64,000 nt of DNA from assembly GCA_023954375.1 (NCBI GenBank), contig JAMLIC010000006.1, positions 146,972 to 210,971 of the forward strand. The letters run 5' to 3'. The stretch comes from Planctomycetota bacterium (GTDB lineage: Bacteria > Planctomycetota > J058). The position numbers were made by a program, and so were the translations under genes. Each line of letters starts with the position of its first letter. The first letter of the stretch is position 1. The notes under the pieces are model-generated. The model was not told the DNA's origin, made no database searches, and was given only the letters and a program-made list of their open reading frames with translations. Below, in pieces: positions 1 through 64,000 of the stretch.

Positions 1-1092
1 CCGGTCCCGGTCCGGGTCCCAGTCGTCCCACGTCGCGACGCGCTCGAGCGCCCCGAGCCGCTCGGGCGGCACGATCCCCGGGACGAGGAACGCCTTCTGC
101 CGGTGGAGCGAGTACGGGTTCCTCAGCTCGAAGCCGAGCACGCCCAGGACGCCGCGCGCCACGTACCACGTCGCGCGCGGGTTCCAGCCGTGGGCGATCT
201 TGATGACCACGCCCAGGCCGTCGGGGTAGTCGGGGTGCTCGATCGCCAGGCCGAGGAGGCCGTCGGCGCCCTCCTTCGCGAGCACGCGCCCCTCGCAGCG
301 CTTGAGGATCGTGCTGTCGAGGCGGTTGAAGCCGCCGACGACGTCCGGGTGGCGCATCATCGCCTCCCAGATCCAGTCCTCGCGCCGCGTGGCCACGAGC
401 GCCGCGTAGAGCGTCGCCAGCTCCGAGACGGTGTTGCTCACCGTCGGCAGCCCGCAGCCGTCCCGCGCCACCCGCAGGGGCTCCCAGCGCGGGCCGAGGA
501 ACCGGCGCAGGACCTCCAGGTAGCCCTGCGTGAACGGGTGCGACGGCAGGGTGTAGCCGGCCCGGCTCCAGCCGCGCAGGCGGCAGCCGCGGAGGATCGC
601 CGCGTGCTCGCCCGAGCAGGTGTGGTACCAGCGCCGCGGGCGGCGGACCTGCCGGCCGAACTGGACGAGCGGCACGTCGAGCGGGGTCTGCATGAGGCCC
701 CACTCCTCCTCGGGGAGGATCGACTGCGCCGCGGCGACGTGCTCGGTGTCGCCGTTGTGCGAGGAGACGGCGATCGCCCGCTGCCGCCAGTCGAGCACGG
801 GGTCGAGGACCTCCGTGAAGACCTTCATCATGAGCGGCTTCATCATGCTCCGGCCGTAGCAGAGCACGTCGCCGCCGAACGAGTGGACGATCCGCTCGCC
901 GCTGGCCCAGGCCACCGCCCCGTGGATCGTCGTCTCCGACACGCCGTGGCGCCGGTAGTCGACGAGCGGCTCCCAGGCCACCTCGCGGCCGGTGGGGATG
1001 CGCGGGTCCTTCTCGCCCAGCGGGCTCGTCGGGTAGATCCGGGCCCCCGGCCGGCCGAACTGCGGCAAGGCCGTCTGGACGCGCTCGCTCAC
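1..1092 (-). CDS. L-asparaginase II family protein (PF06089-like); partial, C-terminus runs off window start
   Basis: Own translation of minus strand from GTG at 1092-1090: VSERVQTALPQFGRPGARIY...SSHNGDTEHVAAAQSIL...TCSGEHAAILRGC; almost every codon ends in G/C; GTGA start/stop overlap with upstream LLM gene; missing from ORF track because no in-window stop. Confidence 0.65.
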   Translation of the reverse strand, partial: MSERVQTALPQFGRPGARIYPTSPLGEKDPRIPTGREVAWEPLVDYRRHGVSETTIHGAVAWASGERIVHSFGGDVLCYGRSMMKPLMMKVFTEVLDPVLDWRQRAIAVSSHNGDTEHVAAAQSILPEEEWGLMQTPLDVPLVQFGRQVRRPRRWYHTCSGEHAAILRGCRLRGWSRAGYTLPSHPFTQGYLEVLRRFLGPRWEPLRVARDGCGLPTVSNTVSELATLYAALVATRREDWIWEAMMRHPDVVGGFNRLDSTILKRCEGRVLAKEGADGLLGLAIEHPDYPDGLGVVIKIAHGWNPRATWYVARGVLGVLGFELRNPYSLHRQKAFLVPGIVPPERLGALERVATWDDWDPDRDR

Positions 1093-2342
1093 GCCCCGCC
1101 CCCGGCCGGCGCGCGCGCGGCCAGCCGCTCCTGCACGCGCGGCGCGACCTCGCGCATGAAGGCCTCCATGTTGGCCACGACGCGGGCGCTGTCGTGGTTG
1201 AAGAAGTCGAACCAGAGCATGAGCCGGTCGTCGGGGTGGAAGCGGTCGACCATCTGCTCGGCCACGTCGTCGGCGTTGCCGATCAGGGCGTTGTTGGCCG
1301 CGTTCGTGACCTTCTTCGGGTCGAGCGTCCCCTCGAGGGCCGTCCAGTAGGCGGCCAGCGCCTTCTGGGCCTCCTCGTGGGCGCGCGCGCGCCGGGCGTC
1401 GGGCGTGAGCCCCGGCTGCTCGTTCAGGAACACGAACACCGTGCGCGGCATGTAGCGGCGCCGCCAGGGCCCGCCCGACGGATGGTAGGCCGCGGTCATG
1501 CGCCGGTGGGTGTCCTCGATCACGGCCGGCTGCGTGATCGAGAGGTTGAACACCTGCACGGGCATGAACGCGTTCACGCGCTCCTGCAGGGGGGCGTGGT
1601 GGCTGCCGATGACGAGCTGCAGGAGCTCGCGCCGCCAGTCCTGCGGGACGACCTTGAGCGCCTCGAACTCCCACCGCCGCCGGAGGGTCAAGGGCGCCGC
1701 CGGGTCGTGGCCCGCCGCCTGGCAGACCTTCTCCCAGTCGGCCGGGGTCTTGAACTCGCCTGCCGTGACGACGGGGGGCGCGACGTCGTCGCTCGCCAGC
1801 ACGTCGCCGCGGAGCAGGCGGCAGAAGACCTCGGCCGCCTCCTCGAAGACCTTGCCCTTGAGGACCGGCCAGGCCGCCTCCTCGACCGGGTCGCGCGGGA
1901 CGATCCCCATGGCGCGGTTCATGAAGTCGAAGCGCCCGGCGGCGAAGCCGATGTTGATCCGGCGCCGCTCGGCCGGGTCGACGCCGTGGAGCGCGCAGAA
2001 CGCGGCCACCCGCTCGGCGTGGGCGACCGGGCCGCCGCCGCAGAGGATGTTCATCACCGCAGAGCCGGTCTCGATCCGCCGCGTGCGCCGGAAGACCTGG
2101 TGGCTGAGCTGGAGGATGTCGCAGTTGAGCCCCACCTCCCCCTGCCAGTGGGGGATCACCGGGCTCCGGTTCCGCTTCTGCACCTCGCTCGACAGGTGCG
2201 ACTCGGCCACCCAGGCCGTGCCGTAGCCGAGCTCGTCGGCCGCCTGCACCTGCTCGAAGAAGTTGGCGAACATCTCCCGCTCGCTCGGCGTCACGCCGTC
2301 GACCGGGGTCTGGCTGATCGAGAAGAAGATGTCGTATTCCAT
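1089..2342 (-). CDS. LLM-class flavin-dependent oxidoreductase (luciferase-like monooxygenase family)
   Basis: Real start at internal Met MEYDIFFSISQTPVDGVTPSEREMFANFFEQVQAADELGYGTAWVAESHLSS... (typical LLM N-terminus); the upstream 250 aa of the 1089..3095 track ORF is Arg/Gly-rich wrong-frame extension. Confidence 0.8.
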   Translation of the reverse strand: MEYDIFFSISQTPVDGVTPSEREMFANFFEQVQAADELGYGTAWVAESHLSSEVQKRNRSPVIPHWQGEVGLNCDILQLSHQVFRRTRRIETGSAVMNILCGGGPVAHAERVAAFCALHGVDPAERRRINIGFAAGRFDFMNRAMGIVPRDPVEEAAWPVLKGKVFEEAAEVFCRLLRGDVLASDDVAPPVVTAGEFKTPADWEKVCQAAGHDPAAPLTLRRRWEFEALKVVPQDWRRELLQLVIGSHHAPLQERVNAFMPVQVFNLSITQPAVIEDTHRRMTAAYHPSGGPWRRRYMPRTVFVFLNEQPGLTPDARRARAHEEAQKALAAYWTALEGTLDPKKVTNAANNALIGNADDVAEQMVDRFHPDDRLMLWFDFFNHDSARVVANMEAFMREVAPRVQERLAARAPAGGGA

Positions 2343-2344
2343 GT

Positions 2345-3136
2345 TCAGATCCCGTTCAGCCGGCCGCCGTCCACCGGCAGCGCCACGCCCCGCACGTAGG
2401 CCGCCGCCGGCGAGGCCAGGAAGGCGATCACCGCGCCCAGCTCCTCGGGCCGACCGAGCCGGCCCTCGGGGATCGTCGCCAGCCAGCCGGCGCGGACGTC
2501 CTCGACCGCCTTGCCCGTCCGGGCGGCGGCCCCCTCGGCCAGCGACGCCAGGCGCTCGGTGTCGGTGTAGCCGGGGAGGACAGTGTTGATCGTCACGCCG
2601 GGCGGCAGCTCCCTGGAGAGCGTCTTGGCCCAGGCGGCCACCGCCGCCCGCACCGTGTTGCTCACCCCGAGGTTGGGGATCGGCTCCCGGACCGACGTCG
2701 AGACGACGTTCACGATCCGCCCGTAGCCCGCGGCCCGCATCCCGGGGAGGACCAGGCGCACGAGCAGGTGCGCGGCGAGGACGTGGCGCCCGAACGCCTC
2801 GACGAGCGCCGCCTCGCCGGCCTCGAGGAGCGGCCCCGGCCGCGGCCCGCCCGTGTTGTTGACGAGCACGTGCGCGGGCCCGCGCCGCTCGAGGTGCTCG
2901 GCGACCGCCCGCTCGAGCGCCGGGCGGTCGTCGAGGTCGGCGGCGAGCGCCCACGCCTCCGGCGCGCCGGCCGCGCGCAGGTCGGCCGCGAGCGCCTCGA
3001 GGCGCTCGGCCGAGCGGGCCAGCGCCGTGACGCGCGCGCCCAGCCCGGCCAGGGCGAGCGCCGCCGCCCGGCCGATCCCGGCGCTGGCGCCGCACACGAG
3101 CGCGTGGCGGCCGGCGAGCGACGTGTCGAGCGTCAT
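2345..3136 (-). CDS. SDR family short-chain dehydrogenase/reductase
   Basis: MTLDTSLAGRHALVCGASAGIGRAAALALA (TGxxxGIG Rossmann motif), NNTG, S...YxxxK-like catalytic region; start trimmed to MTLDT. Confidence 0.8.
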   Translation of the reverse strand: MTLDTSLAGRHALVCGASAGIGRAAALALAGLGARVTALARSAERLEALAADLRAAGAPEAWALAADLDDRPALERAVAEHLERRGPAHVLVNNTGGPRPGPLLEAGEAALVEAFGRHVLAAHLLVRLVLPGMRAAGYGRIVNVVSTSVREPIPNLGVSNTVRAAVAAWAKTLSRELPPGVTINTVLPGYTDTERLASLAEGAAARTGKAVEDVRAGWLATIPEGRLGRPEELGAVIAFLASPAAAYVRGVALPVDGGRLNGI

Positions 3137-3194
3137 CGATCGGTCCTCCGCGGGGCGCCAGTCTCGCACGAATGGCCGGCCCCGGGGGCCGCCT

Positions 3195-4436
3195 TCAGCC
3201 GAGCACGCGCGCCACGAGGACGATCACCGGGACCCCGGCGGCCAGGACCAGGGCCGTCGAGACCGCGCCGAAGCGCAGGTACTCCACGAAGCCGAGCGTG
3301 TACTGGTCCCTGGCCCCCTCGGCCACGATGATGTTGGCGACGGAGCCGATCAGCGTCAGGTTCCCGGCCACGGTCGAGACGAACGCCAGGAGCGCCCAGC
3401 CGGTCGCCGGCGACCCGCCCAGGGCCTCGAGGTGCGGGCCGAGGAGGAGCACGAGGGGCACGTTCGAGACGAGGTTCGAGCCGACCACGACGAGCGCCGT
3501 GAACAGCGACACGCCGCCCGACCGCTCGAGGTCCAGCGAGGGGGCCGCCGCGCCCCACACCGCCTCCACCACGCCGGTGCCCGCCAGGCCATGCACGACC
3601 ACGAACAGGGCGCAGAAGAAGACGAGGAGCGCCCAGTCCACCCGCGCGAAGGCCTCGCGCGGCTCGGCGCGCTCGAGGACGATGAGCGCCACCGCCCCGG
3701 CGAGCGCCGCGTAGCCCAGGTGCGCGCCGGCGAAGAAGGCCGCGACGACGAGGACGAGCACGACCGACACCCGCCCGAGCATCCCGGGCGGGGCCGCGCG
3801 GGCGGGCGCCGCCTCGAGGGGCGGCATGGCCGGCGGGAGCGCGCGCCCGTAGTAGGCGCGCAGGAGCGCGACGTTGACGAGGAGCCCCACGGCGGCGGCC
3901 GGCCCGCAGCGGAGGAGGAACTCGCCGAACGGCATGCGGCTCAGGCTGCCGACGATCATGTTCTGCGGGTTGCCCACGAGGGTCGCCGCCGAGCCGATGT
4001 TGGCCGACGTCGCCAGGGCGATCAGGTAGGGGCCCATGGGCAGGCGCGCCCGCGCGCAGATGGTCACGACGACCGGCGTCATGAACAGGCACACCGTGTC
4101 GTTGACGAGCACGGCCGAGAGGGCGCCGGCGAGGAGCGAGACGACGACGAGCAGCGCCCAGGGCGTGGCGCACACGCTCAGGACCCGCGTCACCAGCCAG
4201 TCGAAGAACGCCGCCTGGTCCATGTAGGCGGTGATCAGCATCATGCCGAGGAGCAGGACGATCGTGTCGTGGTCGATCGCCTTGAAGCTCTCGGCCGGAG
4301 AGAGCACGCCCGTCGCGACCATGAGCACGGCGCCGAGGAGGGCGCCGGCGGGGCGGCCGATCGGCAGGACGCGCAGGCGGCGCGCCGCGATGAGCACGTA
4401 GGTCAGGCAGAAGATCGCGACGGCCAGCGCGGTCAC
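3195..4436 (-). CDS. ArsB/NhaD-superfamily anion permease (citrate/arsenite transporter-like), ~12 TM
   Basis: 413 aa highly hydrophobic protein with duplicated halves and conserved NP/GNxxN motifs (SANIGSAATLVGNPQNMIV ... GSNLVSNVPLVLLL...GSVANIIVAE). Confidence 0.8.
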   Translation of the reverse strand: MTALAVAIFCLTYVLIAARRLRVLPIGRPAGALLGAVLMVATGVLSPAESFKAIDHDTIVLLLGMMLITAYMDQAAFFDWLVTRVLSVCATPWALLVVVSLLAGALSAVLVNDTVCLFMTPVVVTICARARLPMGPYLIALATSANIGSAATLVGNPQNMIVGSLSRMPFGEFLLRCGPAAAVGLLVNVALLRAYYGRALPPAMPPLEAAPARAAPPGMLGRVSVVLVLVVAAFFAGAHLGYAALAGAVALIVLERAEPREAFARVDWALLVFFCALFVVVHGLAGTGVVEAVWGAAAPSLDLERSGGVSLFTALVVVGSNLVSNVPLVLLLGPHLEALGGSPATGWALLAFVSTVAGNLTLIGSVANIIVAEGARDQYTLGFVEYLRFGAVSTALVLAAGVPVIVLVARVLG

Positions 4437-4464
4437 GCGCCGCGGATTCTAGACGGGGGTCAGG

Positions 4465-5649
4465 TCAGGGCGCGACCCGGAGCGTCCTCAACGCGCCCTC
4501 GTCGCTGACCAGGCCCGCCAGCGCGGGGTCGCGCAGGACGTCGGCCAGGCGCACGGCGCGCCCGTCGAGCAGGGCGTCGCGGTGGACGAGGCGCACGCCG
4601 TGGCTGTAGTCGGCGTAGCCGCGCTCGTGGACGAGGCTCAGCGGCTGGATCGGCCGCCCGTTCGGCTGATGCCAGCCGTAGATCGCCACCCGGTCGGGCC
4701 GCGCGACGAGGCGGTTGGTCAGCACGACGTCCTTCTTGTGGCCGGCCGTCAGCGGGCCGAGCGCGCGCCCCGCGCGCTGCGCCTCGATGCGCCGGTGATG
4801 CATGAGGAAGTAGTCCGGCGTGACCATCGCGGCGCCGGGGGGCAGTGGTTGCGGGGTCAGGCGCAGGGCGGCCTGCGCGAAGACCTGGTCGACCATGCGC
4901 GTCGTCGGCAGGAGCGCGCCGAGCGCGTCGGCCGCGGCCTGGGCGGCATCGCCCGACAGCGGGATGCGCACGAAGTCGCGGTCGTGGCCGACGGCGAGGT
5001 AGTCCGGGGTCACGCGGTAGACGAGCGTCCGCCCCCCGGCGCTGGCGGTCACCGGGACGAGGCGGCGCAGGAAGTCGGGCACGTTGCCGGCGCGCACCTC
5101 GCGCAGGAGCGCCGCCTCGCGCGCGGTCCGCGACAGGCCCCGCACGCTCGCGAGCACCTCGGCCCCCCCGCGGCGGGCGCCCGGCGCGGGCGGCGGCGCC
5201 GTCGTCGGGGGCGGCGCCGTGGTCGGGGGCGGCGGAGACGTGGTCGGGGGCGGCGCGCCGGGCGCGCCGAGGACGCGGTCGAAGGCGCGCACGGTCTCGG
5301 GGCCGACCACGCCGTCGACGGCGCAGCGCTGCGCCACCTGGAAGGCGCGCACCCCGCGGTCGGTCTCCCCGCCGAAGACGCCGTCGACGGCCACCGGATG
5401 CCCCGCGGCCACGAGCGCGTTCTGGAGCGCCCGCACCGGCGGGCCGGTGTCGCCCCGCCGCAGCGACGGCGCGCCGCGCCGGGCGCCGTCGAGCAGGCCG
5501 TAGTCCGCGGGCGGGTCGGCGGCCGCCGGCGCGACCAGGACCCCGACCGCCAGCGCGACCGACAGCGCGGCCGCGGCACGCCCTCGTCCCACGGGACCTC
5601 CTCGCGGGGCGGGCGAGGCAACCGGCGTTCCGTCTCCGCCCACCCCCAC
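4465..5649 (-). CDS. secreted peptidoglycan-binding domain protein with Pro/Thr-rich linker and uncharacterised C-terminal domain
   Basis: Signal peptide AAAALSVALAVGVLVAPAAA; PG_binding_1-like LRRGDTGPPVRALQNALVAAGHPVAVDGVFGGETDRGVRAFQ; linker PPPTTSPPPPTTAPPPTTAPPPAP. Confidence 0.7.
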   Translation of the reverse strand: MGVGGDGTPVASPAPRGGPVGRGRAAAALSVALAVGVLVAPAAADPPADYGLLDGARRGAPSLRRGDTGPPVRALQNALVAAGHPVAVDGVFGGETDRGVRAFQVAQRCAVDGVVGPETVRAFDRVLGAPGAPPPTTSPPPPTTAPPPTTAPPPAPGARRGGAEVLASVRGLSRTAREAALLREVRAGNVPDFLRRLVPVTASAGGRTLVYRVTPDYLAVGHDRDFVRIPLSGDAAQAAADALGALLPTTRMVDQVFAQAALRLTPQPLPPGAAMVTPDYFLMHHRRIEAQRAGRALGPLTAGHKKDVVLTNRLVARPDRVAIYGWHQPNGRPIQPLSLVHERGYADYSHGVRLVHRDALLDGRAVRLADVLRDPALAGLVSDEGALRTLRVAP

Positions 5650-5740
5650 GGCGCCACGACTTGACCTGCTCGGACCCTTCTCGCCCGACTCCGGTCGACC
5701 GGAAGTGGAATGAACCCGACCGACACCGGACCGGCGGCCC

Positions 5741-8700
5741 TCAACGAGCGCCGAAGCGCGCCTCCACCGCCTTGGCCTCCTCGACCGCCCACGGCATCAG
5801 CGTCCCGACGAGCGCGCGATCCTCGCGCAGGAGCGGCTCCTCACGGATCCGGTGCGAGAGCGTCAGCCCCCGCTCGCGCGCGCGGGTGAGGGCCGGGTGG
5901 GCCTCGTCCCAGCGCCGGAGCGCGGCGAGCGCCAGCGCCTCGTAGAGCGCGGTCCACGCCCCCTGGCGGGCGCGGTCGGGCGGGCAGAGCGGGCGCAGGT
6001 CGTCGGCGCGGCGGAGGAGCGGGAGGGCGTCGGCCGGCGCGCCGGCGACCTGGAGCAGGCGGCCCAGCACGAGCGACGCGGGCTCGGACATGGGGCGCCG
6101 CCCCCAGGCGTCGCGCGCCGCCAGGAGGCAGCCGGCCAGGCGCGGCGCGTCGAGCGGGATGCGCAGGTCGGCGCAGTAGAGGCCGGCGAGCGCCCGGCGG
6201 AGCGGGCCGTCGCGCGGGACGGGGTGCGACGGGTCGGGCTGCATGTCCTCGAGCAGGAGGAGGATGCTGGCCGCGGCCGCCTCCGCCTCGGTGCGGGCCA
6301 TGCGCCGCAGGGCGAACGAGGGGTCGTTGAGGTAGTCGATCACCGTCGCGGCGTTGCACTCGAAGCCCAGGGCCAGGTCGTCGAACCCCTCGGCCCGCAG
6401 GCGCCCGTAGAGGACGTGGTGGCTGATGTAGGTCGAGACCTGCTGCGGGCTCTCCGCCAGCAGGAGGGCGTAGGCCTCGCGCAGCTCGGGCGTGTCGGCG
6501 AACTGGCCGCCGGCGCCGGCGGTCTGCGAGGCGATCAGGCGGCTGGCTGCGTTCAGGCGCGCGGCGACCGCCTTGAGCGCCGCGACCCGCTCGCTCGCGG
6601 CCCGCGCGAGGTCCGCGCGGCGGAGCGTCGCCGCCTGGCGCTCGAGCCGCTGGTGGAGCGCGGCGCGGGCCTCGAAGGCCAGCCGGTCGCGGTCGGCGCA
6701 GCGCGACGCCAGGTCGAGGACGCGCAGGGCGTCGACCGCATGGCCGCCGGCCTCGAGCGCGTCGACCATGGAGAGGAGCAGGTCGCCGGTCAGCTCGCCG
6801 CGCTCGATCGCGCGCGGGGCGGCGGCGGCGAGGGCCTCGACCGCCGCCTCGGCCGCGCCGATGGCCTCCTCGGCCTGGGCCCGGGCCACGGCGACCGCGG
6901 CCTCGGCGTGGAGCGTGCGCCAGCCGCGAGGGTCGAGCCGCCGCGCGACCTCCAGCGCCGCGGCGGCCGGCTCGGGGCGGCCCAGGGCGGCCTCGGCGCG
7001 GGCCAGGGCGGCGGCCGCGCGCGCGGTCACCGCGCCGTCGCCCGCCAGCCGGGCGGCCAGGCGCAGGGCGTGGGCCGCCCGGGCGAGGAGGGGCGCCGGG
7101 TCGGCGCGCTCGTGCTCGGCGTCGCGCCCGCGGCGGACGGCCGCGGCCGCGAGGTCGGCCTCGCCCCAGGCCACGAGGTCGTCCACGCGCGGCGTCCAGG
7201 GCCCGTCGAGCTGGAGCGCCGTGGCTGACCGGGCCAGGTCCTCGAGGTCGGGCGCGGCCGGCAGGTGGTCGAGGGCGAGGCGCCCGCGCGCCAGCGCCGC
7301 GCTCGCCGCGGCCGCCTCCGGCTCGGGGTCGAGGGCGCGGGCGAGGGCCTCGCCGAGCCGCGCGGCCGTGTCGGGCGCCAGGAGGGGCCGCCCGCCCGGG
7401 AGGCGCAAGGGCGCCGAGGGCCAGGCCACCGGCGCCCCGGTCTGGAGGCGCGCGGCGCGCGCGAAGGCCTCGGCGGCCGAGGCCGGCCAACCGATCGCGA
7501 GGTGCACCTCGCCCTCGAGGAGCGCGGCCTGCGCCTCGACGGTCCTGGGCACGCGCCCGGGCGACGGCGGGTCGGACACGCGCCGCACGCGCTCGAGCGC
7601 CTCGAGCGCCGCCGCGAGCTCCACCCGCCCCCCCGCGCGCAGGAGGTCGTCGACCGCCAGGGCGGCGTCGAGGAGGTCGGCGTCGGGGCCGGCCGGGAGG
7701 CCAGACCGGGCGCGCTCGACCTCGGCGCGCGCCCTCGCGGCCGCCGCGTCGGGCGCCGCGGCCAGGGCGGCCGACGCCAGGCGGACCCGCAGGGCGGGCG
7801 GCAGCGCCGCCGCTCGCCGGGCGCGCTCGGCCGCGTCGCCCTCGCGCAGGGCGCACCAGGCCAGGAGCCAGGCGGCGCGGTGGCCGGGCTCGGCGAGCCA
7901 CGCCTCGGCGTCGTCGCCCGGCGCCGGGCTCGCCGCTGCCAGACGAGCCGCGGCCGCCCGGGCCTCCGCCAGGCGGCCGCCCTGGAACAGGAGCCACGCG
8001 CGCGCCTCCTCGCGCTGGGTGGTCTCGAGGTCCATGGCCCCCGGCGGCGGGGGCACGCGGGCCAGCGCCTCGAGCGCGGCCGCGAGCGCCGCCGGCTCGT
8101 GCGCGCCGGTCCTCATCGCCGCGCGCGCCCGCTGCGTGGCGAGGGCGAGGTCGCGCCGCGCGGCGAGGGCGGCGGCCGCGTCGGCCAGCCGCTCGCGCGC
8201 CGGCCCCTGCGGCGCCGCGACGAGGAGGGCCTCGGCCCGCTGGAGCTCGCGGGCGACGAGGTCGAGCGCCCGCTCACCGGCGTCCGGACGCACCTGCGCG
8301 GCGAGCCCGTCGAGGTCGCTGACGGCCTGCGCCAGCGCCTCGTCCCGCGCGCGGGCCTGGCGCTCGCCGAGCACGACGAGCGCGACCGCCAGCGGGAGCC
8401 CGACGAGCAGCGCGACCGCGCCCGCGACGAGGGCGCCCCGCCGGAGCGTGCGCCGGCGCGCGGCGCGGAGGAAGGTGGACACCGCCGACACGCGCTCGCC
8501 GCGCCGCAGGCGGGCGAGGTCACACGCGAGCGCCGCGCCGTCGGGGTAGCGCCCGTCGGGGTCCTTCTCCAGGCAGCGCGTGATGACCGCCGCCGCCCCG
8601 GGGCTGATGTCGCGGCGCGCCTGGCGCAGGGGCGGCGGCTCGCCGTGGAGGATCGCCGCCACCATGTTGGCGGCGGTCGGCGCGTCGTAGGGCGCCTGGC

Positions 8701-9391
8701 CGGCGAGCGCCTCGTAGAGCACGGAGCCCACGGCGTGGACGTCCGTCCAGGGGCCGATCGGCAGGTCCCCGCTGAACTGCTCCGGCGCCATGTAGAGCGG
8801 GGTGCCGGCCATCTGCCCGGTCCGCGTCAGGCGGTCGAGGTCGGCGGCCAGCGCGATCCCGAAGTCCGCCACCCGCACCCGCCCCGCCCGGTCGAGCATG
8901 ATGTTGGCCGGCTTGACGTCGCGATGGACGATGCCGTGCGCGTGCGCGTGGCCGAGCGCGCGGGCGAGCTGCTCGCCCCAGTCGAGGACGGTCTCCTCGG
9001 GCAGGGGCTCCCGCGCCTCCTGCAGGACCTGCTGCAGCGACTTGCCGTCGACGAACTCGAACAGCAGGTAGGGCGCGCCGGCCGCGGTCGACCCCGAGCC
9101 GAGGACGGGGATGATCCCCGGGTGCTCGAGCCGCGCCACGACCTCCCCCTCGCGCTCGAAGCGGGCCCGGGCCTGGGGGCTGGTGAGGGTCAGGAGCTTG
9201 GCCGCGAGGCGCCGCGGGTCGCCGGGGCGGCGCACCTCGTAGACCGCCCCCATGCCGCCCTTGCCCAGCGTACGCACGACCTCGAAGGGGGCGCCGTGGA
9301 GCCCGGGCGGCGCCCGCTCGCCGCTCGACGAGCCGGGCCCGGGCGCGTCGCTGTCGCCGGGCCAGGTGGACGGACGCGGGCCCTGGTGCAT
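5741..9391 (-). CDS. Ser/Thr protein kinase with long C-terminal alpha-helical (TPR-like) region
   Basis: Kinase subdomains LGKGGMGAVYEV, AAK, HRDVKPANIML, DFG, GTPLYMAPE; start set to internal MHQGP because the 9463 start would overlap the divergent gene start; alternative start 9463. Confidence 0.8.
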   Translation of the reverse strand: MHQGPRPSTWPGDSDAPGPGSSSGERAPPGLHGAPFEVVRTLGKGGMGAVYEVRRPGDPRRLAAKLLTLTSPQARARFEREGEVVARLEHPGIIPVLGSGSTAAGAPYLLFEFVDGKSLQQVLQEAREPLPEETVLDWGEQLARALGHAHAHGIVHRDVKPANIMLDRAGRVRVADFGIALAADLDRLTRTGQMAGTPLYMAPEQFSGDLPIGPWTDVHAVGSVLYEALAGQAPYDAPTAANMVAAILHGEPPPLRQARRDISPGAAAVITRCLEKDPDGRYPDGAALACDLARLRRGERVSAVSTFLRAARRRTLRRGALVAGAVALLVGLPLAVALVVLGERQARARDEALAQAVSDLDGLAAQVRPDAGERALDLVARELQRAEALLVAAPQGPARERLADAAAALAARRDLALATQRARAAMRTGAHEPAALAAALEALARVPPPPGAMDLETTQREEARAWLLFQGGRLAEARAAAARLAAASPAPGDDAEAWLAEPGHRAAWLLAWCALREGDAAERARRAAALPPALRVRLASAALAAAPDAAAARARAEVERARSGLPAGPDADLLDAALAVDDLLRAGGRVELAAALEALERVRRVSDPPSPGRVPRTVEAQAALLEGEVHLAIGWPASAAEAFARAARLQTGAPVAWPSAPLRLPGGRPLLAPDTAARLGEALARALDPEPEAAAASAALARGRLALDHLPAAPDLEDLARSATALQLDGPWTPRVDDLVAWGEADLAAAAVRRGRDAEHERADPAPLLARAAHALRLAARLAGDGAVTARAAAALARAEAALGRPEPAAAALEVARRLDPRGWRTLHAEAAVAVARAQAEEAIGAAEAAVEALAAAAPRAIERGELTGDLLLSMVDALEAGGHAVDALRVLDLASRCADRDRLAFEARAALHQRLERQAATLRRADLARAASERVAALKAVAARLNAASRLIASQTAGAGGQFADTPELREAYALLLAESPQQVSTYISHHVLYGRLRAEGFDDLALGFECNAATVIDYLNDPSFALRRMARTEAEAAAASILLLLEDMQPDPSHPVPRDGPLRRALAGLYCADLRIPLDAPRLAGCLLAARDAWGRRPMSEPASLVLGRLLQVAGAPADALPLLRRADDLRPLCPPDRARQGAWTALYEALALAALRRWDEAHPALTRARERGLTLSHRIREEPLLREDRALVGTLMPWAVEEAKAVEARFGAR

Positions 9392-9461
9392 GACGGGGAG
9401 AGGGTAGCTCGCCCGCGGGCGGCGCGCTCGCTCGGTGGCTATCGTGTGGCGAGAAGGCCCC

Positions 9462-10091
9462 ATGGACGTCCAGGTCCGGCCGCGCGACGCGCCGGCGGCG
9501 CGCTGCCCTTACTGCCACGACGCCCTGAACGACGCGGCCGCGGCGGACGACCAGGTCCGCTGCGACGGCTGCGGCACGTGCCACCACCTCGCCTGCGTGC
9601 TCGAGCTGGGCCGCTGCACGGTCATGGGCTGCGAGCGGTCGCTGATCGTGAGCGGCGTCTTGGCGCCCGCGCCCGAGGACGGCTCGGCCCGCTCGCGCCT
9701 GTGGCGGGCGGTGCAGCGGCAGGTGCGCGCCAAGGCGCGGGCGTTCGTGCTCGAGCACTGCCGGGCGCCGGTCGATGCCACCGAGGACCTGTCCGCGCGC
9801 ATCGAGCTGGCGATCGCGGAGGCGGAGCGGGCCACCGCCGACGGCGCCTGGCCGGAGGCGGCCGACCTGTGGGACGAGGCGGCGCGGCTCGAGGTGCTCG
9901 CGCGGGTGGCCGGGGTCGAGGGCGGCGCGCGGCGGGTGGACCCCGCGCGCGCGGTCGACCTCGCCAAGGACCTGCGAAAGCGGCCCCGGCGGGCCGTGCG
10001 CGCCGCGCTCGTCGTGGTGATGTGGGTGCTGTCCGCGACGGTGGTGGCGATCGTGGCGGCCTTCGCCGGGTCGCTCCTCCGGGGCCCGTGA
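9462..10091 (+). CDS. hypothetical zinc-ribbon protein with C-terminal TM helix
   Basis: MDVQVRPRDAPAARCPYCHDAL...RCDGCGTCHHLACVLELGRCTVMGCERS (Cys4-type ribbons), C-terminal hydrophobic VVVMWVLSATVVAIVAAF; near-100% GC3. Confidence 0.6.
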   Translation: MDVQVRPRDAPAARCPYCHDALNDAAAADDQVRCDGCGTCHHLACVLELGRCTVMGCERSLIVSGVLAPAPEDGSARSRLWRAVQRQVRAKARAFVLEHCRAPVDATEDLSARIELAIAEAERATADGAWPEAADLWDEAARLEVLARVAGVEGGARRVDPARAVDLAKDLRKRPRRAVRAALVVVMWVLSATVVAIVAAFAGSLLRGP

Positions 10092-10124
10092 CCGCGCTCG
10101 CCGGGGGCCGCCTGCCCGGCGATC

Positions 10125-10763
10125 ATGGAGGCGATGGCCGACGCCCGGTTGAGGACCCTCGAGCGGCGGTGGCGCGAGAGCGGCGCCGGCTGCGACCACG
10201 CCCGCTTCCTGGTCGAGCGCCTGCGCGCGGGCGAGGTCGAGCCGGAGCAGGTCCTCCTCGCCGCCCACCTCGGTGACGCCGGGGCGCGCGAGGCGCTGGG
10301 GCTCGAGGGCGACCCGGCCGCGCCCGGGCAGCGCGCCTGGACGACGGCGCTCGGCGCCTGGCGCGGGCCGGTGCCGGCGCGGGCGGCGCTCGCCGCCGCG
10401 CGGCTGGTGCTGCCCGTCTTCGACCGCGGGCTGAACCCCGACCCGCGCCCGCGGCGCGCCCTGCGCGCCGGCGAGGCGCAGGTCGTCTGCCCGTGCGCGG
10501 CCCACGCGCAGCGAGCGGCGGCCGCGGCCGAGCAGGCCGACGCGCTGGCGAGTGACGACGCCGGCACCGCCGTTTGGGCCGCCGTGCAGGCCACCTGCGC
10601 GACCGGCGACGAGGCCTTGCCGCTCCTCGAGTCGGCGGTCGTGTCGGCGGGCCGCGTCGCGGGGGTCGTCGCCGTGCGCGCGGCGGTGCGCGACGCGCTC
10701 GTCCCGTGGGCGCTCGGCTACGAGGACCCGCTGACCCGTCGGCTCGGCGGCGCCTCGGCCTGA
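10125..10763 (+). CDS. hypothetical protein with N-terminal ERRWR motif shared with the LRR protein at 56428..58149
   Basis: Near-100% GC3 over 212 codons; N-terminus LRTLERRWRESGAGCDHARFLVERLRAGEVEPEQVLLAAHL resembles N-terminus of LRR protein (HERRWRADPSDQAALAAAVDGMRRAGLAPPSELLDAQVEP). Confidence 0.6.
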   Translation: MEAMADARLRTLERRWRESGAGCDHARFLVERLRAGEVEPEQVLLAAHLGDAGAREALGLEGDPAAPGQRAWTTALGAWRGPVPARAALAAARLVLPVFDRGLNPDPRPRRALRAGEAQVVCPCAAHAQRAAAAAEQADALASDDAGTAVWAAVQATCATGDEALPLLESAVVSAGRVAGVVAVRAAVRDALVPWALGYEDPLTRRLGGASA

Positions 10764-11518
10764 GCGACGGCCTCGGGGGCGGCGGCGGGCGCCCGCGAGC
10801 GGAACAGCACCAGCGACTCGTCCTCGGGGTGGAGGGTGTAGAACTCGCGGAACAGCCAGGCGTCGAACCTGATGCGCAGCCACGCGAAGACCATGAGGCC
10901 CAGGTTCACCCAGGCGACGTGCGGGTCGAACAGCCAGTGGGCGACGCTCTCGGCCGGGGTCGCGAGCTGCACGACCCACGTGGCGACGAGGAACGCGGCG
11001 CAGCCGATCGAGGCCCACATCGTCAGCCCGAGCTCGAGGTTCTTGAACTCGGGCAGGCGCATGTTCTCCCAGGCCATCCGCGTGAACGGGATGAGCGCCA
11101 CGAACGGGATCAGGAACAGGAGCCCGAGGAGGATCGACTTGAAGATCGCGCCGCCGCCCTCGTGGCCGCGGCCGAGCTGGATCGGCGCCGAGACGAGGAA
11201 GCCGGCCATCAGGTAGCCACAGGCGTAGCGCACGTGGATGGCCACGACCTTGGCCAGGAAGCGCGTGCGCTTGATCCGCGGGATCTCGAGGACGGCGTCC
11301 CAGCGGGCCTGCGTGGCGTCGTTGCGGGCCTTGATCCACGCGAGCACGCGGCCGAGCGGCCCCGGGCGGGGAGGCTCCACCGGCGCCGGCGGCGATGCCG
11401 GGGGCCCGGCCGCGGGGGGCGGCTCGGGCGAGCCATCCAGGGGGGCCGCCGGCCCGGCCGGAGGCTCGGGCGCGGGGGGCGGCTCGAGCGGCGGGTCGGC
11501 CTCGGCGTCAGCGGTCAT
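10718..11518 (-). CDS. integral membrane protein with Pro-rich N-terminal extension
   Basis: N-terminal PPLEPPPAPEPPAGPAAP low-complexity, then 4-5 TM helices (ILLGLLFLIPFVALIPF, LTMWASIGCAAFLVATWVV, VNLGLMVFAWL). Confidence 0.65.
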   Translation of the reverse strand: MTADAEADPPLEPPPAPEPPAGPAAPLDGSPEPPPAAGPPASPPAPVEPPRPGPLGRVLAWIKARNDATQARWDAVLEIPRIKRTRFLAKVVAIHVRYACGYLMAGFLVSAPIQLGRGHEGGGAIFKSILLGLLFLIPFVALIPFTRMAWENMRLPEFKNLELGLTMWASIGCAAFLVATWVVQLATPAESVAHWLFDPHVAWVNLGLMVFAWLRIRFDAWLFREFYTLHPEDESLVLFRSRAPAAAPEAVAQAEAPPSRRVSGSS

Positions 11519-11590
11519 GGCCCGAGTGTTACAAGCCCGCCCCGCGCGTCAAGCGGAGCGGCGCGACTCCGGCGCCTCGAGGGCGCGCGC

Positions 11591-11620
11591 TTGCTCCGCG
11601 CGGCCGCGCCTGGATAGTGT
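11591..11620 (+). promoter_or_regulatory. candidate sigma70-like promoter (TTGCTC-N18-TAGTGT) giving a leaderless transcript for the 11628 gene
   Basis: -35/-10-like hexamers with 18-nt spacer; -10 ends 7 nt before GTG 11628; no RBS present. Confidence 0.25.
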
Positions 11621-11627
11621 TGAGCGG

Positions 11628-12161
11628 GTGGCGGGGACCGCAGGCGCAGGCGGGTGGACGTGCCCGGTGTGCGGCGCGGCAGGCGAGGCCGCTTGCCCCG
11701 GCTGCGCCCACGACCTCCCGGCGCGCGGCGCGGACCGGTTCTGGACGCCGGTGGGGGCGGCGACGGTGGGCCTCGTACCGGCGACCGCGCTCCTCGTCTG
11801 GCAGGGCGCCGCGCCCGGGTGGGCGGCCCTGGCGGCCTACGCGCTCGCGTGGGGCTGGTGCGCGCACCGGCCGGATGAGCTGGCAGCCGCGCCGGCGCGG
11901 CGCCTGCACGCTCGGCTGAAGCCGCTCCTCTTCCGTTGGTTCTGCTTCGTCCTGCTCATTGGCGTCGCCGTCCCGGTTGCCGGCTATCCGGTCCCGGGCG
12001 TGATCGTGTGGGTCGCCGCGGGGTTCGCCTTCCCGCTGCTCCAGGTGGCCGTGCAAGGCCTGGGCGACCACGATCCTCGAGGCGCGCACAGCCGCGCCGG
12101 GGAGGACGAGCCCGCGCAGGAGGACTCCGGAGGAGGAGGACGCCCGACGGAGCGCTCCTGA
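11628..12161 (+). CDS. small zinc-ribbon membrane protein (paralog family with 20209..20547, 20624..21109)
   Basis: GTG start; WTCPVCGAAGEAACPGCAHDL ribbon then TM helices (AALAAYALAWGWCA, LLFRWFCFVLLIGVAVPVAGYPVPGVIVWVAAGFAFPLL); ~85% GC3; upstream part of the 11238 track ORF overlaps the minus-strand membrane gene and is spurious. Confidence 0.45.
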   Translation: MAGTAGAGGWTCPVCGAAGEAACPGCAHDLPARGADRFWTPVGAATVGLVPATALLVWQGAAPGWAALAAYALAWGWCAHRPDELAAAPARRLHARLKPLLFRWFCFVLLIGVAVPVAGYPVPGVIVWVAAGFAFPLLQVAVQGLGDHDPRGAHSRAGEDEPAQEDSGGGGRPTERS

Positions 12162-12174
12162 CGCCGAGCGAGGC

Positions 12175-12765
12175 CTACTCCGCGCGGCCCCAGTCCAGCA
12201 GCTCGAGCTCGAGGTCGCCGTTGCGGATCGACTTCACCGCGCACTGGTTGAACGGCGGGACGTCCTGCTCCGCCACCCACAGCTCGGTCGAGTTGCCGGA
12301 CGCCGCGCGCTTGATGATGAGGACCTCGAGCTCCTTGCCGGCGACGGTCGTACCCTCCTTGTAGGGCGGCTCGACCAGGGCGTCGTAGGACTCCCAGGGC
12401 TTGTAGCGCTGGTCCTCGTCGGCGATGTCGATCGTGGCGTCGCCGAGCACGGCGCCGGTCTCGGCGTTCTTGCGCACGAACGTGACGCTGGTGTCGGTGA
12501 CCGCCGTGACCTCGAACTTGACCTGCTTCACCCGGCCGGCCGCCGTGCGGTAGGTGGCCCAGTCGCCGACCTTCGTGCGCACCCAGGGGGTCTTGGCGCT
12601 CGCCCGGTCGAACGGCTTCGGCGCGGGCTTCGGCGGCGGCGCGTCCTTCGGCGGCTCGGCGGGGCGCGAGGCCGGCGCCTGCTGCGGCTGGGGCGTGGCG
12701 GCGGGCTGGCTGTCGCAGCCGGCGAGGGCCGCGGCGAGCGTGAGGGCGACGACGAGGCGGGTCAT
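12175..12765 (-). CDS. lipoprotein, hypothetical
   Basis: Lipobox MTRLVVALTLAAALAGC, Pro/Ala-rich linker, globular C-terminus; protein-like composition. Confidence 0.75.
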   Translation of the reverse strand: MTRLVVALTLAAALAGCDSQPAATPQPQQAPASRPAEPPKDAPPPKPAPKPFDRASAKTPWVRTKVGDWATYRTAAGRVKQVKFEVTAVTDTSVTFVRKNAETGAVLGDATIDIADEDQRYKPWESYDALVEPPYKEGTTVAGKELEVLIIKRAASGNSTELWVAEQDVPPFNQCAVKSIRNGDLELELLDWGRAE

Positions 12766-12817
12766 GGGGGCGCTCTCCGAGGTGAGGGGGCCATCCGACG
12801 TGGACGACGGGTCGCCG

Positions 12818-13743
12818 TCAAGGGCGGGCTCCGGGCGCGTGGACGACGCGGACGGCGCCCGGGAGGACGCGCAGCTCGAGGACGCCGAGCGGCACGCGGC
12901 GCACCTCGCCGTCCACGTGGAGGAGGAGCCCGCGGGGGCCGAAGACGCGCACGCGTCGGCCGCGGAGGAAGGCCACGTCCTCGCGCTGCGCGCCGCGCGT
13001 GAGGCGCGGCCACTCGGCGATCGCCCGCAGGCGCGTGCGCTCGGTCACGAGGGCCACGTCGATCAGCCCGTCGTCGTGGCGCGCCTGCGGGGTGAAGTCG
13101 ATCCCGGCCCCGCAGTAGCGGCCGACGGCCAGGTGGCCGAGGAGGAAGCGCCCCTCGATCGAGACCTCGTCGACGGCCACGACGAGCGGGTCGGGCCGGA
13201 ACGTGGCCACGGCCAGGACGCCGCCCACGAGGTAGGAGAGCGGCCCGCCCAGCCAGCGCGCCCGCTCGCGCGTGGCGTTGGCCAGGGCCGCGAAGCCGAG
13301 GCCCACGTTGTTGAGGACGTGCTCCGCGCCGCGGTCGCCGCCGTCCATGCGGGCGACGTCGACGGGGCGCGGGGCGCCCTCGACCAGGGCGCGGGCGGCC
13401 GCGGCCGCGTCGAGGCCGGCGACCCCGAGGAGGCGGGCGTAGTCGTTGCCGCCCCCCACGGGGATCACCCCCAGGGCCGGCCGGTCGTCGCCGTCGAGCA
13501 GGCCGTCGAGGGCCTCGTGCAGGGTGCCGTCGCCGCCCACGGCGACGACCAGGGTCGCCCCGTCCCTCGCCGCGGCCGCCGCCAGGCGGGCGGCGTCGCC
13601 GGGCCCCGTCGTGCGCTCGAGCCGCGGCCGGACGCCGTGCGCCTCGAGGGCCGCCTCCGCCGTGCGGGCGGCGGCCTCGCCGCGCCCCCCGCCGGCGCGC
13701 GGGTTGGCGATGAGCACGACCGACTGAAGATGGGGCGCGGGCA
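12818..13743 (-). CDS. diacylglycerol kinase catalytic domain family lipid kinase (YegS/DagK-like)
   Basis: MPAPHLQSVVLIANPRAGGG..., GGDGT motif (VVAVGGDGTLHEAL), GGGNDYAR; start trimmed to MPAPH; upstream track-ORF extension is junk. Confidence 0.8.
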
Positions 13744-13883
13744 TGGCGGGGGGCGACCACCCTACCCTCCCGGCGTCCGCCGCGCCGGGGGTCGGGCGAC
13801 GTGGGTCAAGCCAGTCACCGTTGACCTCCGAGGGGCGCAGCCCTACGATCCGCGCCCCCCAACGCATCGAGGCGTCGAGTCCC

Positions 13884-15071
13884 ATGAGCGAGTTCCGCGG
13901 CGTCGACTTCTTCCAGCTCGACGACCTGCTGTCCGACGAGGAGCGGGCGATCCGCGACTCGACGCGCGAGTTCGTCGACCGCGAGCTCATCGACAACCGC
14001 CGCATCGAGGAGTGCCACCGCCACGGCGAGTTCCCCCGCGACCTGGCCCTGAAGATGGGCGAGCAGGGCTACCTCGGGCCCACGATCGAGGGCTACGGCT
14101 GCCTCGGCCTGAACCAGGTCACCTACGGCCTGATCATGCAGGAGCTCGAGCGCGGCGACTCGGGCGTGCGCTCGTTCTGCTCCGTGCAGAGCTCGCTGTG
14201 CATGTACCCCATCTACACCTTCGGCAGCGACGAGCAGAAGGAGCGCTGGCTGCCCGGCATGGCCAAGGGCGAGCTCATCGGCTGCTTCGGGCTGTCGGAG
14301 CCGGACCACGGCTCGGACCCGGCCGGCATGGAGACGAAGGCCACGCCCGACGGCAAGGGCGGCTGGGTGCTCAACGGCACCAAGCGCTGGATCACCAACG
14401 GCTCGATCGCCGACCTGGCGATCGTGTGGGCGAAGACCCCCGACGGGATCCGCGGCTTCATCGTCCCCACGAAGACGCCCGGGTTCTCGGCCCCGCTGAT
14501 CGAGGGCAAGTTCTCGCTCCGCGCCTCGGTCACGAGCGAGCTCATCATGGAGGACTGCCACGTCGGGCCCGACGCGCTCCTCCCGGGGACGGTGGTCCCC
14601 GAGGGCCTCAAGAGCCCGCTCATGTGCCTGACGCAGGCGCGCTACGGGATCGTGTGGGGCGTCGTCGGGTCGATGATGGCCGTGTTCGACGAGGCGCTGC
14701 GCTACACGCAGCAGCGCACGCAGTTCGACCGGCCGCTCGCGGGCTTCCAGCTCGTGCAGGAGAAGCTCGTGTGGATGCACACCGAGCTGACCAAGGCCCA
14801 GCTGGTGAGCCTGCGCCTCGGGCGCCTGAAGGACCAGGGCAAGTGCAAGCCCCACCACGTGTCCTTCGGCAAGCGCAACAACTGCTGGGCGGCGCGCGAG
14901 GTGGCCAAGCTCGGCCGCGAGCTGCTCGGCGCCAACGGCGTGTGCGACGAGTACCAGGTCATGCGCCACCTGATGAACATCGAGAGCGTCTACACCTACG
15001 AGGGGACGCACGACATCCACACGCTGGTCCTCGGCCAGCACCTGACCGGCCACGCCGCCTTCCGCGGCTGA
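13884..15071 (+). CDS. gcdH: glutaryl-CoA dehydrogenase (acyl-CoA dehydrogenase family)
   Basis: MSEFRGVDFFQLDDLLSDEERAIRDSTREFV...; ACAD motifs GCFGLSEPDHGSD, YTYEGTHDIHTLVLGQHLTG; start trimmed to MSEFRG. Confidence 0.85.
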   Translation: MSEFRGVDFFQLDDLLSDEERAIRDSTREFVDRELIDNRRIEECHRHGEFPRDLALKMGEQGYLGPTIEGYGCLGLNQVTYGLIMQELERGDSGVRSFCSVQSSLCMYPIYTFGSDEQKERWLPGMAKGELIGCFGLSEPDHGSDPAGMETKATPDGKGGWVLNGTKRWITNGSIADLAIVWAKTPDGIRGFIVPTKTPGFSAPLIEGKFSLRASVTSELIMEDCHVGPDALLPGTVVPEGLKSPLMCLTQARYGIVWGVVGSMMAVFDEALRYTQQRTQFDRPLAGFQLVQEKLVWMHTELTKAQLVSLRLGRLKDQGKCKPHHVSFGKRNNCWAAREVAKLGRELLGANGVCDEYQVMRHLMNIESVYTYEGTHDIHTLVLGQHLTGHAAFRG

Positions 15072-15137
15072 GCACCCCCGGCGGCGCAGGCGGGTCCCCC
15101 CGGGCCGCGGCGCCGCGAACGATCCTCGAGGAGAGCC

Positions 15138-15920
15138 ATGCGCATCGTCGTCTGCCTGAAGCCCGTCCCCGACACGGCGGCCCGCATCAAGGTGCACAAG
15201 GACGGCACCCGGGTCGACCCCGAGGGGGTCAAGTTCGTCCTCGGCCCCTACGACGCGCGCACGATCGCCAAGGCGATCGAGCTGCGCGGCGCGGCGGGCG
15301 GCGGCAACGAGGTCGTCGCGATCTCGGCCGGCGCCACGTCGGGCGAGGCGGAGGCCAAGAAGCGGATCAAGGACGCGCTGGCCCTCGGCGCCGACCGCGG
15401 CGTGTTCATCGCCGACCCGACGCCCGAGAACCGCGACCCGCTGGCGACCGCGAGGGCGCTGGCGGCGGCGATCAAGGGCCTCGACGCGTTCGACCTCGTC
15501 TTCTGCGGCCGCCAGGCCGTCGACGACCAGGCGCTCTCGGTCGGCCCCATGCTCGCGACGCTGCTCGGCGTCCCCTGCGTGACCGACGCGGTGGGCATGG
15601 AGGTCCAGGGCTCGACCGCGCGCGTGCGCCGGGCCGCCGAGGGGCGGACCGAGGTGGTCGAGGTCCAGCTGCCCGCGGTGATCACGGGCCAGCGCGACCT
15701 GGCCGACGAGCAGTACCCCAAGCTGAAGGAGATCCTCGCCGCGGGCAAGAAGCCGATCGCGGACTTCAAGTTCGACTGGCCCGCGACGCCGGCCTACCAC
15801 GTCGTGTCGCTGAGCCCGCCGCCCGAGCCGATCGCGGGCAAGATCGTCGGCAAGGGGCCGGAGGCGGTGCCGGAGCTGTTCAAGCTCCTGCAGTCCGAGG
15901 CCAAGGTCCTGACCTTCTAA
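15138..15920 (+). CDS. etfB: electron transfer flavoprotein subunit beta
   Basis: MRIVVCLKPVPDTAARIKV...; classic EtfB N-terminus and length 260 aa. Confidence 0.9.
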   Translation: MRIVVCLKPVPDTAARIKVHKDGTRVDPEGVKFVLGPYDARTIAKAIELRGAAGGGNEVVAISAGATSGEAEAKKRIKDALALGADRGVFIADPTPENRDPLATARALAAAIKGLDAFDLVFCGRQAVDDQALSVGPMLATLLGVPCVTDAVGMEVQGSTARVRRAAEGRTEVVEVQLPAVITGQRDLADEQYPKLKEILAAGKKPIADFKFDWPATPAYHVVSLSPPPEPIAGKIVGKGPEAVPELFKLLQSEAKVLTF

Positions 15921-15948
15921 CCCCACCCAGCCGCAGAGGTCCCCCACC

Positions 15949-16917
15949 ATGAAGATCCTGGTCATCGCCGAGCATCGCGGCGGGAAGTTCAAGAAGGGCG
16001 CGCTCGAGTGCATCGCGCAGGCGACGCGCCTGGGCGGCGAGGTCGTGGCCCTGGTCATCGGCGGCCCCGACGCCAAGGGCGCCGCGGCCGGCCTGGGCAA
16101 GCAGGGCGCGGCCCGCGTGCTCGCCGCCACGGCCGACTGGCTCGAGCGCTTCAACGGCGACGCCTACGCGCGGATCGCCGCCGACGTCGTCAAGGCGGAG
16201 AGCCCCGACGCCGTGTTCCTCGCCGCCACGCTCGACGGCAAGGACGTGGCCCCGCGCCTCGCCGCGCACCTCGACGTCGGCTACGCGCCCGACTGCACGA
16301 AGGTCGAGGCCGAGGGCGGGCGGCTGAAGCTGGTCCGGCCGCTCTACGCCGGCAAGGCGTACGCGACGGTGAAGCTGAACACGAGCCCGCAGCTCGTCTC
16401 GATCCGCCCGAACAGCTACCCGCTGCTCGAGCAGGAGAAGGGCGACGCGACCGTGAGCGACGTGGCCCTGAACATCTCGGCCGCCGACGTGCGCTCGAAG
16501 GTGGTCGAGGTCGAGGCGGCCAAGACCGAGAAGGCCGACCTGTCCGAGGCGGAGATCATCGTCTCGGGCGGCCGCGGCCTGAAGGGCCCGGAGAACTTCC
16601 CGCTGCTGGAGGAGTTCGCCAAGGAGATCGGCGCCACGGTCGGCGCCTCGCGCGCCGTCGTCGACGCCGGCTGGCGCCCCCACGGCGACCAGGTCGGCCA
16701 GACGGGCAAGACCGTCGCGCCGAACCTCTACTTCGCGGTCGGCATCTCCGGCGCGATCCAGCACCTCGCGGGCATGTCGACCTCGAAGGTGATCGTCGCG
16801 GTCAACAAGGACCCCGACGCCCCGATCTTCAAGGTGGCCTCCTACGGCATCGTCGGCGACCTGTTCGAGGTCGTGCCGAAGATGACCGAGGAGGTCCGCA
16901 AGCTGAAGAAGGGGTAG
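15949..16917 (+). CDS. etfA: electron transfer flavoprotein subunit alpha
   Basis: [20 protein letters not shown]...; FAD-binding C-terminal domain [12 protein letters not shown]...[28 protein letters not shown]. Confidence 0.9.
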
Positions 16918-16939
16918 CACGCCGCGCGAGCGCGACTCA

Positions 16940-17008
16940 CCACGGAGGACACGGAGGACACGGAGGGACGACCCTCCTGAGGCTCCGTGTCCTCCGTGCG
17001 CTCCGTGG
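16940..17008. terminator. long GC-rich stem-loop (8+16 bp stem with 2-nt bulge) in etfA-rpiB spacer; likely intrinsic terminator or REP-like element
   Basis: CCACGGAG-GACACGGAGGACACGGAG ... CTCCGTGTCCTCCGTG-CG-CTCCGTGG; 5' arm contains 3 tandem ACGGAGGAC 9-mers; no U-tract. Confidence 0.5.
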
Positions 17009-17040
17009 TGGAGCATCCGGACGCCAGCGAGGACCCTGCC

Positions 17041-17493
17041 ATGCGCATCTACGCCGCCAGCGACCACGCCGGCTTCAGCCTCAAGCGGGCCCTCGTCACC
17101 GAGGCCCGCCGCTTCGGCCACGAGGTCGTCGACCTCGGCCCCGATGACGAGGAGCGCGTCGACTACCCGGACTTCGCCGCGGCCGTCGGCCGGGCGGTCG
17201 CCGGCGACCCGGGCTCCCGCGGGCTCATCTGCTGCGGCACGGGCATCGGCGTGTGCATCGCCGCCAACAAGGTGCCCGGCGTGCGCTGCGCCGTCGTGTG
17301 GGACGAGGCGACGGCGCGGCTCTCGCGCGAGCACAACGACGCCAACGTGCTGGCGATCGGCGGGCGCCTGTTCAGCGTCAACGACGCCGTGCGCATGCTC
17401 GACGTGTGGCTGACGACGAACTTCGAGGGCGGCCGCCACGCGGAGCGCGTGGAGAAGATCCGGCGCCTCGAGGACGAGGCCTGCCGCGGCTGA
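17041..17493 (+). CDS. rpiB: ribose-5-phosphate isomerase B
   Basis: MRIYAASDHAGFSLKRALV...LICCGTGIGVCIAANKVPGVRCAVVWD; start trimmed from track ORF 16987 (extension covers the hairpin). Confidence 0.85.
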   Translation: MRIYAASDHAGFSLKRALVTEARRFGHEVVDLGPDDEERVDYPDFAAAVGRAVAGDPGSRGLICCGTGIGVCIAANKVPGVRCAVVWDEATARLSREHNDANVLAIGGRLFSVNDAVRMLDVWLTTNFEGGRHAERVEKIRRLEDEACRG

Positions 17494-17550
17494 CGCGCGG
17501 CGCCCCGTCGGCGTGGTATGCCGTCAGGGCACGCCGTCCCCGGAGCATCC

Positions 17551-19797
17551 ATGACCGCGAACCGCGCCGAGGCGATCGACCGCCAGTTCCAGGAGCACGT
17601 CCGCGCCCTCGACGCGCGCGCGCCCCGCGACCCCGCGCTGCCCGTCCGCGAGGGCTCGACGCTCACGGGCGCCGCGCTGCTCGAGCTGTTCGAGTCGCAG
17701 CTCATCTGCCGGCTGCTGGACCTCGCCGCGCGCGAGCTGCGCGCCCGCGACCAGGGCTACTACACGATCGGCAGCGCCGGCCACGAGGGCAACGTCGTCG
17801 TGGGGCGGCTGGCCCGCCACACCGACCCGGCGTTCCTCCACTACCGCAGCGGCGCCCTCATGGCCGAGCGCAGCCGCAAGGTCCCGGGGATCGACCCGGT
17901 CCGCGACGCGCTGCTCTCGCTCGTGGCGTCGTCCGACGACCCGATCTCCGGCGGCCGCCACAAGGTGTGGGGGAGCCGCGCCCTGTGGGTGCCGCCGCAG
18001 ACGAGCACGATCGCCTCGCACCTGCCCAAGGCCGTCGGCTGCGCGGTTGCGATCGACCGCGCCCGCCGCCTGAAGCTCGCCAGCCCGGTGCCGGGCGACG
18101 GCATCGCCGTGTGCAGCTTCGGCGACGCCTCGCTCAACCACAGCACCGCCCAGGGCGCGTTCAACGCGGCCGGGTGGATGGCCACGCAGAAGCTGCCCGT
18201 GCCGGTGCTCTTCGTGTGCGAGGACAACGGGATCGGGATCAGCGTCCCGACGCCGGACGGCTGGGTCGAGGCCTCCATGCGCCAGCGGCCCGGGATCGCC
18301 TACGTGCAGGCGGACGGGCTCGACCTCGTCGACGCCTGGGAGGGGGCCTCGCGCGCCGTCGAGACCTGCCGGCGCGAGCGGCGGCCGGTGTTCCTGCACC
18401 TCCGGACCGTGCGCCTCCTGGCCCACGCGGGCAGCGACATCGAGACCGAGTACCACACCCTCGACGAGATCGAGGCGGCCGAGCGTCGCGACCCGCTCCT
18501 GCGCAGCGCGGCGCTCGTCGTCGAGGCCGGCCTCCTCACGCCGGCGCAGGTCCTCGAGCGCTACGAGGCCCTGCGCGCCCGCGTGCGCGCCGGCGCGGCC
18601 GAGGTCGTCATGCGGCCCAAGCTGAAGAGCGCTCGCGAGGTGGTGGCCTCGCTCGCGCCCCTCCACCCGGCCGAGGTCGAGGCCGAGGCGGCCCGCCCGG
18701 CGCCCGCGCCGGCGGAGACCCGCCGCGCGCCCGTGGGCCGCCAGCGGCACCTCGCGGCGATGCTCAACCAGGGGCTGCACGAGGTCCTGCGCAAGTACCC
18801 CGAGGCGCTCCTCTTCGGCGAGGACGTCGCGAAGAAGGGCGGCGTGTACCACGTCACCGCCGGCCTCTGGAAGGAGTTCGGCGCCGGGCGCGTCTTCAAC
18901 ACGCTCCTCGACGAGCAGGCGATCCTCGGCCTGGCGCTCGGCGCCGCGCACCTCGGGCTCCTGCCGCTGCCGGAGATCCAGTACCTCGCCTACGTCCACA
19001 ACGCCGAGGACCAGCTGCGCGGCGAGGCCTGCTCCCTCCAGTTCTTCTCGAACGACCAGTTCCGCAACCCGACCGTCGTGCGGATCGCGTCGTTCGCCTA
19101 CCAGAAGGGCTTCGGGGGCCACTTCCACAACGACAACAGCCTGGCCGTCCTGCGCGACATCCCGGGCCTGATCGTGTGCGCGCCGGCGCGCGGCGACGAC
19201 GCCGTGCGCCTCCTGCGCACCTGCCTGGCGCTGGCGAAGGTCGACGGGCGGGTCGTCGCGTTCTGCGAGCCGATCGCCCTCTACATGACGAAGGACCTGT
19301 ACGAGGACGGCGACGGCCTGTGGCTGTCCGACTTCCCGGCCCCGGGCGAGGCGATCGGCCCGGGCGAGGGCCGCGTCTACCACGAGGACGCGCCGGACCT
19401 GACGATCGTCAGCTACGCCAACGGCCTGTGGCGCTCGCTCCGCGCCGCGCGGACGCTCGAGCGCGAGCACGGGGTCCGCGCGCGCGTCGTCGACCTGCGC
19501 TGGCTCCAGCCGCTGAACCTCGACCTGATCGAGCGCGAGGCCCGCGCCACCGGCCGCCTGCTCGTCGTCGACGAGTGCCGCCGCGCGGGCGGCCTGGGCG
19601 AGGCGATCGTGGCCGGCGTGACCCTGCGCGCGGGGGACGCCGTGCGAGCGGCGCTGGTCGCGGCCGAGGACACCTACATCCCGCTCGGCCCCGCCATGCA
19701 GACCGTGCTCCCGCAGGAGGAGCACGTCGTCGCCGCCGCGCGCGACCTCGTGCGCGAGGCCCCGCCGGCGGCCGTGGTCGCCGGCGTCAAGGCGTGA
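17551..19797 (+). CDS. fused 2-oxoacid dehydrogenase E1 component (alpha+beta subunits in one polypeptide, TPP-dependent)
   Basis: N-terminal half with TPP-binding alpha-subunit motifs (YRSGALMAERS..., GDASLNHSTAQGAFNAAG, LFVCEDNGIGISVPT); C-terminal half beta-subunit transketolase-like (FGEDVAKKGGVYHVTAGL..., DTYIPLGPA); start trimmed to MTANRA. Confidence 0.85.
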   Translation: MTANRAEAIDRQFQEHVRALDARAPRDPALPVREGSTLTGAALLELFESQLICRLLDLAARELRARDQGYYTIGSAGHEGNVVVGRLARHTDPAFLHYRSGALMAERSRKVPGIDPVRDALLSLVASSDDPISGGRHKVWGSRALWVPPQTSTIASHLPKAVGCAVAIDRARRLKLASPVPGDGIAVCSFGDASLNHSTAQGAFNAAGWMATQKLPVPVLFVCEDNGIGISVPTPDGWVEASMRQRPGIAYVQADGLDLVDAWEGASRAVETCRRERRPVFLHLRTVRLLAHAGSDIETEYHTLDEIEAAERRDPLLRSAALVVEAGLLTPAQVLERYEALRARVRAGAAEVVMRPKLKSAREVVASLAPLHPAEVEAEAARPAPAPAETRRAPVGRQRHLAAMLNQGLHEVLRKYPEALLFGEDVAKKGGVYHVTAGLWKEFGAGRVFNTLLDEQAILGLALGAAHLGLLPLPEIQYLAYVHNAEDQLRGEACSLQFFSNDQFRNPTVVRIASFAYQKGFGGHFHNDNSLAVLRDIPGLIVCAPARGDDAVRLLRTCLALAKVDGRVVAFCEPIALYMTKDLYEDGDGLWLSDFPAPGEAIGPGEGRVYHEDAPDLTIVSYANGLWRSLRAARTLEREHGVRARVVDLRWLQPLNLDLIEREARATGRLLVVDECRRAGGLGEAIVAGVTLRAGDAVRAALVAAEDTYIPLGPAMQTVLPQEEHVVAAARDLVREAPPAAVVAGVKA

Positions 19798-20212
19798 CCC
19801 GCCGGGGTCCTCCGAGAAAGTCCGAGGTCGGGTGGAGGTCCACCTCGAGCGTCGCGTCCAGGTCCGCGATCGCCCTGAGGAGCGCCGGCGTGAGGGCGAG
19901 CGAAGGGGTCGTGTCCACGAGGACGCCGATCGCGAAGACGTAGGCCCTGACCTCCCGGCCGTCCATGAACGCCCGCAGCCTCTCGCGGTGCGGATCCACG
20001 CGGCCGAGCACGCGCTCGACGTGCGGTGTCAGGTCCCACCCCTCCTCCTCATCGGAGTCGAGCGCCCAGAGGTCGGCGGCCACGCGCGTCCGGCCGAGCG
20101 GCTCTCCCGCGCGCCGTGTCCGGGTGGGCTCGAGGCCGGTGGCGGCCGTGACGTCTGCCGGGTCGAAGGCCCCGGTCAGCTCGAAGCTCGCGCGGATCCG
20201 GGTCCGGGTCAC
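19787..20212 (-). CDS. DUF4279 domain protein
   Basis: MTRTRIRASFELTGAFDPADVTAATGLEPTRTRRAGEP... matches remembered DUF4279 N-terminal pattern (F.L.G...DPDEVT..LGL.PT); 141 aa. Confidence 0.6.
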   Translation of the reverse strand: MTRTRIRASFELTGAFDPADVTAATGLEPTRTRRAGEPLGRTRVAADLWALDSDEEEGWDLTPHVERVLGRVDPHRERLRAFMDGREVRAYVFAIGVLVDTTPSLALTPALLRAIADLDATLEVDLHPTSDFLGGPRRVTP

Positions 20213-20547
20213 CGCCGAACGAGCCCGATGATCATCAGCACGACCCCGCTGCCGAGGCCGCCCACGACGAGGCCGCCGAGGGCGCCCGCGAGCGCCCCCT
20301 CCGCCCCCCCGAACACGGTTCCGATCGCCACGCCGAGGACGAGCGCCACGACGGTGACGATCGCCTGGACGAGGTTGTCCTTGACGCGCAGGTTTGGGAC
20401 GAGCCCCACCTTGTCCTGCATGACGTCGTAGGTCAGCCCGCCCGGAGCGCGGCTCGTCCCCGCCGGCCGGCCGAGCGCCTCACCGCAGTGGAGGCAGCGC
20501 TCGGCGCCATCCGCGACGCTCTCTGCGCACATGGGGCAGGTGGTCAT
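20209..20547 (-). CDS. small zinc-ribbon membrane protein
   Basis: Start trimmed to MTTCPMCAESVADGAERCLHCGEALG then Gly/Ala-zipper TM region AIVTVVALVLGVAIGTVFGG...GGLVVGGLGSGVVLMIIGLV; upstream 87 aa of track ORF is low-complexity wrong-frame. Confidence 0.5.
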   Translation of the reverse strand: MTTCPMCAESVADGAERCLHCGEALGRPAGTSRAPGGLTYDVMQDKVGLVPNLRVKDNLVQAIVTVVALVLGVAIGTVFGGAEGALAGALGGLVVGGLGSGVVLMIIGLVRR

Positions 20548-20623
20548 GCCCGGAGGGTAGCCGGCGGCCATCCTGGTTGCCAGGTGCTTGCGATCGTCAC
20601 GATCCCGAGCGAGGCTGGCCCGC

Positions 20624-21109
20624 ATGAAGGTCGTGGTCTGTGCCTGCGGGGCGCGCAACGTCGTCGGCGGCGACTGCATCATCTGCGGCGCGCCGCTCGG
20701 CTCGCCCGCCGTCGCGGTCGCCGCGGCGGCCGCCTCGGCGCTCGGGCTGGCCCTGCTCTGGGCGCTGACGGGGTGGCTGACCGGCGTGCAGGCGCTCTGG
20801 TTCGGCATGTTCTTCGGCGTCGCCGTGAGCGGCGCGGTCGCTCACTTCAGCTTCGGCCGCGGCTGGCTGTACCAGGCGATCTCGTCCGGGGCGACGCTCG
20901 GCGGGATCGTCCTCGGCGAGACCCTGCTGCTCCTCCTCCTTCACGGGCGCCTCGGGTCGCTCCTCGGCCTCGAGCAGCCCAACCTCGGCCTCCTCGAGGC
21001 CGTGCGCTTCGCCGTCGTCGACGACGCGTGGTCGCTCGTCTTCGGGACGGTCGGCCTGCTCGGCGGCTTCTGGGTGTGGAAGCAGCCCGACCCCGCCGAG
21101 GACGCGTGA
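20624..21109 (+). CDS. small zinc-ribbon membrane protein (divergent partner of 20209..20547)
   Basis: Start trimmed to MKVVVCACGARNVVGGDCIICGAPLG then 3-4 TM helices. Confidence 0.5.
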   Translation: MKVVVCACGARNVVGGDCIICGAPLGSPAVAVAAAAASALGLALLWALTGWLTGVQALWFGMFFGVAVSGAVAHFSFGRGWLYQAISSGATLGGIVLGETLLLLLLHGRLGSLLGLEQPNLGLLEAVRFAVVDDAWSLVFGTVGLLGGFWVWKQPDPAEDA

Positions 21110-21127
21110 CCTGAGATACTCCCCGGC

Positions 21128-22408
21128 ATGGCCCCTCCCCTCCGCGCCGGGATCGTCACGATCGGCTCCGAGCTGACCTCGGGCACCCGCCTCGACACCA
21201 ACTCCCCCTGGCTGGCCAAGCGCCTGGCGCCGCTCGGCATCGAGGCCTGGGTGCACCGCTCCGTCCCCGACGACCTCGAGGCGATCGCCCGCGCCTTCGA
21301 CGAGGCCGCCGCCGAGGCGCAGGTGGTCATCAGCACCGGCGGGCTGGGGCCCACCTCCGACGACCTGACGCGCGACGCCCTCGCCCGGCTCCTCCGCGTG
21401 GACCTCGTCTTCGACGCGCCCTCGTGGGCCTCGATCGAGGCGCGCTTCGCCGCCTTCGGCCGCACGCCGTCCGACAGCAACCGCCGCCAGGCCGAGTTCC
21501 CCCGCGGCGCGCGGGTGCTGGCCACCGACGTCGGCACGGCGGCGGGCTTCGTCGTGCGCCACCGCGACGTGCCCGTCTACGCCGTCCCCGGCGTGCCGCG
21601 GGAGATGCGCTGGATGTGGGAGCGCTACCTGGAGCCCGACCTGCGCGCCCTCGGCGGCGCCGCGCGCGCGGTGCGCGCGTTCCGCTGCGTGGGGATCGCC
21701 GAGAGCGCGCTGGGCGAGCGCCTGAAGGAGGTCGAGGCGACCGCCGGGGTCGAGGTGCGCTACGCGGTCGAGGAGGCCGCCGGCACGATCGAGGTGCGCG
21801 TCCTGACGCCGCCCGACGTCGACGCCGACGTCCTCGCCGCGCGCGCCCACGCGCTCGTCGGCGCGCACCACGTCTGCGCCACGGGCGAGGACTCGCTGGC
21901 CGAGGGCCTCGCCCGCCTGCTGCTCGAGCGCCGCCTGACGGTCGCCTCGGCCGAGTCGTGCACCGGCGGGCGCATCGCCGCCGCGCTCACGGCGGTCCCG
22001 GGCATCTCGGCCGCGTTCCTCGAGGGCGTGGTCACCTACAGCAACGAGGCCAAGACCCGCCTCCTCGGCGTGCCCGCCGACGTGATCGCCGCGCGCGGCG
22101 CCGTGTCGGCCGAGGTGGCCCGGGCGATGGCCCAGGGCGCGCGCGAGCGCGCCGGCGCCGACTGGGGCGTCGCCACGACGGGCGTGGCCGGCCCCGGCGG
22201 CGGGTCGGCCGAGAAGCCGGTCGGCCTCGTGCACCTGGCCGTCGCCGGCCGCGACGGGACGATCCACCACGTCGAGCGGCGCTACCCGGGCGACCGCGAC
22301 CAGGTCCAGGCCCGCGCCACGGCCGGCGCCCTCGACCTCCTGCGCCGCGCCGTGCTCGGCGTCGTCGGCGACCGGGACCCGGACTGGGCCGGCACGCGCC
22401 GGGCCTGA
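21128..22408 (+). CDS. cinA: CinA family protein (MoCF-biosynthesis-like N-domain + nicotinamide-nucleotide amidohydrolase C-domain)
   Basis: GIVTIGSELTSGTRLDTNSPWLAKRL...VVISTGGLGPTSDDLTRDALA; C-terminal SAESCTGGRIAAALTAVPGIS...VATTGVAGPGGGSAEKPVGLVHLAVA. Confidence 0.85.
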   Translation: MAPPLRAGIVTIGSELTSGTRLDTNSPWLAKRLAPLGIEAWVHRSVPDDLEAIARAFDEAAAEAQVVISTGGLGPTSDDLTRDALARLLRVDLVFDAPSWASIEARFAAFGRTPSDSNRRQAEFPRGARVLATDVGTAAGFVVRHRDVPVYAVPGVPREMRWMWERYLEPDLRALGGAARAVRAFRCVGIAESALGERLKEVEATAGVEVRYAVEEAAGTIEVRVLTPPDVDADVLAARAHALVGAHHVCATGEDSLAEGLARLLLERRLTVASAESCTGGRIAAALTAVPGISAAFLEGVVTYSNEAKTRLLGVPADVIAARGAVSAEVARAMAQGARERAGADWGVATTGVAGPGGGSAEKPVGLVHLAVAGRDGTIHHVERRYPGDRDQVQARATAGALDLLRRAVLGVVGDRDPDWAGTRRA

Positions 22409-22453
22409 ACCTGCCGTCGCGAGGTACCCTGGGGTGGGGGCCGGGAGCGGCCC

Positions 22454-23335
22454 GTGCGGGTCTGCGTCGTCGTCAACCCCGCCGCCGGCAACGCCGACGC
22501 GCTCGACCGCCTCGCCGCGCGCCGCCCCGTCACCGTCTGGCGGGCGCCCGACGCGCGCGCCACGGCGACGCTCGCCGCCCGGGCCGCCCGCGAGGGCTTC
22601 GACCGCGTCGTCGCCGCCGGCGGCGACGGCACGCTCGCCCGCGTGGTCGAGGGCCTGGGCGCCCTCCGCGACCGGGTGGTCGTCGGCCTCGTGCCGCTCG
22701 GCACCGGCAACGACTTCGCCCGCACCGTGGGCCTCCCGCCCGACCCGCTCGACGCGCTGGACCTCGTCCTGCGCGGCGGCGCCGAGCGGCGCCTGGACCT
22801 GATCGAGGTCGCCGTCGCCGGCGCCGGGCGGCGCCTCTGCGTCAACGCCGCGCAGGGCGGCTTCTCGGGGCAGGTCGACGAGGGCCTCGACGGAGCGACC
22901 AAGGCCGCCTGGGGGCCGCTGGCGTACGTGCGCGCGGCCGTCGCCACCCTGCCGGCCCTGACCGCCTACGAGGTCGACCTCGTCCTGGACGGCGCGCCGC
23001 GGGAGCGCGTGGAGGCGATCAACGTCGTCGTCGCCAACGGGCGCACGGTCGGCGGGGGCGTGCGGGTCGCCCCGGAGGCCGACCCGGCCGACGGCCTGCT
23101 CGACGTGGTGGTCGTCCGCGCCGGGACGGCGCTCGGGCTCGCCGGCGTGGGCGCGAGGCTGGTCGCGGGCAACGTCCTCGAGAGCGACCTCGTGCTCCAC
23201 CGGCGCGCGCGGCGCGTGGCCCTCCGGGCGCGCCCGCCCATGCCCTTCAACGCCGACGGCGACCTCCTGCCGGCGGGCGACCTCGACCTCTCCGTCCTGC
23301 CCGGGGCGCTACGGATGGTCTGCGGAGAGATGTGA
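22454..23335 (+). CDS. diacylglycerol kinase catalytic domain family lipid kinase (second YegS/DagK paralog)
   Basis: GTG start; VCVVVNPAAGN..., GGDGT (VVAAGGDGTLARVV), GTGNDFAR. Confidence 0.8.
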   Translation: MRVCVVVNPAAGNADALDRLAARRPVTVWRAPDARATATLAARAAREGFDRVVAAGGDGTLARVVEGLGALRDRVVVGLVPLGTGNDFARTVGLPPDPLDALDLVLRGGAERRLDLIEVAVAGAGRRLCVNAAQGGFSGQVDEGLDGATKAAWGPLAYVRAAVATLPALTAYEVDLVLDGAPRERVEAINVVVANGRTVGGGVRVAPEADPADGLLDVVVVRAGTALGLAGVGARLVAGNVLESDLVLHRRARRVALRARPPMPFNADGDLLPAGDLDLSVLPGALRMVCGEM

Positions 23336-23340
23336 CGTGA

Positions 23341-23351
23341 GCGTCAGGCGA
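23341..23351. repeat. right arm of 11-bp perfect inverted repeat bracketing the permuted tRNA (TCGCCTGACGC in minus orientation)
   Basis: plus-strand GCGTCAGGCGA at 23341-23351 is the exact reverse complement of 23471-23481. Confidence 0.9.
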
Positions 23352-23375
23352 CGAGGGGTGGAGAGACCTGTTTCG

Positions 23376-23455
23376 CGCTCTATCCGATTGAGCTACCCCG
23401 CCACGGAACGGCGGGGGCGGGGCTCGAACCCGCAACCTCGTCCTTCGTAGGGATG
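23376..23455 (-). tRNA. circularly permuted tRNA-Arg(ACG): 3' half (pos 27-73; 23455..23409) + 6-nt linker TTCCGT + 5' half (pos 1-26; 23402..23376)
   Basis: Minus strand reads CATCC-CTACGAA-GGACG-AGGTT-GCGGG-TTCGAGC-CCCGC-CCCCGCC-G | TTCCGT | GGCGGGG-TA-GCTC-AATCGGATA-GAGC-G. Reordered, this gives a canonical 73-nt tRNA: 7-bp acceptor GGCGGGG/CCCCGCC, U8, A14, G18G19, R26, U33, anticodon ACG, A37, G53-T54-T55-C56-R57-A58, C61. One A:C mismatch in the anticodon stem; no encoded CCA. Confidence 0.5.
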
Positions 23456-23470
23456 GAGTCCCTCCTGCAT

Positions 23471-23481
23471 TCGCCTGACGC
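23471..23481. repeat. left arm of 11-bp inverted repeat bracketing the permuted tRNA
   Basis: plus-strand TCGCCTGACGC at 23471-23481; in the minus-strand transcript this leader GCGUCAGGCGA can pair with the trailer UCGCCUGACGC (plus a further GAGGG/CCCUC segment), juxtaposing tRNA positions 26 and 27. Confidence 0.9.
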
Positions 23482-23510
23482 CCGACCGACCCCTCCCGGC
23501 GCCGCCCCTG

Positions 23511-24770
23511 TCATCCGCCGGCCGCGGCCAGCGCGACCGCCAGCGCCGCCTCGCGCGTCAGGGCGCGCCCCTCGAGCTGCGCCTCCTCGGCGGCCGCGAG
23601 CGCCGGGCCGAAGTGCTTGCCCGGCTTCAGGCCGGCCGCCTGCAGGTCGGCGCCGCGCACGAGGGGCGGCGCGTCGAGGCGGGCCGCGGTCGGGTCGGCG
23701 GCGAAGGCCCGCGCGCGGAGGACGAGGTAGCGGTGCGGCTCGAGGTCGCCGTCGTCGGCCAGGAGCACGGCCCGCAGCAGGTCGGCGAACGGCCACCGGC
23801 TCACCTCGGCCCGGCGCAGGAAGCGCTTCTGCTCGGCGACGCAGAGGTCCCAAAGGCGGCGCGCGACGTCGAGCGCCTCGAGCGCGGCGCGCACCCGCTC
23901 GCGCTGCGCGTTGCTGGCGCGGAGCCGCGTGAGGGCCGCCTCCGCCGTGGCCGGCCCGGCGAGGTGGAGCGCCGCCGCCCAGGCCGCGTCGACCGGCGCG
24001 TCGCCGGGCAAGGCGGCGAGCGCCCGGAGGGCCCGCGGCAGGTCGACCCGCGCCTCGGGCAGGACGTGCGCGAGCACGCCGACCTCCTCGCAGAGGGCCA
24101 GCCCGCGCGCCCGCGTCGGCGGCGCGAGCACCTTCTGCAGCTCGGTGTGGACGCGCTCGGGCGAGACGCACGCGGGCACCTCGGGCGCGTGCGCCCGGCC
24201 GGCGGCCACCGTGGCCGGGTCGAGGCGGAAGCCCAGCGCCGCGGCGAAGCGCGGCGCGCGGAGGATCCGCAGGCGGTCCTCCAGGAAGCGCGCGTCGGCG
24301 TCGCCGATCGCCCGCACCACCCCGCGGACCAGGTCCTCGCGGCCGCCCACGAAGTCGAGGACCTCGTCGCCGATCGGGTCGTAGAACAGCCCGTTGATCG
24401 TGAAGTCGCGGCGCCGCGCGTCCTCCTCGGGCCCCGTGAAGCGCACCGCCGTCGGCCGCCGACCGTCCTCGTACTCCGCATCGACGCGGAACGTGGCGAC
24501 CTCGACCTCGACGGAGACCCCCTCGCGCGCCCGCTCGCGCACGCGGACGACGCCGAACTGCACCCCGACCGGGATCGAGCGGCGGAAGGCCCCCTGGACC
24601 TCCTCGGGCGTGGCGCTCGTGGCCACGTCGATGTCGCTCGCCTCGCGCCCGAGCAGGCGGTCGCGCACCGAGCCGCCCGCCCACAGCGCCTGGTGGCCGC
24701 GCTCGCGCAGCCGCCGGACCACCTGCAGGGCGGCCGCGCGGACGTCGGCAGGGTCTACGCGGGACGCCAC
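23511..24770 (-). CDS. cca: CCA tRNA nucleotidyltransferase (poly(A) polymerase head-domain family)
   Basis: WAGGSVRDRLLGREASDIDVATSATPEEV (GGxVRD...DxD), RDFTINGLFYDP, C-terminal probable HD-like region. Confidence 0.8.
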   Translation of the reverse strand: MASRVDPADVRAAALQVVRRLRERGHQALWAGGSVRDRLLGREASDIDVATSATPEEVQGAFRRSIPVGVQFGVVRVRERAREGVSVEVEVATFRVDAEYEDGRRPTAVRFTGPEEDARRRDFTINGLFYDPIGDEVLDFVGGREDLVRGVVRAIGDADARFLEDRLRILRAPRFAAALGFRLDPATVAAGRAHAPEVPACVSPERVHTELQKVLAPPTRARGLALCEEVGVLAHVLPEARVDLPRALRALAALPGDAPVDAAWAAALHLAGPATAEAALTRLRASNAQRERVRAALEALDVARRLWDLCVAEQKRFLRRAEVSRWPFADLLRAVLLADDGDLEPHRYLVLRARAFAADPTAARLDAPPLVRGADLQAAGLKPGKHFGPALAAAEEAQLEGRALTREAALAVALAAAGG

Positions 24771-24881
24771 CGCGGTCCTCCTCCGCCCCGAGCTTACCCG
24801 CTCACGGCGGCCGTCGCTTCGTCGTGAGGTCCACGTCCGGGGGCGGGACCTTGAGGCACGCAGACCGCGCCGTGAGCGCGC

Positions 24882-25985
24882 TCAGCGGGGGGTGACGCGC
24901 ACGCCGTCGCGGTCGATCCGGACCTCGAGGCGGGGCGACGCGGTCACGAGCCCCAGCTCCTCGGCGGTCGGCACCTCGCCCGGGCGCGCCTGCTGCCAGC
25001 GGTGGAAGCGCTCCTCGAGCGCGCGCTGGAGGCGCCGCGCCTCGACGCCCGGCGCGATCACCCGGCCCTCCTCCAGGCGATAGCCCACACCGAGCGGGTC
25101 CTCGACCCCGTGCTCGCGCAGGACCTCCAGCGCGTCGGGGAGCCGGCCGCCGCCGCGCTCGTGATGGCGCAGGGCGGCGTCGATGAACCGCCACAGCGCG
25201 TCCAGGTCGCCCGGCGGGGCGCCGGCCTGCTGGGCGACGTCGTCTGCGACCTGCTGCAGCGCCTGCGCGATGAGCGCCGCGCGCGTCTCGGTCAGGCGCC
25301 GCTCCGCCTGCGCGCGCATGGCCGGCTCGCCGTGGCCGGCCGCGTCGAGCCAGCGCTGCTCGTCGTAGCGCAGGGCCTCCAGGGGCGAGAGCCCGCGCGT
25401 GGCGAGGCGGCGGGCGAAGGCCTCGAGCTCGGGGGGCGCGCCGGGCAGCCCCACCGCGCGCTGCAGGAGCTCGCCCCCGCGGCGCACGTGCTCGACCCGC
25501 TCGTCCTCGGGCTTCCCGAGCCCGTCGAGGAGCTCGATCGAGGCCAGCTCCACGAAGAGCAGCCAGCGCCCCGGGTGGCCCACGGGGACGCCGCGCGCGG
25601 GGTCGATGCCCCGCTCCAGAAAAGCGCGCGCCAGGTCGGCGCGGTCGGCCACCGAGTAGAAGTAGACCGAGGCCCGCCGGTACGCCCCGGCGTCCATGGG
25701 GTCGAGCGCGAGGATCGCGTCGTACAGCCGCGAGATGTGCTCGTGGCGCAGGCGGTCCATCCCCTCGAGCCAGCGCATGAGGAAGTTGGTCGCGCGGATC
25801 TCCAGCAGGTTCGCCGCCGTCTGCGGGTGGCCGAACGTCAGGACGCGGAGGATGGCGCGCGGCGGCAGCACCTCGAGCACGTCCGGGGGCGGCGTGCGCC
25901 GCGCGTCGAGGCGGCCCTGCACGGGGAAGAGCAGGGCGGCGCCGGCGAGCGCGACGAGGGCCGGGGCGCGCCGGGCGAGGGCCAC
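24882..25985 (-). CDS. hypothetical secreted protein
   Basis: Signal peptide MALARRAPALVALAGAALLFPVQG; protein-like composition, high GC3. Confidence 0.6.
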   Translation of the reverse strand: MALARRAPALVALAGAALLFPVQGRLDARRTPPPDVLEVLPPRAILRVLTFGHPQTAANLLEIRATNFLMRWLEGMDRLRHEHISRLYDAILALDPMDAGAYRRASVYFYSVADRADLARAFLERGIDPARGVPVGHPGRWLLFVELASIELLDGLGKPEDERVEHVRRGGELLQRAVGLPGAPPELEAFARRLATRGLSPLEALRYDEQRWLDAAGHGEPAMRAQAERRLTETRAALIAQALQQVADDVAQQAGAPPGDLDALWRFIDAALRHHERGGGRLPDALEVLREHGVEDPLGVGYRLEEGRVIAPGVEARRLQRALEERFHRWQQARPGEVPTAEELGLVTASPRLEVRIDRDGVRVTPR

Positions 25986-26788
25986 TAGAGGACCTTCCGC
26001 CGGAACACGAGCGTGGCCAGCCCGAGCAGGACCGCCACGTAGACCGCCGCGTAGACGAGGGCCAGGCCGACGTGCCCCGGGTCGATCGGCACCCCGTGCG
26101 CGGCGTGGGCGCGCAGGTTGAAGTTCTCGAGGTTGGGCAGGAGCACGTACGCGCCGTAGAGCGCCCCCTCGAGCAGCGCCGCGCCGAGGCCCCCGACCTC
26201 GCGGGTCAGCTCGGCGCCGAGCCGGTTGAGGTCCGCCGTCACGTGCCCGGCGAGCGCGACGACGAAGGCGAACACGGCCCCCTCGATCGGGTGCGCCGCC
26301 ACGGAGAAGAACACCGCCACGCCGATGACGACCGCCAGCTCCACGTAGGTGAGCAGGAGCGCCAGGAGCAGCCCCGCCGACGGCCGGCCGCCGGCGAGGG
26401 CGTAGACGAGGAGGAAGCCGAGGCTCATGGCGGCGACGGCGACGGCCATGACCCCGGCGAGGCCAAGGTACTTGCCCACGATGAACCCGCCGCGGTCGAG
26501 CGGCCGGGCCAGCACGGTGTAGACGGTGCGCCGCTCGACCTCCTGGAAGACGAGGTTCGTGCCGAGGAAGATCGAGGCGATCGTCCCCAGGAGGGCGATC
26601 GCCGAGAGCGACAGGTCGGCCACCACCTTGAGCTGACGGGTCGGCTCGTCGCCGGAGACCCAGGCGAAGACGACGGAGACCCCCGCCATGAGCAGCGTGG
26701 CGCCGACCAGCGCGTGCAGGACGCGGTTGCGCGCCGACTCGCGGAAGGCCAGCCCGGCGACGGCCAGCACGGGGCCGAGGCGGCTCAC
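25985..26788 (-). CDS. ABC-2 type transporter permease
   Basis: GTG start overlapping ATPase stop (GTGA); 6 TM helices; in-frame tail of track ORF 25985..28501. Confidence 0.7.
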   Translation of the reverse strand: MSRLGPVLAVAGLAFRESARNRVLHALVGATLLMAGVSVVFAWVSGDEPTRQLKVVADLSLSAIALLGTIASIFLGTNLVFQEVERRTVYTVLARPLDRGGFIVGKYLGLAGVMAVAVAAMSLGFLLVYALAGGRPSAGLLLALLLTYVELAVVIGVAVFFSVAAHPIEGAVFAFVVALAGHVTADLNRLGAELTREVGGLGAALLEGALYGAYVLLPNLENFNLRAHAAHGVPIDPGHVGLALVYAAVYVAVLLGLATLVFRRKVL

Positions 26789-27810
26789 GCGGCGCCTCCG
26801 GCGGGCTGACGCGGCCTGCCGAAGGCCTCGAGGAAGCGCTCCTCGAGGCTGTGGCGGGCGGGCGTGAGCGCGACGACGTTCAGCCCGGCGCCGCGGGCCG
26901 CGTCGACCACGGCGTCGGCCTGGGCCTGGGTGGTGCAGCGGACGCGATGGACGTCGGCGCTCGTGACGGGCGGAGCGCCGGCGGCCGCCTCGACGGCCGC
27001 GGCGGCCTCCGGCGTGAGCGGGCCGGCGAGGCGCACCTCGATCGTCAGGTCGGCCTGGGCCATGAAGCCGGCGGTCGGGCCCTCGTAGGCCACCTTCGCG
27101 CCGTCGAGCACGACGAGGTGGTCGCAGACCGCCTCGACGTCGGAGAGGACGTGGCTGGAGAAGAACACCGTCCGGCCGCGGTCGCGCTGCCGGGCGATCA
27201 GCTCGCGCAGGTGGAGGCGCCCCATGGAGTCGAGCCCGTCGAGCGGCTCGTCGAGGACGAGGAGCTCCGGGTCGTGGACGAGCGCCTGCGCGAGGGCCAG
27301 ACGCTGGCGCATGCCCTTGGAGAAGCCGCGGACCGGCCGGTCGGCCGCGTCCGCGAGCTGCACCTCCTCGAGGAGGGCGGCGGCGCGGGCCGCGAGGTCC
27401 CGGCGGGGGACGCCGCTCAGGCGGCCGTAGAAGGAGAGCAGCTCGCGCGCCGTCAGGCCCTCGTAGAAGAACGGGGCCTCCTGCGCGTAACCCAGGACCC
27501 GCTGCGCGGCCGGCGTGCCGACGGGGTGCCCGGCGATGAGCGCGCGGCCTCCGGTGGGCGGGTTCACGCCCACCAGCACCTTGATCGTCGTGGTCTTGCC
27601 GGCGCCGTTGACGCCGAGGTACCCGGCGATGGCGCCGCGCGGCACGTGGAACGAGACGCCCTGGAGCACCTCTCGCCACGCCCGCCGGAACCCGGTGCGG
27701 TAGCCCGCCCGCAGCTCCTCGACCCGGATCACGCGCCCTCCCTCGTCGCTCACACCGCCGCTGCCCGTCGGCGGCGTGGCGGGCCGAGATTCTACGCCCG
27801 CGGCTATCAT
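26785..27810 (-). CDS. ABC transporter ATP-binding protein
   Basis: Walker A GVNGAGKTTT, signature FSKGMRQRL, Walker B LLVLDEPLDGLD, H-loop SSHVL; true start may be a downstream GTG/ATG. Confidence 0.85.
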   Translation of the reverse strand: MIAAGVESRPATPPTGSGGVSDEGGRVIRVEELRAGYRTGFRRAWREVLQGVSFHVPRGAIAGYLGVNGAGKTTTIKVLVGVNPPTGGRALIAGHPVGTPAAQRVLGYAQEAPFFYEGLTARELLSFYGRLSGVPRRDLAARAAALLEEVQLADAADRPVRGFSKGMRQRLALAQALVHDPELLVLDEPLDGLDSMGRLHLRELIARQRDRGRTVFFSSHVLSDVEAVCDHLVVLDGAKVAYEGPTAGFMAQADLTIEVRLAGPLTPEAAAAVEAAAGAPPVTSADVHRVRCTTQAQADAVVDAARGAGLNVVALTPARHSLEERFLEAFGRPRQPAGGAA

Positions 27811-27818
27811 CGGCGCGC

Positions 27819-28841
27819 GTGGACGTCAGGCCCATCGACCTCGGGCGCGGGGTGCGCTTCGACCCGCCGTTCGTGCTCGCCCCCATGGAGGGCGTGACGC
27901 ACCGGGTGTTCCGGGACCTCCTGCTCGACGCGGGCGGGCCGGGGGCGGCGTGGACGGAGTTCCTCCGCGTGTCGCAGGTGCCGCTGCGGACGGCGGCGAT
28001 CCGCCGCGAGCTCGGCCCGCCGCGCGCCGACGTGCCCGTGGGCGTCCAGCTCATGGGGACGGACCCCGGCGTGGTCGCCGAGACGGCGCGCAACGCCGTC
28101 ACCGCCGGGGCGCCGATGATCGACCTCAACTTCGGCTGCCCGGCGCCGGTGGTGTTCAACAAGTGCGCCGGCTCGGCCATGCTGGACCACCCCGAGCGGC
28201 TGCGCGCGCTGGTCGCCGCCGTGGTCGCGGCCGTGGACGTGCCGGTCACGGCGAAGGTCCGCCTCGGCGTGCGCGACGCCTCGCGCTTCGAGGAGGTCGT
28301 GCGGGCGGTCGACGAGGCGGGCGCCGCCGCGCTGACCGTCCACGCCCGCACGCGCGCCGACCAGTACGCCCACCCGGCCCGCTGGGAGCACCTGGCCCGC
28401 GCGCGCGAGTGGACGCGCCGGCCGCTCATCGGCAACGGCGACGTGCTCGGCTGGGACGACGCCGCGCGCATGATGCGCGAGTGCAAGGTCGACGGCGTCA
28501 TGGTGGGGCGCGGGGCCCTGCGCGACCCGTGGGTGCTCGCGCGCCTGCGCGCCCGGGCGCGCGGCGCCCCGGAGCCCGAGGTCGGCCCGGCGCAGGTCCT
28601 CGGCTTCCACGCCCGCTACCGCGACGACATGCTCCGCGGCGGCGCCAGCGAGCGCGGGCTCCTCGGGCAGCTCAAGCAGCTCTATCGGCGGCTCGAGGTG
28701 GGGCTGCCGATCGACGCCGCCGCCCGCGCCGGTCTCCTGCGCGCCGCGACGCTGGTCGAGCTCGAGGCGCGGGTCGAGGCGCTGGCGCGGGCCTGCGATG
28801 AGTCGGCGGCGCCGGGGCTCACCCCTCCAGCGTCGGCGTGA
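27819..28841 (+). CDS. tRNA-dihydrouridine synthase (Dus family)
   Basis: FVLAPMEGVTHRVFRDL..., DLNFGCPAPVVFNKCAGSAML, TVHARTRADQY...NGDV. Confidence 0.85.
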   Translation: MDVRPIDLGRGVRFDPPFVLAPMEGVTHRVFRDLLLDAGGPGAAWTEFLRVSQVPLRTAAIRRELGPPRADVPVGVQLMGTDPGVVAETARNAVTAGAPMIDLNFGCPAPVVFNKCAGSAMLDHPERLRALVAAVVAAVDVPVTAKVRLGVRDASRFEEVVRAVDEAGAAALTVHARTRADQYAHPARWEHLARAREWTRRPLIGNGDVLGWDDAARMMRECKVDGVMVGRGALRDPWVLARLRARARGAPEPEVGPAQVLGFHARYRDDMLRGGASERGLLGQLKQLYRRLEVGLPIDAAARAGLLRAATLVELEARVEALARACDESAAPGLTPPASA

Positions 28842-30245
28842 TCGGCGGGTCGAGGGTCGGCGGCTCGGGCAGCTCGAAGGCGAGCTGCACGGCCTCGATG
28901 AACGCCGCGCGGTCGACGAAGTCGAGCGAGTCCTCGGCGCTGCCCCCGAGCATGGCCACGCGCCACAGGCCCGCGGCCGGGGCGATCATGGCGATCTGCT
29001 CCTTGCGGCGGTCGCGGACGGTCCAGGCCCCCGCGGCCGGCGAGGGGCGCAGGAGCCCGACCGCGCGGTGGCGGAAGATGACCCGCACGCCGGAGACGCG
29101 CTGCGTGCCCTTGCGCGCGGGCGGCGCCTCGGCGCGCCGCAGCGGGGAGATGAGCGCCGTGCGCAGCTGCGGGGGGTGGTCGAGGTCGAACGCCGCCGCG
29201 AGCGCGGCGGGGAACGAGTCGGCCAGCAGGTACTCGAGCGAGTCCTCCGGGCGGCCGCCGAGCCAGAAGATCGTGAACTTGCCGGCCTCGCTGGAGAGCA
29301 CGGCGATCTGCTGCTGCTGCGGGTCGTAGACCGACCAGGTCCGCTTGCCGGTGAGGGCCACGAAGCCGATCGTCTCGCCGGCCACGACGACCGCGCTCCC
29401 CTGGAGCGCCGCGGGCTCCGCGGGGGCGCCGTCGTCCACGGCGGGGGGCGGAGCGGCGGGCGGCGGCGGGGCCGCGGGCGGCGGGGGCGCCGCGGGCGCG
29501 GGGCGGCGGCGGCGGCGGGCGGCGCGCCGCCCCCGCCCAGCGCCGGGAAGGCGTCGCTCGCCGTGAGGCGCCGGGGCGGCGCCGCGTGCCGGGCGGTGCC
29601 GGGCGGCGGGTGGCGGCCGGTGGCCGGCGCGGGGCGACCCCCGAGCACCGGCTGCGAGCGGGGCCCGAGCGGGGGGTCGAGCCGCGGCCTCCCCTCCAGC
29701 GCGAGGACCAGGGCGGCCGCGGCCTCGAGGTCGTCGACGACGTGCTGCCGCAGGTCCTCGTAGGCGGCGTCGCGCGGGCGGTGCGTGACGGCCAGGCGGT
29801 GGCCGTCCTGATGGACCATGGCCACCTTCGTCGCCGTGGCGTCGAGGATCGCCCACACGCCGGTCGCCGTGCCCAGGGCGAAGCCCCGCGTCCTGTCGTC
29901 GCCGTCGAGCACGCACGAGCCCACCTCCGCGGCCATGAGCCGCCGAAGGTGGACGCGCTGCCCGATCGACGGGCGCAGGAACTGCATGCCGACGCGCCCG
30001 ACGCCCGCGACGTCGGCCGACCAGGCGACGACCGCGGCGATCGACAGCACCCCGGCGCGCCGGTGGTCGAGCTCGAGCTCGAGGACCTCACCCGCGGGGA
30101 GGGGCTGCGAGAGGGCGAACCCCACCCCCTCGATCGACACGTCCATGCCGGCCTGGCCGCCGACGCCGCCGCGGATGCTCACGCGGACGCCCCGCGTGGG
30201 CACGCGGCGGGCGGCGCGGCGATCGAAGGGGGTGGGCGTCGCCAT
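28819..30245 (-). CDS. PilZ-domain protein with three ~60-aa internal repeats; reading frame changes once in the Pro/Ala-rich linker (~29440-29600): frameshift, sequencing error or pseudogene
   Basis: Frame B (30245 downward): MATPTPFDRRAARRVPTRGVRVSIRGG...DVSIEGVGF (RxxxR + DxSxxG PilZ motifs) and repeat 1; frame A (down to stop at 28819): repeats 2 and 3 (TIGFVALTGKRTWSVYDPQQQQIAVLSSEAGKFTIFWLGGRPEDSLEYLL / QIAMIAPAAGLWRVAMLGGSAEDSLDFV). Each frame becomes Arg/Pro junk beyond the linker. Confidence 0.55.
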
Positions 30246-30293
30246 GGCCGCATCTTCTGCGATCCGCGGGGGCTCGCAATGCCCGCCCGCCGC

Positions 30294-32297
30294 TCAGCGC
30301 TGGATGGAGCTCCGGAGCGCCGCCACCGCCGCCTCGCCCTCGTGCACGAGCGCCGCGTCGCCGCGCCGCTCGGCGAAGAAGACCACGCCGAGCCGGCGCC
30401 CGGGGTAGCGCGTGGCGGGGTCCGGCGCGGCGTGGTCCTGCATGAACACCGCGTAGCGGGCGAGCTCCGTCGCCGGCATCGTCCAGCGGCCGGCCACCGG
30501 GATGACGCCGGGCACCGGCGTGGCGGGCGGCGGCGAGGCGTCGACCTGCACGCGGAAGTTGAGGTCCGGGTCGTAGGCGCGGTAGACGAGCTCCGTGCAC
30601 ACGACGCGGTCGTCGGTGGCGAAGTCGAAGTCGAAGTCGTACGGCCGGCCATGGAGCGTCAAGGCGCGCTTGATCGCCGCCGCGACGGCGTGCTCGGGGA
30701 GGTCGGGCCGGAGGGCGGCCGCGTGGTCCTTGCCCAGCGCGTGCCCGACCGAGCTGAAGACCACGCCCTCCGACACGGCCTCGATCGCCCGCGCCGGCAG
30801 GCCGTGCTCGTCGGTGGCCGCGAGGAAGCGCGGCAGGACCCGCCTGACGAGCGGGTCGTCGCCGAGCGCGGTCCCGTCCTCGAGGCGGAGCGCCGTCCAC
30901 GCCTCGGCCGGGCCGAGCCAGAGGATGGCGTGCGGCCAGAAGCCGGGGAGGAACGCGTTCGAGAGGAAGCCGTCCTGCCGCACGACGAGGACGTCGCCCG
31001 GGCGCAGCCGCGCGGCGAGCCCCTCGGCCAGGGCGGGCCCGATCGCCGGCGGCCGCGAGGTCGTGCGGGTGTCGCCGAGGAAGCAGGCCACGCGCGCGAC
31101 GACGGCGTAGAAGGGGTAGCTGAAGCCGGCCTTGAGGCGGGCGTCCCACGTCTCCTTCCAGGCGGCGAACGCCGAGAAGCGATGCCGCTCGAGCAGCGCC
31201 CGGCAGCGCGCGACGCCCTGGCGCGCGGCGGCCGCCTCGGCGGCGAGCGGTCCGTTCGCCAGCGCGCCCGCTGGCCCCGTCGACGTGACCGCGTCCACCT
31301 CGTCGTAGCAGCGGCCGATGTCACCCCCGTAGCGCAGGCGGAGGAGCGCGCGCACGGAGCCGGCCGGGATCGTGCCCGGCGGCGCCTCGCCCTGGTCGAC
31401 GAAGTCGAGCGGCGCGCGCGCGTCGAGGGTCAGGTAGAGCGGATGGCGGTGCCACCAGGCGCGCTGCCAGACCTCGAGCACCGGGCGCTCGCCGACGACC
31501 ACGTCGAGGAGCCAGGTGAGGTAGGCCTCGTGCACGTGACGCGCCCGGAGCAGCACGAGCCGCGCGGCGTCGCGGAGCGCGAGGCCGTCGTCCCGCGCCG
31601 CCGCGCGCCAGCGGGCGATCGTGTTGAGGACCCGGTGCAGGGCGAAGGTGGCGCGGTGCTGCGCCCCGCGGGCGAAGGTGGCCTCGCTCGGGGTGAGCAT
31701 GGGCTCGTGGCCGGTCGCGGCCGCCCGCGCGTCGAGGGCGGCCGAGACGAGCTCGAGGCGCCGGCACTCGAGCGCCAGCTGCTCCTCGAGCCGGTCGAGC
31801 TTGGCGAGGTCGCGGCGCAGCGCCGCGAGGAGGTCCGCCTCGTCCTCGCCGTCGTACCAGCGCCCGACGGCGTCCCAGGCGAACGTCTCGCCCATGGCCT
31901 CGATCAGCGCGTGCGCCTCGACGACGGCGGGCGCGTCGTCGGCGGTGGGTCGGGGGAGGCGGACCGTCAGCCGGCGCAGCGGCCCGGCGAGGGTCGCGGC
32001 CGGGGGTGCGTCGCCCGGGCCGATCGTCACGTCGACCTCGAAGAGGTCGAACGCCGCGTGCGCGTATGCCTCGCGCACCTCCTCGAGCTGGCGGATCGCC
32101 AGCGCCTCCTCGGCGGCGTCGGAGAGGTGGACGTCGACCCGCACCGGCAGATGCCAGCCCGCGCGCACGAACGAGCTCAGCGCGGCGGCCGCAGCGCGGA
32201 CGGCGGGGGCGTCGGTGTGGGCGAGGGGCCGCTCCGGCGGCGTGGCGCAGGCGGCGAGGAGCAGGGGGAGGGGCAGGGCAGCGAGGGCGAGGCGCAT
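30294..32297 (-). CDS. lipoprotein with C-terminal YiiX/YaeF-like permuted papain-fold (C92) domain
   Basis: Start trimmed to MRLALAALPLPLLLAAC (lipobox); C-terminus PGDVLVVRQDGFLSNAFLPGFWPHAILWLG...LHGRPYDFDFDFATDDRVVCTELVYRAY matches remembered YiiX motif (YDFSFSWSDDRQYCSELVWKVY); N-terminal 160 aa of track ORF is Pro/Arg junk. Confidence 0.75.
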   Translation of the reverse strand: MRLALAALPLPLLLAACATPPERPLAHTDAPAVRAAAAALSSFVRAGWHLPVRVDVHLSDAAEEALAIRQLEEVREAYAHAAFDLFEVDVTIGPGDAPPAATLAGPLRRLTVRLPRPTADDAPAVVEAHALIEAMGETFAWDAVGRWYDGEDEADLLAALRRDLAKLDRLEEQLALECRRLELVSAALDARAAATGHEPMLTPSEATFARGAQHRATFALHRVLNTIARWRAAARDDGLALRDAARLVLLRARHVHEAYLTWLLDVVVGERPVLEVWQRAWWHRHPLYLTLDARAPLDFVDQGEAPPGTIPAGSVRALLRLRYGGDIGRCYDEVDAVTSTGPAGALANGPLAAEAAAARQGVARCRALLERHRFSAFAAWKETWDARLKAGFSYPFYAVVARVACFLGDTRTTSRPPAIGPALAEGLAARLRPGDVLVVRQDGFLSNAFLPGFWPHAILWLGPAEAWTALRLEDGTALGDDPLVRRVLPRFLAATDEHGLPARAIEAVSEGVVFSSVGHALGKDHAAALRPDLPEHAVAAAIKRALTLHGRPYDFDFDFATDDRVVCTELVYRAYDPDLNFRVQVDASPPPATPVPGVIPVAGRWTMPATELARYAVFMQDHAAPDPATRYPGRRLGVVFFAERRGDAALVHEGEAAVAALRSSIQR

Positions 32298-32340
32298 GGC
32301 GAGACGATAGCCACCCGGCGGAGCCCGAGCACGCCGGAGC

Positions 32341-32508
32341 TGGAGCGGGGGCGGGAGCGGGAGCGGGAGCGGGAGCGGGGACGGGAGCGGGAGCGGGGGC
32401 GGGGGCGGGAGCGGGAGCGGGAGCGGGGGCGGGAGCGGGGGCGGGTTCGGCCTCGGCTTCGGCCTCGGCTTCGGCCTCGGTCTCGGCCTCGGCTTCGGCT
32501 TGCGCGGG
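32341..32508. repeat. composite microsatellite: ~17 x GGGAGC/GGGGGC hexamers then ~11 x GGCYTC hexamers
   Basis: Direct reading of sequence; G3-N3 periodicity gives repeated G-quadruplex-capable motifs on the plus strand. Confidence 0.9.
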
Positions 32509-32697
32509 CCTCGCGGCGTTGGGCGTCCTCGCGGGGCGTGAGAGCGCGAGAACGCCGCGAGGCCCGCGCCGGGGCGCCTTGTGAAGGAGCGCGCGCGCCG
32601 GCCCCTGCTCCCGGCACGGGCCTCGCCGCTGCGCCTCGGCAGGAGCAGCCCCGTGGCCTCCGCCCGGGACCTCTGCAACCTGCGAAAGGAGACCTCG

Positions 32698-33024
32698 ATG
32701 CCGTTCCTCGCCGAGACCAACGCCTTGACCCTCCTGACCCTCCTGCGCGAGCCGCTGAAGCGGCTCCAGGCCCACGACCCGAAGCTCGCCGACGAGGCGC
32801 GGCGAGCCGGCAGGTCGATCGCGCTGAACGCGGCCGAGGGCCGCGGGCGACGAGGCCGAGACCGGACCCACCACTTCGCCGTGGCCTACGCCAGCGGGCG
32901 AGAGCTCCGCATGGCCCTGGCGATCGCCGAGGCGGAAGGGCTCCTCGACCGCGGGGAGCTCGGCGAGGTGCGGCAGGTGCTCGACCGGCAGCTCGCCCTG
33001 CTGTGGGGCCTCCAGCGCCGCTGA
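32698..33024 (+). CDS. four-helix-bundle protein (TIGR02436 / 23S rRNA intervening-sequence protein family)
   Basis: MPFLAETNALTLLTLLREPLKRLQAHDPKLADEARRAGRSIALNAAEGRGRRGRDRTHHFAVAYASGRELRMALAIAEAEGL; strong RBS AAGGAG 8 nt upstream of ATG; start trimmed from track ORF 32581. Confidence 0.8.
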   Translation: MPFLAETNALTLLTLLREPLKRLQAHDPKLADEARRAGRSIALNAAEGRGRRGRDRTHHFAVAYASGRELRMALAIAEAEGLLDRGELGEVRQVLDRQLALLWGLQRR

Positions 33025-33077
33025 CGCGGCGCCTCGCCGGGCCCGCGCCCGCGGCGGGCCCGGCGGCGCCGTGTGCG

Positions 33078-33360
<283 letters not shown>

Positions 33361-33371
33361 TTCGCCGCGGG

Positions 33372-33596
33372 CTACTCGTCGTGCCCGTCCCCCTCCACCT
33401 CCCTGGAGGGGGCGCGGCCCTCGAGCGTCGCCTCGAGCTCCTCGACGTCGCGCGCGTCCATGGGGCGGCTCACGACGTACTGCCCGCTGACCCACTTCTC
33501 GAGGTCGAGCAGGCGGCAGCGCCGCGAGCAGAACGGGAACGCGGCCGCGTCCGTCGGGACGCGGGCGTCGCAGGTGGGGCAGGTCAGGTCGGCCAT
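33372..33596 (-). CDS. yacG: DNA gyrase inhibitor YacG (zinc-ribbon)
   Basis: MADLTCPTCDARVPTDAAAFPFCSRRCRLLDLEKWVSGQY matches the YacG CPxC...FCSxRCxxxDLxxW pattern; start trimmed from track ORF 34094. Confidence 0.75.
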   Translation of the reverse strand: MADLTCPTCDARVPTDAAAFPFCSRRCRLLDLEKWVSGQYVVSRPMDARDVEELEATLEGRAPSREVEGDGHDE

Positions 33597-33800
33597 ATCC
33601 CGAGGATACCCGCGCCTGCTGGCGCGACCGCCGGGACGGACGCGGCCCCGGGGGACAGGGTCGGCGCCCCGGCGCCGCCGGAAGCCGCGCGAACGCGGGA
33701 GGCGGCGCGACGGCAGCCCGTTCGCTCGGCAACGCGCCGGGCGGCGCCCCCGGGCCGGCGCAGGGCCGGGTCCAGCAGCGGGCCGCTCGTGGAGTGCGGA

Positions 33801-34049
33801 ATGTTCGGCACGGGCACGTTGTTCGGGACGGAGCGGCGCGAGGGCGTGGTCGCGCGCGGGATCGAGCGTCAGACGGCGAAGCTGCCGTCCGACCTGTTCC
33901 TCTGGGCGAGCCTCGGCTCGGTGATCGGCTCGCTGGCGCTCAAGACCATGGGCCGCGACCGCGACGCCGAGTTCGTCGGCCAGTGGGTGCCGACGCTGCT
34001 GATCCTCGGCCTCTACAACAAGATCGTGAAGGTCGCGGGTCACGACTGA
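33801..34049 (+). CDS. small hypothetical membrane protein (82 aa)
   Basis: MFGTGTLFGTERREGVVARGIERQTAKLPSDLFLWASLGSVIGSLALKTMGRDRDAEFVGQWVPTLLILGLYNKIVKVAGHD; near-100% GC3; hidden at the 3' end of the spurious 29586..34049 track ORF. Confidence 0.5.
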   Translation: MFGTGTLFGTERREGVVARGIERQTAKLPSDLFLWASLGSVIGSLALKTMGRDRDAEFVGQWVPTLLILGLYNKIVKVAGHD

Positions 34050-34103
34050 CCCGCCGTGGGACGTGGCGGCGCGGCGCGACCGCTGCGCCGCCACGCGCCC
34101 CCG

Positions 34104-34592
34104 TCAGCCCTCCTGGCCGGCGCGGCCCTGCAGGGTCTCGGCCAGCGCGTTGAGCTCGTCGGCGACGTCGGTCATCGCGTCGTGCTTGCGCAGGGCCGTG
34201 CGCACCTCGTAGCGCCCCTCGCGCAGGGCGCGCAGGTGGCGGCGGAAGGCGACCGCCGGCCCGACCAGCCGGTGCGTGTAGAGCACCGACACGGCGACCG
34301 TCGCCACGACGAAGACGACCGCCAGCACCAGCAGCCAGCCGGCCGTGGCGCGGAACTGGGCCTCGACGATCCGCGCCGCCTCGCCCTTGTCCTCGATCAG
34401 GAGCAGGAGCTCGGCGTAGACGCGGGTGAGCGCCGCGTGGAGCACGCCGAGGGTCCCGCCGGCGAAGAGCACGCCGAGGACGATGCTGTAGAGCCCCAGG
34501 CGCACCTGCACCATGGGCGCGAGCAGGTAGTTGCGCGCCTTGCGCTGCTCCCCGCGCGCCTCGCCCCCCGGCGCGGGCCCTCCTGCCTCCAC
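34104..34592 (-). CDS. hypothetical membrane protein (2 TM)
   Basis: Hydrophobic segments LGLYSIVLGVLFAGGTLGVL and GWLLVLAVVFVVATVAVSVL; protein-like composition. Confidence 0.6.
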   Translation of the reverse strand: MEAGGPAPGGEARGEQRKARNYLLAPMVQVRLGLYSIVLGVLFAGGTLGVLHAALTRVYAELLLLIEDKGEAARIVEAQFRATAGWLLVLAVVFVVATVAVSVLYTHRLVGPAVAFRRHLRALREGRYEVRTALRKHDAMTDVADELNALAETLQGRAGQEG

Positions 34593-34659
34593 GGACCACC
34601 TCCCCCGCGAGCGCGGGCCGCCTCAGCCTACCCGCGCGCCCCCCGCCGCGCCCCCCTGG

Positions 34660-35616
34660 TCACGGCCGGAGGAGGACCTTGAGCGTCCCCGGCCGCCCGG
34701 CGTGCGCGACGGCCTCGGACCCTTCGGCCAGCGGGTAGACGGCGTCGACGAGCGGCGCCACGGCCACGCCGCGGCGGGCGAGCGCGGCCAGCGCCGGCGC
34801 GAACGGGCCGCAGCGCGAGCCGACGAGCGTGACCTCGTCGATCACCAGCGGCGCCAGCGAGAGCCGGTGCGCGTCGGCCACCGTGCTCTTGAGCACGAGC
34901 GTCCCGCGCGGCCGCACGAGCTGCACGGCGCGCTCGAGCCCGGCCGCCGACCCGGTGGCCTCGACGACGAGGTCCACCCGCTCCGCCGGCGCCGCCGCGG
35001 CGGCGAGGTCGGCCTCGGCCACCTCGACCCCGGCGCGCCGCAGGTGCTCGAGCTTGCGCGCGTGCCGGCCGACGCAGGTCACGCGCGCCCCCGCCGCGTG
35101 CAGGACCAGCGCCACGAGCAGGCCCAGCTTGCCGTCGCCGAGCACCGCCGCCCGCGTCCCCGGGCGCACGTGGACCTGCTCCAGCACCTCGAACGCCGCC
35201 GCGAGCGGCTCCGCGAACACCGCCTCCTCGTCGGAGACGGCGTCCGGGACGACGTGCAGGTTCGCGGGCGGCACGAGGACCTGCTCGGCGAAGGCGCCGT
35301 CCGCGCCGAGGATCCCCATGACCTGACGCGTGGGGCAGTGGCGCCCGAGGCCGGCGCCGCAGGCGGGGCAGGCCCCGCAGGCGAAGTTGATCTCCGCGAC
35401 CACGCGCCGGCCGACGAGCCCCGGCGGCCCCTCCTCGACGACCCCCACGACCTCGTGCCCGGGCACGCCGCGGAAGCCCATGTAGCCGCGCAGGAGCTGC
35501 AGGTCCGTCGAGCACACGCCGGCGAGGAGCACGCGCACCCGCGCCCGGCCGTCCGCGCGCGGCGCCGCGCGCTCCTCGAGGCGCAGGGCCTCGCCGTCCC
35601 ACACGAGCGCGCGCAC
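34660..35616 (-). CDS. zinc-dependent alcohol dehydrogenase family (MDR) oxidoreductase
   Basis: GTG start at VRALVWDGE preceded by GGGAGGGA RBS; GHEVVGVV catalytic-zinc motif, structural-zinc CGACPACGAGLGRHC, Rossmann AAVLGDGKLGLL. Confidence 0.8.
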   Translation of the reverse strand: MRALVWDGEALRLEERAAPRADGRARVRVLLAGVCSTDLQLLRGYMGFRGVPGHEVVGVVEEGPPGLVGRRVVAEINFACGACPACGAGLGRHCPTRQVMGILGADGAFAEQVLVPPANLHVVPDAVSDEEAVFAEPLAAAFEVLEQVHVRPGTRAAVLGDGKLGLLVALVLHAAGARVTCVGRHARKLEHLRRAGVEVAEADLAAAAAPAERVDLVVEATGSAAGLERAVQLVRPRGTLVLKSTVADAHRLSLAPLVIDEVTLVGSRCGPFAPALAALARRGVAVAPLVDAVYPLAEGSEAVAHAGRPGTLKVLLRP

Positions 35617-35694
35617 GGGTCCCTCCCGGGCGCCACGGTACGCCTGCCGGCGGCCGCGGGCAACGGGCGTATCCTGGAAGGGGCGGAGGGCCGG

Positions 35695-36150
35695 GTGAAG
35701 CGGCGTGGTCGGACCTGGGCGCTCGTGGGCGTCGTCGGCGCGGGCGCGGCCCTCGCCGCCGTCGCGCTCCAGGTCGATGATTGGCGCCGCGACCTCACGA
35801 CGAACCACGCCCGCACCGCGCCGCACGCGACCGACTCGCGCCTGCGTCCCCTCCGCACGACGCTCGACGCGTCGACGGTCGCCGCGCGGGTCGAGGAGGT
35901 CGCCCGGAGCCTGCCGCGCTGGGAGGTCGTCGCCGTCGAGCGTGACCCGGGCGGCGTGACGGTGCGGCTCATGCGCACGACGCGCCTCCTCCGCTTCCGT
36001 GACGACGTCACCGTCCGCGTCGCCCCCTCCGGGAGCGCGTGGGTCGTGACGGCCGAGTCGCGCTCCCGCGTCGGGCGCGGCGACCTCGGGCAGAACCCGC
36101 GCAACCTGCGCGAGCTGCTGGGCGCGCTCCGGGACCGGCTCGAGCGCTGA
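35695..36150 (+). CDS. DUF1499 domain protein
   Basis: GTG start after GGAGG; N-terminal TM then LRFRDDVTVRV...SRSRVGRGDLGQNPRNLRELL, characteristic of DUF1499. Confidence 0.65.
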   Translation: MKRRGRTWALVGVVGAGAALAAVALQVDDWRRDLTTNHARTAPHATDSRLRPLRTTLDASTVAARVEEVARSLPRWEVVAVERDPGGVTVRLMRTTRLLRFRDDVTVRVAPSGSAWVVTAESRSRVGRGDLGQNPRNLRELLGALRDRLER

Positions 36151-36157
36151 GGGGCGA

Positions 36158-36670
36158 TCAGACCAACCCGAGGACCTTCACGACGAGCCGCTTCGTGCGC
36201 TGCCCGTCGTACTCGGCGTAGAAGATCTGCTGCCAGGGGCCCAGGTCGAGCTTGCCCTTCGTGACCGGCGCGGTGAGCGAATGGTTGGTGAGGAACGACT
36301 TGAGGTGCGCGTCGCCGTTGTCCTCGCCCGTGCCGTGGTGGCGGTAGTCCGGCCCGAACGGGGCCAGCCCCTCGAGCCACGCGGCGATGTCCCGGAGCAG
36401 GCCGCCCTCGGCGTCGTTCACGTAGACGCCGGCGGTGATGTGCATGGCGCTCACGAAGCACAGGCCGTCGTCCACGCCGGACCGGCCGAGCGTCTCCTCG
36501 ACCCGATCCGTGATGTTCACCAGCGCCCAGCGGCGCGGGAGCCGCACGTGGTAGTGCTCGGTGTGGTGCACGTGCGGGCCGACCTCGCGGTGGGCCACGA
36601 CCTCGTGCCGCTCGAACCCCGGGCAGCCGCGCGGGTCGAGGAGCCAGTCCTGCTCGGTCTTCTTCGCCAT
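36158..36670 (-). CDS. YjbQ/UPF0047 family protein (secondary thiamine-phosphate synthase-like)
   Basis: MAKKTEQDW...ITDRVEE...GLCFVSAMHITAGVYVNDAE...DAHLKSFLTNHSLTAPVTKGKLDLGPWQQIFYAEYDG. Confidence 0.85.
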   Translation of the reverse strand: MAKKTEQDWLLDPRGCPGFERHEVVAHREVGPHVHHTEHYHVRLPRRWALVNITDRVEETLGRSGVDDGLCFVSAMHITAGVYVNDAEGGLLRDIAAWLEGLAPFGPDYRHHGTGEDNGDAHLKSFLTNHSLTAPVTKGKLDLGPWQQIFYAEYDGQRTKRLVVKVLGLV

Positions 36671-36790
36671 GGCGCCCACCGTAGCGGCGCGGCGTCCGGC
36701 CCGCGAGCCCGTGTCGGGGCGGTCACGGCGCGCGCGAGGTGACGTCCCGTGCGCTTGACGGGTCTCCGACCCTGGCCCATCGTGTGTGAG

Positions 36791-36807
36791 GTTGGAAACA
36801 ATCCAAC
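36791..36807. promoter_or_regulatory. perfect 6-bp inverted repeat with 5-nt spacer (GTTGGA-AACAA-TCCAAC) 34 bp upstream of the PAS histidine kinase start; candidate operator
   Basis: Direct reading; AT-richer than surroundings. Confidence 0.3.
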
Positions 36808-36840
36808 AGATTTCGCGCGGCGACGCCGCTCCCCTGTCAG

Positions 36841-38376
36841 GTGGGTCCCCTCGAGGTGCTCGTGACGTTCGAGCCGGTGGCGCTGCTCCGCTCGCTCTTC
36901 GACCGGTCGCCGGTCGGGATCGCCCTGACCGGCGGGCCGCGGCACGTGGTGCTCGGCGCCAACCTCGCCCTCGCGCGGGCGCTCGGCCGCCCGGCCCCCG
37001 CCGAGGGGGTGGTCGGCCTGGAGCTGCCGGCGTGCCTGCCGGCCGGGGCCGATCCCCTGCGGCGGACGCTCGACGAGGCGCTCGAGGGCGACCCGCGGCC
37101 GCGGCCGGTCGTCACCGAGCATCGCCTGGGTGGGGTGGGGCTGGTGGCGCTCCGCTGGTGCGTCTACCGGGCCGAGGCGCGCCCCGCGGACCTCGTGGTG
37201 AAGTGCTGGGACCTCACGGAGGAGGTGGGGCGCCGGCACCGCGACGAGGCGATCGCCCGGGAGCTGCGCGAGGCCAACGAGCGGCTGCGGGCCGAGACGC
37301 GCGCGCGCGAGGCGCTGGCCGAGGAGGCGGCCCGCCACGCGGCGCAGCTCGACGCCCTCCTCGAGGGGATGACCGAGGGGGTCGTGGTCGCCGACGCGGC
37401 CGGGCGCCTGGTGCTCGTCAACCGCGTCGCGCGCGAGGCGCTGGGCTGGGAGACGCGGACCCTCGACGACCTGCGCCGGGCGGACATGCGCGAGGTCGAC
37501 GGCACCCCGCTGCCCTTCGAGCGGTGGCCGCTCGTCCGGGCGATCCGCGGGGAGCGCTTCTCCGGGGTCGAGCTGGTCTACGTCTCGCCCCTGGGCGAGC
37601 AGCGCCGCGTCGTGTTCGCCGGGTGCGCCGTCGGCGCGTCCGAGCGGGAGCGCCTGGCCATGATCCTGGTGCGCGACGTGACCGACCTGCGGCGGCTCGA
37701 GGCCGAGCGCGACGAGGCGCTGGCGCTGATCTCGCACGACCTGCGCACGCCGATCGGCACGATCGCGCTGCGGGCGGAGGTCCTGCAGCGGACCCTGCTC
37801 GAGCGCGGCGAGGCCGAGCTCGCCCGCGCGGCGGGGCAGGTCCTGCAGGGCGCGCGGCGCATCGGCGCCATGGCGGACGCGCTCTCCGCGGCCTCGGACC
37901 CTCAGGCGGTGGCGCGGCTCGACCTGGCGCCCGTCGACCTCCTGTCGGTGGTCAGCGACGCGGTCGAGCACACGGTCCCCCCCGCGGCGCGCGCGCGGGT
38001 CGTCGTCGAGCGCCAGGACGAGCTCCCGCCGGTGAGGGTCGACCCCGAGCGGATCGAGCGGGCGGTCGCCAACATGGCTGCCAACGCGCTCAAGTATTCC
38101 CCGCCCGACGCGCCCGTGCGGGTGCGCCTTCGCCGGGTCGACGGCGAGGTGATCGTGTCCGTCGAGGACCGCGGCGTCGGGATCCCGCCCGACGAGCTGC
38201 CGCGGCTGTTCGAGAAGAGCTTCCGCGCCCGCACCGCCGGCGGGGTCGAGGGGCTGGGGCTGGGGCTCTACATCGTGCGCCGGATCGCCGAGGCGCACGG
38301 AGGGCGCGTGTGGGCCGAGAGCCGGGTCGGCCAGGGCAGCACGTTCCATCTGGCGCTCCCGGTGCAGCGCGCCTGA
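36841..38376 (+). CDS. PAS-domain sensor histidine kinase
   Basis: GTG start; H-box LISHDLRTPIG, N-box ANALKYSPPDA, G1 DRGVGIP, G2 GLGLGLYIVRRIAEAHGG. Confidence 0.85.
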   Translation: MGPLEVLVTFEPVALLRSLFDRSPVGIALTGGPRHVVLGANLALARALGRPAPAEGVVGLELPACLPAGADPLRRTLDEALEGDPRPRPVVTEHRLGGVGLVALRWCVYRAEARPADLVVKCWDLTEEVGRRHRDEAIARELREANERLRAETRAREALAEEAARHAAQLDALLEGMTEGVVVADAAGRLVLVNRVAREALGWETRTLDDLRRADMREVDGTPLPFERWPLVRAIRGERFSGVELVYVSPLGEQRRVVFAGCAVGASERERLAMILVRDVTDLRRLEAERDEALALISHDLRTPIGTIALRAEVLQRTLLERGEAELARAAGQVLQGARRIGAMADALSAASDPQAVARLDLAPVDLLSVVSDAVEHTVPPAARARVVVERQDELPPVRVDPERIERAVANMAANALKYSPPDAPVRVRLRRVDGEVIVSVEDRGVGIPPDELPRLFEKSFRARTAGGVEGLGLGLYIVRRIAEAHGGRVWAESRVGQGSTFHLALPVQRA

Positions 38377-38429
38377 TCGCCCGCGGCACGCCCGCTGCTC
38401 ACGCCCGCGCCGGGGGCGCGGAGGAGCAC

Positions 38430-39041
38430 GTGAAGGCGACCTGGTCCCTCGCGGCGGCGCTGAGCGCCGCCCTGCTGGCCTGCGGCGGCTGCAAGACCTC
38501 GCCGAGGAACGTCGTCCGCGACGGTCGCGCGCCGCCCGAGGCTGGGCTCAGGGTCGGGTCGCCGACCCGCGGCGAGGTGGCGCCCGCCGTGACCTCGGCC
38601 GTGTGCGTGATCTCGCCCACCCGGGGCAACGACTGCCGCGGGGTCGTCCGCTTCAGCCTCGTCGGCCCCGACGCGGTGCGCGTCACGGCCGAGGTGACGG
38701 GCCTCCGCCCGAACCAGGCCCACGGCTTCCACATCCACGAGTACGGCGACCTCCGCGCCCCCGACGCCACGAGCGCCGGCGGCCACTTCGACCCCCACGG
38801 CCGCCCGCACGGCGGCCCGCACGACGCGCAGCGCCACGCGGGCGACCTGGGCAACCTCGTCGCGGACGAGCACGGGGTGGCCCGCCTCGACCTGACCGTG
38901 TCGGGCCTGACCCTGGGCGAGGGGGGCGCGCTCGGCCGGGCCGTGATCGTCCACGCCGACCCCGACGACCTGCGCTCCCAGCCCACCGGCGGCGCCGGCG
39001 CGCGGATCGGGGCCGGGGTGATCGGGGTCGCCGCCCCGTGA
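38430..39041 (+). CDS. sodC: Cu/Zn superoxide dismutase, lipoprotein
   Basis: GTG start after GGAGGAG; lipobox LLACGGC; GFHIHEYGD, GGHFDPHG, RHAGDLGN, CGVIG-like C-terminus. Confidence 0.85.
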   Translation: MKATWSLAAALSAALLACGGCKTSPRNVVRDGRAPPEAGLRVGSPTRGEVAPAVTSAVCVISPTRGNDCRGVVRFSLVGPDAVRVTAEVTGLRPNQAHGFHIHEYGDLRAPDATSAGGHFDPHGRPHGGPHDAQRHAGDLGNLVADEHGVARLDLTVSGLTLGEGGALGRAVIVHADPDDLRSQPTGGAGARIGAGVIGVAAP

Positions 39042-39193
39042 GCGCGCGGGGACGTTCCAGGGCAGCGGGCGTGATGCCCCGCGGCCGCCGGCGCCCCGCG
39101 GCGTGGCGCCCTCGACGCTCGCTCTGGCCCGCAGCTTGCCTTGGAGCTCCGGCGTGCGTGAGCGGGGGTGGCCCCTCTTCAGGAGCGCCAGCG

Positions 39194-39634
39194 TTGACCC
39201 CTGAGACCTCCTCGCGGCCGCGGGCGAACGCCGGCGCGCGCCTCGTCGTCCTGGTGATCGAGGACCAGCCCGAGCTCTGCGACGTGCTCTGCCACGTCCT
39301 CACCGACGCCGACGTGCTCGCGGTGGGCGTCCGCGACGGGGCGGCCGCGCTCGAGTACCTCGAGCGCGAGCCGACGCCCGCCGCGCTCGTGCTCGACCTG
39401 CTCCTGCCCCGCGTCGACGGCTGGCAGGTGCTCGATCGCCTGCGGGCCGAGCCGCAGCTCGCGCCGGTGCCGGTGATCGTGATCTCCGCCGCGCCGCGCG
39501 AGCGCGTGGCGCAGGCCCTCGCGCACGGCCCGGCGCTGTTCCTCCCCAAGCCCCTCGACGCGGTGCGCCTCGTCCGGTCGGTGCGGCGCGTCTGCGGGCT
39601 CGACCCGGACGCGGCGCAGCAGCGCGCGGCCTGA
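39194..39634 (+). CDS. single-domain response regulator (receiver, CheY-like)
   Basis: LVVLVIEDQPELCDVL...LVLDLLLPRVDGWQVLDRLR...PVIVISA...FLPKPL; start uncertain (TTG 39194 after AGGAG; upstream in-frame region loses GC3 bias). Confidence 0.7.
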   Translation: MTPETSSRPRANAGARLVVLVIEDQPELCDVLCHVLTDADVLAVGVRDGAAALEYLEREPTPAALVLDLLLPRVDGWQVLDRLRAEPQLAPVPVIVISAAPRERVAQALAHGPALFLPKPLDAVRLVRSVRRVCGLDPDAAQQRAA

Positions 39635-39673
39635 CGCGCGCCGGCGGGCGCCCGACGGAGGGGTCGAGCCCGG

Positions 39674-39700
39674 CAGAGCGCTGGCCAGAGCGCTGGCCAG
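39674..39700. promoter_or_regulatory. tandem 12-mer CAGAGCGCTGGC x2(+) containing nested palindromes AGCGCT and CTGGCCAG; candidate regulator-binding site
   Basis: Direct reading in the 190-bp spacer between the receiver gene and the small ORF/hybrid kinase operon. Confidence 0.3.
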
Positions 39701-39826
39701 CCGGCTGCGCCAGGCCGCGCACGGGATGGGACACGGGCGTCCCCTCCCAGGGCGGCGCCCCTCGCAGGTGACGTGCGCGCGTCGCGGCCGGGAAGGTCGG
39801 CCGTTCGCTGACGTACGACCGGGCCC

Positions 39827-39985
39827 ATGAAGGTCGATCCGCCCCTCCTCACGCGGCACGTCTTCCGGCGCGCGCTCGTGCGCTCGGCCGCGCCCAGCCT
39901 CGCCGCCCTCACCGACACGCTCCGCGAGGTCGAAGGCGACTGGCGCCTCGCCGAGCGGCTGCGGGTCCACGAGGAGCCGTCATGA
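39827..39985 (+). CDS. small ORF (52 aa) translationally coupled (ATGA) to the hybrid histidine kinase
   Basis: MKVDPPLLTRHVFRRALVRSAAPSLAALTDTLREVEGDWRLAERLRVHEEPS; 49/52 codons end in G/C; its stop overlaps the ATG of the 39982 gene; below the ORF-track length cutoff. Confidence 0.45.
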   Translation: MKVDPPLLTRHVFRRALVRSAAPSLAALTDTLREVEGDWRLAERLRVHEEPS

Positions 39986-41109
39986 GCGGGCCCGCGCTCC
40001 TGCTCGTCGACGACGCCCCGGCCGACCGCGCGCTCGCGGCGCGCGAGCTGTCCCGCCACCTGCCCGGCGCCGACCTCCGCGAGGTGGGCGACCTCGAGGG
40101 CCTCGAGGCCGCCCTGCGCGGCCCGCCGCCCGACGCCGTGATCACCGACTACCGGCTGCGCTGGACCGACGGCCTCGCGGTCCTGCGGGCGGTCAAGGCC
40201 GCCTGGCCCGCGTGCCCGGTGGTCATGTTCACGGACAGCGGGAGCGAGGAGGTCGCCGTCGCCGCGCTCAAGGCGGGCGCCGACGACTACGTGGTGAAGA
40301 GCGCGCGGCCGGGGCTGGGGCTGGCCCGCGCGGTCGAGGCGGCGCTCGAGCGGGCGCGGGCGCGCGGCCGCGTCGCCGAGGACGAGCGGGAGCGCGCGCG
40401 GCTGGTCGAGGCCCTGCGCCGCGCGCTCGAGGCGAGGGACGCCTTCCTCCAGGCGGCCTCGCACGAGCTGCGCAACCCGCTCAACTCGCTCGTCCTGCAG
40501 CTCGAGGCGCTGGCGCGCCTGCCCGAGCTGCGCCGCTGCGAGGAGGCGCGGCGGCGCGTGGCGCGCGCGCGCACCTTCGTCGACGGGCTCGTGGCGATCA
40601 TCGAGGAGCTGATCGACATGGCCCAGCTCGGGGCGGGCGCCCTCGAGCTGAGCCCCGAGCCGCTCGACCTCGTGGCCGCGGCGCGCGACGCCGTGGGGGC
40701 GCTGGGCGAGGAGCTGGCGCGCCAGGGGTGCGAGGTGCGCCTCGACGCCCCGCCCGCGCTCCCTGGCCGCTGGGACCGGCGGCGGCTGGGGCAGGTGATC
40801 AAGAGCCTGCTCTCCAACGCGGTCAAGTTCGCCCCCGGGCGGCCGATCCTCGTGCGGCTGCGGGCCGCCGCGGGCGGGGCGACGATCGCGGTCGAGGACC
40901 AGGGGATCGGCGTCGCGCCGGCCGACCAGGAGCGGATCTTCGGCCGCTTCGAGCGGGCCGTCTCGGAGCGCCACCACGCGGGCTTCGGCCTCGGCCTGTG
41001 GATCGCGCGCGAGCTGGTGACGTCCATGGGCGGGCGGATCGAGCTCGCGAGCGTGCCCGGGCAGGGCTCCACCTTCACCGTGACCCTGCCGTCGGAGGGC
41101 GGCGCGTGA
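39982..41109 (+). CDS. hybrid histidine kinase (N-terminal receiver + HisKA + HATPase_c)
   Basis: Receiver LLLVDDAPADR...DAVITDYRLRWTDG...VVMFTDSGS; H-box ASHELRNPLNSL; N/G boxes SNAVKFAPG, DQGIGV, GFGLGLWIARELV. Confidence 0.85.
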   Translation: MSGPALLLVDDAPADRALAARELSRHLPGADLREVGDLEGLEAALRGPPPDAVITDYRLRWTDGLAVLRAVKAAWPACPVVMFTDSGSEEVAVAALKAGADDYVVKSARPGLGLARAVEAALERARARGRVAEDERERARLVEALRRALEARDAFLQAASHELRNPLNSLVLQLEALARLPELRRCEEARRRVARARTFVDGLVAIIEELIDMAQLGAGALELSPEPLDLVAAARDAVGALGEELARQGCEVRLDAPPALPGRWDRRRLGQVIKSLLSNAVKFAPGRPILVRLRAAAGGATIAVEDQGIGVAPADQERIFGRFERAVSERHHAGFGLGLWIARELVTSMGGRIELASVPGQGSTFTVTLPSEGGA

Positions 41110-41480
41110 GCGCGCGGCGGCCGCTGGTCCTGGTCGTCGACGATGACGAGGAGATGCGCACCACCCTCGTCGAGGTCCTGGCGCTCGAGGGGATCGACGC
41201 CGTGACCGCGCGCCACGGGGCCGAGGCCTTCGAGCGCCTGCGCGCGGGGCTGACCCCCGACGCGATCCTGCTCGACCTGATGATGCCCGTCATGAGCGGG
41301 TGGGAGTTCCGCGAGCAGCAGCGGCGGGACCCCGCGCTGGCCGCGATCCCGGTCATGGTCCTCTCGGCCAGCGCCGGCACGCCGCGGAGCGCCGCGCTGC
41401 TGGACGTCGCGGCCTTCCAGAGCAAGCCCCTGCGCGTCGAGGCGGTCGTGGACTGGATCCGCGGGCGGGCGGCGGGGTGA
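41106..41480 (+). CDS. single-domain response regulator (receiver)
   Basis: GTG start overlapping upstream stop (GTGA); LVLVVDDDEEMRTTL...ILLDLMMPVMSGWEF...PVMVLSA...QSKPL. Confidence 0.8.
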   Translation: MSARRPLVLVVDDDEEMRTTLVEVLALEGIDAVTARHGAEAFERLRAGLTPDAILLDLMMPVMSGWEFREQQRRDPALAAIPVMVLSASAGTPRSAALLDVAAFQSKPLRVEAVVDWIRGRAAG

Positions 41481-41511
41481 CGATGGATCGTCCGGGGGAG
41501 TGGAGGCGCGC

Positions 41512-42504
41512 ATGGTGCGGAGCGTGGAGGAGCGGCGGCGCGGGCGGGAGGAGGCGTCGCCCGACGAGCCCGGGCGCGGCCGCGAGGCCGAGCGCCCGAC
41601 GCAGATCCCGGCGCGGGGCTGGCGCGACGTCCTGCGGCGGGTGTGGCAGCAGACGACCCGCGACAACGTGGACCTCGTCGCCGCCGGGGTCGCCTTCTAC
41701 CTGCTGCTCTCGATCCCGCCCGCGCTGGGCGCGGTGATCTCGGTCTACGGCCTGGTCACGGACCCGGCGCGCGTGGCCGCGCAGCTCGAGGAGCTCAGCC
41801 GCGCGATCCCGGAGGGGGCCCAGGGCGTGATCGGCGACCAGCTCGACCAGCTCGCCGGGCGGCCGGGCGGCGCCCTCACGCTGGGCTTCGTGGTCTCGCT
41901 GGGGGTCGCGCTCTGGGCGACCATGCGGGCCACCAAGGCGCTCATGACCGCCTGCAACCTGGCCCACGAGGAGGCGGAGGCGCGCGGCTTCGTGCGCCGC
42001 AACGCCGTGGCGTTCCTCCTCACGCTCGGCCTCCTGGCGTTCCTCGTCGCGTCGCTGGTGCTGGTGGCGGTGGCGCCGGCGGTGCTCAACTTCATCGGGC
42101 TGGCCGGCGCCCTGCGGGTGACGATCGACGTCCTGCGCTGGCCGGTGCTGGCGCTGCTCGTGCTCGTGAGCCTCGCCTTCCTCTACCGCTACGCGCCCAA
42201 CCGGCGCTCGCCCAAGTGGCGCTGGGTCAGCTGGGGCTCGGGGGTGGCCACGGGGCTGTGGCTGCTCCTCTCGGCGGGGTTCTCCTTCTACGTGTCGAAC
42301 TTCGGCGGCTACGACGAGATGTACGGCTCGCTCGGCGCCGTGGTCGTCCTGCTCGTGTGGCTCTACCTCTCGGCCTACGTGATCATCCTCGGCGCGGAGC
42401 TCAACGCCGAGCTCGAGCATCAGACGGCCCGCGACACGACGCGCGGTCCGGACCGGCCCATGGGCCGGCGGGACGCGTACGTGGCCGACACCGTGGGGCG
42501 GTGA
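41512..42504 (+). CDS. YihY/BrkB family inner-membrane protein
   Basis: WRDVLRRVWQQTTRDNVDLVAAGVAFYLLLSIPPAL..., 6 TM, YGSLGAVVVLLVWLYLSAYVIILGAELNA; start trimmed to MVRSVEE. Confidence 0.8.
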   Translation: MVRSVEERRRGREEASPDEPGRGREAERPTQIPARGWRDVLRRVWQQTTRDNVDLVAAGVAFYLLLSIPPALGAVISVYGLVTDPARVAAQLEELSRAIPEGAQGVIGDQLDQLAGRPGGALTLGFVVSLGVALWATMRATKALMTACNLAHEEAEARGFVRRNAVAFLLTLGLLAFLVASLVLVAVAPAVLNFIGLAGALRVTIDVLRWPVLALLVLVSLAFLYRYAPNRRSPKWRWVSWGSGVATGLWLLLSAGFSFYVSNFGGYDEMYGSLGAVVVLLVWLYLSAYVIILGAELNAELEHQTARDTTRGPDRPMGRRDAYVADTVGR

Positions 42505-43155
42505 TCAGGGCGCGATGGCGATCGTCGGCGGCACGAACGCGCCGTCCGGGCGCAGCACGCGGTGGACGACCGCCCCGTGCCCGGCCTTCCAGGCGGCGGC
42601 GAGGTCGACCTGCCCGCCGGGCGCGACGTCGACCTCGACCGCGTGCGGCCGGCGGACGGCGCGCTCGACCCGCCCGCGCACGAACGACGTGTCGACCTCG
42701 CCCGGCGCGGCCTCCTCCCAGGCGCGCAGCGGCGCCGAGGCGCGCTCGAGCGCCGGGCGGGCCGCCTCGAGCGCGTCGGGCGTGAGCGCGACCTGGAGGA
42801 GCTGGTGCGCGCCCACGACGACGAGGTCGGGGCCGACGGCGACGAACTGGGCCGGCCCGTCCGGCTCGGGCGTGTAGGTGCCGGCGCGCGGGAGGAGGCC
42901 GTAGGCGCGCGCGGCGCCCGAGGGCGCCATGATCACCAGCGCGCGCGCCGGCGTGCGCGGGCGCGCGGCGCGCCAGCCGAGGTCCTCGGGCGACGCCCGG
43001 TTCAGCTCGACGTGCAGCCCGGGGGCCGCCTCGCGGACGCGCGCGGCCAGCGCCTCGGCCGCCTGCTCGAACGTGGGCACGCGCCGTCCCTCCTGGGCCC
43101 CCGCGCTCGCCGCGAGGACCAGGGCGACGACGACGAGCGGCGCGGCGACGCGCAT
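42505..43155 (-). CDS. hypothetical secreted protein
   Basis: Tail of track ORF 42505..47325 after the kinase stop: MRVAAPLVVVALVLAASAGAQEGRRVPTFEQAAEALAARV...; signal peptide; high GC3. Confidence 0.6.
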   Translation of the reverse strand: MRVAAPLVVVALVLAASAGAQEGRRVPTFEQAAEALAARVREAAPGLHVELNRASPEDLGWRAARPRTPARALVIMAPSGAARAYGLLPRAGTYTPEPDGPAQFVAVGPDLVVVGAHQLLQVALTPDALEAARPALERASAPLRAWEEAAPGEVDTSFVRGRVERAVRRPHAVEVDVAPGGQVDLAAAWKAGHGAVVHRVLRPDGAFVPPTIAIAP

Positions 43156-43181
43156 GGGGCACCTCCGGGGAGGATGGTACC

Positions 43182-46100
43182 TCACCGGGAGAGGTACTGC
43201 TTGAAGCGCGGCGCCTCGCGCACCGGCGCGAAGCAGGCGTCCTTCGCGAACGTGTAGCCGGCGACGTCGTAGAAGTCGGGGCGGCCGGAGGCCTCGAGCA
43301 GGCGCACCGCGAGGTCGGCGTCGCCGGCGCGGGCGGCGAGCCGCGCCTGCTGGAACACGGCGTAGGGCGCGCCGGGGTCGAGGGCCAGGGCCCGGCGCAG
43401 GAGCGGGGCGGCCTCGGCGGCCTCGTCCGCCTCGATCGCCGCGTCGGCGGCGAGCGCCAGGAGGGACGGGGAGCCGGGCGAGAGGTCGACCGCCCGCAGG
43501 GCCGCGTCGGCCGCGGCGAGCGCGTCGCCCGGGCGGGCGCCGGTCGAGTGGTGGCGCGCGAGCAGGTAGAGGGCCTCGGCGGCGAACAGCGCCGCGTCGT
43601 CGGGCCGCGCCGGGCGCTCCCGCGCGACCACGTCGAGGACCGTCTCGCCCTCGAGCGAGACCTCCACGTGGCCGAAGGCGTAGGTCCAGTAGGAGACGCG
43701 GTAGGCGGGCATGCCGCGCGCGACGAGCAGGTAGCGGCCGGCGGCGAGGACCGACTGGCCCGGGCGGGCGCTGTTGTTCTCGTACTGCGCCACCCTGAGC
43801 AGGTACTCGGCGTCGTGCTCGAGGTGGCGCCGCCACAGGTCCAGCGCGTCGCGCGCCTCGACGAGGCGCGTGTCGCCCGGGACCGCGGCGCGGCGCACGG
43901 CGGCCTCGTGGCGGCGCGCGGCCTCGGTCTCGGCGCGGGCGCGCTCGGCCGCGGCGACGGTCGCGTCGTCGCCGCGCGCGGCGGCCACCTGCGCCAGGGC
44001 GCGCAGGCTCGGCAGGTGGCGCGGCTCGGCCTCGAGCGCCGCGCGGAGCAGGTCGAGCGCCGCGTCGACCCGGCCCGCCTCGACGAGGGCGACGGCGGCG
44101 CGCAGGCGCTCGTCGGGGTCGAGGCCGGCGAGGAGGGGGAGGTCGGCGGCGTCGAGGTCGCCCGGGGCGCCGCCGGCGAGGCGCGCGCGCAGGTGGGCGC
44201 GGCGGACCTCGACGAGCTGCGGGTGGCCGCGGGCCAGGCGGTCCAGCGCGGGCGCGTCGCCGTCGAGGGCCGCCTGGTCCAGGCGCGCGGGGACGTGCTC
44301 GGGGTCGAGGGCGAGCAGGCGCGCGAGGAGGCGCGCGCGGCGGGCCGGGTCCCCCTGGGCGCGGCGGACCTCGACCCACAGGCGCTCGACGAGCGCGCGC
44401 CCGGGGTCGTCGTGCCGCGCGGAGGCCACCGGGACCGGGCAGGGTCGCGGGCGGAGGAGCGGGGCGCGGCGGAGCGTGAAGGCCGCGCGGTCGGCGGGCG
44501 CGGCGGCGTCGCCGCGGGCCTGGCGGAGCGCGAGCGCGCGCAGGAGGTCGTGCCGCGCGGGGTGGTCGTCGGGGAGCGCGGCGGCGGCGGCCTGCGCCTC
44601 GTCGGGGCGGCCGAGGGCCAGGAGCGCCTGCGCCGCGACCGCCCGCCCCTCGAGCGTCCGCGCGTCGACCGGCCCGAGGGCGGCGAGGGCCTCGGCCGCC
44701 TTGCCGGCGCGGAGGAGCGCCCAGGCGACGGCGGCCTCGCCCTCGGGGCCGGGCGCGAGGGCCTGCGCCGCCGCGGCCGCCTGGACGGCGGCCTCGGGGC
44801 GCCCGCGGGCGACCTCGAGGCGGGCGGCCCAGCGCGGCGGCGGCGCCGACGTGCGGGGTCGCGTTGCAGGCGGCGGCGGCGGCGGTCACGCGCCGCAGGG
44901 CCCGCGCCGCCTCCTCGTCGGGGCCGCCGAGGAGCCAGGCGGCGAGGGCGGCGTCGAGGCGCGCCGCGGCGTCGGCGTGCGCCCCGCGCAGGTCCTCGAG
45001 CGCCTGCGACGGCCGTCCGCGGCGCAGGTGGAGGCGGCCCCGCTCGGGCGCGCGCGTGGGGTCGATCCGCACGGCCTCGTCGAGGGCGGCGCGGGCGCCG
45101 TGCGGGTCGCCGCGGGCCTCGAGCGCCGCGGCGCGCGCGAGGTGCCATGGCGCCTCGCCGCCGGCCGGGTGCGCGGCGAGGAGCGCCAGCGCCTCGTCGG
45201 GGCGCCCGAGGCGGACCTCGCAGCGGGCGAGCGCGGCCACGAGCGCGGCGTCCCTCGCGCCCGCCTCGACCTGGCCGCGGAGCGCCTCGGCGGCCGCGGC
45301 GAGGTCGTCGGCCTCGAGCAGGGCGCGCGCGCGCAGGGCGGTGAGGGCCGCCGTCCGGGCCGGCCGGGCCTCGAGCGCCTGCGCGGCGAGGCGCGGCCGG
45401 TGGAGCGCCAGGAGCGTCTCGGCGGCCTGCGCCAGGAGGGGCTCGGCCGCCGCCGCGTCGGCGAGGTCGCGCGCCGCTCCCGCGGCGAGGACGGCCAGGC
45501 GGCAGGCCTCGGCGCCGGTGGCGGGGTCGGCGGCGAGCGCGCGGGCGAGGAGGACGAGCGACGTGGCGTCGGGCTCGAGGGCCAGACGCTCGCGGGCCAG
45601 GGCGCGGGCCAGGCCGGGGTCGCCGGCGAGGTGGGCGGCCGCGAGGGCCGCCAGCACCTCGACGCGGCGCGCCCGCGCGCCGGAGCTCTGGTAGCGCGCC
45701 TCGACCTCGGCGAGGAGCGCCGGCGGCCCCTCGCGCGCGCGGGCGACGTGGGCGGCGGCGACCCGGTGGGCCTCGGCCTCCTTCGTCAGCGCCTCGACGC
45801 TCCGCCCGGTGCGGGCGCGTCGCGCCTCGCCCAGCGCCGCGTCGAGCGCCGTGAGGGCGGCCTTCGCGGCCGCGGGGTCGGCGGTCGGCGGGCCGCGCCC
45901 GGCGGCAGCGGCGAGGCCCGCGCCCACGCCGGCGCCGCCGAGCACGGCGACCAGGAGCGCCGCGGCGAGGCGCCAGGCGCGGCGGCCGCGCGACCGCGGG
46001 CGGACGCGCGCGCGCCCGCCGGCGAGGTGCGCCTCGAGGGCCCGGGCGAAGGCGCGCGCGTCGGGCCGGTCGGCCGGGTCCTTCTCCAGGGCGGCGAGGG

Positions 46101-47325
46101 CCAGCTCGCCGAGGTCGCGCGGGACGTCGGCGGCGCGGTCCCAGGGGCGCGGCGGCGTCTCGTCGACGATCTGCTTGAGGAGGAGCGCGCCCGTGCCCGC
46201 GTAGGGGTACTCGCCCGTGAGCAGCTGGAAGAGCATGACGCCGAGCGCGTGGACGTCGGCGGCCGGCCCCGGGTCGGCGCAGCGCACCTGCTCGGGGGCC
46301 ATGTACTGCGGCGTGCCGAGGGCCACGCCGGTGCGCGTGAGCTGCGACTCGTGGTCGAGGATCCGCGCCAGGCCGAAGTCGGTGACCTTCGGCTCGAGGT
46401 CCTGGTCGAGGAGGACGTTGCCCGGCTTGAGGTCGCGGTGCACGACCCCCTCGTCGTGAGCGTGCGCGATCGCGCGCGCCACCTTGGCGAGGATCCCGAG
46501 CGCCTTGCGCCGCTCGAGCCCGCGCGCGATCGCCTGGCGCAGGTCGCCGCCCGGGGCGAAGGGCATGATGATGTAGGGCTGCCCGTCGGGCGCCTCGCCG
46601 GTCTCGAGCACGCCGATCACGTGCGGGTGGGCGAGGCGCTCGAGGGCGGCCGCCTCGCGGCGGAACCGCTGCCGGTGGCGCGGCGACACGTCGAGGAGCA
46701 GCTTGATCGCCACGAGCTCGCCCGTGGCCAGGCGGCGCGCGCGGTGGACGATCCCCATGCCGCCGCGGCCGAGCTCCGCCTCGAGCTCCCAGCCGGGGAG
46801 GTGGACGCGCGGGCCGAGGAGGCCGGCGAGGATCGACGTCGGCTGCTGGCCCGCCGGGCGCACGGGCTCGTCGCTCTCGAGGACGCCGGCGGACGGCGGG
46901 GTCGGGATCACCTCGTCGGCGGTGACGGTGGCGCGGAGCCCCGGCCGGAGCGGCTCGTCGCTCTCGAGGACGCCGCCGGACGGCGGCGTGGCGATCACCT
47001 CGTCGGTGGCGACCGTGGTGCGGAACCCCGGCCGGGGCGCCTCGGCGCGCTCGGGGCCGGCGGAGGGGGGCGTGGGGATCACCTCGTCGGTGGCGACCGT
47101 CGTGGCGAACCCGGGCACGCGGTCCGCGCGCAGCTCCGCCGAGGCCAGGTCCGCCTCGAGCTGCCGCCGCGCCTCGGCCGTGAGCGCCCCCAGGTCGACG
47201 AGCGCCCCCGCGAGGCCGCCGGGCAGCCCGCGGTAGCGCTGCGCCAGCTCCCGCGCCCGCGCCTCGGACACGAGCCCGCGGGACACGGCCAGGCTGAGGA
47301 ACGCGTGGTCCCGGGGGTCGAGCAC
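43182..47325 (-). CDS. Ser/Thr protein kinase with TPR-rich C-terminal region; one apparent frameshift in a (GCC)n tract at ~44830-44890
   Basis: GTG start 47325; N-terminal 3x ~28-aa repeats; kinase motifs LGRGGMGIVHRA, HRDLKPGNVLL, DFGLAR, GTPQYMAPE; frame F0 becomes junk after ...RRVTAAAAACNATPHV, while frame F2 (the 43182..44429 track ORF extended upstream: LEVARGRPEAAVQAAAAAQALAP...) stays TPR-like to the stop at 43182. Confidence 0.7.
46855..47110. repeat. intragenic ~84-bp tandem repeat x3 encoding R.GF.TTVATDEVIPTPPSAGVLESDEP units at the kinase N-terminus
   Basis: Repeats visible at both DNA and protein level. Confidence 0.7.
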
Positions 47326-47445
47326 GGGTCAAAGATAGCGGGGCGGGGTCGGGGCGGGCGAGCGCTCCGCCCATGCTCGGGCGCCCGCGCGGGGCCGCGG
47401 CTACGCTGCCGGCATGAGCGACGCGCGCCGAGGGCGGGGGTAGCG

Positions 47446-49656
47446 TTGGTCCGGCTCGCGCCGGGCGCCGCGGTCGGGCCCTACGTGCTCGAGGACCTGC
47501 TCGGGCGCGGGGGCATGGGCGCGGTCTACCGCGCGCGACGGCGGCAGGACGGCGCGCGCGTGGCGCTCAAGGTCATGACGGGCGGCAGCGAGGACGACGC
47601 GCGCCGGGCCCTGCGCTTCCAGCGCGAGGCGGAGCTCGCGGCGCGCCTGCGTCACCCCGGGGTGGTGCGCGTCCACGACTCGGGCGTGGCCGAGGGGGCG
47701 CTCTACATCGCGATGGACCTGATCGACGGCGCGCCGCTGGCGGAGCGCGTCGGGCGCCTGGCGCCGCGCGAGGCGGCGGGGCTCGTGGCCCAGGTGGCGC
47801 GGGCGGTCGAGCACGCCCACGCCCACGGGGTGGTCCACCGCGACCTCAAGCCCGACAACGTGCTCGTGCGCCGCGACGACGGGCGCGCGGTGGTCACCGA
47901 CTTCGGGCTGGCGCGCGCGGACGACGGGGCGGCGCTCACGCGCACGGGCGCCCTGGTGGGGACGCCCTACTACATGGCGCCCGAGCAGGTGGCCGGCGCG
48001 CCGGCCACGCCGGCGACCGACGTGCACGCGCTGGGGGCGGTCCTCTACGAGGCGCTCACCGGGGCGCCGCCCTTCCGCGGCGACGCGCTGGCGGCGCTGA
48101 TGGTCGCCATCACCGAGCAGGTGCCCGCGCCGCCGGGCCGGGTCGTGCCGGGGGTCGACCCGGCCCTCGACGAGGCGGTCCTGGCCGCGCTGCACAAGGA
48201 CCCCGCCGCGCGCCCCACGGCCGGCGCGCTGGCCGACGCGCTGGAGGCCGTGGCCGAAGGGCGCGCCCACGCCCCGCGCCGGCGCGCGCGCGCGCCAGGG
48301 CTCCTCGCCGCGGGCGCCGCGGCGTCGCTGGCGGTGGCCGTCGCGGCGGCTTTCTCCGCGCGCGCCTCGTCGCCGGCCGTCGAGGCCGCGGCCGCGCCGC
48401 CCGGGGCCTCGACGACGGGGGTGGACGCCGAGGCGCCGGCGGCGCCGGCGGCGGAGCCGGGCTGGCTGCAGGCGCTCGGGCGCCGCGTCGACGCGGAGCG
48501 GCTCGTCGGCGCGCACGACGCGCTCGACGTGGGGCCCGACCTCGACCCGGAGCACCGCGCGCGCGCCTGTGCGCTCCTGCGCGCCGCGGACGCGCGCTGG
48601 GAGGAGCCGTCGCGGCAGGACCCGGACCGGCGCGAGCGGCTCGACCGGCTGCTCTGGCTGCACTGGCTCCTCGCGCGGCTGGACCCCGCGCACGAGGTCC
48701 CGCCCGCGCGGCGGCAGGCGCTCCACCGCAACCCCCTGTGGGCCACGTCGACGGGGCAGACGGACGCGGCCTACATGGTGCGCGTGGGCCGGGCCACGGC
48801 GGCCCTCGCCCCCGACGAGCTCACGGGCTACGCGTTCTACGCGACGTGGGTGGAGCAGGCCCCGGGCGCGTTCGAGGACCGGGGGCTCGTCCGCGCCGGG
48901 CTGAGCCTGGCGCTGCGGCGGGGGGAGGTCGCCGCCTGGGACCAGCTGGCGTCGCTCCTGGCGCGTCAGCTGGCGCGGGCCGCCGCCGACGGCCCGGCCG
49001 CGGAGCGCGGCGCGGCGGCGGCCGAGCTGCTGGCGCTGGCGCGCGAGGTGGCGCCGGCGGGCCAGGACGCCCCCGACGGCGCCGTCACGGTCCTGCTGCT
49101 CGCGGCCGAGCACGCGCCCGCGGCGGAGCTCGCCTGGCTGCTCGAGCGCGCCGAGGCGCTCTCGGGCGACGACCCCGCGCTCCACCGCCAGGGCGCGCGC
49201 GCGGCCCTGCGCGCGGGCCGCTCGGGCGGGCCCGGCGGCGTGTGGTGGCCCTGGGGGCTGCGGGCGGCCGAGCGGGCCCTGGAGCTCGACCGCCGGCTGG
49301 GCACGGGCGGCGGCAGCCGCTCCGCGGCCCTGGCGTGGGACCTGGCCCGCGCGCTCGGCGACCCGAAGCGGGGCGAGCGCGCGCTCCTCGGCGCCCCGAA
49401 CGACGAGCACCCCGGCGTGGCCCTACGCCGCGCGCTGGTGCTGACCGAGGCCGGCCGCGAGAGCGTCCCCGTGGCCGTGGCGGTGGAGGCGCTGGAGCGC
49501 TCGCTGAGGAACCTGCCGAAGGGGCGCGACGACAAGCTGCTGCGGGAGGCCCTCGAGGACGCGCGCGCCGCGCTCCTCGACCTGCGCGGGGCGCACGCGC
49601 GGCTCGTGCGCTGGCTCGAGCCCGAGCGGCTGGCGGCGCTCGACGGGGGACCGTGA
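47446..49656 (+). CDS. Ser/Thr protein kinase with C-terminal helical/TPR-like region
   Basis: LGRGGMGAVYRA, HRDLKPDNVLV, DFGLAR, GTPYYMAPE; start uncertain (TTG 47446; no in-frame ATG before the Gly-loop); real part of spurious 43774..49656 track ORF. Confidence 0.75.
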   Translation: MVRLAPGAAVGPYVLEDLLGRGGMGAVYRARRRQDGARVALKVMTGGSEDDARRALRFQREAELAARLRHPGVVRVHDSGVAEGALYIAMDLIDGAPLAERVGRLAPREAAGLVAQVARAVEHAHAHGVVHRDLKPDNVLVRRDDGRAVVTDFGLARADDGAALTRTGALVGTPYYMAPEQVAGAPATPATDVHALGAVLYEALTGAPPFRGDALAALMVAITEQVPAPPGRVVPGVDPALDEAVLAALHKDPAARPTAGALADALEAVAEGRAHAPRRRARAPGLLAAGAAASLAVAVAAAFSARASSPAVEAAAAPPGASTTGVDAEAPAAPAAEPGWLQALGRRVDAERLVGAHDALDVGPDLDPEHRARACALLRAADARWEEPSRQDPDRRERLDRLLWLHWLLARLDPAHEVPPARRQALHRNPLWATSTGQTDAAYMVRVGRATAALAPDELTGYAFYATWVEQAPGAFEDRGLVRAGLSLALRRGEVAAWDQLASLLARQLARAAADGPAAERGAAAAELLALAREVAPAGQDAPDGAVTVLLLAAEHAPAAELAWLLERAEALSGDDPALHRQGARAALRAGRSGGPGGVWWPWGLRAAERALELDRRLGTGGGSRSAALAWDLARALGDPKRGERALLGAPNDEHPGVALRRALVLTEAGRESVPVAVAVEALERSLRNLPKGRDDKLLREALEDARAALLDLRGAHARLVRWLEPERLAALDGGP

Positions 49657-49689
49657 CCTGGCCGGTCAGCGGCGGCTAAGCTGCCGGGC

Positions 49690-51646
49690 ATGAGCGGGGA
49701 GCTCGACGCGCTGGGGGCGGACCTCACCGCCCGGTACGTGCTCGGCCCTGCCCTGGGCCGGGGCGCCTTCGGCGCGGTCCACCGGGCGCTCGACGTCACC
49801 GCGCAGCGGGACGTCGCCGTGAAGCTGCTGAACCACGACCGGCAGGGCGCGGCGGCCGCCGTCGAGCGCTTCCTCCGCGAGGCGGAGGTCGCGGCCGGGC
49901 TCGAGCATCCCGGGATCGTCAAGGTCCACGCCGTCGGCCGCCACGGCGCGCGCCTGGCGATCGTCTACGAGCTGGTGGAGGGGGCGACGTTCTCGCAGGC
50001 GATCCGCGCGCGCTCGCACCGCGAGCGCGCCGCGCTCGTGCGCGACGCCGCGCGCGCGGTCGGCCACGCGCACGCCCGGGGAGTCGTCCACCGCGACCTC
50101 AAGCCCGACAACCTCCTCGTGGACGCGGCCGGCCGGGTGCGCGTGGCGGACTTCGGCCTGGCCTGGCACGAGGGCGCCGACCGGCTGACGCGCACCGGCG
50201 CGCTCCTGGGGACGCCGCACTACATGGCGCCCGAGCTGTTCGAGCGCGGCCGCGTCGCGTCGCCCGCGACGGACATCTGGGCGCTCGGCGTGACCCTCTA
50301 CGAGGCGCTCACGGGCCGCCTCCCCTTCGAGGGCCCCGACCTCCTGAACCTGATGGCGCGGCTCCAGAACGGGTCGATCGTCGCGCCGCGGGCCGTCGAC
50401 CCGTCGATCACGCCCGCGCTCGAGGCGGTGGTCCTGCGCGCCCTCGAGCGCGACCCGGCCCGCCGCCTCGGCGACGGCGAGGCCCTGGCCCGCGCCCTCG
50501 ACGAGGCGCTCGTCGGTCGCGCGCCGACGGGTCGTGGTCGGGCGCTCGGGCTGGTCGCGGCGACCGGCGCGGCGCTCGCTGCGGCCCTCGTCGCCGCCGC
50601 GGCGGCGTGGCGCGACCCGCCGCCGGCGACCGCGGCCAGCCCGCCCGTCGCCGCGCCGCCCCCGCTCGAGCCAGAGGCGCCTCCCAAATCGCCGCCGGCC
50701 GATGGCCCGCTCGTGGTCGCGCGGACCCCCCGCTGGGCCGCGTGGGTCGACGCGCGGCGCCTGGTCGTCGGCGGCCCGGGCGAGCCCGTGCGGCTCCTCG
50801 ATGTCGCGGGCGCGGAGCTCCGCGCCTGGGCGTGCGAGGCGAGCGCGGGGGCCCGGGGTCGGGCGCGGGCGGGTCGCGGTGGCGGGAGACGACGGCCTGC
50901 GCGTCATCGACGTCGACGACCCGGCCCTCCGGCCGGTGGTGGTCGACCTCACGGACGTCCGGCAGGTCGCGTGCGCGAGGGACAGCGGCGACCTCGCCGT
51001 GATCGCGCGGGCGCCCGGCGACGCGCGCCCGCGCGCGTTCCTCGTCACCTCGGCCGGCGCGCGGCGCCCCGTCGAGCCGCCGTGGCACGGGCTCGAGCCC
51101 GTCTCGATCGCGGTGACCGCCGACGGCGCGCTCGTCGTCCTCGGGCTCCGCGACCCGAACATCAGGGTCGAGCCGGGGACGCCGTCCTGGCAGCTCCCGC
51201 CCGAGGGGCCGCTGTGCCGCTTCGAGGTCACGAAGGAGGCCGTGACCTACCGCGACCACATCCTGCTCCCGGGGGTCACGCAGTGCCTCGCGTTCTCGAC
51301 CGCGGGGGACCTCATGCTCGCCGGGAGCACGTCGGGGCAGATCGGGCTCGTGCCGCGCGTGCTGGAGCAGATGGAGGACCACCTCCGGCCGCCCGGGGCC
51401 GAGGGGCACGCGCACGAGGGCCCCGTCCGCGCCGTCGCGCTCACGGCCGACGGGGCGCGCGTCGTCTCGGTGGGCGACCGCGCCGTGGGGCACGAGGTGA
51501 AGGTGTGGGACCTCGAGCGGCGCGCCGTCCTCTCGACGACGACGGCGCCGGGGCGGGCGCTCGGCGTCGAGGTCTCGCCGGACGGCGGCGCGGTCGTCGT
51601 CTGGACGACCAACGGCGGCGTGCACCTGCGCCGGCTCGAGCGCTGA
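49690..51646 (+). CDS. membrane-anchored Ser/Thr protein kinase with C-terminal WD40/beta-propeller-like domain; apparent frameshift in a G-run at ~50860-50895
   Basis: Kinase motifs LGRGAFGAVHRA, HRDLKPDNLLV, DFGLA, GTPHYMAPE; TM LGLVAATGAALAAALVAAAAAW; frame a loses GC3 after ...RAWACEASAG; frame b (the 50534..51646 ORF) continues with VAVAGDDGLRVIDVDD...GHEGPVRAVALTADGARVVSVGDRAVGHEVKVWDL. Confidence 0.7.
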
Positions 51647-51681
51647 CCGGGGGTAGACTGCCCCCGGCCACGGAGGCCCCG

Positions 51682-52224
51682 ATGGACTTCGAGTGCAGCG
51701 ACGAGGTGAGCTACCCCGTCGAGCGGCTGTACAGGCTGATCCGCGACGAGATGCCCGCGATCCTCCCCTACCTCGACGACGTGGAGGAGATCCGGGTCCT
51801 CGAGCGCGAGGAGCAGCCGGGCGGGCTGCGCCTGGTGAACCTGTGGCGAGGGTCGGTGAAGGCCGCGCCGGCGGTGGTGCAGAGGTTCATCACGCCCGAC
51901 CTCGTCACCTGGACCGACCACGCCTTCTGGCCGACCGACGCGAACCGGGCCGAGTGGCGGCTCGAGCCGCGGGTGGGCGGCAAGCTGTTCGAGTGCAGCG
52001 GGACGACGTCGGTGCTGCCCGGGTCGCGCGAGGGGACGTCGCGGCTGCAGGTCCGCGGCGCCCTGCACGTCCACCCCGAGCGCCTTCCCGGCGTGCCGCG
52101 CCTGCTCGCGGGGACGATCCGCGGCGCGGTCGAGTCGTTCATCGTCGGCATGATCGTGCCGAACCTGAAGACGCTCGCGCGCGGCGTGCAGCGCTACCAC
52201 GACGATCAAGCAAGGCAGAGCTAG
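51682..52224 (+). CDS. SRPBCC (START/Bet v1-like, polyketide-cyclase fold) family protein
   Basis: MDFECSDEVSYPVERLYRLIRDEMPAILPYLDDVEEIRVLEREEQPGG...; RBS GGAGG; real tail of track ORF 49690..52224. Confidence 0.65.
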   Translation: MDFECSDEVSYPVERLYRLIRDEMPAILPYLDDVEEIRVLEREEQPGGLRLVNLWRGSVKAAPAVVQRFITPDLVTWTDHAFWPTDANRAEWRLEPRVGGKLFECSGTTSVLPGSREGTSRLQVRGALHVHPERLPGVPRLLAGTIRGAVESFIVGMIVPNLKTLARGVQRYHDDQARQS

Positions 52225-54545
52225 TGGCGGAGGAGGCGGAGCCGCTGGGGCCCGCGTCGCTGCGCCTGGGCGCGGCGGTCACCGTCCTCGGCGCCCTGCC
52301 GCTGGTCGCGGGCGGCCTGTGGGCCGACCTCCTGCCGGCCGCGGCCGCGCCGGCGCTCGCGGGGGCGCTCGGGCTCCAGCTCGCGCTGGCCGTCTGGGCC
52401 CTGCCGGGGCTGTGGGCCGCGCTGCGCCCGGGCGAGTCGAAGACGCGCGAGGGCGCGGGGTCGGCCGGGGGGGCGCTCGCCGACCTGGTCGTCGTCGCCG
52501 CCTGCGCCGCGCCGCACCTGGCGCTGGCCGCGAGGTTCGCCGCCTTGCCGCCGGCGGCCGCCGCGGCGGGCGTGGTCCACGCGCTGGCGCTCCTGGGCGC
52601 CCTCGCGCTGTGGCTCGCGCTCGGCGCGCCGAAGGCCGGGCCGACCCGCGTGGCGCTCGTCGCCGCGTGGACGGCAGGCCTGCCGCTCGTCGTGGTGATC
52701 GCCGCCGACCAGCTCGCGCTCGGGTCGCCCGCGGCGCTCGCGTGGCTCGCGCCGGCGCTCGGGCAGGAGGCCGCCTTCGACGGGCGGCTCGGGCTGGCGG
52801 TCGCCGGCGCGGTCGCGCCACCGCTCCTCCTCGTGGCGCTCGGCCGGCCGTGGCGGCGCGGCGCGGCGGCCGCGCTGGCGCTCGGGCTGACCCTCGTCGC
52901 CGGCGGCGGGGTGCGCGCCGAGCCGCGCGTCGAGCGCGCCGAGCCGCTCCTGCGCGAGGCGGCGCGCCCGGGCGAGCCGTGGCCGCTGTGGCTCGAGCTC
53001 GCGGGCGCCGTCGAGGTCTCGGCCGGCGCGCGCACGCGCGTGGTCGCGCCGGCCGCGCCGGCGGGCGTGACGCTCCTGCCGGCGGTGCCGGTCGCCGGCG
53101 GGCCGCTCGACCTCGCCGCGCGGGGCCCCGACGGCGAGTGGTCGCGGCTCGAGGCGCCGGGCCTGGCCCCGCGGCCGCTGCGCACGCAGGAGCTGCTCGT
53201 GGGCCACCTCGGGCCGCGCGTGCGCGCGCTGGCGGCCACGCTCGCCGGGTCGCGCCGGGCCGTGATCGTGCCGCTCGCCGGCCGCGACGCGCGCGCCCTG
53301 GCCGAGGCGGGGCTGGCGCTCGACCTGGTGGTCGTCTCCCGCGGCGAGGCGCGCGACGCGGCCGTCGCGGGCGACCTCCGGCGCTGGGCGGCGGCCGGCG
53401 GCGTCCTCGCGTTCGACGACGCGGGCGACCTCGAGCGCGTCGCCGGCGACCTCGCCGCGCCGGGGGGCGTGGCCGGGCCCTGGCGCCTGCGGCCGATCGG
53501 CGCGGGGCTGCTCGTCGGCCCGGCCCCGGGCGAGCTCGGCCTCGTCGTGCCGACGGGGCCGGCCGGCGCGACGGCGCGCGAGCAGGAGCGGGCGCGCACG
53601 CAGGCCCTCGAGCGGCTGGCCCTGCGCCTGCGCGCGCGGGCGCGCCGCGACGGCCTCGTCGAGGCGGCGCTCGCCGCGCGCCTGCCCGGGCCGTCGCGGG
53701 CGCTCGGCGGCCGCGTCGCGCTGACCGCCGGCGGCGCGGCGCTGGGGCTCACGCTCGTGCTGCTCGTCGCGGCGCGCCTGCCGCGGGCGCGCGGCGCCGG
53801 GGCCGTCGCGCTCGCGGGTGTGGCGCTCGCCGCCGCCCTGCCGCCGCTCGTCGCGCCGGCGACGCCGGTGTGGGCGGCGTCCGTCCAGGTGCTCGAGGCG
53901 CCGGCCGGCGCCAGCGCCGCCGGCCGCCTGGAGGTGCTCACGGTCACGGCCCCGCGGCCCCTCACGGCGAGGCTCGACCTCGCGCCCGGCGGGCTGCCGC
54001 TCCCCGCCCTGCTCACGGCGGCGTCGGCGCTGGAGGAGGCCACGCTCGTCCCGGGCGACCGGCCCGCGGCCTGGCTACCCGTGGGCCCCGCGCCGCGCGC
54101 GCTCGTGCGGCAGGACGCGATCGGCCTGCCGCGGCCCGACGGCGCGCTCGGGGGGGCGTTCCGGCTGACGCGCGGCCGGGCGGGGCAGGCGGTGCGGATC
54201 GAGAACGGCACCGCCCTGCCGCTCGACCGGGTGCTGGCGATCACCGACCGCGGCGTCTACGGCCTCGACGCCCTGCCGCCGGGGCACGCCTACGAGCGCG
54301 ACCTCGACCTGCTCGTGCCGCCGGTGCCCTTCGCCCGCTGGCGGGTGATGACCGTCGAGGACGAGGACGAGCGCGCCTGGAGGGCGCTCGTGACCGCGGC
54401 CCTCGCCGGGCGCGACCTGCGCGGGCGCCTCGTGCTCGTCGGGCGCGGCCCGCCCGTGGCGCGCGTGACGGGCGGCGTGGCCGAGGAGGCGCCGGCGCGG
54501 CCGCTCGTGGTGATCACGGCGTCGGACGAGACGTCGCCGCGCTGA
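52224..54545 (+). CDS. large hypothetical membrane protein (N-terminal polytopic region, C-terminal soluble domain)
   Basis: GTG start overlapping upstream TAG (TAGTG); near-100% GC3; multiple Ala/Leu-rich TM helices in first 300 aa. Confidence 0.6.
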   Translation: MAEEAEPLGPASLRLGAAVTVLGALPLVAGGLWADLLPAAAAPALAGALGLQLALAVWALPGLWAALRPGESKTREGAGSAGGALADLVVVAACAAPHLALAARFAALPPAAAAAGVVHALALLGALALWLALGAPKAGPTRVALVAAWTAGLPLVVVIAADQLALGSPAALAWLAPALGQEAAFDGRLGLAVAGAVAPPLLLVALGRPWRRGAAAALALGLTLVAGGGVRAEPRVERAEPLLREAARPGEPWPLWLELAGAVEVSAGARTRVVAPAAPAGVTLLPAVPVAGGPLDLAARGPDGEWSRLEAPGLAPRPLRTQELLVGHLGPRVRALAATLAGSRRAVIVPLAGRDARALAEAGLALDLVVVSRGEARDAAVAGDLRRWAAAGGVLAFDDAGDLERVAGDLAAPGGVAGPWRLRPIGAGLLVGPAPGELGLVVPTGPAGATAREQERARTQALERLALRLRARARRDGLVEAALAARLPGPSRALGGRVALTAGGAALGLTLVLLVAARLPRARGAGAVALAGVALAAALPPLVAPATPVWAASVQVLEAPAGASAAGRLEVLTVTAPRPLTARLDLAPGGLPLPALLTAASALEEATLVPGDRPAAWLPVGPAPRALVRQDAIGLPRPDGALGGAFRLTRGRAGQAVRIENGTALPLDRVLAITDRGVYGLDALPPGHAYERDLDLLVPPVPFARWRVMTVEDEDERAWRALVTAALAGRDLRGRLVLVGRGPPVARVTGGVAEEAPARPLVVITASDETSPR

Positions 54546-54559
54546 GCCGCGCACAGCCC

Positions 54560-54573
54560 GGCACGGGCCGTGC
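54560..54573 (+). promoter_or_regulatory. possible sigma54-type promoter (cGGCAC-N6-gTGC) upstream of the lipoprotein gene
   Basis: GG and GC dinucleotides at the canonical -24/-12 spacing; imperfect match. Confidence 0.15.
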
Positions 54574-54698
54574 GCATGGCGCCCCTCACGTGGGGGGAGC
54601 TCGCCATAACCAGCGTCTGGACAAGAGCGACGCCTCCTCGAAGGACATTCACGAGCCGGATCGGCGACGACGCCTCGAAGCGTCGAGGAGAAGACGAA

Positions 54699-55424
54699 AT
54701 GGAACGAGTCGAGCAGAGCGCGGGAGTGACCACGCGGAGGACGCCCCTGGTGCGGGCCGCCGCGATCCTCGCCGCGACGGCGGCCCTGGGCTGCGCCTCG
54801 CCCGGGATCGAGGTCGCGCCCGTCGGACACACCGACCGAGCGTCGGTCGTGTCCTATGGCGTCCAGCTGGCGCCGGCCGGCGGCCGGCCCGAGCAGAGCA
54901 GCACGCTCGTCGTGAGCTACGAGCCGGCGTCGCGCCGCGCCAAGGTGTCGAGCGACGACGGCGAGCGCGAGGTCGGCGTGACGGGCTCGGGGCACCTCGC
55001 CCGGATCATGGGTGAGCTCCCGCCGGTCGAGTCGTTCTACCTGCTCACGGCCCTGCCGAAGGAGGCGGGCCCGGTGGGGGTCGGGACCTCGTGGCAGACG
55101 AGCCTCGCCGAGCTCTCACCGGTCGAGCAGGGGGACCCGGACTTCCAGTTCGAAGGCACGGTGGTGAGCCTCGACGGGCAGCGCGCCGTCATCGAGCAGC
55201 AGGTGCGCTTCCGGAGCGGCCCGGGGGGCGCCTGGCGCCTGATCGGGCGGGGGACCTGGGTCTGGTCCGGGGGGCGGCTGGAGCGCGGCACCGTACGTTG
55301 GATCGCACCCATCGACCTCAAGGCGCTGTTCAAGCCGAGCGACGGCCCGGACCCCGCACCCGAGCTCGACACGGCCAGCGCGGACGAGGTCGTCACGGTC
55401 ACCTTCACCGCGCAGGACACCTGA
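54699..55424 (+). CDS. lipoprotein, hypothetical
   Basis: MERVEQSAGVTTRRTPLVRAAAILAATAALGCASP (lipobox); RBS GAGGAG; start trimmed from track ORF 54570. Confidence 0.7.
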   Translation: MERVEQSAGVTTRRTPLVRAAAILAATAALGCASPGIEVAPVGHTDRASVVSYGVQLAPAGGRPEQSSTLVVSYEPASRRAKVSSDDGEREVGVTGSGHLARIMGELPPVESFYLLTALPKEAGPVGVGTSWQTSLAELSPVEQGDPDFQFEGTVVSLDGQRAVIEQQVRFRSGPGGAWRLIGRGTWVWSGGRLERGTVRWIAPIDLKALFKPSDGPDPAPELDTASADEVVTVTFTAQDT

Positions 55425-55546
55425 GCTCGAGAAGAATCGCTGCGCGATCCCTCTCGAGCATGATGCGCTCGCGAGGGGCGACGCCGAGGCCGAGGAGCCC
55501 GGTGACCGCTGGCAGGGCCGGGGCGAGCCGCGCGTCGTCCGGCGGG

Positions 55547-56380
55547 CTACACGCGGCGCCAGTCCGGGTCGACGAGCGCGATGCTCAGGGGCTCGGGGGT
55601 GCTGCCCGGAACGCAGTCGTAGCGGCCGAGGTCCGTCACCCCGGCGAGCTCGCGCAGGACCTCCTCGTCGAGCCAGGCGCGGAACTTCGCCTTCTTCGGG
55701 TCCTGCGCCAGGAGCTCGAGCGTGGCGTCGGCCAGCACCTCGGGCGTGCGCATCTGGTCGTCGCCGGCCATGCCGAGGTTCACCGTCGCGGCCGTCTTCA
55801 CCGCGGTGACCGGCCACAGCGCGCAGGCGTGGACGTCCTCCTCCTCCTCGTCGATCGCCTGGGCCAGCAGCGTCATGCCGATCTTCGACGTGAGGTAGGG
55901 CGCCTTTCCGGCGGCGGCCTTCGGGTTGATCGGCGGCGACATCATGACGACGTGCCCGCCCTGCTTGCGCAGGTGCGGGATCGCCGCGCGGCTGGCGAGG
56001 AACGCGGCGCGGACGTTGACGCCGACCACGAGGTCGAAGCGCTTGGCCGTCCAGTCGGCCACCGAGCCCCAGGAGATCGCGCCGGCGTTGTTGATCAGCG
56101 CGTCGAGCCGGCCGAAGGTGCGCACGGTCTCCTCGACCATGGCGTCGACCTGCTCCTCGAAGCGCACGTCGGTCTGGATGGCGATCGCCCGCCGGCCGAG
56201 CGCCTCGACGCGCGCCTTCACGTCGAGGAGCGTGCCCGGCAGCTTGGCGTTCGGCTCGACCGTCTTGGCGGCCAGCGCCAGGTGCGCCCCCTCGCGCGCG
56301 CAGGCCAGCGCGCAGGCCTCGCCCACGCCGCGGCTGGCGCCGGTGATGAGGACGACCTTGTCTTGCAGACGACCCGCCAT
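55547..56380 (-). CDS. SDR family oxidoreductase
   Basis: MAGRLQDKVVLITGASRGVGEACALA, NNAG, YLTSK-like catalytic motif; start trimmed from the 57355 track ORF (alternative ATG 56406). Confidence 0.85.
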   Translation of the reverse strand: MAGRLQDKVVLITGASRGVGEACALACAREGAHLALAAKTVEPNAKLPGTLLDVKARVEALGRRAIAIQTDVRFEEQVDAMVEETVRTFGRLDALINNAGAISWGSVADWTAKRFDLVVGVNVRAAFLASRAAIPHLRKQGGHVVMMSPPINPKAAAGKAPYLTSKIGMTLLAQAIDEEEEDVHACALWPVTAVKTAATVNLGMAGDDQMRTPEVLADATLELLAQDPKKAKFRAWLDEEVLRELAGVTDLGRYDCVPGSTPEPLSIALVDPDWRRV

Positions 56381-56427
56381 GGCGCACCTCGCGAGGGGGC
56401 TCGTCATAGCACGCGCGCGGGTCGAGG

Positions 56428-58149
56428 TCAGCGCACGCGCGTCAGGGGCAACGCGGCGCGCAGGCGGTCGAGGCCGCGCCGGGCAGGGCCGTGGACGGTC
56501 AGGCGGCGGAGGGTGGGGTGACCTTCGAGGGCCTGGGCGAGGTCGTCGGCGTCGAGGTTCGAGGTGAGGAACAGCTCGCGCACGGGCGCCGTCTGGAGGC
56601 GCGCGACGCCCTCGGCGTCGAGGGAGGCGCCGCTCACGAGGCCCAGGCGCCTGAGGCGCGGCAGGCCCGCCAGCCAGCGCAGAGTCTCGTCCCCGATCCG
56701 GCCTGCCAGCGTGACGGCGGTCAGGCCGGAGAAGGCACGGAGGGGCGCGAGCATGGTGTCGTCGACCGCCTGGCCCCGGACCTCGAGCTCCTCCAGCGCC
56801 TGCAGCCGGGCCAAGTGCGCCGTTCCAGCGCGGGTGAAGCTCCCCTCCGCCGAGAGCGAACGGAGGCGCGCCAGCCCGGAGATGGCGGCGAGGCCGTCGT
56901 CGGTGAAGGCGGTGTGCCGCAGGCGCTCGAGGGCGCGCAGCGCGCCCAGCGTGCGCCCCTGGACGTACTCCGTGGCGCCGAGCGTGAGCGTCGTCAGTCG
57001 CGGGAGCGCCCCCAGGCCGGCGAGCCCCTGGTCCGTGATCAGGCCGGGGCCGCCCATGTAGTCGTAGCCCGTGAGCTCGAGGTGCTCGAGGGTCGACGCG
57101 CGCGAGAGCGCGCTGAGCGCCTGGTCGGTCAGCTCGCGCGGCCCGCGCAGCCGGAGCGCCCGGAGCGGCAGCGCGTCGGCCCAGGCGGCGACCACGTCGT
57201 CGTCGAGGCGGTAGCAGCCGATCAGCGTCAGATCGCGCAGGGCGGGCGCCCGCGCGAGGTGCGCCGCGCCGGCCCGGGTGAGGTCGTACCACCAGGCGAG
57301 CTCGAGGCGCTCGAGCGCGGGGAGCGCGGCGACGTGAAGGAGGTCCTCGTCGCACATGTCGCTCCGGCCGAAGACGCCGAGCGCGAGGGCGCGCAGGCGC
57401 TCGGCGCTGGGGAGGGCGCGCACGTGGGCGAGCGCGAGCTCCGGGTTCTCGCTCAGGTCGAGGGCGTCGAGCTCCGGGAGCGCGGCGATGACGCGGAGGT
57501 CGGCAGGCTGGAGCCCGGCGTCGCGCAGCCTGAGGTCCCGGAGGCGCAGGTGGTGGGGGAGGCGCGCCAGGCGGGGGAGGAGCGCGCTTCGGTCACGGCG
57601 GCCCACCGGGGACTCGAGCCAGAGGCGCTGGAGCGCAGTCGCCGACGCGGCCTCGAGGACCTCGTCGACGTGCACCGGGTGCGCGCTCTCGGCAGGGAGC
57701 TCGAGCCCGCGGAGGTGCGGGAGGGGGCCGACGGCGCGCAGCGCCCGGAGGTCGAGGCTGGCGCGCGACCCCCCGGCGGCTTCGAGGAGCTGGACGCTCG
57801 CGATCCGCAGCCCCGGGACCCGCGCCGCTCGCACCAGGTCGCCCGCCGCGCGCAGGTCGTCCGTGGACGACGGCTCGACCGTCACGCCCCACACCCTGCA
57901 GGCCGGCAGGTCGACCGGCCCAGGACCCCAGCCGAGCGTCACCTCGCGCCCGTCCGGGAGGACGGCCCACACCTCGAGCGGCAGCGGGAGCGTGACCTGC
58001 CGCGCGGGCTCGACCTGCGCGTCGAGGAGCTCGCTCGGCGGGGCGAGCCCCGCGCGGCGCATGCCGTCGACCGCGGCGGCGAGCGCCGCCTGGTCGCTCG
58101 GGTCCGCCCGCCAGCGGCGTTCGTGCGTGCGCCAGTCCTCGTCGGCCAC
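56428..58149 (-). CDS. leucine-rich repeat (LRR) protein
   Basis: ~20 LxxLxLxx(N/T)xL-like repeats (LRALRLRGPRELTDQALSALSRASTLEHLELTG...); N-terminal ERRWR motif shared with 10125..10763. Confidence 0.8.
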   Translation of the reverse strand: MADEDWRTHERRWRADPSDQAALAAAVDGMRRAGLAPPSELLDAQVEPARQVTLPLPLEVWAVLPDGREVTLGWGPGPVDLPACRVWGVTVEPSSTDDLRAAGDLVRAARVPGLRIASVQLLEAAGGSRASLDLRALRAVGPLPHLRGLELPAESAHPVHVDEVLEAASATALQRLWLESPVGRRDRSALLPRLARLPHHLRLRDLRLRDAGLQPADLRVIAALPELDALDLSENPELALAHVRALPSAERLRALALGVFGRSDMCDEDLLHVAALPALERLELAWWYDLTRAGAAHLARAPALRDLTLIGCYRLDDDVVAAWADALPLRALRLRGPRELTDQALSALSRASTLEHLELTGYDYMGGPGLITDQGLAGLGALPRLTTLTLGATEYVQGRTLGALRALERLRHTAFTDDGLAAISGLARLRSLSAEGSFTRAGTAHLARLQALEELEVRGQAVDDTMLAPLRAFSGLTAVTLAGRIGDETLRWLAGLPRLRRLGLVSGASLDAEGVARLQTAPVRELFLTSNLDADDLAQALEGHPTLRRLTVHGPARRGLDRLRAALPLTRVR

Positions 58150-58215
58150 GGGCGAAGGATGACAGCGGCCGTGCGCCCTCGCCCGCCGCCGGCGCGGGCG
58201 CTATCGTCGCCGAGC

Positions 58216-61200
58216 GTGACCCCCGACCTCGAGCAGGCGCTCCTCCGCCACGCCGTCGGCCGCGGCCTGCTCACGGCGCCCCAGGCGCAGCGCGCGCTCG
58301 AGGTCCAGGCGCGCGAGCGCGCGCAGGGGCGGCCGCAGGACGTCCTGACCGTGCTCCGGCGCCTCGGCCTCGAGCCGGAGCTGCTCGCGGCCCTCGAGCA
58401 GGAGGCGCGGCGGCTCGCGCCGGCCCAGCCGGTGGCGGCCACGCTCGACGCGCCGCCGCCGGTGGCGTCCACGCTGCACACGCCGCCCCCGGGCCCGACC
58501 CCGCTCCGCGCCGACCCGCTCCTGGGCCAGGCGGCCGCGGCGTACGCCCGCGCGGCCGCGGCCTGCCCGCGCTTCGCGCCGCACGCCGAGCACGCGCTCG
58601 AGCACGTCGGCGCGCTGGGCGAGGGCGGCATGGGCGTGGTCCTGCGCGTGAAGGACCGGCGCCTGGGCCGCGAGGCCGCGCTCAAGCTCATGCGCGACGC
58701 GGCGGACCCGGGGAGCGTCGCGCGCTTCGTGCGCGAGGCCGAGCTCACGGCGCGGCTCGACCACCCGGCGATCCCGCCCGTCTACGAGGCGGGCGTCGAC
58801 GCGCGCGGGCGCACCTACATGCTCATGCGGCTGATCGACGGCCAGCCGCTCTCCGAGCGGATCGCGACGTTCCACGCCGCGGGCCGGCCGCCGGCGCTCG
58901 AGCGCGAGCTCCTCGAGGCGCTGGTGAAGGTCACCGAGGCCGTGGCCTACGCGCACTCGCAGGGGGTGATCCACCGCGACCTCAAGCCGGCCAACGTCAT
59001 GGTCGGCAAGTTCGGCGAGGTCCTCGTCATGGACTGGGGGCTCGCGCGCGACGCCCGGCGCGCAGACGACCTGCCGCGCGCGGCCGGCGGCGACGCGCCC
59101 GGCCACGACGCGCCCGCGGGCCCGGGCCTCACGCAGGCGGGCGCGACGCTGGGCACGCCCGGCTACATGCCGCCCGAGCAGATCGGCGGGGGCGAGCGGG
59201 TCGACGCGCGGGCGGACGTGTTCGCGCTCGGCGCGATCCTCACCGAGGTCCTGACGGGCCGCCCGCCGGTGACCGGCACGACCGTCGTCAACATCCTCAC
59301 GCACACGGTGGCGGGCAGGATCGAGCGGCCCCGGAGCCGGCGGCCGGACGTCGCGCCGGAGCTGGACGCGATCGCTGCCCACGCCCTGGCCCCGGACCCG
59401 GCGCACCGCACGGCCGCGGCGGCGGCCTTCCTGCAGGACCTGCGGGCCTACCTGGCGGGCGAGCCCGTGACCGTGCACCGCTACTCCCTGGGCGAGCGGC
59501 TGGTGCGCGCCGCCCGGCGGCGGCCGACGCTGCTCGTGGCCGGCGCCGCCGGCCTCCTGCTCGTGACCGTCGCGTCGTGGGCCGCCGTGTGGGTCGCGCG
59601 GACCGAGGAGCAGGCGGCCGGGGCCGAGCGCAGGGCGCGCGAGGCGGCGCGCGCCCAGGCGGTCGAGGCGGCGGCCGACGCGGCGGGCGAGGCGCGCGCC
59701 CGGGCGACCGAGGCGCCGGCCGAGGCTCGCCTGGGCCTCGGGCTCGGGTGGCTGCAGGCGGCGCAGCGCTGGCGCGACCTGGCGCCCGACGACGCCGCGG
59801 CCGGCCGCGAGCAGGTCGACGCGGCCCTGGCCCTGCACCGCACGGCCCTCGACCAGGAGCAGTGGGCGCTCGCCGGCCAGGTGCTCGACCGGGCCCGGGG
59901 GCTGGGGCGTGACGGCGAGGTGGACGAGGGGCTCGCCCGGGTGGCGGAGCGCCGCGACGCGGCGGCGCTCCGGCGGCGCGCGGCCGTCGAGGCGACGCTC
60001 GCGCGCGTCGAGTCCGGCGAGGCGCGGCGGCGCCCCGACGGGCTGGCCGAGGCGGTGTTCGAGGTGGTCCGCCACGCCGACCCGGGGGTGGTCGAGTCGC
60101 TCGCGCAGCGCCTGGTCCAGGTCGCCGTCGCGCTGAGGGAGGTCGAGCGCGCGGCGCTGCTCGAGGGCCTCGACGAGGGCCGCGCCGCGGCGCTGCGCGA
60201 CGCGCTCGACAGGTGCGACGCCGCGCCGCTCGACCGCGACCCCCCCGACGCGGCGGCCGAGGCGGTCGAGCGGGCCCTCGCGCGTCTCGACGAGCGCCAG
60301 CTCGCTGGCCGGGCCCGGAGCGCCTTCGAGGCCCGCCCCGCCCTGAAGGCGATCGCCGCGCGGCAGGGCGAGGAGGCGGGCGAGGGGGCGCTCGACCTGG
60401 CGCGCGTCGCCGCGCTCGCGCTCGGCCGCGTGGGGCTCGCGGACGGGTCATGGCCGCCGCCGCTGGTCGCCCAGGTGGTCGAGGCGCTGGGCCGCCTCGC
60501 GCTCGTCGCCGCGGACGAGCCGCTGGCGGCCAGCGCCGGGCGCTCGCTCAGGCGGATCGGCGGGGCGCCGGCGCGCCGCCTCCTCTCGCGCGCGCGGGCC
60601 CGGTTCGGGCCCAACAGCGCCTACGCCCGCCAGGTCGCGTCGGAGGTCACCGCCGACGACGGCGGCGACGAGGACGACCTCCCGGCGGCGCCGACCCCCG
60701 CGCGGGCGCTCGCGCGGCGGGCGCAGGAGCGCCTCGAGCGCGGCGACCTGACCGGCGCCGACGCCGACGCGGCGAAGGCCCTGACCGCGGCCGCCACCCC
60801 GGAGGACCGCGCGCACGCGCTCGAGGTCCGCGGGGGCGTGCGGCGCGCGCGCGGCGATTTAGCGGGGGCGCGCGCCGACCTCGAGGCCGCCCTGCGCGAC
60901 GTCCCGGGCCAGGTGGTCCTGCACGTGAGCCTGTCCAGGCTGCTGCTCGAGGCGGGCGACCCGCTCGCCGCGGAGACCGCGGCCGAGGCGGCCCTGCGCC
61001 TGGACGGCCGCTGCGCGGCGGCGCTGGTGAACCGCGGCGAGGCGCGGCGGCGGCGAGGCGAGGTCCCCCGCGCGCTGGAGGACCTCGAGGAGGCGCTGCG
61101 GCTCGAGCCGGAGCTCGTCGAGGCGCTGGCTGGCCGGGGCCTGGCCCGCGCGGCGCTGGGGGATCACGCCGGCGCGCGGGCCGACCTGGACGCGGCGCTG

Positions 61201-62190
61201 GCGCGCGACCCGCAACGGGCGCCCCTGTGGGTCGCGCGCGCGGTCCTGCGGCTGACCGCCGGGGACGCGCCGGGCGCGCGCGAGGACGCCGAGCGCGCGC
61301 TCGACCTCGACCCGCGCGAGGCGGGCGTGCGGTACGCGCGCGGGCTGGTGCGCCACGCCCAAGGCGACGCCGCCGGGGCGAGGCGTGACCTCGACCAGGC
61401 GCTCGAGCGCGACCCCGGCATGGTCCCCGCGCTCCTCGCGCGCGCGCGCGCCCTCCACGCCCTCGAGCAGGCCCGGCCCTGCGTGCGCGACCTCGACCGC
61501 CTCCTCGACCTCGCCCCGGCCGTGGCGGAGGGGTGGGGGCTCCGCGCGAGGGTGCGCTTCGACCTGGGTGACCTGGAGGCGTCCGCGGCCGATGCCGACC
61601 GCGCGCTGGCGCTCGACGACGCGCAGCCCGACGCCCTGGCCGTGCGCGGGCGGCTTCGCGGGCTGCGCGGCGACGTCGCCGGCGCGCGGGCGGACGCCGA
61701 GGCCGCCCTGCGGCGGGACCCGGGGCACGTCGAGGCGCTCCTGCTCCGCGCGGAGGTCGCCCTCGCGGCCGGCGACCTGCACGCGCTCGGTGGGGCGGTG
61801 AGCGACGTCCTGGCGCGCTGGCCCGACGAGCCCAGGGCCTACTACTTCCGCGCGGCCGCCCGGCAGGCGCGAGGCGACCTCCAGGGCGCGCTCCAGGACC
61901 TCGACCACGCGCTCCGGCTGCGGCCCGGCTCGGTCGAGGTGCTGTGCGCCCGGGCGGCGCTGCGGCTCAACGCCGGGGAATACGCCCCGGCGCTCGCGGA
62001 CCTCGACCTCGCCCTGCAGGTCCAGGCCGACCACCCCCTCGCCCTGGCCTACCGCGGACAGGGGCGCGCCGCGGCCGGCGACCGCGCCGGCGCGGTCGCC
62101 GACCTGTCGCGCATGGTCGAGCGCCACCCGGCGCACGCGCTCACCGCCCGCTGCCGCGAGGTCCTGGAGGCCCTGCGGGCGGGGCGTTGA
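58216..62190 (+). CDS. Ser/Thr protein kinase with HEAT/TPR-repeat C-terminal region (~1320 aa)
   Basis: GTG start; LGEGGMGVVLRV, HRDLKPANVMV, DWGLAR, GTPGYMPPE; C-terminal ~10 TPR-like units (ADLEAALR.DP / ARADLDAALARDP ...). Confidence 0.85.
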   Translation: MTPDLEQALLRHAVGRGLLTAPQAQRALEVQARERAQGRPQDVLTVLRRLGLEPELLAALEQEARRLAPAQPVAATLDAPPPVASTLHTPPPGPTPLRADPLLGQAAAAYARAAAACPRFAPHAEHALEHVGALGEGGMGVVLRVKDRRLGREAALKLMRDAADPGSVARFVREAELTARLDHPAIPPVYEAGVDARGRTYMLMRLIDGQPLSERIATFHAAGRPPALERELLEALVKVTEAVAYAHSQGVIHRDLKPANVMVGKFGEVLVMDWGLARDARRADDLPRAAGGDAPGHDAPAGPGLTQAGATLGTPGYMPPEQIGGGERVDARADVFALGAILTEVLTGRPPVTGTTVVNILTHTVAGRIERPRSRRPDVAPELDAIAAHALAPDPAHRTAAAAAFLQDLRAYLAGEPVTVHRYSLGERLVRAARRRPTLLVAGAAGLLLVTVASWAAVWVARTEEQAAGAERRAREAARAQAVEAAADAAGEARARATEAPAEARLGLGLGWLQAAQRWRDLAPDDAAAGREQVDAALALHRTALDQEQWALAGQVLDRARGLGRDGEVDEGLARVAERRDAAALRRRAAVEATLARVESGEARRRPDGLAEAVFEVVRHADPGVVESLAQRLVQVAVALREVERAALLEGLDEGRAAALRDALDRCDAAPLDRDPPDAAAEAVERALARLDERQLAGRARSAFEARPALKAIAARQGEEAGEGALDLARVAALALGRVGLADGSWPPPLVAQVVEALGRLALVAADEPLAASAGRSLRRIGGAPARRLLSRARARFGPNSAYARQVASEVTADDGGDEDDLPAAPTPARALARRAQERLERGDLTGADADAAKALTAAATPEDRAHALEVRGGVRRARGDLAGARADLEAALRDVPGQVVLHVSLSRLLLEAGDPLAAETAAEAALRLDGRCAAALVNRGEARRRRGEVPRALEDLEEALRLEPELVEALAGRGLARAALGDHAGARADLDAALARDPQRAPLWVARAVLRLTAGDAPGAREDAERALDLDPREAGVRYARGLVRHAQGDAAGARRDLDQALERDPGMVPALLARARALHALEQARPCVRDLDRLLDLAPAVAEGWGLRARVRFDLGDLEASAADADRALALDDAQPDALAVRGRLRGLRGDVAGARADAEAALRRDPGHVEALLLRAEVALAAGDLHALGGAVSDVLARWPDEPRAYYFRAAARQARGDLQGALQDLDHALRLRPGSVEVLCARAALRLNAGEYAPALADLDLALQVQADHPLALAYRGQGRAAAGDRAGAVADLSRMVERHPAHALTARCREVLEALRAGR

Positions 62191-62204
62191 CCCCGCTCGC
62201 TCCG

Positions 62205-62978
62205 TCAGCGCCCCGCCCGCGAGCGGCGGTCGGCCTCGATCCGCGCCTGGAGCCACGCCGGGTCGGGGAGGAGCGCGCGGGCGCGGCGGCCGGCGACGAC
62301 GTCCCACGTGACGCCCGAGTTCACGCCCACGAGCGCGCCCGTGCGCAGGTCGACGAGCGGGCCGCCGCTGTCGCCGCCGGCGAGCGGGACCGAGTGGCGC
62401 ACCTCGAGCACCGCCGGCTGGCCGGGGCGCGCGGGGGGGAGGCGCGTCGTCTCGAGCACGCGCCCGAGCCCGACGTGGCCGCGGAGGCCGCGCGGGAAGC
62501 CGGCGCAGAGGACGTCGGTCGCGCCGGCGGCGGCCTCGAGCGGGGCGAGGTCGAAGGGCTCGAGGGCGAGGCCCTCGACGTGGAGGAGCGCCAGGTCGGG
62601 GTCGTCCTCGCCGGGCCGCACGGGGAGCCACACGACGCGGGCGCGCCGGGGGCGGGCGAGGTCGAAGAGCGCCTCGGCCTGCGCCGGGTCGGCGCGCCCG
62701 TCGACCTCGACGACCTCGACCCGCCCCTCACGCACGACGTGGGCGCAGGTCAGCAGGTAGCCGTCGGAGGTCACGGCCGCGGCCGTGCCGTGGTGCCGCC
62801 AGGGGCCCGCGGCGCCGCGGCCGCGGACGAGGACGAGCGAGGTGCGCGCGGCGAGGTGCTCGCGCAGGCGCCGACCCTCGTCGGGGCCGAGAGGCTCGAG
62901 CGAGGCGACGCGCTCGGCGAGCGACGCCTGCAGGCAGCCGGGCGCGAGGAGGGCGAGGGCCAGGAGGGCCGTGCGCAT
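62205..62978 (-). CDS. trypsin-like (S1/chymotrypsin family) serine protease, lipoprotein/secreted
   Basis: Start trimmed to MRTALLALALLAPGC; His TCAHVV, Asp DLALL, Ser GDSGGPLV catalytic triad context. Confidence 0.8.
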   Translation of the reverse strand: MRTALLALALLAPGCLQASLAERVASLEPLGPDEGRRLREHLAARTSLVLVRGRGAAGPWRHHGTAAAVTSDGYLLTCAHVVREGRVEVVEVDGRADPAQAEALFDLARPRRARVVWLPVRPGEDDPDLALLHVEGLALEPFDLAPLEAAAGATDVLCAGFPRGLRGHVGLGRVLETTRLPPARPGQPAVLEVRHSVPLAGGDSGGPLVDLRTGALVGVNSGVTWDVVAGRRARALLPDPAWLQARIEADRRSRAGR

Positions 62979-63020
62979 GCGCGCAGCGTAGCAGACGGCG
63001 CGCGAGACTCTGACGCCGAT

Positions 63021-63032
63021 GTCACATGTGAC
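63021..63032. promoter_or_regulatory. perfect 12-bp palindrome GTCACATGTGAC (13/14 as TGTCACATGTGACt) in divergent spacer between protease and membrane-protein genes; candidate operator
   Basis: Direct reading; spacer is lower-GC than flanking genes. Confidence 0.35.
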
Positions 63033-63159
63033 TGGCAGCGCCCTCGTGTACGGCGCGGGGTCGTCTGCACCCGCACAGGCGAGGCGCTCACCGCATCCGC
63101 TTACGAACGAGCCCTCGACGCCGTTCCCCGATCGAGCTCGAGGACAGTATCGTAGTAGA

Positions 63160-64000
63160 CGTGACGGACGCCGAGGCCGAGTCACGGTTCACCGCGGCCC
63201 TCTGCGTGACGGGCCTGCTGCTGGGCACGCTCTTCTTCGCCGCCTCCCTCGGCCCCTCGCTGCTGCCCCGGACCTGGGGGATGCAAGGTGTCCTCTCCGG
63301 CTCCGCGCTGGCCATCGGCTACGGCATAGGCGTCTACGGACGCCGGCTCTGGCATTGGCTGGAGCTCCCCCGCCTCGGTGCGCGCGCACACTCCGTCGCG
63401 GTGATCGTCGCCGGCGTCATCTGCCTGGGGGTCATGATCGCGTTCCTCTGGAACGCGGCGACCTGGCAGAACTCGGTGCGGGCGCTGATGGAGCTCGATC
63501 CCGTCGACAGCGCACACCCGTTCCGGGTCGGCGGCATCGCGGGCCTCGTCTTCGCCGGCCTGCTCGCCGTCGCGCGCCTGTTCCAGGTCACCTGGCGCTT
63601 CTTCGCGCGCAAGCTGAATCGCTTCATCCCCCGGCGCATCGCCGTCCCGGCCGGGGTGGTCGCGGCACTGTTCCTGTTCTGGACCGTCGTCGACGGCGTG
63701 CTGTTCAGGCAGATGCTCCGGAGTTTCGACGCGTCCTTCCAGCAGCTCGACGCCCACATCGAGGCGGAGACCGCGCCGCCGGCCGAGCCGTGGCGGACCG
63801 GCAGCGCGGCCTCGCTCGTCGCCTGGAAAGACCTCGGCCGGCAGGGGCGTGAGTTCATCACGGCCGGGCCGACCCTCGCCGACCTGCAGGCCCGTTTCGG
63901 GGAAGGAGCACGGCCACCGCTTCGGGTCTATGTCGGGCTGGGTTCGGGTGCGACCATCGCGGACCGCATCCGCCTGGCGATGGCCGAGCTGGACCGCGTC
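63160..64000 (+). CDS. hypothetical membrane protein, partial (continues past window end)
   Basis: Own translation from GTG 63160: VTDAEAESRFTAALCVTGLLLGTLFFAASLGPSLLPRTWGMQGVLSGSALAIGYGIGVYG...; 4-5 TM helices; very high GC3; not in ORF track (no in-window stop). The 63019..63852 track ORF in another frame is junk. Confidence 0.5.

Follow-up and report, generated by a model that had tools for sequence, protein, structure and literature searches.

Does a bacterial chromosome encode a tRNA whose two halves are transcribed in reverse order, or does the locus specify an RNA of another kind? The question is raised by positions 23341 to 23481 on the minus strand of a 64-kb window (the whole stretch of DNA that was analyzed, 64,000 nt) from a Planctomycetota metagenome-assembled genome of 78% GC. 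Here, the 3′ half of a tRNA-like sequence lies ahead of the 5′ half, and the acceptor strands are joined by a short linker, as in a permuted tRNA. A first-pass annotation took the locus for a circularly permuted tRNA-Arg(ACG) gene. YrlA RNAs, the tRNA-shaped bacterial Y RNAs that are partners of the Ro60 protein, provide a different answer. Judging from sequence comparison, the locus very probably encodes a bacterial Y RNA of the YrlA family (RF02553). The "permuted tRNA-Arg" is one more YrlA, of a kind already described, at a locus that is itself new. YrlA RNAs were likened to circularly permuted tRNAs in earlier published papers (including Wang 2018); the initial claim that no permuted canonical tRNA had been described in bacteria was wrong, because this family is already in the literature.

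The elements that first drew attention to the locus were all found on the minus strand: inverted repeat, hairpin, T arm, acceptor stem, U8, and D arm. The 11-bp inverted repeat, GCGUCAGGCGA (23481–23471) and UCGCCUGACGC (23351–23341), was confirmed in the sequence, and the first-pass annotation had been right to see a circularly permuted, tRNA-like gene whose acceptor stem is closed and whose ends pair. The arrangement is beyond chance, since the pattern of T-loop, short gap, and D-arm occurs once in the window and in none of 100 shuffles. The parts of the RNA and its upstream neighbor are as follows.

23341–23481, minus strand: probable YrlA-type RNA gene as a whole, about 141 nt with both strands of the terminal helix included
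23471–23481, minus strand: 5′ strand of helix P1, GCGUCAGGCGA (the "leader" of the first-pass annotation), pairing with 23341–23351
23341–23351, minus strand: 3′ strand of helix P1, UCGCCUGACGC (the "trailer"), from sequence, fold, and covariation
23468–23475, minus strand: putative Ro60/Rsr contact motif GGCGAAUG, matching GNCGAAN0-1G
23458–23465, minus strand: 5′ strand of helix P2, GGAGGGAC, pairing with 23360–23367
23360–23367, minus strand: 3′ strand of helix P2, GUCUCUCC, partner of GGAGGGAC by covariation
23455–23458, minus strand: CUCC at the site of the conserved YUAY (CUAC) motif, from alignment A1
23441–23453, minus strand: hairpin UCC-CUACGAA-GGA (the "anticodon arm"; the YrlA "V" stem-loop), from covariation and comparators
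23444–23450, minus strand: hairpin loop, with the A of UACG at 23448
23439–23440, minus strand: CG, 3′ strand of the 2-bp junction-closing helix (tRNA positions 42–43), pairing with 23374–23375
23374–23375, minus strand: CG after the D stem and G26, 5′ strand of the junction helix (tRNA positions 27–28), covarying with 23439–23440
23417–23433, minus strand: T arm GCGGG-UUCGAGC-CCCGC, from sequence and covariation
23396–23416, minus strand: acceptor-like stem-loop, 7 bp CCCCGCC/GGCGGGG with loop GUUCCGU (23403–23409), from sequence and covariation
Between 23403 (U-1) and 23402 (G+1), minus strand: predicted RNase P site, by analogy with M. smegmatis YrlA
23377–23393, minus strand: D arm GCUC-AAUCGGAUA-GAGC, from sequence, with a near-invariant stem
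23395–23394, minus strand: U8-A9 ahead of the D arm, from sequence
23511–24770, minus strand: CCA tRNA nucleotidyltransferase gene (419 aa), the upstream neighbor, from Pfam, NCBIfam, and identity

In a permissive scan, RF02553 matched positions 23342 to 23477 of the minus strand with 66.8 bits (E 8.4e-15) over model positions 1 to 114 of 114. This was the sole Rfam match across the 64-kb window at E ≤ 0.01. The curated gathering score of the family is 69, and the locus falls 2.2 bits below it, so automatic annotation misses the YrlA; at gathering thresholds, Rfam returned no match at the locus. Ro-linked YrlAs with the same hairpin span 46.5 to 75.4 bits against RF02553, and a score of 66.8 bits is therefore in the usual range of the family.

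The RNA has its elements in YrlA order, from stem and hairpin through T arm, closed acceptor stem-loop, and D arm back to the stem. Near the 5′ end, inside the helix made by the ends of the RNA, the motif GNCGAAN0-1G is present as GGCGAAUG; it is a YrlA motif and a proposed contact to Ro60/Rsr (Chen 2014, PMC4201824). Within an alignment (A1) of 16 sequences, comprising the window RNA, its counterpart in the sister genome L121, and 14 other relatives, GCGAAUGC is invariant, and the window sequence was not chosen for having it. The nucleotides that make tertiary contacts in tRNA are present: G18-G19, U54-U55-C56, A58, U8-A14, and A15 (23388), which is able to form a Levitt pair with U48 (23434) as described for YrlA (Chen 2014, PMC4201824). 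The accessory motif YUAY (Chen 2014, PMC4201824; Wang 2018), whose UA forms the kink in the Salmonella YrlA crystal structure (6CU1), is departed from by one base: CUCC retains the U, and the third position is C in the window and L121 but A in the 14 other sequences of A1 (CUAC or UUAC). The end helix is bipartite, as expected of YrlA, with an internal loop separating P1 (11 bp) from P2 (8 bp) and a covarying 2-bp helix at the junction. The 3-bp hairpin branches beside P2, and P2, the hairpin, and the 2-bp helix meet at the junction in a multi-helix branch flanked by the single strands UCCA and AAACAG.

The YrlAs of Salmonella Typhimurium (6CU1) and Mycobacterium smegmatis have the same element order, with an optional hairpin, and share the conserved sequences of the T and D stems and the nucleotides of the tertiary contacts; the 7-bp acceptor stem is common to the window RNA and M. 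smegmatis YrlA. Known YrlAs differ from the window RNA in carrying YUAY rather than CUCC, and the latter also stands apart in its position directly after cca, its Planctomycetota host, and a score 2.2 bits under the cut-off. Deinococcus radiodurans Yrn1 likewise combines a Ro60-binding stem with a tRNA-like module that has a T arm, and Chen 2014 (PMC4201824) pointed to a possible "anticodon arm" in it, with a stem of 5 bp. However, the T and D arms of Yrn1 are oriented otherwise relative to the RNA ends, and it lacks a full D arm; Yrn1 retains both strands of the Ro-binding helix, whereas the window RNA has the YrlA layout.

Covariation supports the fold. Across the 16 sequences, 88.2% of cells are paired, compared with 36 to 48% in slid controls; 22 pairs have changes on both sides, and none of 500 shuffles attained the observed covariation score. 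The inner five pairs of P1 are invariant or nearly so, and compensatory changes occur in its outer pairs. P2 is 99.2% paired and has both-side changes in five of eight pairs, so that covariation backs GGAGGGAC/GUCUCUCC instead of the second leader–trailer helix, GAGGG/CCCUC, that had been proposed. The T stem is 98.8% paired (compensatory changes in three of five pairs), the acceptor-like stem varies freely in sequence yet stays paired (five of seven), and the D stem, 95.3% paired, is nearly invariant in the family. Compensatory changes also occur in two of the three pairs of the CUACGAA hairpin stem. In the 2-bp junction helix, which corresponds to a helix in the Rfam consensus, alignment columns 43/116 are CG in 10 sequences and GC in 4, and columns 44/115 are GC in 15 and GU in 1. 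An alternative minimum-free-energy register for the hairpin, CCUACG/CGAGG, has zero covarying pairs and was rejected.

These alignments bear directly on whether the transcript could be cut and rejoined into a decoding tRNA-Arg(ACG) of 73 to 74 nt. When the halves are joined, ARAGORN calls a tRNA-Arg(acg); the loop CUACGAA is the anticodon loop of tRNA-Arg(ACG), and A20 in the D loop together with C35 and G36 in the hairpin loop are present. These three nucleotides are identity elements for arginyl-tRNA synthetase (ArgRS). The description of a textbook 73-nt tRNA holds for its perfect 7-bp acceptor stem, but the joined molecule is 74 nt long and has an A·C mismatch at 28:42. No pair forms at 28:42 in any of the 16 aligned family members, and the base there covaries instead with the nucleotide 3′ of the D stem (CG in 10, GC in 4), positions 42 and 43 pairing with the D-side strand; the hairpin proper therefore consists of 3 bp and a 7-nt loop. 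Nor is the ARAGORN call specific, because nearly every YrlA-like RNA that we tried yielded one after un-permutation, and the anticodon reported for the window RNA changes with the cut point. In the native order, ARAGORN called nothing at the locus, and no match to RF00005 was found there at E ≤ 0.01. Close relatives located through the Ro protein have the loop CUACAAA. Maturation to a decoding tRNA-Arg, for which we found nothing in support, is thus a very improbable reading.

Permuted tRNA genes are known from Cyanidioschyzon merolae, other algae, and an archaeon, a comparison also drawn for YrlA in Wang 2018. The algal and archaeal precursors are spliced at a bulge-helix-bulge motif, circularized, and opened to give decoding tRNAs. 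The paired ends of the window RNA, in contrast, form a conserved, putative Ro60-binding stem, and inspection of the sequence at the junction found no 3-4-3 bulge-helix-bulge motif. The bulge-helix-bulge pathway for permuted tRNAs is not known from bacteria. The inverted repeat, first interpreted as a helix for end joining, is by analogy with YrlA more plausibly a Ro60-binding stem with the conserved GNCGAAN0-1G. Two-piece tmRNA of alpha-proteobacteria and cyanobacteria resembles the window RNA in its permuted order, its two base-paired pieces, and an upstream piece with a CCA end. Unlike the window RNA, which is too small for a tag, it contains pseudoknots and a reading frame for a tag peptide and has alanine identity; neither an ARAGORN tmRNA search nor Rfam found a tmRNA in the window.

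Misassembly, or a boundary between tandem tRNA genes taken for a single element, has a negligible probability. Tandem tRNA genes with short spacers do fit the T-loop/D-arm pattern: a scan of a genome collection with this pattern gave at least 120 loci, and about 100 of the 120 matches listed were tandem tRNA genes, a class of false positives of which Chen 2014 (PMC4201824) warned. No close relative was among the matches listed from that scan, which did yield Ro-linked comparators. At the window locus, however, the strands of the acceptor stem pair perfectly with one another around the 7-nt loop, no D arm precedes the element and no T arm follows it, and the same architecture recurs in the sister genome L121, an independent assembly (GCA_019636275.1), at the same syntenic position with about 96% identity. 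The related-genome comparison called for at the outset thus argues against misassembly, and the suggestion of a recombination scar gained no support.

The hairpin that suggested an arginine tRNA recurs in YrlAs with a conventional setting. An identical CUACGAA loop was found in 15 metagenome YrlAs, 14 of which adjoin TROVE/Ro60 and/or RtcB genes, within about 1.5 kb and on the same strand. The metagenome pattern gave 33 matches, about half of which we set aside as true tRNA-Arg(ACG) genes with GCGAAT ahead of them. A pattern built around the D arm had matched a real tRNA-Arg and the next tRNA (L082) and was abandoned. Loci L162 to L164 are canonical rtcR-rsr-YrlA-rtc operons, with rtcA-rtcB in L162. 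Like the window RNA, the YrlAs of Chthoniobacter flavus Ellin428 (L164), L146, L147, L160, and others have a UCN-CUACGAA-N′GA hairpin between YUAY and the T arm; the C. flavus copy (ABVL01000022.1, near position 3512 of L164) and the L147 copy are identical to the hairpin of the window RNA. The YrlAs of C. flavus and related contigs also have 7-bp acceptor stems and are 63 to 73% identical overall to the window RNA. They are flanked by Ro60 and RtcB genes, often with sibling copies that carry other loops, whereas the window RNA is solitary and unlinked.

This lack of linkage is the main departure from reported YrlAs. More than 250 species of bacteria and phages were reported to have a likely Y RNA close to Ro60, with nearly all of the best matches lying within 4 kb of the Ro60 gene (Chen et al. 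2014, PMC4201824), and high confidence was reserved there for RNAs with a Ro60/TROVE gene within about 4 kb on the same strand; the window locus has no such neighbor. Pfam searches of the called ORFs of the 64-kb window found no TROVE/Ro60 or RtcB within -23 kb/+40 kb of the RNA, and L121 likewise has neither, in contrast to the rsr and rtcB genes within 4 kb of reported YrlAs, and the window has a single copy as opposed to the two to four tandem copies of many YrlA operons. The best E was 0.2 in six-frame tblastn with six Ro proteins against the window and L121 to L123; at comparator loci, these probes gave matches at 1e-11 to 1e-115. Protein searches for Ro60 aimed at Planctomycetota returned named matches from Verrucomicrobia and Acidobacteria only. 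A 367-aa protein encoded upstream of cca, without a Pfam match, was considered as a divergent Ro and rejected; it has no TROVE similarity and lies in a conserved ABC-transporter gene cluster. A YrlA-type locus of Streptomyces is likewise without rsr or rtcB within the 8 kb examined.

The RNA sits between cca and a yegS-like gene. Its start lies 29 nt beyond the cca stop codon on the same strand, and co-transcription with cca is possible. The cca product has the Pfam PolyA_pol head, RNA-binding, and tRNA_NucTran2_2 domains; NCBIfam CCA/PcnB models match it below their equivalog cut-offs, and it is 100% identical to a protein of a Planctomycetes MAG that NCBI names CCA tRNA nucleotidyltransferase. 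This RNA was absent downstream of the cca orthologs, 66 to 79% identical, at seven of seven loci in L122 to L128, where gaps of 36 to 105 nt or unrelated repeats follow the gene. The linkage is therefore shallow, and the placement recent.

It is conceivable, if improbable, that the locus is a stranded relic, a YrlA gene that was separated from its rsr operon or outlived it and is now nonfunctional. The absence of Ro60 and RtcB genes from the 64 kb, the recent placement implied by the RNA-free loci of L122 to L128, and the otherwise conserved UA that here reads UC are consistent with such a history. Against it, every helix is intact, as are the nucleotides of the tRNA tertiary contacts, and the two sisters differ at 5 of 139 RNA positions, all of them unpaired, amid diverged flanks and a neighboring enzyme that is 88% identical, although a comparison of two genomes has limited power. 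Conservation between the sisters begins and ends at the terminal helix, and the adjacent intergenic DNA is heavily diverged.

Proximity to cca also allows the RNA to be read as a Ro60-independent, cis-acting tRNA-like element of the cca mRNA, with 3′ processing in the style of mascRNA or feedback, in which the CCA-adding enzyme or RNase P would bind or process the RNA and so fix the 3′ terminus of the message or its stability. The RNA directly follows cca on the same strand, the noncoding gap leaves no space for a promoter of its own, no terminator intervenes, no Ro60 gene is nearby, and both enzymes act on M. smegmatis YrlA. A scan for promoter and terminator consensus sequences found none, and such a scan is uninformative for this phylum. 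We nonetheless regard this reading, too, as improbable: cca linkage is confined to two closely related genomes and absent from other cca orthologs, the retained Ro60-binding motif and full stem would be needless in a 3′-end signal, and the same type of RNA is found in rsr-rtcB operons elsewhere.

As a YrlA, the RNA would probably be transcribed with cca or from within it and then processed out, much as rsr operon transcripts release other YrlAs by processing. Comparative evidence shows the ends of the RNA, about 141 nt long, pairing into a long bipartite stem whose 5′ strand carries GGCGAAUG, and the opposite end folding into a tRNA-shaped domain with T arm, 7-bp acceptor-like stem, 7-nt loop, and D arm. 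By analogy with the family, the stem would bind the ring protein Ro60/Rsr, necessarily encoded elsewhere in the genome, and the tRNA-like domain would recruit a tRNA-binding effector, of which PNPase is the characterized case; tRNA enzymes may also act on this domain. [quoted passage not shown] Cleavage by RNase P is probable here because the acceptor stem is 7 bp long with a U at -1; the enzyme would open the acceptor loop, the 3′ tail would be trimmed, and CCA would be added, yielding a two-piece, base-paired, tRNA-like RNA.

More speculatively, and with low confidence, we suggest that the CUACGAA hairpin may be a working mimic of an anticodon arm and not merely a passive, "variable" element. 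An anticodon-like stem of 5 bp would result if the hairpin is taken with the 2-bp junction helix. The published requirement of the deaminase TadA is YUACGAA in a stem-loop, that is, the anticodon loop of tRNA-Arg2, and the window loop fits it exactly. The mimic could be edited by TadA, recognized by ArgRS, or targeted by an anticodon nuclease as a decoy or sensor, here perhaps independently of Ro60. The literature searched contained no link of YrlA to TadA or ArgRS. Some sibling YrlA copies have a CUUUUAA loop, which is the loop of tRNA-Lys(UUU) and would suit an anticodon mimic.

The main value of these results is corrective, in that a striking bacterial "permuted tRNA" is explained by a described family that automatic annotation missed by 2 bits. 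YrlA-type RNAs are present in Planctomycetota and can be unlinked from rsr and rtcB; searches of Ro60 neighborhoods therefore undercount the family. In a widespread YrlA subgroup, the extra hairpin presents the exact anticodon loop of tRNA-Arg(ACG), with covariation in support of its stem, and C. flavus Ellin428, whose canonical operon includes the same hairpin, is a cultured organism. If the genome is truly without Ro60, this would be a Y-RNA-like tRNA mimic that works without its defining partner and would bear on the role of the tRNA-like domain.

Read on the minus strand, 23341-23481 comprises GCGUCAGGCGA-AUGCA-GGAGGGAC-UCCA-UCC-CUACGAA-GGA-CG-AGGUU-GCGGG-UUCGAGC-CCCGC-CCCCGCC-GUUCCGU-GGCGGGG-UA-GCUC-AAUCGGAUA-GAGC-G-CG-AAACAG-GUCUCUCC-ACCCCUCG-UCGCCUGACGC. 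The first-pass annotation had proposed a permuted tRNA-Arg(ACG) gene here, and all the elements it described are read directly on this strand. Its dismissal of chance also held: a search pattern of T loop, short gap, and D arm in permuted order matched once in the window and in 0 of 100 shuffles. When the two halves are joined in tRNA order, ARAGORN does call tRNA-Arg(acg), although the product is 74 nt long and its anticodon stem contains an A.C mismatch, not quite the textbook tRNA claimed. In genomic order, the locus gave no tRNA by ARAGORN or by the Rfam tRNA model. The un-permutation test proved nonspecific, as ARAGORN builds a tRNA from nearly all YrlA-like RNAs tried (a Comamonas YrlA becomes Lys(ttt)), and other cut points in the window RNA return other anticodons.

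A permissive Rfam scan identified the element as a full-length match to YrlA (RF02553, "Y RNA-like"; 23342-23477, minus strand; 66.8 bits, E 8.4e-15), which falls below the curated cut-off of 69 bits and is the sole Rfam match across the 64 kb (E<=0.01). Chen et al. 2014 (PMC4201824) described YrlA RNAs in which base pairing between the two termini forms a stem bearing GNCGAAN0-1G, thought to contact Ro60/Rsr, and the center mimics tRNA through a T arm, a loop-closed acceptor-like stem, and a D arm. The window RNA possesses all these parts, with GGCGAAUG at 23475-23468 as the GNCGAAN0-1G motif. At the sequence level, the Ro motif and YrlA membership by homology are both established. [quoted passage not shown] The observation stands, and its interpretation is supported in part only: the RNA is a YrlA, not an undescribed permuted tRNA.

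We compared pair counts for three structure models over an alignment of 16 sequences. The YrlA-type model consists of a terminal helix P1 (23471-23481 with 23341-23351), a helix P2 (23458-23465 with 23360-23367), a hairpin whose three pairs enclose a 7-nt loop, a junction helix of two pairs, and the T, acceptor, and D stems. Under this model, 88.2% of cells were paired, compared with 36-48% in slid controls; 22 pairs had both sides changed, and 0 of 500 shuffles equaled the observed covariation score, demonstrating the fold. Of the five pairs in the anticodon stem proposed earlier, 28:42 was unpaired in 16 of 16 sequences and 27:43 was an invariant C-G. The covarying partner of base 42 is the nucleotide two positions past G26 (CG, n=10; GC, n=4), a change that tracks one subgroup and so may be one evolutionary event. 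A thermodynamically preferred alternative hairpin was rejected, having zero compensatory changes and two pairs broken in 7-11 sequences. Because of these covariation results, the "anticodon arm" is read as the YrlA extra hairpin, in which three pairs leave a loop of seven nucleotides exposed. The Ro-binding stem, which had been thought to juxtapose positions 26 and 27, exits the tRNA-like core between 28 and 29, inside the would-be anticodon stem.

YrlA RNAs elsewhere are commonly found beside Ro60 genes. Among the matches listed when a genome collection was scanned for the permuted pattern, tandem tRNA genes predominate, and closed acceptor hairpins occur in at least about 17 loci. The permuted RNA adjoins TROVE/Ro60 genes in 10 comparator loci (L004, L008, L040, L053, L065, L074, L117, L095, L116, and L059) and RtcB genes in two (L076 and L036). 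Searching metagenomes for the Ro motif, CUACGAA loop, and T loop gave 33 loci. Of these, 15 hold YrlA-type RNAs, their source genomes having 42-70% GC, and in 14 of the 15 a Ro60 gene, an RtcB gene, or both lie within ~1.5 kb on the strand of the RNA. Their Rfam scores span 46.5-75.4 bits, which makes the 66.8 bits of the window RNA ordinary for the family. Tandem YrlAs (2-4) are frequent in Ro60 operons (L139 4934-5297; L129 2495-3159; L147 4200-4481; L160 1536-1802; L164 3340-3620); the copies differ in the extra hairpin, which some lack entirely. Between the YrlA copies and rtcB of L160, 1139-1226 (minus strand) weakly matches the tmRNA model (25.8 bits; cut-off 47), possibly as a YrlB-type RNA or a further tRNA-like fragment. 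Two unrelated contigs (L131 230-3340; L004 630-2760) have arrays of ~13-15 tRNA genes directly upstream of their YrlA RNA and Ro60 gene, physically coupled to these Ro/Y RNA loci.

Neither the window nor comparators L121-L123 contained a detectable TROVE/Ro60 or RtcB gene by Pfam on called ORFs and six-frame tblastn (six Ro proteins and one RtcB as queries; best E 0.2). The window RNA is single-copy, whereas many operons hold 2-4 tandem YrlAs; its conserved YUAY is CUCC in the alignment. It also lacks the additional hairpin seen between the D arm and the P2 3′ strand in a Ro-linked subgroup (L134, L139, L143, L155, and L157; alignment columns ~117-136), which has loops such as GCAA, GCGA, and UAAU and takes the anticodon-arm position in tRNA order. 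By sequence, the element is a YrlA in an atypical genomic context. A Streptomyces YrlA-like RNA (L051 2181-2305, plus strand; 47.3 bits), flanked by glutamate dehydrogenase (Glu/Leu/Phe/Val dehydrogenase) and MBL-fold hydrolase genes with no Ro60 gene within the 8 kb examined, is apparently a second unlinked copy, and such copies are not unique to the window.

The window is 77.6% GC, and the RNA lies between two genes:

23511-24770, minus strand: class II CCA-adding/PcnB-type nucleotidyltransferase gene (cca), ending 29 nt upstream of the RNA
23341-23481, minus strand: YrlA RNA
convergent, ending 5 nt beyond the RNA: yegS-like lipid kinase gene, with cinA next

The CCA enzyme is identical to a Planctomycetes MAG protein named CCA tRNA nucleotidyltransferase by NCBI. 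Comparison with related genomes, as the first-pass annotation had suggested, recovered the same RNA and gene order in the sister assembly L121 (GCA_019636275.1; CCA enzyme 88% identical). The two RNAs are identical at 134 of 139 positions, the five differences falling in the T loop, acceptor loop, D loop, and one junction strand, and identity collapses directly outside P1; the comparison shows purifying selection between the two genomes. No such RNA was found downstream of cca orthologs at 66-79% identity, so the cca linkage is recent and shallow. Behind the 79%-identical ortholog, GC-rich direct repeats of ~60 nt each occupy the RNA's place (L124 2150-2593). Between ABC-2 transporter genes and cca, a 367-aa protein (24882-25985, minus strand) without a Pfam or NCBIfam match is conserved in position in L121 (367 aa), L122 (369 aa), and L123 (361 aa). 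A long near-perfect GC-rich palindromic hairpin at L122 12109-12250 scores ~47 bits against the mir-3622 model on both strands, below threshold, and is certainly not a microRNA. An ARAGORN tRNA-Ser(cga) call at 17556-17649 (minus strand), inside an E1 dehydrogenase/transketolase-like ORF (17494-19797, plus strand), had no Rfam tRNA-model match at gathering score or E<=0.01 and is probably a spurious hit in coding DNA of 78% GC.

The CUACGAA loop is shared with Chthoniobacter flavus Ellin428, whose hairpin is identical to that of the window RNA. In L139, one YrlA copy carries CUACGAA, as in tRNA-Arg ACG, and another CUUUUAA, the anticodon loop of tRNA-Lys(UUU), which is also present in L076. 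L162 and L163, found through the Ro protein and therefore unbiased for loop sequence, carry CUACAAA, which counts against strict loop conservation. The window loop fits the seven-base YUACGAA motif that TadA requires in a stem-loop, the tRNA-Arg2 anticodon loop (PMC12255301); the literature searched yielded no paper linking YrlA to TadA. That this hairpin acts as an anticodon mimic is a low-probability, testable idea.

By analogy with the YrlA family, the stem of the window RNA would bind Rsr and its tRNA-shaped domain would be offered to an effector. The RNA may likewise be modified by tRNA enzymes; in Salmonella, DusA and TruB modify YrlA. Its position suggests that it would be cotranscribed with cca and afterwards processed out. 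The YrlA of M. smegmatis, a member with a 7-bp stem, undergoes RNase P cleavage and then CCA addition. On this model, RNase P would cut the window RNA before G 23402, and the tail would be trimmed and CCA joined after G 23409, yielding a two-piece RNA.

Follow-up and report, generated by a model that had tools for sequence, protein, structure and literature searches.

In the 64-kb stretch of a Planctomycetota MAG (78% G+C) that we analysed, hereafter the window, a gene for a predicted CCA-adding enzyme (cca) and a convergent gene of the YegS/diacylglycerol-kinase family enclose a short slot that is filled entirely, from the cca stop codon to the convergent gene, by a structured RNA element on the cca strand. 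An earlier note had described the element as a permuted tRNA that encodes no CCA and lies directly behind cca on the same strand. Each of these observations was confirmed: at 23341-23481 on the minus strand the 3' half of a tRNA-like cloverleaf comes before the 5' half, the 3' strand of the acceptor is followed by G and then UUCC with no CCA encoded, and the gap to cca is 29 nt. The features of the locus are as follows.

23511..24770, minus strand: cca, class II tRNA nucleotidyltransferase, 419 aa (Pfam, NCBIfam and PDB match)
23482..23510, minus strand: spacer of 29 nt between cca and the Y RNA (length kept in the related locus L001)
23341..23481, minus strand: YrlA-type Y RNA hairpin, complete (RF02553 match, conserved core)
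23481-23471, minus strand: 5' strand of the closing helix, GCGUCAGGCGA, pairing with 23351-23341
23475-23468, minus strand: putative Ro60/Rsr-binding motif GNCGAAN0-1G, instance GGCGAAUG, on the 5' strand of the closing helix (read from the sequence)
23433-23417, minus strand: T arm, GCGGG-UUCGAGC-CCCGC (sequence, Rfam match, alignment)
23416-23396, minus strand: closed acceptor-like hairpin (sequence and covariation)
23393-23377, minus strand: D arm, GCUC-AAUCGGAUA-GAGC (sequence, Rfam match, alignment)
23351-23341, minus strand: 3' strand of the closing helix, UCGCCUGACGC, pairing with 23471-23481 (MFE fold)
22454..23335, plus strand: convergent gene of the YegS/diacylglycerol-kinase family (Pfam PF00781, PF19279)

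The cca product contains the Pfam domains PF01743 (PolyA_pol head, E 8e-33), PF12627 (RNA-binding) and PF13735 (tRNA_NucTran2_2). Its best NCBIfam match was PRK13299 (CCA tRNA nucleotidyltransferase), whose 223.8 bits fall short of the cutoff of 290; the PcnB model came next with 180.4 bits, likewise under its cutoff. The best PDB match was the CCA-adding enzyme 1MIV (E 5e-50), compared with E 1.5e-34 for a poly(A) polymerase. Protein P0001, which is identical to the product, bears the NCBI name CCA tRNA nucleotidyltransferase. We therefore predict a class II CCA-adding enzyme that is closer to CCA-adding enzymes than to poly(A) polymerases. The stop codon (TGA, 23513-23511, minus strand) lies 29 nt before the first base of the stem; on the other side, 5 nt part the 3' end of the element from the end of the YegS/diacylglycerol-kinase-family gene, which forms the downstream boundary of the slot. 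A scan of positions 23100-25100 found no promoter or terminator consensus, although little can be read from this at 78% G+C and for a phylum whose promoters are poorly known. Because the two genes are only 29 nt apart and such a consensus is absent from the scan, co-transcription of cca and the element is plausible.

We compared the element with known RNA families. Using cmscan on a 401-nt segment, it matched the Rfam YrlA family, RF02553, over the full model (positions 1-114) with 66.8 bits and E 2.8e-15; the match spans 23342-23477 on the minus strand. Searching the whole 64 kb returned the same family at E 4.5e-13, and YrlA was the only Rfam match at E <= 0.05 anywhere in the window. The gathering score of RF02553 is 69 bits, 2.2 bits above the score of the element, so a default Rfam scan misses it: at gathering thresholds the window gave zero matches, and YrlA surfaced only in E-value mode. 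At the site of the element ARAGORN called neither a tRNA nor a tmRNA. Its one call in the window, a tRNA-Ser at 17556-17649 on the minus strand, looks spurious.

To place the element within the family we used an alignment (A2) of 75 rows, consisting of 73 metagenomic YrlAs, the window sequence and the copy at L001, the locus of the closest relative, whose cca is 88% identical. The element aligns with the metagenomic sequences through every conserved block, and a profile nhmmer built from the 75 YrlAs matches it at E 2.7e-23. The shared structure is well supported across the alignment: 93.5% of cells are paired, as against 40-52% for slid controls, 15 pairs show compensatory double changes, and none of 500 shuffles was equally good. 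The window sequence forms every helix of this structure. Based on the Rfam match and on a core whose identity with L001 exceeds that of its flanks, the element is more than a chance occurrence. The full-length match at E 2.8e-15 and the 96.4% identity of the core in L001 led us to reject a chance inverted repeat.

Inside an 11-bp closing stem, the element presents on the minus strand, in order, a T arm, a closed 7-bp acceptor-like hairpin and a D arm, which is the permuted order; a short variable hairpin also belongs to this tRNA-shaped module. In characterised YrlAs the module is the effector-binding domain. The T-arm helix is paired in 100% of the 75 sequences. In the acceptor hairpin, the 3' strand CCCCGCC (23416-23410) and the 5' strand GGCGGGG (23402-23396) are joined by the loop GUUCCGU (23409-23403). 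All seven pairs are Watson-Crick, five of the seven covary across the 75 YrlAs, and two wobble pairs could extend the stem to 9 bp. U occupies the position equivalent to -1 of a tRNA, and UA links the hairpin to the D arm. Where a tRNA would have its anticodon stem, an inner 9-bp helix and then the 11-bp helix, parted by internal loops, continue the structure, with no anticodon loop. The closing helix is 89.7% paired over the 75 sequences, and its two outer pairs covary. It bears the putative Ro60-binding motif, GNCGAAN0-1G as defined by Chen et al. (2014; PMC4201824), whose instance GGCGAAUG lies opposite the complementary strand UCGCC (23351-23347). The motif is invariant in the alignment, of which 73 rows were gathered using the motif pattern; because GGCGAATGC is part of the pattern that collected these 73 of 75 rows, only the matches in the window and in L001 are informative.

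The comparison with L001 shows how well the RNA has been kept. A core of 138 nt (23343-23480) is 96.4% identical between the two loci, and identity drops sharply at both of its ends: the adjacent cca DNA is 87% identical, third codon positions of cca 76%, and the flanks 50-60%. Only 5 of the 138 core positions differ, compared with a divergence of about 22% at synonymous sites of cca (P ~1e-9), and all five are unpaired. Both helix strands and the putative Ro60 motif are intact in both copies. This pattern indicates strong purifying selection on the Y RNA. The spacer to cca keeps its length of 29 nt in L001 and is only 60% identical in sequence, and the YegS/diacylglycerol-kinase-family neighbour is also present there. 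ARAGORN falsely calls part of the L001 copy as a tRNA-Arg.

The earlier note had further considered the linkage to cca suggestive for a tRNA that must regenerate its 3' end. Neither part of this claim fared well. The RF02553 match identifies the element as a YrlA-type Y RNA instead of a tRNA gene with a 3' end to be restored, and conservation of the linkage in related genomes largely failed. Among the relatives compared, only L001 has a Y RNA downstream of cca; relatives whose cca is 79, 77, 74 and 66% identical have none behind it, and none was found at 79 further, more distant cca loci. These searches combined a strict structural descriptor, single-sequence nhmmer and the profile nhmmer from the 75 YrlAs, over 975 kb. 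The weak partial matches turned out to be ordinary tRNA genes. Viewed from the RNA side, a cca homologue was found at 0 of 80 metagenomic YrlA loci. The genes upstream of cca (an ABC ATPase, an ABC-2 permease, a conserved unknown of about 365 aa and sometimes a kinase) are kept in relatives that lack the Y RNA, which shows cca here to be the ordinary housekeeping orthologue. None of three planctomycete tRNA genes that we examined encodes a full CCA, so the enzyme is needed regardless of the Y RNA. The adjacency is thus probably not a functional pairing.

In its usual context, YrlA is found beside the gene for its protein partner. Of the metagenomic YrlAs, 21 are flanked by 2.5 kb or more on either side; all 21 have a Ro60-like gene 12-758 nt upstream on the same strand, and 18 of them have rtcB downstream, in agreement with the rsr-yrlA context described by Chen et al. 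(2014; PMC4201824). The context criterion for the family, rsr within about 4 kb on the same strand, concerns the surroundings and is not a property of the RNA itself. Here the same-strand upstream gene is cca, and the window departs from the rule in that its 64 kb contain no rsr. Pfam searches of the large ORFs (about 50) revealed no TROVE/vWA_Ro60, rtcB or rtcA in the window, tblastn of the window with seven Rsr queries found no Rsr (best E 0.2), and rsr, rtcB and rtcA are likewise absent from the L001 locus.

Using this information, we consider it probable that the element is the gene for a YrlA-class Y RNA, likely with its Rsr encoded elsewhere, and that its placement behind cca is recent, lineage-specific and without functional pairing. 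It shares the common plan of the family, which includes the Salmonella Typhimurium YrlA (tRNA-like domain, PDB 6CU1): a terminal helix with GNCGAAN0-1G, an anticodon-stem-like helix, a variable hairpin, a T arm, a closed acceptor and a D arm. It differs from the family in scoring about 2 bits under the Rfam gathering score, in adjoining cca rather than rsr or rtcBA, and in its host, a Planctomycetota MAG of 78% G+C. The ends of the RNA pair into a helix bearing the conserved putative Ro60 (Rsr) binding motif, and the remainder folds as a tRNA-shaped module of T arm, closed acceptor-like hairpin, D arm and short variable hairpin. The order is permuted because the RNA's own ends occupy the place of the anticodon stem, and since a loop closes the acceptor stem, a free CCA end is not required. 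By analogy with rsr-yrlA operons, the Y RNA would most likely form the 3' portion of a longer transcript, either that of cca or one that begins inside cca, and most likely then be trimmed to the stem. Its partner would most likely be an Rsr protein from elsewhere in the genome, and its location would reflect a recent placement, specific to this lineage, beside a housekeeping cca.

Other readings give the adjacency or the tRNA likeness a larger role. RNase P might open the RNA 5' of G23402, the UUCCGU trailer be trimmed and the neighbouring enzyme add CCA, with one transcript supplying both substrate and enzyme. We regard this coupling as unlikely, even though several features are suited to it. 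The acceptor has exactly 7 Watson-Crick pairs, a discriminator-like G and a U at -1, and a 7-bp stem, which the M. smegmatis YrlA also has, accounts for the fact that in that species RNase P cuts the RNA and CCA is added in vivo (Chen et al. 2014; PMC4201824), the cut being followed by 3' nibbling. The window copy encodes no CCA and would therefore depend on the enzyme; the M. smegmatis YrlA needed only CA, whereas the loop GUUCCGU of the element would require removal of a longer trailer and addition of the full CCA. NCCA is encoded exactly at the tRNA position in 10 of the 75 YrlAs and CCA is nearly absent at other loop offsets, so opening of the acceptor seems real in a subset of the family. 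The gene also follows cca by 29 nt on the same strand, an arrangement kept in L001. However, this arrangement is confined to two close genomes and is absent in the next relatives and at all other cca loci; cca neighbours none of the 80 YrlA loci; and the gene is a housekeeping orthologue, with conserved upstream synteny, that would be needed anyway. Extension of the stem to 9 bp by two wobble pairs might block RNase P, and most YrlAs escape cleavage. As a rule a loop closes the acceptor stem in this family, whose members do not need a free CCA end to function (bioRxiv 10.1101/312249). In tRNA-like 3'-end elements such as MALAT1 mascRNA the order is unpermuted and cleavage by RNase P frees the upstream RNA; the putative site in the element lies in its middle. 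That the RNA is a substrate of the CCA-adding enzyme is conceivable, because RNase P cleaves the M. smegmatis YrlA, with its 7-bp stem, and CCA is added to it in vivo, but the adjacency of the genes is no evidence for it.

The RNA could instead have been split from rsr-rtcBA by rearrangement or gene loss, leaving a relic or an RNA with a new, Ro60-independent role, for example a tRNA-like 3' end that stabilises cca mRNA. The absence of rsr, rtcB and rtcA from the 64 kb, the element's occupation of all the space from the cca stop codon to its convergent neighbour, and the failure to find a terminator-like site after it would fit such an orphan. A relic is unlikely given the purifying selection (5 changes in 138 nt, all unpaired, with motif and helix strands intact in both genomes), and the lack of rsr in 64 kb has no bearing on what lies beyond them in a genome whose source contig by itself measures 272,689 bp; we hold the orphan reading as a whole to be quite improbable. 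We likewise attach a low probability to a more elaborate scenario. In it, a YrlA that had left the rsr-rtcBA RNA-repair locus and become part of the 3' end of the cca unit would be a target of RNase P and, once cleaved, would rely on the CCA-adding enzyme expressed along with it. Such an RNA could form a nicked tRNA-like cap and shield either the cca mRNA or the Y RNA; alternatively, it could report on CCA-adding capacity as a sensor or decoy, perhaps without Ro60.

A true permuted tRNA gene or a two-piece tmRNA, whose product would become a decoding or ribosome-rescue RNA through circularisation or cleavage, would also place a tRNA-like 3' half ahead of the 5' half and would account for the canonical T arm, D arm and 7-bp acceptor stem; the false tRNA-Arg call on part of the L001 copy points the same way. 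In bacteria, the two-piece tmRNA of Alphaproteobacteria and some cyanobacteria has a permuted gene order in its tRNA-like domain. Unlike it, the element has no tag reading frame or pseudoknots and has a full D arm; ARAGORN, which is able to recognise permuted tmRNA, found no tmRNA or tag reading frame in the window, and there was no Rfam tmRNA match at E <= 0.05. The circularly permuted tRNA genes of Cyanidioschyzon merolae resemble the element in that the 3' half is upstream of the 5' half, but circularisation gives their precursors a real anticodon stem-loop, and processing is by the eukaryotic or archaeal splicing machinery (Soma et al. 2007, as cited in bioRxiv 10.1101/312249). The element, by contrast, is bacterial and has no anticodon loop; a 9-bp and then an 11-bp helix with the Ro60-binding motif stand in its place. 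It contains no bulge-helix-bulge motif, and a bacterial equivalent of the splicing endonuclease is unreported (bioRxiv 10.1101/312249). Homology to YrlA over the full length contradicts both forms of this reading, which we consider extremely unlikely.

The YrlA family is already known, as is its likeness to circularly permuted tRNAs; the member found here has an atypical genomic context. The main value of the Y RNA assignment is a correction of annotation, from a permuted tRNA without CCA to a Y RNA whose family has been known since 2014. In genomes very rich in G+C, as this case illustrates, YrlA is missed or mis-called both by ARAGORN and by Rfam at its default thresholds. The locus also provides a planctomycete example that breaks the rule of a same-strand YrlA beside rsr. 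The encoded NCCA in a subset of YrlAs points toward RNase P opening and CCA repair within the family. If this genome proved to be without Ro60, or if RNase P proved to open the RNA and the CCA-adding enzyme to repair it, the adjacency to cca would gain biological meaning, and either would offer a handle on the role of the tRNA-like domain of bacterial Y RNAs.

The element that an earlier note had described as a permuted tRNA gene takes up almost all of the 175-nt gap between a cca-like ORF and a convergent YegS-family gene. On the minus strand, which also carries cca, the tRNA-like 3' half comes ahead of the 5' half, G and then UUCC rather than CCA follow the acceptor 3' strand, an inverted repeat surrounds the whole element, and the cca stop codon precedes the element by 29-30 nt. 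The first description was therefore accurate.

Layout of the element and its flanking genes in the window
22454-23335, plus strand: convergent YegS-family gene
23341-23481, minus strand: the whole element
First part of the element, minus strand: 5' strand of the closing helix (11 bp), GCGUCAGGCGA
23475-23468, minus strand: GGCGAAUG, inside the 5' strand of the closing helix
Inward of the closing helix, minus strand: 5' strand of a second helix (~9 bp)
Between that strand and the T arm, minus strand: short variable hairpin
23433-23417, minus strand: canonical T arm, GCGGG-UUCGAGC-CCCGC
23416-23396, minus strand: acceptor-like hairpin, CCCCGCC-GUUCCGU-GGCGGGG
23393-23377, minus strand: canonical D arm, after UA, GCUC-AAUCGGAUA-GAGC
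3' end of the element, minus strand: 3' strands of both outer helices
23511-24770, minus strand: cca-like ORF, stop codon 23513-23511

All of these helices were recovered in the minimum free energy fold (-72 kcal/mol, z = -1.96). At the default gathering thresholds of Rfam, the whole window gave no match. In E-value mode, the element matched positions 1-114 of RF02553 (YrlA, "Y RNA-like") with 66.8 bits (E 2.8e-15), about 2 bits under the gathering score of 69, and this was the sole Rfam match at E <= 0.05 within the 64 kb. YrlA RNAs are bacterial Y RNAs: the terminal helix carries GNCGAAN0-1G, a putative binding motif for Rsr, the Ro60 orthologue, and the remainder is a mimic of three tRNA arms, T, acceptor and D (PMC4201824). 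Crystallography of the Salmonella YrlA domain revealed a true L-shaped tRNA fold with a loop closing the acceptor stem, and the authors likened most YrlAs to tRNAs that are circularly permuted and whose acceptor stems are closed (bioRxiv 10.1101/312249). Because YrlAs have already been described in this way, the "permuted tRNA" is a known architecture. As a permuted tRNA gene, the element had to be rejected: it matches YrlA, has neither an anticodon loop nor a bulge-helix-bulge motif, and has a putative Ro60-binding helix where the anticodon region would lie. ARAGORN called no tRNA and no tmRNA at the site, and a two-piece tmRNA was likewise rejected.

For a membership test independent of Rfam, we scanned metagenome contigs for GGCGAATGC..GGGTTCGA..GGTAGCTCA. 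The pattern matched 93 stretches, 80 of which were taken as loci, and 73 distinct matches were aligned with the window copy and that of the closest related genome (L001). The window element aligned across all conserved blocks. Using a five-helix structure derived from the window sequence, 93.5% of cells in this alignment were standard pairs, compared with 40-52% when the 3' partners were slid by 1-3 columns; compensatory double changes occurred in 15 of the 31 pairs, and none of 500 column shuffles equalled any observed measure. RNAalifold independently found the T, acceptor-like, D and anticodon-like helices. Judged by sequence, structure and motif, the element belongs to the YrlA family; it departs from the family in context only, not lying next to rsr, and falls 2 bits short of the curated Rfam score.

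We then compared the window, itself from a Planctomycetota MAG, with L001, from a MAG of that phylum in which cca is 88% identical. The arrangement agrees: in L001, cca is followed by a 30-nt spacer, YrlA, a convergent YegS-like gene and CinA. The 138-nt YrlA core was 96.4% identical between the two (5 differences), versus 87% for cca DNA, 76% for cca third codon positions, 60% for the cca-YrlA spacer and 50% for the 3' flank, and conservation broke off abruptly where the closing helix ends. The T loop, acceptor loop, D loop and a single-stranded junction account for all five differences. Had the core diverged as much as synonymous sites of the neighbouring gene, five or fewer changes over its 138 nt would have P ~1e-9. 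By this comparison, the YrlA is under purifying selection and functional in both genomes.

The genomic context is unusual for the family. Among the 80 metagenomic loci (of 93 matched), 54 contained a Ro60-like protein (vWA_Ro60), 45 RtcB and 33 RtcA, and none a cca homologue. Of the 21 YrlAs flanked on both sides by 2.5 kb or more, every one had a Ro60-like gene in the same orientation 12-758 nt upstream, and rtcB lay downstream in 18 of them. In the window, cca holds the slot normally occupied by rsr, and no rsr, rtcB or rtcA was found in the 64 kb or in L001.

The cca ORF itself encodes a class II nucleotidyltransferase (PF01743, PF12627, PF13735). Its top NCBIfam match is PRK13299, CCA tRNA nucleotidyltransferase, under that model's cutoff; the nearest solved structure is the Bacillus stearothermophilus CCA-adding enzyme (1MIV, E 5e-50), and an identical protein, P0001, has the source "Planctomycetes bacterium". 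The order 5' of cca (ABC ATPase, ABC-2 permease, a conserved protein of ~365 aa and, in some cases, a kinase) is kept in relatives with cca 74, 66 and 56% identical, and the window cca is the ordinary cca of its lineage. The ~365-aa protein, without a Pfam match (window 24882-25985, minus strand; L081 4418-5527; L082 4148-5233), in this clade always has the ABC-2 permease on one side and, on the other, cca or the kinase that precedes it. Some 4.3 kb separate the Y RNA from a dihydrouridine synthase (Dus) gene (27819-28841, plus strand) that is divergent from the ABC-transporter/cca string; in Salmonella, YrlA is modified by DusA. This proximity is probably a coincidence, because relative L081, which has no Y RNA, shows the same Dus/ABC/cca neighbourhood.

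The earlier note had suggested that the linkage to cca might be meaningful. We searched 86 cca-centred loci and the window (975 kb) with a strict structural descriptor, single-sequence nhmmer and profile nhmmer built from the alignment. All three agreed: YrlA occurred in the window and L001 only. The Y RNA was absent 3' of cca in L081 (cca 74% identical) and L083-85 (77%), with 80-106 nt to the next gene, in L082 (66%), with 69 nt, and in L086 (79%). In L086, an unrelated array of imperfect GC-rich palindromic repeats (2150-2593; units such as CGCGACAGGTCGCG and GGCATGCCGCC) takes its place. Beyond L001, the linkage is thus absent from the relatives with 66-79% identical cca and from the other cca-centred loci searched; the lack of conservation that the note had named as evidence against its idea is therefore essentially what was found. 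We interpret the linkage as young and limited to one small clade. Partial T-arm and D-arm profile matches just 3' of cca on the opposite strand, in L018 (~3209-3312, minus) and L035 (~7485-7568, minus), among loci from some Verrucomicrobiota and Terriglobales, look like ordinary tRNA genes; cca and tRNA genes can be adjacent without any Y RNA.

Could YrlA nonetheless be functionally coupled to cca? Its acceptor-like stem consists of precisely seven Watson-Crick pairs, with G at the discriminator position and U at -1. In M. smegmatis, Chen et al. attributed RNase P cleavage of YrlA to the 7-bp stem, and the resulting 5' half is nibbled and has CCA added in vivo (PMC4201824). Ten of the 75 aligned YrlAs (L095, L096, L100, L103, L107, L112, L114, L119, L122 and L161; several are close relatives, so independent lineages number fewer than ten) encode NCCA in the acceptor hairpin exactly at the tRNA position, immediately after the 7-nt acceptor 3' strand, as in CCGGAUC-ACCA-UCGAC-GGUCCGG. 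Nine of them are among the 33 with the first seven acceptor pairs all formed, and CCA at other acceptor-loop offsets is almost absent. Because NCCA is encoded at this exact position, acceptor opening appears to matter in a subset of YrlAs, a hint that RNase P may open the stem and free a CCA end more widely than in the single M. smegmatis case. The window YrlA encodes no CCA; likewise, a full CCA is missing from each of the three tRNA genes that were examined in loci from planctomycetes. If cleaved, the YrlA would thus need the CCA-adding enzyme. It is plausible that YrlA is a substrate of that enzyme, but this would be so whatever the location of cca in the genome, and nothing in the comparative data supports selection on adjacency. 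We regard functional coupling with cca as unlikely, and its more radical form, a Ro60-independent function or capping of the cca mRNA, as less probable still.

Our favored reading is a Y RNA acting with an unlinked Rsr. It would be transcribed together with cca, or from a start inside it, and then trimmed to the helix. The M. smegmatis Y RNAs of the rsr locus are processed from a single precursor (PMC4201824), and metagenomic YrlAs follow rsr at distances down to 12 nt. The conserved helix would bind an Rsr encoded elsewhere in the genome, and the tRNA-like domain would serve as an effector-binding module, by analogy with the complex that Rsr and Y RNA form with PNPase in Deinococcus and Salmonella (PMC4201824; bioRxiv 10.1101/312249). 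Such a function would not need a free CCA end.

In L001, ARAGORN miscalls part of the YrlA (closing helix and T arm; 6663-6730, plus strand) as tRNA-Arg(acg), an example of Y RNAs mistaken for tRNAs. Its sole call in the window, tRNA-Ser(cga) at 17556-17649 (minus strand), seems spurious: the 5' end of a dehydrogenase E1 gene overlaps it on the opposite strand, the T-loop consensus is missing, and Rfam has no tRNA match there even at E <= 0.05. The window (77.6% G+C) also holds four very large Ser/Thr protein kinase genes (5741-9463, minus; 43774-49656, 49690-52224 and 56491-62190, plus) of up to ~1,960 aa, one with long TPR arrays. Long antisense ORFs with high third-position G+C overlap them in several places, so ORF-based gene calling is unreliable here. 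Three things make the element of interest: it is a YrlA without rsr linkage, in a phylum and G+C range where default tools overlook it; it has the exact 7-bp acceptor stem; and it bears on the role of the tRNA-like domain.
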